Source: an uncultured virus (IMG/VR IMGVR_UViG_2667527737_000002)
Lineage: Duplodnaviria; Heunggongvirae; Uroviricota; Caudoviricetes
IMG/VR virus record: IMGVR_UViG_2667527737_000002
DNA length: 20,000 nucleotides
Direction: 5' to 3' (one strand)
In this document: positions 1 through 20,000 of the stretch, one piece after another
How the letters are laid out: every line of letters begins with the position of its first letter
Position numbering within the stretch: position 1 is the first letter of the stretch
Notes under the pieces: model-generated
Databases searched by the model: none
What the model saw: the letters and a program-made list of their open reading frames with translations, nothing else
Told to the model about the DNA's origin: nothing
Program-made: the position numbers and the translations under genes

Positions 1-390
1 TTTTTTGTGGGGTTTTGATCTTTGTTTCTATTGCGCTTCTTCTTCAGGAGTTGCTTTTAAACAAGCAGTCACATTGACTTATATTGCCTGTCGGCGCATC
101 GCCATTTTTTATTTTGATATGGGGCTGTGCCGAAACAATGTAAGCTCATATTAAAGTCAATAAAATTAATATATTGATAATGCTGTTTTTTTGATTTCTT
201 TTAGCTCTTGAGGTGAGTTGATAAATATATCGCCTTGTATGTTTGTTTCGATTTAATAAGATTTTTGTCTTCGTTAATTTTAACCAAAAAATCAGAGATT
301 TCTTCGATTCCATAGTGCTTTATTCTGAAATGAATACCCTCCTGAGGTTAATGGTGAAATTTTATTCGAGATACTTTACCGGGAGACTGC

Positions 391-864
391 ATGACTGATA
401 TCTACTACCCACATGACAGCCTCCCTATGCCATTACAGGAAGGATACGGATTTCAGCCTGTGAGCCCGTTAAAACGAACCCAGTTAACCACCGGTCGCGC
501 GAGGCAAAGGCGAGCTTTTACGTCCACGCCGACGCAGGCCAGCATCACCTGGTTTATGGAAACCGATGCGCAGGGACTGGCGTTTGAGTCTTGGTTCCGT
601 GATGCGTTATCTGACGGGGCTGCATGGTTCATGATGAAGCTGCAGACGCCGGCAGGCATTAAGTTTTACAAATGCCGCTTTACAGATATTTATCAGGGAC
701 CGGTACTGGTGACCCCGATTTACTGGAAGTACACAGCGACGCTTGAATTATGGGAACGCCCCCTTGCTCCTGCCCCATGGGGTAATTACCCGGAATGGAT
801 CGTCGGCAGCTCACTGCTGGATATTGCGCTGAATAAGGAGTGGCCAAAGCATGACGCAGATTAA
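391..864 (+). CDS. Phage minor tail protein (lambda gpM/distal-tail-like)
   Basis: 157 aa ORF with GGGAGA RBS. The 'RTQLTTGRARQRR...F..WF...L.DG..WF' pattern is typical of siphophage distal tail proteins. First gene of an overlapping tail-tip cluster. Confidence 0.75.
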   Translation: MTDIYYPHDSLPMPLQEGYGFQPVSPLKRTQLTTGRARQRRAFTSTPTQASITWFMETDAQGLAFESWFRDALSDGAAWFMMKLQTPAGIKFYKCRFTDIYQGPVLVTPIYWKYTATLELWERPLAPAPWGNYPEWIVGSSLLDIALNKEWPKHDAD

Positions 865-1333
865 ACGCCTCTACGCCAGCAGCGGGCCGGAGGTGATCAT
901 TGAGACGCTGCAGATCACCATTGGTTCTAATGTCCATTACCTGTGCCAGGGTTACGAGGATATTACGGCAACGACGGAGAACGGCGATACCGTAACGTTT
1001 TCAGCCTGTGCGATAGACATTGCGCTGCCGGCGTGCAATGCGGACGGCACGCAGGACCTCAAATTTGCCCTGTGCAATATCGATGGTGTTGTGTCCACGG
1101 CGATCCGCTATGCCCTGGCTAACAGATTGCCTGCATGGCTGACGTACCGGAGTTATATCTCTACGGATTTAGCAGCGCCTGCGGCAGTGCCGTATACGCT
1201 GAAAATCAAGTCGGGCTCCTGGACGGCGACAGAGGTTCAGATCACTGCGGGTTACATGAACATCCTCGATACCGCCTGGCCGCGTTACCGCTACACGCTC
1301 CCTGTATTCCCCGGACTGCGTTATATCAGCTAA
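851..1333 (+). CDS. Phage tail-tip protein, DUF1833-like
   Basis: 160 aa, overlaps previous gene, TAAGGAG upstream. C-terminal 'WPRYRYTLPVFPGL' and its position between distal tail and NlpC genes fit this family. Confidence 0.7.
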   Translation: MTQIKRLYASSGPEVIIETLQITIGSNVHYLCQGYEDITATTENGDTVTFSACAIDIALPACNADGTQDLKFALCNIDGVVSTAIRYALANRLPAWLTYRSYISTDLAAPAAVPYTLKIKSGSWTATEVQITAGYMNILDTAWPRYRYTLPVFPGLRYIS

Positions 1334-1342
1334 GGAATCCCA

Positions 1343-1723
1343 ATGTTCAACCCTGATAAATACCGTTCTGTTAAATGGCAGAAGGGCGGCAGAGCCTACC
1401 CGCTACTTGACTGCTTCGGCATTGTGAACGAGATACGCCGCGATCTGAATTTACCCGTCTGGCCCGATTTTGCAGGGGTAACCAAAGACGACGGCGGCCT
1501 CGACCGGGAAGCACGCCGGATGATGCTTACCCTTGAGCGCTGCGAACCCTGCGAAGGGGCCGGGGTGGCCTGTTATTCCGGGTCGACTGTCACCCACGTA
1601 GGGATCGTGGTCAGTATCGGTGGTCTGTTGCATGTGGCGGAATGCAACCCGGGTACGAACGTCACCTTTCTGCCGTTGCCGCGGTTTAAGCGGCGATTTG
1701 TCAAAGTGGAGTTTTGGCAATGA
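1343..1723 (+). CDS. NlpC/P60-like tail assembly protein (gpK-like)
   Basis: 'W.KGGR.YP.LDCFG' catalytic Cys motif and 'HVGIV' His motif; TAAGGA RBS; stop overlaps next start (ATGA). Confidence 0.8.
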   Translation: MFNPDKYRSVKWQKGGRAYPLLDCFGIVNEIRRDLNLPVWPDFAGVTKDDGGLDREARRMMLTLERCEPCEGAGVACYSGSTVTHVGIVVSIGGLLHVAECNPGTNVTFLPLPRFKRRFVKVEFWQ

Positions 1724-4700
1724 CCATTCGTTTTTACCCGTCCCGGCTTCCCGGTGAACCACTCGAAACGCATGAGCATGGTGTAACCAGTATTCGCAGC
1801 TGGCTGGTGGCAAATGTTGAAGGCTACGAGGATCGGGATGTCCCACCGCTTACCGTTGAGGTTGAGGGGCTGTTAATTCCTCCAGGTGAGTGGGCCACCT
1901 GCGTGATTCGCCCTGATAGTGATGTCAGGCTTTATCCGGTTCCATTCGGGCTGGAGGCCGCCACAATCGCGTGGATCGGTATCGGTATCTCCGTTGCCGC
2001 TGCAGCCTATTCGCTTGTTTTGATGAGCAACATCGATACGGGCGGCTATACCTCATCCACAGGGCGGAGTCTCGACCTGAACCCGGCGCGGGCCAACACC
2101 GCAAAACTCGGTGATGCCATTCGTGAGGTGTTTGGCCGGGTGCGTATCTACCCGGATTATGTGGTGCAGCCGGTTACCCGGTTTGATGCCGCCGATCCTA
2201 CGAAAATGCGCGTCCAGATGCTGCTGTGTCTCGGTGTCGGTGATCTGATTTATACCAATGGCGATATCCGGGTAGGCAGCACTCCTGCATCGACGCTGCC
2301 GGGTTTCAGCAGCATCCATTACCCGCCAGGCGCGGACGTTTCCGGCGATGAGCGCAGTGAAAACTGGGTCAAAAGTACGGAGGTCGGCGGGACATCATCC
2401 GGTACAGGGCTGGATATGGCCCAGACGTCGCCGGATGCCGACGATATTATCGCAGACAGCATGACCGTATCCGGTTCGAGCGTAACGTTTACCGGGCTGG
2501 ATACGGATGATGATGACGATAATGACGAGAACGATAACGCACTGCCGCCCAGTTGGGTCGCTGGCGCCGTGGTCGAACTGAAAGCCCCGGCGAACTACCA
2601 GGTCACTACGGCGGCTGGATACAGCGTTATCGCAAGCCCGCTGCTGACGGAGATCGCGCCGGTAGTAGGTATGCCGGTAACGCTGGGGTTTAACTCAGTC
2701 GATTACGATCTGTTTATCGCGTCATATACCCCCGGCCAGGCTGCAGTGCCCGGCACCGGGGAGAGTGCAGCAAAACTCCAGGCCAGTGCGGCCCCGACCA
2801 CCTACGATTTTTCGACCAGCTCCAGCACGTTCACGATCACCTGGCAGGGGGTTACCTACCCGGTGTCGCTGGTGGCTAACTACGTCTCGATGTCGGGACT
2901 GCTGGCGGCCATCACCGAGGGACTCACTGGCTCCGGCCTGGTTGCGCAGGACAACGGCGGCACCGTACTAATAACCGAGGCGGCCAGTCCGTTCGCGGGT
3001 GGGGCGATCACTTCCTCTTCACTGCCTGCAGCTGTTTTCGGTGATGCCCCGGTTTACACCTCCGGCACGGCATCAACCGGCGGCAGCCCGGCGGTAACGG
3101 CGAATGTGACACTCGCTTATAACTCTGCCACGGGAACGGCCTTTTCCGGCATGCCGGAGGGGGTGCAACGGCTTTCACTTGCTCACCGCGGGAGTGAGTA
3201 CCGCATTGTCTCAGCCGATGGTACAACGGCGACGGTGGCGCGCCTGGTTAACGGCGCCGTTGATGAGTCATGGCCGGGTTTCACCGCCAGGACGATGATT
3301 GACTATGAGGCCACTGGCCTTAACGACACGCTGAGCTGGCTGGGGCCGTTCCTCGTATGCCCTGAAAATGAAGTAGTGGATGCGTTCGAGGTGAATTTCT
3401 CCTTCCCGAACGGTATTTGCGGCTTTGACAGCAAGGGGAAAAAGCGGCTTCGGCATGTTGAGTGGGAGATTCAGTATCGCGTCTACGGTTCCGGATCGGG
3501 GTGGGTGAGTCACCAGGGAGAGTATGCGCTTAAAAACGTCAACGGGTTAGGTTTCACTGAGCGGATCACCCTCAGTTCTCCGGGTCTGGTAGAGGTTCGC
3601 TGCCGTCGGCGCAATGAGCAGGGCTCAAATAACGCGAGAGACAGTATGTACTGGCATGCACTGCGCGGGCGACTGCTGACGCGCCCTTCATCCTATCCCG
3701 GTGTGTCGTTGATGGCGGTGACCGTCGAGACGGGCGGGAAGCTGGCGGCTCAGTCGGACCGCCGCGTAAACGTTGTGGCCACGCGCGCCTATGAAACCGG
3801 AACGGCCAGAACTATCTCGGGTGCTCTGCTGCATGTCGGGAACTCGCTGGGGCTGGAGATGGATGTCGACACCATCAACGCGCTGGAGTCTGCGTACTGG
3901 ACGCCACGGGGCGAAAATTTCGATTTCGCCACGGGCGACAGTATCTCAGCGCTGGAAATGCTGCAGAAGATAGCCAACGCCGGGAAGTCACGTTTTCTGC
4001 TGAGTGATGGCCTGGCGACGGTCAACCGTGAGGGGATTAAGCCCTGGACCGGCGTGATCACTCCGCATGAGATGGTGGAAGAGCTGCAGAGCGGATTTAC
4101 CGTACCGTCCGACGATGATTTTGATGGTGTCGACGTGACGTACATCAACGGCGTCACCTGGGCAGAGGAGACCGTTAAATGCCGGACGCCGGACAATCCC
4201 ACGCCGGTGAAAATCGAGAACTACAAACTCGATGGGGTACTGAATCAGGATCACGCCTACCAGATCGGCATGCGTCGCCTGATGAAATACCTGCAGCAGC
4301 GGGTGACGTTCCAGACCACTACCGAGCTGGACGCGCTGTGCTACAACACGGGCGATCGCATTGTGCTCACGGATGATATTCCGGGTAACAACACGATTTC
4401 CTGTCTGGTGGAGGCGATGACAACGGCTGGTGGCGTGACAACGTTCACCGTTACGGAGCCGCTGGACTGGTCTTTCGAAAATCCCCGAGCGCTGATCCGC
4501 TATCAGGATGGCTCTGCATCCGGACTGATGGTGGCGAGCAGGGTGGGTGATTTTCAGCTGACAGTCCCGCACCTGAGCGAGTTTGATGACCCGATGAAGG
4601 TTGACCTGTCGTCGGCAACCATCGAGCCGATCCGCCTGGTGTTCTGCGGCTCAACGCGCCACGTCTACGACGCCATTGTAGAGGAGATCGCTCCGCAGTC

Positions 4701-4788
4701 AGACGGAACCTGTCAGGTCAACGCTAAAGAATACCTCGAATCGTTCTACCAGTACGACGACGCCACATACCCCGGCGACGCTGCTTAA
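1720..4788 (+). CDS. Host-specificity/central tail tip protein (TipJ-like, with fused gpI-like N-terminus)
   Basis: ~1022 aa from the ATG at 1720 (ATGA overlap). 'N.AKLGDAIREVFGRVRIYPDY' motif, hydrophobic Gly/Ala segment near the N-terminus, position at end of tail-tip module. Confidence 0.85.
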   Translation: MTIRFYPSRLPGEPLETHEHGVTSIRSWLVANVEGYEDRDVPPLTVEVEGLLIPPGEWATCVIRPDSDVRLYPVPFGLEAATIAWIGIGISVAAAAYSLVLMSNIDTGGYTSSTGRSLDLNPARANTAKLGDAIREVFGRVRIYPDYVVQPVTRFDAADPTKMRVQMLLCLGVGDLIYTNGDIRVGSTPASTLPGFSSIHYPPGADVSGDERSENWVKSTEVGGTSSGTGLDMAQTSPDADDIIADSMTVSGSSVTFTGLDTDDDDDNDENDNALPPSWVAGAVVELKAPANYQVTTAAGYSVIASPLLTEIAPVVGMPVTLGFNSVDYDLFIASYTPGQAAVPGTGESAAKLQASAAPTTYDFSTSSSTFTITWQGVTYPVSLVANYVSMSGLLAAITEGLTGSGLVAQDNGGTVLITEAASPFAGGAITSSSLPAAVFGDAPVYTSGTASTGGSPAVTANVTLAYNSATGTAFSGMPEGVQRLSLAHRGSEYRIVSADGTTATVARLVNGAVDESWPGFTARTMIDYEATGLNDTLSWLGPFLVCPENEVVDAFEVNFSFPNGICGFDSKGKKRLRHVEWEIQYRVYGSGSGWVSHQGEYALKNVNGLGFTERITLSSPGLVEVRCRRRNEQGSNNARDSMYWHALRGRLLTRPSSYPGVSLMAVTVETGGKLAAQSDRRVNVVATRAYETGTARTISGALLHVGNSLGLEMDVDTINALESAYWTPRGENFDFATGDSISALEMLQKIANAGKSRFLLSDGLATVNREGIKPWTGVITPHEMVEELQSGFTVPSDDDFDGVDVTYINGVTWAEETVKCRTPDNPTPVKIENYKLDGVLNQDHAYQIGMRRLMKYLQQRVTFQTTTELDALCYNTGDRIVLTDDIPGNNTISCLVEAMTTAGGVTTFTVTEPLDWSFENPRALIRYQDGSASGLMVASRVGDFQLTVPHLSEFDDPMKVDLSSATIEPIRLVFCGSTRHVYDAIVEEIAPQSDGTCQVNAKEYLESFYQYDDATYPGDAA

Positions 4789-4816
4789 TATCAAAAAAAT
4801 CCCTTTCAACTTTTCT

Positions 4817-4842
4817 TTCGCTCAAACCCTCGTTTGGGCGAA
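4817..4842 (+). repeat. Left invertase crossover site (gix/hix-like, 26 bp)
   Basis: TTCGCTCAAACC-CT-CGTTTGGGCGAA: 12-bp imperfect arms around an asymmetric CT core, with the TT..AAAC..GTTT..AA pattern of Hin/Gin/Cin sites; 25/26 identical to the reverse complement of 9809-9834. Confidence 0.9.
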
Positions 4843-4864
4843 TACCGTTTTGGAGCAAAAAAAC

Positions 4865-7207
4865 ATGGCCGAACTTAACCCGCCACTGGGCACGACGACG
4901 CCGGAAATATTCATGGACAACGTTAAGCGCGCTGACGAGCTGGTTAACGGTCCGGCCGGAACGGTTGACGACCGCGGCGGTGAACCGCTCGATACCTGGC
5001 GCCAGATGATGGCGAAAAACGATGAGGTAAGGCAGAACCTGATCCCACTTAGTAAGCAGTATCAGACGCTGGCGGCAGCGCAGGCGGATATTGTGAATAT
5101 TCCGGTGGGGTCGACCACGTATTACCGTAGCCCGGATGACAGCGCTTTAGCTGTAGAAGTGATCAATAACGCCGGTACGCTGCAGCCTACCGGGCGGAAA
5201 ATGCCATCTTATTCTTCGCTACGCGGGGCGAACATTCTGTTTGATGCTCTGAATGAATATTCAGCAAATGATCCTAAATTCGGTGCGTGGGACTGGTATC
5301 GCGGAGCAGTGGTCACTTTCAGCACTACTGATGCTAATATTCCGTTACCGACTCCAGTGGCACAGTATTCCGGCGTATGGTCTGCAGATAAATATTATGA
5401 CCTTGCCCGCCTGCCTGTAAGGGTTGGTGATAAGTTAACCTTTTCCGTGCTGGCGTGGTTCCAGGATGCCGGTGCTAAGTTCCATATTTTCTGGATGTCC
5501 ACCGCTGGCGCTGTTATTTCGTCTAAATCACAGCTTGCTCTGGCCGCCGGTATAAATACGCCGGTTATCACAGATGTCATTCCATCCGGCGCATCCTACG
5601 TCAGGATCCGGGTTGAAAATACTACGGCAGGGATATTTAAGGTCGGTGCTTATGCTGCTGCGTTGGGGGCTATTCAGCCTGATTTTGTTCGCGCCACGCC
5701 GGATAAAACTTATCTGTCAGCCGTCATATCATCCGGTATTTCGGGGTTAACATCACGCGTCGATGCGCTGCAGGGGGCTATCTCTGTTGGTTATGCTTAT
5801 GCAGCTGCCTGGCAAGTCGGGAAATTTATCAACCCAACTACAGGGGCCATCACTGATAACTCTGCGCTGAACTGCGCAATCATTCCGCATTCCGACGGGG
5901 ATGGCTGGCTGGTGACAGCCCTTGTGACAGGATCGGCGACTGCTCTGGCCGTGTACATGAACAGCGCCGGGATGGTATTGGGTGTTGAAGGGCGGGGAAC
6001 GGCAACCCCGCAGCAGTATACAAATTATCGTCTGAACGTTCCTGCCGGGACAACACAGATCGGTATAACCGGTCGTAACTCTGCGGAAATTCCTGTTAAA
6101 AAACTTGCTGTCGTTGAGACGGCCACAGTTCTGGCATCGATCGATTCTCTGGATGTCAGGGTACAGACAATAGAGGACTCTCTTGTATATGATTTTATTA
6201 AACAGGACGTCACGATTACCTCAGGAGCATATATAAACCGTGCTGATGGCAGTGTGGTGGTAAATGCTGCATTTGACTGTGCAATTTTTAATTATACAGC
6301 AGGAGACCGCTGGAAAGTCACAGCGAGGGTTAACGGCAGTGGAGTTTCACTCGCGGTGTATATGAACAGTGCCGGGACGGTTATCGGCACCGAAGGGAAC
6401 GGTACTACAGAATCGGTGGACTACACCGATTACGAGCTAACACCTCCTTCCGGCACCGCCAAAATCGGGATTACCACCCGTATAGCTGTGCCCATTATTG
6501 CCAAAAAATATGTAGTCGTACCCGGCGGAGGAAGTTCGGTGAGTCCGTGGTCTGAAAAAATTATCGATGTGATGGGTGACAGCAACGTTGCCTATAACAA
6601 ATGGCAACCCCTTGTCGCGGAGGCGCTGGGGTGTTCATTCCTGAATCATGGTATCGGTGGTTCGAAAATAGCCAAACCGGATAGCTCATCAACGCAAATC
6701 AGCATGTGCGACGATGCTCGAATTAATGCCCTGGACACATCAGCAGCGGCGTGGATTTGTGGCCCGTGGGGGACAAATGACTGGGCGCAAAATATTCCGA
6801 TTGGAACTATCACCGACACAGTAAACACAACTGTTTATGGTGCGCTGAACATCATCGCTCAGAAGTTGCGTGCGCGGTTCCCAACAAAACCTATCCTGTG
6901 GGCCACGCCGTTCAATGGGGACTATGATTCTCCACGCTCAGCGGCATGGGTTGACGGTGAAACAAATGGTTATGGGCGGGTTTCTGACTATGCAGCGGCC
7001 ATACGCGCCGTGGCGTTGCGATATGGATTCCCCCTAATAGACCTTAACGCTGACTGTGGCTGGACAAAATTCAATAGCACCAGTTTTTTGTTAACCGAGG
7101 GGGATACAAATCCGTCCCGTATCCACCTCAATGCAGACGCGGGGCCTGTACGAATTTCTTCTCTGGTAACAGACCGACTTACTGCTCTTCAGAAACTGGT
7201 TGGCTAG
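4865..7207 (+). CDS. Tail spike/receptor-binding protein A with repeated putative carbohydrate-binding modules and C-terminal SGNH esterase domain
   Basis: ATG at 4865 after GGAG. N-terminal anchor 'MAELNPPLGTTTPEIF...DTWRQMMAKND' shared with 8034-9785. SGNH blocks 'VMGDSN', 'GIGG', 'GTND', 'IHLN'. Internal duplicated ~86 aa module. Confidence 0.85.
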   Translation: MAELNPPLGTTTPEIFMDNVKRADELVNGPAGTVDDRGGEPLDTWRQMMAKNDEVRQNLIPLSKQYQTLAAAQADIVNIPVGSTTYYRSPDDSALAVEVINNAGTLQPTGRKMPSYSSLRGANILFDALNEYSANDPKFGAWDWYRGAVVTFSTTDANIPLPTPVAQYSGVWSADKYYDLARLPVRVGDKLTFSVLAWFQDAGAKFHIFWMSTAGAVISSKSQLALAAGINTPVITDVIPSGASYVRIRVENTTAGIFKVGAYAAALGAIQPDFVRATPDKTYLSAVISSGISGLTSRVDALQGAISVGYAYAAAWQVGKFINPTTGAITDNSALNCAIIPHSDGDGWLVTALVTGSATALAVYMNSAGMVLGVEGRGTATPQQYTNYRLNVPAGTTQIGITGRNSAEIPVKKLAVVETATVLASIDSLDVRVQTIEDSLVYDFIKQDVTITSGAYINRADGSVVVNAAFDCAIFNYTAGDRWKVTARVNGSGVSLAVYMNSAGTVIGTEGNGTTESVDYTDYELTPPSGTAKIGITTRIAVPIIAKKYVVVPGGGSSVSPWSEKIIDVMGDSNVAYNKWQPLVAEALGCSFLNHGIGGSKIAKPDSSSTQISMCDDARINALDTSAAAWICGPWGTNDWAQNIPIGTITDTVNTTVYGALNIIAQKLRARFPTKPILWATPFNGDYDSPRSAAWVDGETNGYGRVSDYAAAIRAVALRYGFPLIDLNADCGWTKFNSTSFLLTEGDTNPSRIHLNADAGPVRISSLVTDRLTALQKLVG

Positions 7208-7241
7208 CCACCAGTCTAACGTTGCTGCCTTAAACATGCTG

Positions 7242-7274
7242 AACTCCCCCGGTGTGCCTCCGGGGGAGTTTTTT
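7242..7274 (+). terminator. Intrinsic terminator between the convergent spike cassettes
   Basis: Perfect 11-bp stem AACTCCCCCGG / CCGGGGGAGTT with 7-nt loop, followed by a T run on the + strand; only a short T run on the - strand. Confidence 0.8.
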
Positions 7275-8031
7275 AATCCATAGATAATAAGAACTGCGCA
7301 ACAGAAACCTTCTCTGCTGAAGTAAGCACGCCCTCCATCAACAAAACCGACTTGATATACTTGGTCGTTGTTTCGTTGTTGTTATCAGTTTTCCTCCCCA
7401 GCAGGACATTATTTGTTCCGGCCACTCGGGTCCCAGAGAAAGCAGCTGATGATGATATCAGTGCCCCGGTCTGCGGGTTGTAAATATCAACGGTTACCGT
7501 CCCCTGGGTTATCGAGGCAGCAAACGCGAACAGATCACCTACGGCGATAGAGGCCGGGAATGCCGCATAGGCATACCCGGCCGAGGACTGACCATTATTC
7601 TGGCCTACACAAAAGAGATTCCCGGTCCCGTTCGTGAAGCCAATTGAAAAGCCACTCGCTGCTGAACCGCTACCTGAAAAATCTGCGATCATATGGGCGT
7701 TCAGTGAAGCCCCTCCGGCATTCCGTTTAGCCACACCACAGATTGTCAGCGTCAAAGGTGCTTTCTGGTTTGTATCCAGATAATCAGTATTGTTAACAGA
7801 GATATAACCGTCAGCATTATTCAGAGAACCATTGATGACGGCCGGAGCGTTTTTGTTATAGGAGTTATAAGTGATATCAGGCGCTGGCTCTCCAAAATAA
7901 TAACCAGCGAACGGTGTTGCACTGACATCCGGGAGCCCGACGAACCAGTTTGAAATAGTAAAGTCATCAAGGGTTTTCATCCCCGGTATGACGGGACCGT
8001 TCATATCAAGTAAAATGGCTGTAATAGGCAT
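7273..8031 (-). CDS. Hypothetical beta-rich protein, possibly ConA/LamG-like partner of spike B
   Basis: 252 aa, starts 2 nt after the spike B stop with RBS CAGGAG inside its last codons. Alternating beta-strand pattern ('LTICGVAK', 'FAFAASI', 'VLLGR'). The fold is inference. Confidence 0.6.
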   Translation of the reverse strand: MPITAILLDMNGPVIPGMKTLDDFTISNWFVGLPDVSATPFAGYYFGEPAPDITYNSYNKNAPAVINGSLNNADGYISVNNTDYLDTNQKAPLTLTICGVAKRNAGGASLNAHMIADFSGSGSAASGFSIGFTNGTGNLFCVGQNNGQSSAGYAYAAFPASIAVGDLFAFAASITQGTVTVDIYNPQTGALISSSAAFSGTRVAGTNNVLLGRKTDNNNETTTKYIKSVLLMEGVLTSAEKVSVAQFLLSMD

Positions 8032-8033
8032 AA

Positions 8034-9785
8034 TTACTCCTGAAAAAATTCTTTTTTGATTTTATTTATCAATATATATGCGCCAAGAGAGCTCAGGTGC
8101 AAACCATCCTCCCAGGCCCCATTGCTGTTATCGTACGTTTTCGAGAATAGCTGATATCCACTAATGAAGTTGACGTTATACTCAACAGCCAGTTCACGCA
8201 TGACAGCATCGTACTCTGACAGAGCTGGAGTACCAGTTGCATTACAGTGACCCGGTGACACCAGGCAAATACAGATGCCGGGCGTAGCTTCCCGAAACTT
8301 TGTAATTATTTCCACCAGTCCATTTCTATATTGCGTTGTCCCCTTGCTTAACCTGAAATCGTTTGTACCAAGGATGACGAACAACAAATCAATATCGAGA
8401 TACTGTACAACAGGTTTGATCCACTCAGAAAAATTAAAGAAATCACTTCCTATAGCCCCGCCATTCCCCATCCTTGAAACCGTTACGCCGGAACGCACAG
8501 CGCTGTTCTTTCCATACATCCCCAAAATGGATACAACCCCACTTCCCAGGCTCTGAATCGTTACGCTATGGGCTGTTGCGGATAGCCCACTGATATCGTG
8601 CTTTTTAGCTGCTCCGGTGTTCGCACCATTGACTGTTACAGGTGTGCCGCCATCAATTGTGATGGTAAACGAACCGGAACCATCATAATAGAAAACTGAA
8701 AGAGCGGTTGCTGTAATACCGGTCCAGGCCAGAGACCCAACAGTATTGTTATTGTAATACCCATTCCCATCAGGTCCGCATCCATACGGTGGCGGGTTCG
8801 TGTTATTACTCCCTCCATCATATTTCGTAAAGTTTGTTGCAACGACAGGCGATATGCCAGCCATGACACCATCAGCGCGGTTAGAGCAACTTATCCAGGC
8901 CGGGTCTTTATATATCCCACCAAGAACATTAATTAATAATTGTGGAATCGTGTTTTTTTCGTTCCATGAGTCACCAAAAAAAGCGGTATTAACACTCGCT
9001 GCCTGCCCACTGAAAACACGACCTTTTTTAAAGTTGAACTTATACTGGTCTCCTTCAATAAATGAACTGTCTGATTTTGCAGAAGCCCCACCGACAAGAT
9101 TTAAGATATACTTTTCAATATTTGGCCCAAATCCATAACCGTCATACATACCGTTATGGAACCATGCATAAACATTTCCATTTCTGTCGTGAACAAACGG
9201 AAAGTAATTTGGAGAGTAGTCTCCCTGGGGGAGAAATTTTTGTGCCCAGGCGTTAGGTACTGACTCAATGATTGTTCGTGCATTAGCGCCAAAATCAGCA
9301 ACGTCCCAACGTCCACCATCAAACCACGCGTAAACATTTCTGTTTCTATCGAAAAAAACAGGAAACCATGTCGACAGGTATTGACCAGGGACGAGTCGCT
9401 GATTGAGCTTTTTGTCGATGGTTTCTTCTGAGGGCAACACATTCCCGGTGGGTACCAGTGTTCCGGCTTCGTTTAAATACTCAATTGCTACTGCGTCGTC
9501 AGTGCTGCGGACATAGCAAACTGAGTCCACCGGTATCTGACCGTTGTTCACGGCTGCCTGTGCTTCCGATAATGTCGAATAGGGTAATCCAAGCGCAGTA
9601 ATACTTTTGCGGGCGTCTTCAGTAACCTGATCATTTTTCGCCATCATTCCGCGCCAGGTATCCAGCTCAACGCCAGCGCGATCCGGCTCAGTCAGCTCGG
9701 ACCCATTGACCAGCTTATCCAGGCGCTCGGCATTATCGAGCAGCACAGCGGGAGACGTGCTCCCCAGCTCCGGGTTAAAGGCCAT
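8034..9785 (-). CDS. Tail spike/receptor-binding protein B with SGNH esterase domain (antisense to tail operon in this orientation)
   Basis: 583 aa. N-terminal anchor 'MAFNPELGSTSPAVLLDNAERLDKLVNG...DTWRGMMAKND' homologous to spike A. SGNH blocks 'FFGDSW', 'GNGG', 'LGTND', 'DGLH'. Confidence 0.85.
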   Translation of the reverse strand: MAFNPELGSTSPAVLLDNAERLDKLVNGSELTEPDRAGVELDTWRGMMAKNDQVTEDARKSITALGLPYSTLSEAQAAVNNGQIPVDSVCYVRSTDDAVAIEYLNEAGTLVPTGNVLPSEETIDKKLNQRLVPGQYLSTWFPVFFDRNRNVYAWFDGGRWDVADFGANARTIIESVPNAWAQKFLPQGDYSPNYFPFVHDRNGNVYAWFHNGMYDGYGFGPNIEKYILNLVGGASAKSDSSFIEGDQYKFNFKKGRVFSGQAASVNTAFFGDSWNEKNTIPQLLINVLGGIYKDPAWISCSNRADGVMAGISPVVATNFTKYDGGSNNTNPPPYGCGPDGNGYYNNNTVGSLAWTGITATALSVFYYDGSGSFTITIDGGTPVTVNGANTGAAKKHDISGLSATAHSVTIQSLGSGVVSILGMYGKNSAVRSGVTVSRMGNGGAIGSDFFNFSEWIKPVVQYLDIDLLFVILGTNDFRLSKGTTQYRNGLVEIITKFREATPGICICLVSPGHCNATGTPALSEYDAVMRELAVEYNVNFISGYQLFSKTYDNSNGAWEDGLHLSSLGAYILINKIKKEFFQE

Positions 9786-9808
9786 ATTTTTTGCTCCAAA
9801 AAAGAGGC

Positions 9809-9834
9809 TTCGCCCAAACGAGGGTTTGAGCGTA
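9809..9834 (-). repeat. Right invertase crossover site (26 bp, inverted relative to left site)
   Basis: Plus strand TTCGCCCAAACG-AG-GGTTTGAGCGTA; reverse complement matches 4817-4842 at 25/26; lies 43 bp upstream of the invertase ATG. Confidence 0.9.
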
Positions 9835-9877
9835 AGAGTAGAGCTTTTTACAATCAGCTATTTCAACGGGTTACAAC

Positions 9878-10426
9878 ATGCTGATTGGCTATGCACGGGT
9901 CTCTACAGGGGATCAAAACCTCGATTTACAGAAAAACGCGCTGATCCGCGCAGAATGTGAGCTGGTTTTTGAAGACACGGCCAGTGGGAAGAATGCCAGG
10001 CGGCCAGGGCTAAAACGCGCGATGCGACGACTCCGATCGGGGGACGTGCTGGTGGTGTGGAAGCTGGACAGGCTGGGCCGCAGCGTGCGCGATCTGATTA
10101 CGCTCGTGTCGGAGCTACAGGCGCGCGGGGTGAATTTCCGCAGCCTAACCGACAGCATCGATACCAGTACTCCAGCAGGCCGCTTTTTTTTCCACGTCAT
10201 GAGCGCCCTGGCGGAAATGGAGCGCGAGCTGATCGTCGAGCGTACCCGAGCGGGGTTAGCCGCAGCGAGAGAGCAGGGGAGAGTAGGCGGGCGCCGCCGG
10301 GTAATGACCACTGAGGTTGTGGAGCGGTGTCGCAGAATGCTGGAGAACGGCGCTACCCGGCAGCAGGTAGCAGATGTCATCGGGGTAGGAGTGAAGACTA
10401 TTTATAAATATTTTCCTGCCCAATAA
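9878..10426 (+). CDS. pin: Serine recombinase, DNA invertase of the Pin/Gin/Hin family
   Basis: 'MLIGYARVST' catalytic Ser motif, 'GDVLVVWKLDRLGRS', 'ERT.AGL.AAR..GR.GGR', C-terminal HTH ending 'TIYKYFPA'. Confidence 0.95.
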   Translation: MLIGYARVSTGDQNLDLQKNALIRAECELVFEDTASGKNARRPGLKRAMRRLRSGDVLVVWKLDRLGRSVRDLITLVSELQARGVNFRSLTDSIDTSTPAGRFFFHVMSALAEMERELIVERTRAGLAAAREQGRVGGRRRVMTTEVVERCRRMLENGATRQQVADVIGVGVKTIYKYFPAQ

Positions 10427-10515
10427 AGCGGTCCACCGGCGAGTTGGTTGCGGTGTTTGACGGTGATTAACGGGCTTTCTTATACGAAATATGCTTAAGA
10501 CACTCATCTTTTAAT

Positions 10516-10543
10516 GTGACATTAAGCGGTGGTGGTATAGAAT
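10516..10543 (+). promoter_or_regulatory. Possible sigma70 promoter of the TM/Nudix moron
   Basis: GTGACA-N16-TAGAAT about 40 bp upstream of the ATG; the -35 lies within the palindrome TTAATGT-G-ACATTAA (10511-10525). Confidence 0.35.
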
Positions 10544-10584
10544 TATCTAAACTGGACATAACATGTTAATAAATAGGGGGTTTG

Positions 10585-11202
10585 ATGTCAGTCTCTAAAG
10601 ATTTCCTGCTTTCGGTATATGAGCGGTGCAATGAACATTTGAAAGAACAATCGACCAAGCGTGATCAGGCAATAGCTTTTTATTTGGTTGTTATATCGTT
10701 TTATTTCGGCTCATACTCAGCAATTAGCAAGTTATTGGTAAGTCCGTACTCCCCTATTTTTTTTAATGTGGTTATATGTCTGATTAGTGGTATGACAATC
10801 AGAACGTTGTCTGGTTTACGTTCATGGCATATGCAATATGCCAACTCGGCGTTAGCGCTTAATAAAGTGATATCGAAAAACATCTTTGAATTAGATGCTC
10901 TTAATTTAGAGATTAAGTCTTTCTTCGATAAGAAAGAAAAGGAATATCATGAAATGTCGCTTGCTAAAATGTTCTCTGGTATTGAAAATCGAGTCATTCT
11001 TGGGATGACTCTTATTTCCGGGTTTCCGGTTGTGATGTTAGTTAAAGAGGTTATGTCTTTACTCAAAGTAAGTAATAAAGAAATCATAGTGTTAGTTGAG
11101 TGCGCGTTTTACCTGGCATATGTTGTATATTATTTCTACAATACTATAATGATAATTCGCGAGTCAGCAAATCATAAAACTTGGATTGTAAATTTTGAAT
11201 AA
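10585..11202 (+). CDS. Hypothetical membrane protein, ~4 TM segments
   Basis: AT-rich ORF with AGGGGG RBS and ATG at 10585. Hydrophobic stretches 'AIAFYLVVISFYFG', 'IFFNVVICLISG', 'VILGMTLISGFPVVMLV', 'IIVLVECAFYLAYVVYYF'. Confidence 0.75.
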   Translation: MSVSKDFLLSVYERCNEHLKEQSTKRDQAIAFYLVVISFYFGSYSAISKLLVSPYSPIFFNVVICLISGMTIRTLSGLRSWHMQYANSALALNKVISKNIFELDALNLEIKSFFDKKEKEYHEMSLAKMFSGIENRVILGMTLISGFPVVMLVKEVMSLLKVSNKEIIVLVECAFYLAYVVYYFYNTIMIIRESANHKTWIVNFE

Positions 11203-11674
11203 GATTATTGTTGAAAATCAATACGTGACGGTGTTTTTTAATGACTCCGGGCACTTGCGCATAAGCCAAAAGCATGGAGGTGTTGTTGTTATTCCTGAGT
11301 GTAATGGAAAGTACGCATTAATTCAACATTCAAGAAATGGTGTTGTGCTTATTGAGTTTCCAAGAGGGTTTATTGAAAATGGTGAATCTCATATAGATGG
11401 TGCTGAACGCGAACTTAGAGAAGAATTGAATCTCGTTTCGGTCAATAGCTATTTATTAGGTGAATTGGTTACTGATTCAGGATTGATTACTGACAATGTT
11501 CGGGCTGTTATTTGTGAAGTGAAAGATACATCTCAGTTATTATTGCAATCAAGCGAGGGTGTTATAGGTTGTGATTATTATACTTATGATGAAGTTATTG
11601 AACTTGTAAAGAATGGGAAGGTTAAAGATAATTTCACCTTGGCCTCATTAATGCTATTACAGGCTAACAGGTAA
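11195..11674 (+). CDS. Nudix hydrolase (ADP-ribose pyrophosphatase-like)
   Basis: Nudix box G-x5-E-x7-RELxEE ('GFIENGESHIDGAERELREELNL'); 'EFPRG', 'TDSG' and 'GKVKDNFT' resemble NudF/NudE-type enzymes. TTG start overlaps the upstream gene by 8 nt. Confidence 0.85.
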   Translation: MNKIIVENQYVTVFFNDSGHLRISQKHGGVVVIPECNGKYALIQHSRNGVVLIEFPRGFIENGESHIDGAERELREELNLVSVNSYLLGELVTDSGLITDNVRAVICEVKDTSQLLLQSSEGVIGCDYYTYDEVIELVKNGKVKDNFTLASLMLLQANR

Positions 11675-11902
11675 TGTTTCACAGGCAACCCTATGGCCGT
11701 TTAATTTGTTGAACGTTTCAGCGACCGTATACAAAAACTCGTCAAGAGCTGTTTACTATGGAGTCAGTGTTATAGGTATGGGGGCATAATGCTGGATTTG
11801 CACTGCTCGCACAACCGTCAAACAGTTCAGTATAGAAAACGCTCGTTACTCATTACATCAATGTGTTACGTCAATGGCGTAAATTGATAGTCAGAGCCTA
11901 TA

Positions 11903-11944
11903 TTGATATGTCGCCCTGTTAAAACTACTGTATATAAAAACAGT
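11903..11944 (+). promoter_or_regulatory. umuDC SOS promoter with LexA box
   Basis: TTGATA (11903-11908)-N17-TACTGT (11926-11931). LexA box CTGT-ATATAAAA-ACAG at 11928-11943 matches the CTGT-N8-ACAG consensus. Confidence 0.9.
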
Positions 11945-13854
11945 GTGCGCCGGGAGACCGGTTAGAGATCAAGGGGTGAAAGTCCCCGACCATTGAAGGA
12001 CCAGCAATCCACAAGGTCCCCGAGTCATGCGTTGCATACCGCGAGGTATGGGGCGAAGCGTTGACAGGGGTGTTGACAGGCCAGCCATTGAGCCACGAAA
12101 TGTATATTAAATTACCGGGTGCCGACGTTGTACTGTTAACGGAAGGCAACATCATAGGGTGCGATACTGCGAGTGCCACATGGACCCGGCGGGGTCTGAG
12201 ACCCTGGCATGTCAATACGATCTCTACGCGGGAACCGGGAGATCTCCCCTCTGACCATCTGCCAGTGTCGGAGATGGCCCGCACCGGGAAGACGAGGAGT
12301 CATAGCCGGTGATGTACGGAGAGGAGAAGTCGGACTCGCTCATAGTAGCGGCGAAGCAGGCGAACAACCCGAAAGGAGCGGAGTCAGTGGAGCGAAGGAG
12401 CGGGGCCAAGGGGAACGCGGAACAGCCACACATGCGCCGGACACAGAGCCGGGAAAGCATGTCACAGAGGCTGTCACGCGTGCGGGAAGCTGCGAAGCAG
12501 CGGAAGAAAGAACGGTTTACAGCATTGTTCCACCTGCTGACAGTCGAAGCACTGGAAGCCGCATTCCTCTCCCTGAGCAGGAAAGCGGCCGCCGGAGTGG
12601 ATGGCATCAGGTGGATGGACTACGCCGGAAACATGAAGAACAACATAACAGATCTGCACCGGAGGCTACATCAGGGCAGCTACAGGGCGCAGCCCGGCAG
12701 GCGTCACTACATCCCAAAAGCGGATGGAAAACAACGCCCGCTCGGCATCGCCTCGCTGGAGGACAAGATCGTCCAGTATGCGCTGGTGAAAATCCTGAAC
12801 GCAGTCTATGAAAACGACTTTATGGGGTTCTCATACGGGTTCAGACCCGGGCGAAGCCAGCACGATGCACTGGACGCACTGGCCACAGGGCTGGTACGCA
12901 CTAACGTAAACTGGGTACTGGATGCCGACATCAGTCAGTTCTTCGACAGGGTGAGCCACGAATGGCTGATCAGGTTCACAGAGCATCGGATCGGCGACCG
13001 GAGGGTAATCAGGCTCATACGTAAGTGGCTCACAGCCGGGACGTCGGAGGAGGGTCAATGGCGAGCAACGGAGGAAGGCACCCCACAGGGTGCGGTCATC
13101 TCACCGCTGCTGGCAAACATATACCTCCACTACGTCTTCGATCTGTGGGCGCATCAGTGGCGACGTCGCTATGCCACAGGCAATGTGGTAATGGTCAGAT
13201 ACGCCGATGACATCGTCATCGGGTTCGACAAACGATACGATGCCCGGCGCTTCCGTATAGCCATGCAGCGCAGACTGAGGGAGTTCGGACTCACGGTTCA
13301 CCCGGAGAAAACCCGTCTGATGGAGTTCGGCCGCTTCGCTGCCGAAAACCGTGCCATCAGGGGAAAAGGCAAACCAGAAACGTTCAACTTCCTCGGGTTC
13401 ACGCACATCAGCGGGAAAGATCGCAACGGCAGGTTCATGCTGATACGAAAGACCCGCCGGGATCGGATGACGGCAACTCTGAAAGCCATCAAAGACGGTC
13501 TGCGAAGGCGCTGGCATTACTCAATCCCCGAACAGGGAAAATGGCTCAGGAGAGTGGTTCAGGGATACCTGAACTATCACTCGGTACCGGGCAACTTCCC
13601 CACCATGCAGAAGTTCAGGACACACGTAACAAACCTCTGGCGCCGGGCGCTCAGGCGCAGGAGCCAGAAGGATGATACGACCTGGACGAAAGCAAACAAA
13701 CTGGCAGCCGCATGGCTACCAAGGGTTCGGGTTCTTCATCCATGGCCTGTGGAGCGGTTCACCGCCAGACACCCGAGGCAGGAGCCCGGTGCGTAAATCG
13801 CGCACGCCGGGATCTGTGCGGGGGGTATCCGGTAACGGGTATCCCTACCGCGAC
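11945..13854 (+). mobile_element. Group II intron, full length (1910 nt)
   Basis: 5' end GTGCG at 11945; domain V 'GAGCCCGGTGCGTAAATCGCGCACGCCGGGATC' (~13782-13814, AGC triad, AC bulge); domain VI hairpin ending ...CCCTACCGCGAC at 13854. Removal restores TACTGTATATAAAAACAGT|ATTAAT upstream of umuD. Confidence 0.95.
12309..13796 (+). CDS. ltrA: Group II intron reverse transcriptase/maturase without endonuclease domain
   Basis: RT motifs '[14 protein letters not shown]', 'SYGFRPGRS', '[14 protein letters not shown]', 'RYADD', 'FNFLGF'; maturase X domain 'GYLNYH'; no HNH domain. Stop codon lies within domain V. Exact start uncertain. Confidence 0.95.
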
Positions 13855-13875
13855 ATTAATGTGAGCGAGACTATT

Positions 13876-14295
13876 ATGCAGTTCTACACGCCCGTTGAGT
13901 TACGTCAGATCATGCTGCTCCCGTTGTACAGCGACCTTGTGCAATGTGGTTTTCCAAGTCCTGCGCAGGATTACGTTGAGCAACGTATCGATCTGAACGA
14001 GTTGCTCGTTAACCACCCCAGTGCGACGTATTTTGTCAAAGCCGCCGGCGACAGCATGAAAGACGCCGGCATAGGGGAGGGTGATCTTCTGGTAGTGGAT
14101 AGCTCAAGGACAGCAGTTCATGGTGATATCGTTATTGCTGCTGTGGATGGGGAATTCACCGTTAAGAAGCTGCAGCTGCATCCGCGGGTTCAGCTTAACC
14201 CAATGAACCCTGCATATTCGCCAATAGTCGTCGGTAGTGAGGACACTCTCGACGTGTTCGGAGTGGTTACGTATATCATAAAATCAGCTGGCTAA
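13876..14295 (+). CDS. umuD: DNA polymerase V subunit UmuD
   Basis: 139 aa from the ATG at 13876; '[14 protein letters not shown]' cleavage site, 'GDSM' Ser and 'FTVKKL' Lys of the S24 peptidase dyad. Confidence 0.95.
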
Positions 14296-14296
14296 G

Positions 14297-15562
14297 ATGT
14301 TTGCGCTTTGTGATGTGAATTCATTTTACGCATCGTGCGAGACCGTATTTCGTCCTGACCTGAAAGGGCGTCCGGTGGTTGTTCTGTCAAACAACGACGG
14401 CTGTGTGATCGCCCGCTCGCCGGAGGCGAAGCCTTTCGTCAAAATGGGTGAGCCTTATTTCAAGCAAAAGGACATGTTTCGCCGGCACGGTATTATCGCG
14501 TTTAGCAGCAACTATGAGCTTTATGCCGATATGTCCAACCGAGTGATGACAACGCTGGAGGAACTGTCTCCACGCTGCGAAATTTACAGTATTGATGAGG
14601 CATTTTGCGATCTGACAGGTGTTCGTAATTGTCGCGACCTTACCGACTTTGGCCGGGAAATTCGCGAGACGGTTCTGCGCAGGACGCACCTCACGGTCGG
14701 TGTCGGCATAGCCCAGACTAAAACCCTGGCAAAGCTGGCCAATCACGCGGCGAAACAGTGGCAGCGGCAGACCGGAGGAGTGGTGGATCTATCTAATCAG
14801 GAACGGCAAAGGAAGTTGATGGCTTTGCTTCCGGTGGATGAAGTCTGGGGGGTCGGGCGCCGCATCAGTAAAAAACTGGAGGCAATGGGCATTAAAACAG
14901 TGCTTCAACTGGCGGATACCGATATCCGTTTTATCCGGAAGCATTTTAATGTGGTTCTGGAGCGAACAGTGCGGGAGCTGCGCGGCGAGCCATGCCTCGG
15001 GCTTGAGGAGTTCGCACCGTTAAAGCAGGAAATCGTTTGCAGCCGTTCGTTCGGCGGTCGTATCACGGAATACCATGAGATGAGGCAGGCAATATGCAGC
15101 TATGCGTCGCGCGCAGCGGAGAAACTCCGTGGCGAGCATCAGTATTGTCGGTTCATCTCAGCGTTCGTTAAAACCAGTCCCTTTACGCTTAACGAGCCAT
15201 ACTACGGAAACAGCGCATCATTAAAGCTGCTAACGCCAACCCAGGACAGCAGGGACATAATCACCGCGGCGACGAAATGCCTCGATGTAATCTGGCGAGA
15301 CGGACATCGCTATCAGAAAGCAGGTGTGATGCTGGGGGATTTCTACAGTCAGGGCGTGGCACAGCTCAACCTGTTTGACGATAACGCACCGCGGAAAAAT
15401 AGCGGAAAACTGATGGAGGTCCTGGATCATCTGAATGCCAAAAATGGGAGAGGGGCGCTGTACTTTGCCGGCCAAGGAATCCAGACCGCCTGGCAGATGA
15501 AACGAGAAATGCTATCCCCGCGCTATACTACGAGGTTCTGTGATCTGCTCAAAGTTAGATGA
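14297..15562 (+). CDS. umuC: DNA polymerase V catalytic subunit UmuC
   Basis: 'MFALCDVNSFYASCE', 'VLSNNDGC', 'YSIDEAF', 'QLNLF' clamp motif, 'W.MKREMLSPRYTT'. Confidence 0.97.
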   Translation: MFALCDVNSFYASCETVFRPDLKGRPVVVLSNNDGCVIARSPEAKPFVKMGEPYFKQKDMFRRHGIIAFSSNYELYADMSNRVMTTLEELSPRCEIYSIDEAFCDLTGVRNCRDLTDFGREIRETVLRRTHLTVGVGIAQTKTLAKLANHAAKQWQRQTGGVVDLSNQERQRKLMALLPVDEVWGVGRRISKKLEAMGIKTVLQLADTDIRFIRKHFNVVLERTVRELRGEPCLGLEEFAPLKQEIVCSRSFGGRITEYHEMRQAICSYASRAAEKLRGEHQYCRFISAFVKTSPFTLNEPYYGNSASLKLLTPTQDSRDIITAATKCLDVIWRDGHRYQKAGVMLGDFYSQGVAQLNLFDDNAPRKNSGKLMEVLDHLNAKNGRGALYFAGQGIQTAWQMKREMLSPRYTTRFCDLLKVR

Positions 15563-15596
15563 TTCGACTATTAACGGTAGTGGTCATGCTGCTACT

Positions 15597-15626
15597 GCGG
15601 TCCGCTTAGAGTGAGAAGCGGACATC
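15597..15626 (-). repeat. Palindromic site S1 (putative tyrosine recombinase site)
   Basis: Minus strand GATGTCCGCTT-CTCACTCT-AAGCGGACCGC; 8-bp perfect stem; related to S2-S5. Confidence 0.7.
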
Positions 15627-15717
15627 GTGACTCGAACAGGATTCATGCTAAGATAAGGCTTTGATGAAAAGGCATTTAATTGCTAGAAGTTGGCGAAAAC
15701 AATGAAAGGGATACGTA

Positions 15718-15978
15718 ATGTTTACCCCAGAGTTTATAAATGAAGAACGCGGCGAATTTCTCCTTGTGGCCAACCACGCTCTGGCATCACCGGAATCGAT
15801 AAAACTCAGTATTGCATACAATTTTGCCAGAATATGCTGGGGGCTATCGCAGCTTCCACCGCACATTCAAACTTGCCGGGTCGTCTATGACATCAGAGGG
15901 CAATCCATCCCTGATCAGGTTCAGGCCCAGATCAGGCAAGCACTTGAGCAGATAGCCATGGTGGAGTTTAAGAGCTGA
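15718..15978 (+). CDS. Small hypothetical protein, possibly degenerate restriction-endonuclease-fold
   Basis: 86 aa with AAGGGA RBS; 'LP....RVVYDIRGQ' recalls the C-terminal motif of some REase-fold polymorphic toxin domains; TGATG overlap with next gene. Confidence 0.6.
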   Translation: MFTPEFINEERGEFLLVANHALASPESIKLSIAYNFARICWGLSQLPPHIQTCRVVYDIRGQSIPDQVQAQIRQALEQIAMVEFKS

Positions 15979-16214
15979 TGGGACTTCAGTTAATTATCAA
16001 AGCAGAACGTAACAAGATAGAAAAAGCATTGGGATCGCTGACACCAGAGTGTGAAATATTCCCGGTCGCTGAAGGCCTTTTCGGTATTTCCATTCCGGAA
16101 CGAAGTCTCTCATCCGCGGGTGAATCTGCAGTTCTAAAAAAACTTGAACCACTCACACGTTTTGACCTATGGCAGGGAGCCTGGCAAGAACCCAGGCGAC
16201 GTTGGTTTTGGTGA
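15978..16214 (+). CDS. Small hypothetical protein
   Basis: 78 aa, translationally coupled (TGATG) with GGAG upstream; Trp-rich C-terminus 'DLWQGAWQEPRRRWFW'. Confidence 0.6.
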   Translation: MGLQLIIKAERNKIEKALGSLTPECEIFPVAEGLFGISIPERSLSSAGESAVLKKLEPLTRFDLWQGAWQEPRRRWFW

Positions 16215-16315
16215 GTTTCAGCGCTGAGTGAGATGGGGAAGTCGCATTGCGTGCTGGGCGCAGATCGCCTGTCTTCATTAGCAAAGCGGCTTAAGGCTCT
16301 CAGTACTCAGATATG

Positions 16316-16345
16316 AATGTCCGCTGCTGGCACAGGGCTGCTGTT
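16316..16345 (+). repeat. Palindromic site S2
   Basis: AATGTCCGCTG-CTGGCACA-GGGCTGCTGTT; left arm and spacer match S4, right arm degenerate; 15 bp from the recombinase stop codon. Confidence 0.65.
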
Positions 16346-16360
16346 GCAGCCCTGACAACC

Positions 16361-16963
16361 TTAGACTTCAATCGATTCAGAGATCTCTAACGCATCATCG
16401 ACTTCGATGCCCAGATAACGGACTGTGCTTTCCAGTTTCTTATGGACCAACAGAAGTTGGATCACCAGGAGATTCTTGGTTTTCTTGTATATCAGGTAAG
16501 GTTTTGTTCTTCTCATGGAATGTGTACTGTAAAGCGAAGCTTCGAGACCAAGCTTTTCTACCCACCCATGAAAAATTCGGCTGTATTGTCGGGTTGATAT
16601 GTGCCGGTTAGTTCCGATCCGAGACCGAAACAAGAAGTCTTTACTGTGCAAATTGCCAAGCTTTATCAACGCAGCAACAACTTCTCTTGTCCCTTTGGTT
16701 ATCTCGAATTGCACAGGGCTACCGGTTTTCTGTTGCAGCATCGTTGCTCTGCTTGAAACCGAACTACCATATGCAACATCAGATACTTTGAGGTTCATCA
16801 GATCACAGCCTCGTAGCTTACTGTCTAAGGCCATATTGAACAGAGCTAAATCACGCGTTTTACCTTCCAGTTCAAGCCGGATTCGGATCCCCCAGATATG
16901 AGATATCTGAAGTAGTTTTTTTTGGCCTATGATACGGTCTTTATTCCACGGTGACGTGTTCAT
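16361..16963 (-). CDS. Short tyrosine recombinase (catalytic domain only)
   Basis: 200 aa from the ATG at 16963 after GGAG. Catalytic set R ('KLRGCDL'), K ('QQKTG'), HxxR ('HSMRRT'), H ('LLVH'), Y ('TVRYLG'). Too short for an N-terminal core- or arm-binding domain. Confidence 0.9.
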   Translation of the reverse strand: MNTSPWNKDRIIGQKKLLQISHIWGIRIRLELEGKTRDLALFNMALDSKLRGCDLMNLKVSDVAYGSSVSSRATMLQQKTGSPVQFEITKGTREVVAALIKLGNLHSKDFLFRSRIGTNRHISTRQYSRIFHGWVEKLGLEASLYSTHSMRRTKPYLIYKKTKNLLVIQLLLVHKKLESTVRYLGIEVDDALEISESIEV

Positions 16964-16999
16964 ACTCAAATCTCCTGCAATATGGGAGATTTGAGTATG
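16961..16999 (-). promoter_or_regulatory. Perfect 15-bp hairpin covering the RBS and start codon of the recombinase
   Basis: CATACTCAAATCTCC (16961-16975) / GGAGATTTGAGTATG (16985-16999), 9-nt loop. Confidence 0.75.
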
Positions 17000-17029
17000 G
17001 TTGTCCCTTATGAGCGAAGAGCAGAAGTT
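17000..17029 (-). repeat. Palindromic site S3
   Basis: Minus strand AACTTCTGCTC-TTCGCTCA-TAAGGGACAAC; spacer resembles S1; directly abuts the leader hairpin. Confidence 0.65.
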
Positions 17030-17111
17030 CGAAGCGTCTCTAACCTAGATTGAATTCATTTTTTTTACAAATTTTATCAAAATCAATCTCTAAATATCAT
17101 CACACATGTTT

Positions 17112-17984
17112 TCATCCGTAATATTCATGTTTTGATCTGTGCTTATTTTCAATAATTTCTATTATCGCTGATTCTTTCCAAACAATTGCTAGGTCGGGAT
17201 AAATATTACTTCCGGAATGTATTAATTGAGAACGTCCTGAATAGACTCCTCCAAAGGTATAGCATTGTGACATAATCATATCGTCAATGTTTTCCTTTCC
17301 TTTCGGCAAAGTAAATCCATTTGATTTTATAAATACAGCAGAGCCTGACATGCCAGTTTTAGTTGTAGCTGTATCAATAAAATACTTAGGTAGATTGTCA
17401 ATGTTTACATCATGTTCAGAGGCTACACTACCTCTTTTCCATATTGGTAGATTCCCCCCGGCAACCATACCTAGAGGATAACCGATAAGGAATGCATCCA
17501 TACCAGCTTTAATATCAAAATCTTCCAAATTCAGCTCATTTGAATTAACAGGTAAGATAGCAAATCCATTTTCTTTTAAGGTTTTCATGGTGTCGTTAAC
17601 AGGTATTGCAATTATATCGACCTTGTTCTCATGGTTTGGGTGTTCAAACCATATAGGTGCATATTCACCATTGTCCTCCTCGTATAAATTAAGTTTAAGA
17701 ACATTTCTCCATGATAAATAAAAAGAGTTACCTACAGCCTCTATTCTTTTAGGAAGATAAAGAGTCATGAGGTTAGGAACTGATAAATTGATGGTATCTA
17801 ATGGCTTTCCGGTTAAGGAGTTTCTTCCTGTAACGTTATGCCAGTTTGTTATTAAATAGATCTTCTCATTAAAACAATAAAAAAATGCAGTGGCTGTACT
17901 CAGAATTGTTAACTCATCGCTGTCAGCATTCCCTCTACACATTTCTATCTTAAATGATGTTAAACTTAAATTGTTAATTGACAT
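17112..17984 (-). CDS. Trypsin-like serine protease
   Basis: AT-rich 290 aa ORF, AAGGGG RBS. Triad motifs 'YLITNWHNV' (His), 'VDIIAI' (Asp), 'GMSGSAV' (Ser), plus 'IGYP'. No signal peptide evident. Confidence 0.85.
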   Translation of the reverse strand: MSINNLSLTSFKIEMCRGNADSDELTILSTATAFFYCFNEKIYLITNWHNVTGRNSLTGKPLDTINLSVPNLMTLYLPKRIEAVGNSFYLSWRNVLKLNLYEEDNGEYAPIWFEHPNHENKVDIIAIPVNDTMKTLKENGFAILPVNSNELNLEDFDIKAGMDAFLIGYPLGMVAGGNLPIWKRGSVASEHDVNIDNLPKYFIDTATTKTGMSGSAVFIKSNGFTLPKGKENIDDMIMSQCYTFGGVYSGRSQLIHSGSNIYPDLAIVWKESAIIEIIENKHRSKHEYYG

Positions 17985-18118
17985 TATAACCCCTTATTTT
18001 AACTTCTTGGTGCCGGCGGATAAAACAGCAATATAAACACTACGTGAAAGTAAATTGCGAATGATTATAGGCCAAACCAATGATAATGTCACTTGACATT
18101 AAAGATTGCAGCGTAAAG

Positions 18119-18148
18119 AACGTCTGCTCTTGGCACATTGCAGACATT
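18119..18148 (+). repeat. Palindromic site S4
   Basis: AACGTCTGCTC-TTGGCACA-TTGCAGACATT; overlaps the SRAP stop codon. Confidence 0.7.
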
Positions 18149-18833
18149 ACGTATTTATTGGGGGCTCGATCGCCTCAATTAATTCTGGCCCCTGATTTTT
18201 AACATTACCCACGGCGCGCGTCACGGCGTGCCAGATAAACTTGTCGGCGGGCACTGCTCCGTCGGTGGCTATCTCTTCGGCTTCCTTCCCGCCTATATCC
18301 AGGCGCATCCATTCGCGTGCGGCTTCCGGCACCAGGACGAGTGATCGGCGGTCGTGAATATCGACCAGCCCTTGGTCAGCAGCTGCAGTCACTATCAAAA
18401 ATCCTTCAGCTTCGTCGCCGCGTTGAAAAGGTACACTCCCGATCGCCGCCATGAAGATGGGCTTGCCGTCTTTACGGTGGATGAAATAGGGCTGCTTCTT
18501 GTCACCTTCACGCTTCCACTCAAACCAGCCGTCTGCAAAACAAATTGCTCTCCCGTGCTGCCACAGGGATTTAAACATCCTGCTGCTGGCAGCAGTCTCA
18601 ACCCGGGCATTAGTCGATGGGGGTTTATCCCACCACCCAGGCGCATAACCCCAGTGGATCGGATCGAGGTGCAACTGTTCGTCGCGTTCGCTCAGGAGCA
18701 AAACTTTAGTCCCCGGTGCCACGTTGTACCGGCCGATTGGTTCGGGGTCATAAGCGATATCCCGCTCGGCCTCTTCAGCCAAATAAGCCTGGTACTCTTC
18801 ACGGGTTTGTGATTGAGCAAAGCGTCCACACAT
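18147..18833 (-). CDS. yedK: SOS response-associated peptidase (SRAP/HMCES family, YedK-like abasic-site protein)
   Basis: N-terminal 'MCGRF', 'RYNVAPG', 'NARVET', 'DGWFEW', 'IHDR'; GGAGGT RBS; convergent with umuC. Confidence 0.93.
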   Translation of the reverse strand: MCGRFAQSQTREEYQAYLAEEAERDIAYDPEPIGRYNVAPGTKVLLLSERDEQLHLDPIHWGYAPGWWDKPPSTNARVETAASSRMFKSLWQHGRAICFADGWFEWKREGDKKQPYFIHRKDGKPIFMAAIGSVPFQRGDEAEGFLIVTAAADQGLVDIHDRRSLVLVPEAAREWMRLDIGGKEAEEIATDGAVPADKFIWHAVTRAVGNVKNQGPELIEAIEPPINT

Positions 18834-18943
18834 GGTTACCTCCAGTCTTCAGAATGAAAGTATAGAAGGAGAGACTCTGGACGATGGGGTTGTATTAGGA
18901 ATAGCGACATTCGTCATCAATCGCACTTGGCCTACTGATGGCG

Positions 18944-18973
18944 AATGTCCGATATGATAAAATAGCGAACATT
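18944..18973 (-). repeat. Palindromic site S5 (more diverged spacer)
   Basis: Minus strand AATGTTCGCTA-TTTTATCA-TATCGGACATT; same 11-8-11 layout and arm consensus; ~50 bp past the AbiH-like stop. Confidence 0.5.
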
Positions 18974-19022
18974 ACCCCTTTTACTAACATGCCTATTTAG
19001 CCGAGCACTACTTTCGTTGTAG

Positions 19023-20000
19023 TCACGACCTTACCAGCAGGCTACATACTGGCACAATTAGGGGATATTCAATGCCTATGCTCTGCAATGCATGTAGGTG
19101 TTGATCACGTTCTTTTTCAAGATACCATGTCGCTGTCCAGGTCGAATTAGGCTGGACGTGTTGTTTAATGGCAGCGAAGTAAGGCATGTCGACCGCTGAT
19201 AAAGAGTGTCCAATTATGATCACCTCGTTTACCGCGTTGAGTTGAGAGAAAAATGATTGGTTTGCATCTATCACTTCCTCTGTATTTTTGAATGAGTGGG
19301 TAAAGTACCGATTCAGAGTCTGTTTTCCTATTTCATATGCAAAATCGTAATTATCAGACATGTGTTGATACCACTGTTCTAGCTCCTCATCCGTTGCGTC
19401 CGTGGGCGGCTCTTGAGGAGGCTCTTTGAAATTTTCAGGATCAATCCCATGCCCCAGTATAAGCCTATCCCCAGGTAAGGATGCATTGCCGTGGATGTAA
19501 AGAATCTGGTTTCTTTTTATTCCGTAATAGCATTCAATAGTTCTGGTGTAATTAAAGTTTATAAATAGGGCATTGTTGCATAGTTGCAGTGTTTTATCGA
19601 CGGTAAACTCTGGGTATTTAACTTGAGAAATAAACGACATAAACTGGGTGAAAATACCATCAGTTAAATTTTCAAGAATTCGCTGCATTTCAATTTCAAA
19701 AGCATGCCAGTCTCTATCACGAAAATCTGGGTCACCCAGATTTGGGAGATAATCGGTAAATGCATCCAGTACAGCCTGAGAATCTAACCCTGCCAGATTA
19801 CTTTCAAATTCACACCACAGACGATGTTCATCCTCATTCAGTTCGTCAATATTTTCAGGGAGTTCTGTGAAACCGACAAACTCAATTAAGTTGTTGTACG
19901 AATCCCTCTGGTGAGATCGCAAAAAATAGGCAAAAGAACAATAGCTGGTATCAAGACCATGGTGTAAATCAAATCCGTTTCCAGTTATGTAAAGTTTCAT
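19023..20000 (-). CDS. abiH: AbiH-family abortive infection protein (SIR2-like fold)
   Basis: 'LYITGNGFDLHHGLDTSY', 'INFNYT', 'YIHG', 'LILGHG', 'IIGHSLSAVDMPYF' motifs. The ATG sits at the very edge of the window, so the start is unconfirmed. Confidence 0.85.
   Translation of the reverse strand: MKLYITGNGFDLHHGLDTSYCSFAYFLRSHQRDSYNNLIEFVGFTELPENIDELNEDEHRLWCEFESNLAGLDSQAVLDAFTDYLPNLGDPDFRDRDWHAFEIEMQRILENLTDGIFTQFMSFISQVKYPEFTVDKTLQLCNNALFINFNYTRTIECYYGIKRNQILYIHGNASLPGDRLILGHGIDPENFKEPPQEPPTDATDEELEQWYQHMSDNYDFAYEIGKQTLNRYFTHSFKNTEEVIDANQSFFSQLNAVNEVIIIGHSLSAVDMPYFAAIKQHVQPNSTWTATWYLEKERDQHLHALQSIGIEYPLIVPVCSLLVRS

Follow-up and report, generated by a model that had tools for sequence, protein, structure and literature searches.

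We analysed a 20,000-nucleotide stretch of DNA (the window; G000:C1:44940-64939), which lies at the right end of a provirus record of 64.9 kb, and found in it a full-length group II intron of the S.ma.I1/Kl.pn.I5 lineage inserted at the 3' edge of the LexA (SOS) box in front of umuDC. The tabulated flanks of other copies confirmed, at the level of sequence, that the retrohoming site of this lineage is the LexA operator. The intron seems to use a switch of host stress control as its landing address, since nearly all other copies, and distant relatives as well, sit in LexA boxes. To the whole explanation, an intact copy of a lineage that homes to the LexA operator by the pairing mechanism proposed below, we assign a probability of about 0.8.

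The intron and its prophage locus

The genes of the window run from tail genes through a serine invertase and a low-GC two-gene cargo to the intron, umuDC and more cargo. The LexA box that forms the 5' exon of the intron (11926..11944, + strand) supplies 19 bp of the 20-bp box, with its core CTG-N10-CAG at 11928-11943. It overlaps the predicted -10 hexamer TACTGT (11926-11931), and the predicted -35 hexamer of the umuDC promoter, TTGATA (11903..11908, + strand), lies 17 nt 5' of the latter; this promoter was absent from the list of a consensus promoter scan of the window. With CTG-N10-CAG, an AT-rich spacer and a position in the promoter of an SOS gene, the site has the make-up of an E. coli type LexA operator, and from this consensus match we infer that LexA binds there. 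The 3' exon (13855..13875, + strand) comprises an A, which is IBS3 and the final base of the 20-bp box, and the leader of umuD. It is followed by open reading frames for umuD (13876..14295, + strand; 139 aa; Peptidase_S24, E 1e-29) and umuC (14297..15562, + strand; 421 aa; IMS, IMS_C and DUF4113), both of them open.

The intron boundaries were read from natural alleles. A 41-nt stretch of the promoter was present on 21 IMG/VR contigs, 19 of which are empty and run into the umuD leader, while 2 carry the intron; two of the 19 empty contigs have exactly the 3' exon of the window. Both intron ends are fixed by these empty alleles, and the insertion, at the 3' edge of the LexA box, is polymorphic and did not duplicate its target. 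The box, the intron start and the motifs ACTGTT (12132-12137) and TGTATA (12101-12106) all lie where the first-pass annotation had placed them. Its claims that the 3' exon begins with the A completing the 20-bp box (A at 13855, in agreement with the empty alleles) and that insertion leaves the 16-bp LexA core intact were equally borne out.

The intron itself (11945..13854, + strand; 1910 nt, starting with GTGCG and ending with CGAC) has a GC content of 58% compared with 36% upstream and is the only copy in G000. It is 100% identical to a copy on plasmid pCuAs of K. pneumoniae BAA-2146, named S.ma.I1 in the searched text of Hudson et al. 2014 (PMC4048246), and ~100% identical over 1910 nt to R478 172056-173964 and pK245 12052-13960, the pK245 copy being the Kl.pn.I5 reference in the searched text of Leclercq and Cordaux 2012 (PMC3522654). 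The link to both database names was made through the strains and plasmids named in these texts. The comparison with known introns that had been proposed earlier thus ended at an already catalogued mobile intron.

Its termini (GTGCG at 11945, AC at 13854) and its precise insertion are those of mobile group II introns (5' GUGYG, 3' AY). Rfam RF02005 matched positions 11979-12204 (domain I-IV fold) with 186.6 bits, and a fold of 13770-13854 (z -3.56) gave domain V (13782..13815, + strand; AGC triad, AC bulge, 5-nt loop) and domain VI (13818..13854, + strand) with an unpaired A at 13847 and the 3' end AC. The encoded RT/maturase (12309..13796, + strand; 495 aa, YADD) scored 376 bits with TIGR04416 (cut-off 300); RVT_1 was its only Pfam match, and an endonuclease domain is lacking. 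The intron presumably belongs to ORF class E. The ribozyme shows the group IIE/IIF traits given in the searched text of PMC3753933, namely alpha' in the Id3 terminal loop, an extra Id3 bulge and a 5-nt domain V loop. The alpha-alpha' interaction comprises three pairs here and four in several relatives. The intron falls outside group IIC, as EBS2 is present with compensatory changes, and a scan of the window found no terminator-like site 5' of it on the + strand.

The element is abundant among gut bacteria: a search of 72,556 plasmid records gave S.ma.I1/Kl.pn.I5 on 4,313, of which 3,778 are from Klebsiella (3,552 at 99% identity or more, 675 at 90-95%), and it was also found in 219 of 5,426 E. 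coli genomes, with 45 chromosomal places, and in 5 phage records. Counted by place, it occurs at 4,980 plasmid and 275 E. coli positions. Head-to-tail tandem copies in IMG/VR (L108-L111 with four starts, L152-L153 with two) may be assembly artefacts or products of recombination. Copies with an altered 5' terminus (BLAST matches from query base 6), lying antisense to umuD on IncR plasmids and a Citrobacter contig (L009, L314, L315), are probably inactive and widespread. Several assemblies labelled as actinobacteria or Bacteroidota carry the intron on contigs with enterobacterial flanks (L001, L002, L006-L008, L018, L019, L043). GTDB matches under such labels (Streptomyces, Actinomadura, Pedobacter and others), 100% identical and on short contigs, were treated as contaminating enterobacterial DNA, which is the likely reading.

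Other features of the prophage were recorded alongside. A second LexA-like box (G000:C1:18695-18710) carries no intron; its base at -10 is A, and it does not match the pairing pattern. The low-GC gene pair 5' of the promoter (10582-11674, + strand) encodes a protein of 206 aa, which matches 8xMP weakly (E 5e-5, below cut-off), and an overlapping Nudix hydrolase; it is possibly defence cargo. In the tail and invertase region (ORFs at 4850-7207 (+), 7273-8031 (-), 8034-9785 (-) and 9878-10426 (+)), two proteins of tail type, related in their N-termini and both with SGNH/GDSL esterase domains, lie in opposite orientation next to the serine invertase, a possible invertible receptor-binding cassette. 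Downstream of umuC (15718-20000) we found an 86-aa ORF without assignment, a tyrosine-integrase-like ORF, a trypsin-like protease, an SRAP gene and an AbiH gene.

Insertion sites of other copies

Loci collected from GTDB, IMG/VR and metagenomes yielded 228 intron 5' ends among the matches listed; removal of 10 tandem junctions and 6 flanks shorter than 25 nt left 212, which collapsed to 132 distinct 30-nt flanks, 27 pattern matches (chance matches or divergent relatives) having been left out before this count. Among the matches listed, CTG-N10-CAG ending at -2 was present in 120 of the 132 distinct 5' flanks and in 56 of 67 flank clusters, and perfect boxes made up 9/10 flanks from GTDB, 70/71 from IMG/VR and 57/67 from metagenomes. 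The same 120 of 132 end in CTG-N10-CAGY, 131 end in CAGY and 118 in ACAGT, and 126 have a box with at most one mismatch; two of the 12 flanks without a perfect box are boxes cut by an IS end. A match of this frequency at one exact offset is not due to chance, although the flanks are not independent, mobile elements are over-represented among them, and a small contig may be a chimera joined at the intron repeat. Among 41 distinct 3' exons the first base was A in 38 and G in 3, and conservation ended at +2. The reference copies of R478 and pK245 likewise sit after CTG-N10-CAG boxes.

The tabulation of flanks that the first-pass annotation had asked for thus placed most insertions at SOS boxes, and its proposal that the intron targets the LexA operator, whether carried by a prophage, a plasmid or a chromosome, was upheld by the same 120 of 132 flanks. 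It had named umu/muc-type promoters as the homes of the intron; such sites were found, but the range is wider. Genes beside insertions include umuD (also the chromosomal umuD of E. coli) and mucA homologues, sbmC, dinI-like, cloacin-like (bacteriocin) and short UmuD-like genes, integrases and unassigned phage genes. No recA, lexA or uvr site was recognised among 140 sites, 74 of which have no assigned neighbour.

Some individual sites merit mention. One copy on a plasmid with four copies (L349) occupies a non-LexA site overlapping the end of gltS. At L236 and L243 an IS end, presumably of ISL3 type, lies inside the same LexA box 14 nt 5' of the intron, a second element landing in AT-rich boxes; the 3' exon of L236 is the chromosomal E. 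coli umuD leader. The 79-aa phage gene phrog_3893 was repeatedly found behind an intron-occupied LexA box, in both orientations (L083, L132, L130, L188, L231 and others), and is likely to be an SOS-controlled prophage gene; phrog_2100 and phrog_698 are likewise located behind occupied boxes.

Pairing of the intron RNA with the operator

When domain I was folded, as the earlier annotation had suggested, EBS1 fell in the Id3 loop, and the Id3 hairpin with the loop ACTGTT was the same in the RF02005 alignment and in the fold. EBS1 (ACUGU; 12132..12136, + strand) faces IBS1 (ACAGT at -5 to -1; 11940..11944, + strand) and changes together with the exon end among relatives: of 15 relative loci scored, 14 have complementary runs of 5-8 nt. 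Since position -6 varies (A in 57 and T in 73 of 132 flanks), the working EBS1/IBS1 interaction comprises five pairs (-5 to -1). The ACTGTT-AACAGT pairing first proposed was thus correctly located, but its sixth pair is not conserved. The Rfam structure also shows delta' in the coordination loop (A 12091, + strand) paired with delta U12131, both invariant in 13 aligned introns. EBS3 (U 12197, + strand) pairs with the first base of the 3' exon and covaries with it in relatives, being U before A exons, A before T and G before C. The intron therefore displays, in EBS1 and EBS3, the covarying EBS/IBS pairing of mobile introns.

EBS2 (UGUAUAU; 12101..12107, + strand) was located by the Rfam structure and the aligned introns in the Id bulge after GAAA. 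Several registers are possible because of the AT repeat in the target. The best-supported one sets IBS2 at 11932..11938 (+ strand; -13 to -7), with six of seven pairs in the window copy, and gave the best Watson-Crick score (0.78) compared with 0.70 for the -9 register of the first-pass annotation (TGTATA with TATATA, -14 to -9), which can form in the window copy but is less well supported; with wobble pairs counted, the registers at -10 and -11 scored 0.92 and those at -7 and -9 alike 0.89. The -9 register would set a G opposite position -10, which is T in 129 and C in none of 132 flanks; position -8 is T in 64, C in 20, A in 48 and G in none. In asymmetric boxes the strand used was the better one in 29 cases, the worse in 16 and tied in 7 for the -7 register (p 0.036), compared with 23, 22 and 7 for the -9 register. 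Compensatory pairs in the -7 register were seen in Burkholderia/Ralstonia L344-L345 and Caballeronia L347, and full pairing in L025 and L055, both partly read by eye; pairing at -7 was absent from L030, L038 and L062, and Cupriavidus L346 slightly favours -9 (5/7 versus 4/7 pairs, by eye). Together these comparisons make -7 to -13 the most likely register.

Relatives and age of the target preference

In an RT tree of 27 rows the window intron falls in a clade of 11 rows (98/95 support) with introns of beta-proteobacteria and MAGs that share 69-74% protein identity. Twelve distinct beta-proteobacterial or MAG sites of the clade were read: 10 are perfect boxes, one has a single mismatch and one is retargeted. 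Ralstonia L344, Cupriavidus L346 and the copy of Burkholderia anthina, which has imuA on one side and an SRAP gene on the other, are inserted at the same base of the LexA box. A lineage from Ralstonia, Pelomonas and MAGs has the EBS1 UACUG(U) and cuts one base later; seven of its eight distinct sites are perfect boxes and the eighth has one mismatch. On the simplest reading of these sites, LexA targeting would be old in the clade. Two members, Caballeronia L347 and Acidobacteriaceae L025, have moved to other targets, and their EBS sequences have changed to match; neither L347 nor L348 is an intron of LexA sites, and nine lineages outside the clade (L029, the L030 group, L038, L039, L053, L055, L120, L320 and L348) occupy other sites. 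We also considered whether alpha-proteobacterial and actinobacterial relatives sit on LexA motifs of their own hosts, and rejected this, their flanks being without such a box by eye. The Id3 motif of the beta lineage gave no match in the viral search.

Orientation and expression

The window copy is sense to umuDC. A simple ORF rule, applied to the 64 sites for which both flanks were available, gave 30 sense, 19 antisense, 5 both and 10 neither, and seven box sequences are occupied in both orientations. Of 11 plasmid records picked from 40 listed, eight have the intron antisense to umuD/mucA; the R478 copy is antisense as well, and the pK245 copy shares its 5' flank with the antisense copy L312. 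By eye, antisense copies part the upstream promoter DNA from the operator and the gene. Entry into the non-template strand of an open promoter, which we had considered, was dropped in view of the antisense copies. The first-pass annotation had placed the RT under SOS control. As insertions take both orientations, this can hold for sense copies but is limited to them, and most of the 11 plasmid records are antisense.

Five of the eight copies in File S1 of Hudson 2014 (PMC4048246) lie 7 bp after a predicted start site. The RNA 5' exon of the window copy would then hold little more than IBS1, with EBS2 left for DNA homing. SOS-induced expression of the intron together with a restored umuDC mRNA is plausible for this copy, because EBS1 alone suffices for splicing of IIE/IIF introns in vitro according to the searched text of PMC3753933. 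Neither a spliced joint nor SOS induction was seen in 4 of 24 listed RNA runs, which look DNA-rich (contigs up to 42 kb). The sole joint across the intron (run X1) belongs to a related empty allele with 19 other letters and is not a spliced product, and an RNA run searched as raw reads had no reads on the intron.

Recognition of the left half-site and proposed mechanism

The claim that the exon-binding sites read the box stands for the right half-site and the spacer, a pairing that already favours LexA boxes strongly, but not for the left CTG, which is outside any EBS pairing. TACTG (-19 to -15) lies beyond EBS2 and is conserved at 105-128 of 132 flanks, as strongly as the paired positions. 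We compared insertion flanks with genomic matches in those 21 of 41 searched enterobacterial genomes that are at least 4 Mb long. With the loose pairing pattern the left CTG was present in 96/104 insertion flanks (92%) versus 122/556 genomic sites (22%), and with the full pattern in 23/28 (82%) versus 34/74 (46%; p 0.0015, the sites not being independent). Since the left CTG is enriched beyond the RNA pairing, a further reader of this half-site is likely. The intron-encoded protein is known to read distal exon bases in other mobile introns and would most simply be this reader, the other candidates being survival bias or LexA. The left CTG is not essential, as the 12 flanks without a perfect box demonstrate, and survival of insertions could add to its enrichment.

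We consider it unlikely, if worth keeping in view, that RNA pairing alone picks the site and that the CTG excess arises from LexA boxes being the commonest AT-rich intergenic matches on mobile DNA, with loss of insertions elsewhere. The 46% of full-pattern genomic matches that carry CTG is far above 1 in 64, and insertions lacking CTG are known (the gltS end L349; L205, L219, L247, L259); this reading is opposed by the frequency of CTG at insertions, 82-92% compared with a background of 22-46%, and by the strength of conservation at -19 to -15. Guidance by LexA protein or by the state of the SOS promoter, either through recruitment by bound LexA or through single-stranded DNA that becomes exposed once LexA has left and RNA polymerase has opened the promoter, appears less probable still. 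It would account for the keeping of both half-sites and the exact 10-bp spacing and for a preference that has outlasted ~30% divergence of the RT, with the cut moved by 1 nt. It would also suit an RT without endonuclease, since introns of the RmInt1 type that lack this domain depend on exposed DNA or a replication fork. Yet the use of both strands (the 30 sense and 19 antisense sites, with seven boxes occupied both ways) disfavours a strand-specific transcription bubble, bound LexA would hide the bases needed for pairing, and we found no precedent.

A general preference for promoter or ribosome-binding-site contexts (Hudson 2014), with the likeness to LexA boxes incidental, is very improbable: many sense sites do lie 16-30 nt 5' of a start codon in a purine-rich leader, but LexA boxes, and not promoters in general, make up 91% of sites, and antisense sites lack a downstream ribosome-binding site. 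The end of 3' exon conservation at +2 also speaks against this reading, which the flanks and orientations largely refute, and on this ground a ribosome-binding-site preference was dropped.

In the mechanism that we favour, the intron RNP would pair with one operator strand, EBS1 with ACAGT (-5 to -1), EBS2 with the AT-rich spacer (-13 to -7) and EBS3 with the next purine, and reverse splicing would take place directly after CAGT. The intron-encoded protein would most likely recognise the left half-site TACTG (-19 to -15), which the RNA leaves unpaired, or help to melt it, and the endonuclease-less RT would carry out reverse transcription, probably from a primer of the replication fork. Because the operator is a palindrome, either strand could be the target. 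Sense copies would lie ~7 nt 3' of the predicted start of the SOS transcript, keep the -35, the -10 and the 16-bp core, be transcribed upon LexA cleavage and splice out via IBS1 alone, restoring umuDC mRNA. Antisense copies would not splice from the SOS mRNA and would place 1.9 kb between upstream promoter DNA and operator. The intron would gain dozens of intergenic sites on prophages and plasmids and an expression timed to phage induction and DNA transfer.

A further-reaching picture can be put forward tentatively, at slightly less than even odds: a clade of retroelements specialised on the operator of a transcription factor, of which the RNA reads one half-site and the spacer and the protein (or LexA) the other, the sense copy being SOS-induced and spreading with prophages and plasmids, and antisense copies altering polymerase control on plasmids.

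Relation to known mobile introns

The element is on record among the PMC papers that we searched by term for LexA, with its copy numbers, its promoter preference and fresh insertions in an outbreak in the text searched; multiple copies, location on mobile elements, intergenic sites and the preference for promoters are given for S.ma.I1/Kl.pn.I5 in the searched text of PMC4048246 and PMC3522654. Neither LexA nor SOS is named in the searched text of these two papers or in File S1 of Hudson, and the searched text of PMC3522654, PMC4048246, PMC4147364, PMC8269217, PMC12584367, PMC3636086, PMC7306698, PMC12189595 and PMC4471558 makes no link to LexA. No statement of LexA targeting was found in the openly available text searched. 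The LexA-operator targeting rule of this known intron is apparently unpublished.

Group II introns are known to home to conserved genes, to insertion sequences, to terminators and to attC hairpins. To these, the operator of a global regulon would add another type of address, offering one intron many safe intergenic sites and tying the expression of sense copies to DNA damage. On plasmids and in E. coli genomes the element usually lies in the region that controls a homologue of polymerase V, which makes its influence on the genes of SOS mutagenesis of interest; if our reading is true, antisense copies, frequent on plasmids of Klebsiella, would alter how an error-prone polymerase is controlled on thousands of plasmids. 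For an intron class that has received little study, the system also offers a natural multi-site model in which target bases read by RNA can be told apart from those read by protein, and the insertion sites flag LexA-controlled phage genes without assigned function.

Like the window intron, RmInt1 of Sinorhizobium meliloti (IIB) has an RT/maturase without endonuclease, EBS1/2/3 and delta-delta', and its distal exon bases are read by protein; RmInt1, however, homes into the gene of an insertion sequence, whereas the window intron enters a host regulatory site at many unrelated loci. Group IIC introns, which target terminators and attC sites, are alike in colonising a class of recurring non-coding signals and not one gene, but they lack EBS2 and recognise a hairpin (searched text of PMC3522654 and PMC3753933), while the window intron has EBS1/2/3 and pairs with the primary sequence of the operator. 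The EcKTE56.groEL intron (searched text of PMC12584367) is likewise an enterobacterial group II intron tied to a stress-response locus; it is located at the stop codon of one conserved gene, in contrast to the window intron at the operator of a regulon. In comparison with S.ma.I1/Kl.pn.I5 as published, the present analysis brings the operator target drawn from 132 flanks, the use of both orientations, a corrected EBS2 register and the beta-proteobacterial relatives.

Follow-up and report, generated by a model that had tools for sequence, protein, structure and literature searches.

An array of 30-bp sites, cargo genes, and a small tyrosine recombinase gene at one end of the window (the whole 20,000-nucleotide stretch of DNA from an uncultured Caudoviricetes virus that we analyzed) is probably part of a site-specific gene-cassette exchange system, as judged from comparison with related sequences. 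The sites, the grammar of their arrangement, the breakpoints between genomes, and the cargo are evident from such comparisons. They also support an integron- or pdif-like platform with its own recombinase, as proposed in an earlier reading of the window made from the DNA letters alone (hereafter, the sequence-only reading), with the recombinase, by association, as the putative acting enzyme.

The turnover of defence genes in prophages and plasmids is very rapid, and site-based swapping could explain this speed. In a 2026 study that covered thousands of P2 and P4 elements, transposons (reported there as not found), homologous recombination (for which flanks are needed), and illegitimate recombination are named as candidate routes for exchange with other mobile elements, and defence genes are said to reach predictable hotspots “through a presumably different mechanism” (PMC13586616).

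Two types of sites alternate in the window

Five related 30-bp sites are present in the region 15597-18973 of the window, with starts at 15597, 16316, 17000, 18119, and 18944. These are the places given in the sequence-only reading, except that S3 (17000-17029) was one base off. Each site comprises 10-bp inverted arms and a 10-bp centre; this 10-10-10 layout with an invariant 7-bp core reads better than the 11-8-11 layout suggested before. The two spacer classes noted previously are real and correspond to type A (core TCGCTCA) and type B (core GTGCCAG), which have the same arms and different 7-bp cores and are roughly mutual inverses, differing at two core positions. The strict alternation described previously is confirmed: the types run A, B, A, B, A, with all five sites read on the recombinase (-) strand.

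S1 (15597-15626, - strand; + strand sequence GCGGTCCGCT TAGAGTGAGA AGCGGACATC), at the umuC-side end of the array, is a type A site with the core TCACTCT (one mismatch to TCGCTCA), inverted arms that are perfect over 8 bp, and a score of 30.8 bits. The recombinase gene is flanked by S2 (16316-16345, - strand; + strand sequence AATGTCCGCT GCTGGCACAG GGCTGCTGTT), a type B site with the core GTGCCAG (25.4 bits), and S3 (- strand; + strand sequence GTTGTCCCTT ATGAGCGAAG AGCAGAAGTT), a type A site with the core TCGCTCA (30.0 bits); the recombinase-side arms of these two sites, AACAGCAGCC and AAGGGACAAC, respectively, are constant with the gene. S4 (18119-18148, - strand; + strand sequence AACGTCTGCT CTTGGCACAT TGCAGACATT) is a type B site with the core GTGCCAA (35.0 bits), and its backbone-side arm abuts the stop codon of the SRAP gene. 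S5 (18944-18973, - strand; + strand sequence AATGTCCGAT ATGATAAAAT AGCGAACATT) is a type A site (16.0 bits) in which the arms are good but the core has decayed, reading TGATAAA in place of the usual TGAGCGA. Arm complementarity, counted from the site sequences, is 8/10 in S1, S4, and S5, 5/10 in S2, and 3/10 in S3. S2 and S3, the sites flanking the recombinase, are therefore half-sites plus core and not palindromes.

The matrices behind these scores were built from sites in other genomes, with two window sites among the seeds; after removal of these two, S1 to S5 score 30.8, 19.3, 30.0, 32.8, and 16.0 bits, compared with a top score of 9.5 bits over 1.52 million positions of shuffled control sequence. 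Arm and core matches served as seeds for these matrices, which makes the conservation tables circular in part. A scan of window positions 1-15500 with the same matrices yielded nothing similar (best, 1.5 bits). The arm motif AAYGTCYGCT, with at most one mismatch, has nine matches in the whole window, a count that is unremarkable (shuffle mean, 4.2; at least nine in 9 of 200 shuffles); it is the clustering of seven of these within 15617-18973 that stands out.

The recombinase consists of a catalytic domain and travels with half of each flanking site

The gene between S2 and S3 (16361..16963, - strand) encodes a 200-aa tyrosine recombinase with a catalytic domain only (PF00589, residues 36-186, E 1.5e-14). 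Residues R51, K79, H148, R151, H174, and Y183 are present and are conserved across 29 aligned homologues, and the predicted structure (pLDDT 86.6) has its best fold matches in XerA, XerH, IntI, and Cre (E 1e-8 to 1e-6); the protein has the full catalytic set and a confidently predicted recombinase fold. Ahead of the catalytic domain there are only about 35 residues, including a short conserved PWNK..GQK segment. Its alignments cover positions 110-258 out of 263 in the XerA model and 126-281 out of 295 in the XerC model (NCBIfam) and, together with the fold matches, indicate the absence of the N-terminal core-binding domain with which other tyrosine recombinases hold DNA. Simple tyrosine recombinases are described as consisting of a core-binding and a catalytic domain (PMC8138268). 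The NCBIfam scores fall far under the family cut-offs (45 against 220 bits for the joint XerA/integron-integrase model, 35.4 against 335 for XerC, and 22.4 against 267 for XerS), so that identity as XerA or XerS and, in agreement with the sequence-only reading, as IntI or XerC/D was rejected, and the 200 aa compare with 313 aa in the solved IntI chain 2a3v_A. The window copy carries three substitutions, P17L, R166L, and G173V, all at columns that are at least 90% conserved.

Two inverted repeats adjoin the gene. A 9-bp perfect, terminator-like hairpin (16333..16354) lies just past the stop codon, overlaps the recombinase-side arm of S2, and is conserved together with the gene. A perfect 15-9-15 inverted repeat (16961..16999, - strand) covers the GGAG ribosome-binding site and the ATG; such a repeat is found upstream of homologues too, with other sequences in distant clades, and a hairpin over the start site could keep translation poor.

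The sequence linked to the recombinase extends into the flanking sites. At the B site, it ends within GTGCCA, with the S2-type half identical in 15 of the 18 distinct contexts listed and variable sequence beyond that point; at the A site, it begins within TCGCTCAT (19 distinct contexts listed). By this comparison, the exchange points map to the 7-bp cores, the place in the site where the overlap region of tyrosine recombinases lies (Cre/loxP, Xer/dif).

These boundaries bear on an alternative in which the palindromes are passive, being insulating terminators or REP-like repeats, with modules swapped by short-homology or illegitimate recombination within them. The sites can form hairpins, one per intergenic gap, and homologous and illegitimate recombination are listed as possible at the P2 and P4 hotspots in the passages cited above (PMC13586616). 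However, the identity shared by partners at the recombinase-flanking sites is essentially a 7-8-bp core plus one arm, which is too short for RecA-type exchange; the site stems are not followed by a T-run; and the strict single-orientation alternation of A and B, the fixed 12-bp linkers, and the dedicated recombinase alongside would be unexpected. We consider this explanation improbable.

Cargo changes at the sites

In the Klebsiella-type prophage represented by the window, three modules, namely a small gene pair, the recombinase gene, and a protease gene, occupy the slot between umuC (14297..15562, + strand; Pfam IMS/IMS_C/DUF4113), a backbone gene beside the slot, and SRAP; AbiH is in another slot past SRAP. 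The first cargo module consists of two overlapping small ORFs of 86 and 78 aa (15718..16214, + strand) with no match in Pfam, PADLOC, NCBIfam, or PHROGs. A 91.4% identical copy of its block (15600-16334) lies between an A and a B site in E. coli, at the end of a P2-like prophage remnant, with homology starting at 15600. The second module is a trypsin-like serine protease (17112..17984, - strand; PF13365), a candidate defence gene (PADLOC PDC-S45, E 1.8e-18). The block containing it (17003-18149) is about 95% identical in at least 30 Klebsiella plasmid records among the matches listed and in one RNA-library contig, which departs from the window precisely at 17003 and 18149. Although the cargo of another copy (L001) is about 95% identical to that of the window, 3 of the 10 positions in the cargo-side arm at the B end of this cassette differ.

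SRAP (YedK-like; 18147..18833, - strand; PF02586, NF007413) belongs to the backbone, not to the cargo, and separates two cassette slots: it also follows a B site in the related Klebsiella record L140, and it fills one of only a few A-to-B intervals occupied by something other than a short linker or the recombinase. The third module is the abortive-infection gene abiH (19023..20000, - strand; PF14253, PADLOC AbiH), with its far (B) boundary beyond the window. The abiH homology block in E. coli begins inside S5, at 18965. In E. coli prophage L141, an A and a B site flank an abiH cassette of 90.6% identity; the YTGGCACA-type (B) site that the sequence-only reading predicted upstream of abiH is present there, 145 bp upstream of the cassette.

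Each of the four blocks 15600-16334, 16316-17030, 17003-18149, and 18965-19999 has copies of 90-95% identity that occur by themselves in other genomes, and the edges of these homology blocks fall at sites. The expectation that cargo would change exactly at the sites was borne out by L140, which has the same umuC...SRAP backbone and different genes within it: homology to the window extends from umuC as far as S1, is lost beyond that site, and resumes inside S4 to continue into SRAP. In lambdoid prophages, the hokD...DUF977 backbone likewise contains different cargo in L002 and L141, between the same terminal sites. The window array itself is identical in three contigs, and 14 runs from 10 studies (2013-2022) carry all sampled words; the array thus appears static here, although some of these runs may be the window's own source.

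Arrays in other genomes follow the same grammar

In general, a B site precedes the cargo and an A site follows it; either a 12-bp linker or the recombinase gene then leads to the next B site. Types A and B alternate in 163 of the 187 same-strand neighbour pairs; the grammar is broken by the other 24 pairs and by 22 strand switches. The 67 A-to-B intervals include 34 linkers of 3-12 bp and 24 recombinase genes (649-655 bp), and the 96 B-to-A intervals (51-9758 bp) are cargo. Cassettes occur on both sides of the recombinase. One array, at locus L144, has seven cassettes in 6.3 kb. Of 76 distinct cassettes, 38 have their largest ORF on the site strand and 38 on the opposite strand. The cargo is rich in known defence systems: among the 84 cargo proteins tested, 32 match defence models (PADLOC). 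In prophages and plasmids of E. coli and Klebsiella, the bracketed cassettes carry Old, Septu, SIR2-HerA, Lit, AbiH, and many unknown genes.

Around 135 recombinase homologues, 299 sites of at least 10 bits were detected in 2.12 Mb, a set with many near-duplicate loci and hence non-independent counts, and none at this threshold in shuffles (maximum, 9.5 bits), so that the suspected enrichment of the motif near this recombinase family is confirmed. The B pattern reaches 80.8 matches per Mb in 36 enteric recombinase loci, as against 343 matches in 201 whole genomes, where a reversed-pattern control gives 3. It is found in 20 of the 22 recombinase-positive Enterobacteriaceae genomes and in 60 of the 179 genomes without the recombinase (criterion, E <= 1e-20), one of which, G021, has 25 matches and long arrays. 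Since the sites outnumber the enzyme, the latter could act in trans or be transient, or another enzyme could be the one that acts.

The last possibility amounts to genuine recombination sites at which host XerC/XerD, the integrase of a resident phage, or some unrecognised protein acts, with the small recombinase being a passenger module. The recombinase-free genomes with sites, especially the long arrays of G021, the missing core-binding domain, and the dependence of Acinetobacter dif modules on host Xer are all compatible with such a scheme. It is nevertheless unlikely, given that the recombinase holds a constant A-to-B position with gene-specific half-sites in the 24 intervals and 19 contexts described above, that the arms are unlike dif, and that the density of sites peaks beside the recombinase (0.35-0.39 per kb within 4 kb and 0.07-0.15 per kb at 6-10 kb). 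Furthermore, distant recombinase homologues are flanked by sites with related arms and another spacer, as expected if enzyme and sites co-evolve.

Proposed mechanism

We infer the acting enzyme from its association with the sites and propose core-specific pairing and a pathway as follows. The recombinase would bind the 10-bp inverted arms (consensus AAYGTCCGCT / AGCGGACRTT) and exchange strands in the central region. Given that the A and B cores differ at two positions, we propose that A recombines only with A and B only with B. Two crossovers between replicons, one joining A sites and the other joining B sites, could then replace a module between B and A, which would amount to recombinase-mediated cassette exchange in nature. 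Another route would be the gain or loss of modules as circles formed between two A or two B sites. The recombinase gene itself occupies the A-to-B position that elsewhere contains a 12-bp linker.

Recombination of A with B would instead flip the cargo and turn genes on or off, as with recombinases of FimB/FimE size. The inverse orientation of the A and B sites that bracket cargo, the FimB-like size of the enzyme, and the 38:38 strand split of the largest ORFs would suit such an invertible switch. We regard it as very improbable: A and B cores consistently differ at 2 of 7 positions, which should block exchange between them, as spacer mismatch is established to do for Cre and Flp; genomes differ in cargo content and not merely in its orientation; the recombinase has no match to the FimB/FimE family at E <= 0.001 (NCBIfam); and the contigs examined, which drop rare variants, include no inverted form. 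Segments bounded by the sites vary in gene content, unlike the one invertible promoter segment of FimB/FimE invertases.

Relationship to known cassette systems

Literature searches found no published description of a cassette system with this recombinase and these sites. Like integrons, the cassette exchange system proposed here combines a tyrosine recombinase with arrays of short cassettes that include many defence genes and often lack the enzyme, and its separators are roughly 70-bp, imperfectly palindromic composites (A, a 9-12-bp linker, and B). Unlike integrons, it has a much shorter, catalytic-domain-only enzyme that scores far below the integrase cut-off, encoded inside the array between two sites and not at the array head; its sites are of other sequence, with one 10-bp arm used four times. 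Cassettes have no common orientation and accordingly are not read from one promoter. The attC core sites have the form RYYYAAC ... GTTRRRY, from which the conserved cores TCGCTCA and GTGCCAG differ.

With Acinetobacter pdif modules, the system shares arm-spacer-arm boundaries in alternating orientation (most same-strand pairs across genomes and the five window sites), the sharing of a site by neighbours, and the exchangeability of every interval. The pdif sites are dif-like (XerC-6 bp-XerD) and are used by host Xer, whereas here the same arm sequence is inverted around a centre of about 10 bp, two cores alternate, and the modules are accompanied by a small recombinase of their own. The closest engineered counterpart is Cre/loxP with heterospecific lox sites, where two inverted arms also surround an asymmetric spacer and two incompatible spacers flank a cassette, which is swapped without inversion or deletion. 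Cre is among the best fold matches; the enzyme described here is a third shorter and is devoid of the N-terminal DNA-clamping domain, and the exchange would be a natural version, with A/B incompatibility predicted from the cores.

We cautiously lean towards regarding the system as a third, hitherto undescribed natural cassette platform beside integrons and dif modules, with a catalytic-domain-only recombinase and two mutually incompatible, inversely oriented site types, and as the missing mechanism that moves anti-phage systems between P2-type hotspots, lambdoid prophages, plasmids, and chromosomal islands across Proteobacteria. If the small recombinase moves the cassettes, the sites would be a cheap marker for new defence genes, an enzyme of 200 aa whose 30-bp sites come with two incompatible spacers would make a compact cassette-exchange tool, and the mechanism of defence-gene turnover becomes directly testable.

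The sites also bracket fun(Z), the classic P2 hotspot gene, which precisely occupies the interval from a B site (15332-15361 of P2; 31.6 bits) to an A site (17429-17458; 33.9 bits). Repeats flanking the Z/fun locus of P2-like coliphages were reportedly described by Nilsson, Karlsson and Haggard-Ljungquist in 2004 (Mol Biol Evol 21:1); these repeats are the same B and A sites as those of the window system.

Two types of sites alternate between the modules

The sequence-only reading had proposed five 30-bp palindromic sites, one in each intergenic gap from umuC to abiH. We found all five to be real, with starts at 15597, 16316, 17000, 18119, and 18944 (S1 to S5). Scoring matrices built on sites from other genomes, with two window sites among the seeds, gave 30.8, 25.4, 30.0, 35.0, and 16.0 bits, respectively, and 30.8, 19.3, 30.0, 32.8, and 16.0 bits when the two window seeds were left out; the maximum over 1.52 million shuffled positions was 9.5 bits, and the top score within window 1-15500 was 1.5 bits. 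All five sites lie on the recombinase strand and belong to two alternating types that we denoted A (core TCGCTCA; consensus in the recombinase sense AAYGTCCGCT-YYTCGCTCAY-AGCRGACCTT) and B (core GTGCCAG; consensus in the same sense NNNGTCCGCT-TTGTGCCAGR-AGCGGACRTT). Because the reverse-complemented A center is identical to the B center apart from two core positions, the original description of alternating orientation with two spacer classes was correct. The palindromic form has to be dropped for S2 and S3, in which 5/10 and 3/10 arm positions, respectively, are complementary, and S5 is present as a site but has a decayed core. Two extra palindromes built on AATGTC/GACATT, one beside S4 (18084-18101) and one overlapping S5 (18906-18949), with the arms TAATGTCA..TGACATTA and GACATTCGTCATCA..TGATGGCGAATGTC, respectively, could be accessory or remnant half-sites.

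The first module consists of two small plus-strand open reading frames (ORFs; 15718-16214; 86 and 78 aa) that overlap by ATGA, move together as a single cassette, and showed no matches in Pfam, PADLOC, NCBIfam, or PHROGs. It is followed, all on the minus strand, by the genes for a 200-aa tyrosine recombinase (16361-16963), a trypsin-like protease (17112-17984), SRAP (18147-18833), and AbiH (19023-20000). The window is the terminal part of a Klebsiella-type prophage: its tail genes, umuD, umuC, and the reverse transcriptase of a group II intron all match Klebsiella records. The group II intron lies immediately upstream of umuDC, and its reverse transcriptase/maturase ORF (12309-13796) terminates within the long ORF containing umuD (13672-14295).

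Cargo changes at the sites within a fixed backbone

In a related Klebsiella record, umuD-umuC is followed by genes encoding DUF2971 and DUF4238 proteins that replace the three modules of the window. Homology between the two sequences extends from umuC past the first arm and the core of an A site, where it ends, and restarts within a B site, continuing at about 95% identity into the SRAP region, so that the cargo indeed changes at the sites as predicted. A second slot, between hokD and a gene encoding a DUF977 protein, holds different cassettes in two Escherichia coli lambdoid prophages, and here too the interval is framed by an A site, at which the backbone homology stops, and a B site, at which it starts again. 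From these two-slot comparisons, the SRAP gene is therefore backbone between two slots, a correction to the earlier reading; this accounts for its being one of the rare A-to-B intervals occupied by something other than a linker or a recombinase gene.

The exchange point was located by comparing the sites that flank the recombinase across 19 distinct contexts. In the upstream A site, the constant, gene-linked part begins within TCGCTCAT and takes in the degenerate arm AAGGGACAAC, and the opposite arm together with the first two bases of the center varies with the neighboring cargo. The gene-linked portion of the downstream B site is AACAGCAGCC-CTGTGCCA, beyond which the sequence is variable. 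Thus, the joints fall in the 7-bp cores. In Cre/loxP and Xer/dif, strand exchange occurs in the equivalent central region. A rival explanation holds that the palindromes are passive and that exchange proceeds via short homology; the identity shared at the joints is too short for ordinary homologous recombination.

Modules are found separately

Megablast of 15400-20000 recovered every interval of this stretch separately, with 1030 plasmid records showing some match and no record covering more than one quarter of it. The protease block (17003-18149) is found at about 95% identity in Klebsiella plasmids (30 records among the matches listed), the recombinase block (16316-17030) at 92-94% in E. coli chromosomes, and the small-gene block (15600-16334) and the abiH block (starting at 18965) each at 91% elsewhere; in the fetched examples, the block ends carry matching site types. 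An RNA-library contig from another strain matches exactly 17003-18149, with unlike sequence beyond both ends, and the array of the window is identical across three contigs from sequencing runs. Judging from these alignments, the modules appear to move separately, breaking at the sites.

In contigs of three sequencing runs (X1, X3, and X14), a 259-bp direct repeat of 18589-18847, that is, of the 5' part of the SRAP gene and its upstream region, is present past abiH, about 1.2 kb beyond window position 19100; two runs have identical copies, and the third has a copy with 44 differences. This places the AbiH segment between the full SRAP gene and an SRAP fragment.

The recombinase is a minimal catalytic domain with a conserved N-terminal motif

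The recombinase (PF00589) contains the catalytic residues R51, K79, H148, R151, H174, and Y183. Its AlphaFold model is confident (pLDDT 86.6, pTM 0.83) and matches XerA (5hxy, E 1e-8), XerH, the integron integrase (2a3v), Cre, and the Tn1549 integrase, in each case within the catalytic half of the matched enzyme. On the XerA model of 263 positions, the protein covers 110-258, and its scores fall far under all Xer cut-offs. The catalytic domain is preceded by about 35 residues that include a PWNK..GQK motif, which is almost invariant. The window copy carries three substitutions (P17L, R166L, and G173V) in columns with conservation of 90% or more. The IntKX subgroup, considered because of its name, turned out to be a separate set of island integrases.

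The start of the recombinase gene, both its GGAG ribosome-binding site and its ATG, is covered by a perfect inverted repeat (15-9-15; 16961-16999). Homologs are preceded by such a repeat as well, its sequence being another one in distant clades; those from Pseudomonas and betaproteobacteria have a hairpin of different sequence at the equivalent position, which looks like covariation.

The sites are associated with the recombinase family

Recombinase homologs, 58-96% identical, were found in Enterobacterales, Pseudomonas, betaproteobacteria, and a few other phyla. The protein was used to retrieve 77 loci of species genomes and 58 of viral contigs, and a scan of 2.12 Mb, comprising these 135 loci, the window, and three further loci, yielded 299 sites of at least 10 bits; this number and the pair counts below are not independent, many of the loci being near duplicates. 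Site density was highest near the gene, at 0.35-0.39 per kb up to 4 kb from the recombinase and 0.07-0.15 per kb at 6-10 kb, which bears out the proposed association between sites and enzyme. Same-strand neighbors included 96 B-to-A pairs, spaced by 51-9758 bp and corresponding to cargo, and 67 A-to-B pairs. Among the latter, 34 are separated by a 3-12-bp linker (exactly 12 bp in 23 of them), 24 are spaced by 649-655 bp, which corresponds to the recombinase gene, and 4 enclose a truncated recombinase copy. Alternation was broken in 24 neighbor pairs, and there were 22 strand switches. For a possible folding of the single-stranded A-linker-B composite into one long attC-like hairpin, covariation is uninformative, since the arms deviate too little from consensus.

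A second rival explanation is that the sites are used by another enzyme, and genome-wide counts bear on it from both sides. The recombinase is present in 22 of 201 Enterobacteriaceae species genomes. A B-type pattern, allowing up to 2 mismatches, was found in 80 of the 201 (343 matches vs 3 for the reversed control pattern), namely in 20 of the 22 recombinase-positive and in 60 of the 179 recombinase-negative genomes. One genome without the recombinase at E <= 1e-20 (G021) has 25 matches and long integron-like rows of short cassettes on contig 2 (L142-L144), for example, seven cassettes in 6.3 kb with A-(9-10 bp)-B composites between them.

In the loci of non-enteric homologs, the enteric arm consensus, which is not these clades' own, gave 25 matches in 1.16 Mb vs 2 in 0.50 Mb of shuffled sequence. 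By eye, which is how all non-enteric flanks were judged, Pseudomonas-type homologs in eight loci (L033, L038, L043, L051, L055, L068, L074, and L102) are flanked by sites with similar arms and another center, TTGGCCGGT upstream of the recombinase and its exact reverse complement ACCGGCCAA downstream. Thus, in contrast to the A/B pair of the enteric loci, both sites seem to have a single core in common.

A possible mechanism of cassette exchange

The best reading of these observations is a cassette exchange system run by the recombinase, in which A would recombine with A and B with B. The cassette system suggested by the sequence-only reading is supported by the comparative tests, once corrected for the role of SRAP, the decayed core of S5, and the non-palindromic S2 and S3. 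A third rival, an inversion switch, would draw on the mutually inverse placement of B and A around the cargo; since these flanking sites differ in core, inversion between them should be blocked. Under recombinase-run exchange, replacement of cargo would require two crossovers between replicons, each joining sites of one type. As another route, circles arising by A/A or B/B recombination might bring cargo plus a composite site into another array, and the window slot could have grown from one to three modules through integration of a recombinase-B-small genes-A circle at an A site.

In the way it works, the system is like a hybrid of integrons, dif modules, and the engineered exchange of lox cassettes. 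The membership tests did not assign it to any of the three. In the accessible portion of the literature, we found no description of the recombinase together with A/B sites, and searching the arm sequences as literature text retrieved unrelated primer matches only. In three studies of prophage and plasmid hotspots (Rousset 2022, Egorov 2024, and Moura de Sousa 2026), "inverted repeat" and "palindrom" are absent, as is "recombinase" in the first two; Moura de Sousa 2026 (PMC13586616) mentions tyrosine recombinases solely as P2/P4 integrases and states the exchange mechanism as unknown.

Cargo and occurrence in phage P2

From 141 representative cargo ORFs, we took the 80 longest and scanned them with PADLOC together with four further window proteins; 32 of these 84 matched defense models. 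These include Old, PtuA/PtuB, SIR2-HerA, DUF4297-HerA, bSEFIR, PD-T7-1, dCTPase, dGTPase, NsnABC, Lit, a type IV restriction enzyme, AbiG, AbiV, JukA, and the AbiH of the window; the window protease matched PDC-S45 (E 1.8e-18). The median cassette is about 1.7 kb long, and most cassettes contain one or two genes. No orientation is preferred (38:38), so the cassettes must have their own promoters.

The whole genome of phage P4 contains no A or B site (top score, 5.1 bits). Phage P2, in contrast, carries fun(Z) flanked by a B site at 15332-15361, scoring 31.6 bits, and an A site at 17429-17458, scoring 33.9 bits; this segment is located between the tail-fiber genes and the FI promoter. The repeats may already be described by Nilsson et al. 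(2004), a paper whose title refers to site-specific recombination in P2-like phages.

In a Klebsiella variicola plasmid (L001, 4950-5945), an IS110-family transposase gene directly adjoins the A site of the protease cassette; palindromic recombination sites, attC for instance, are targets of some IS110/IS1111 elements.
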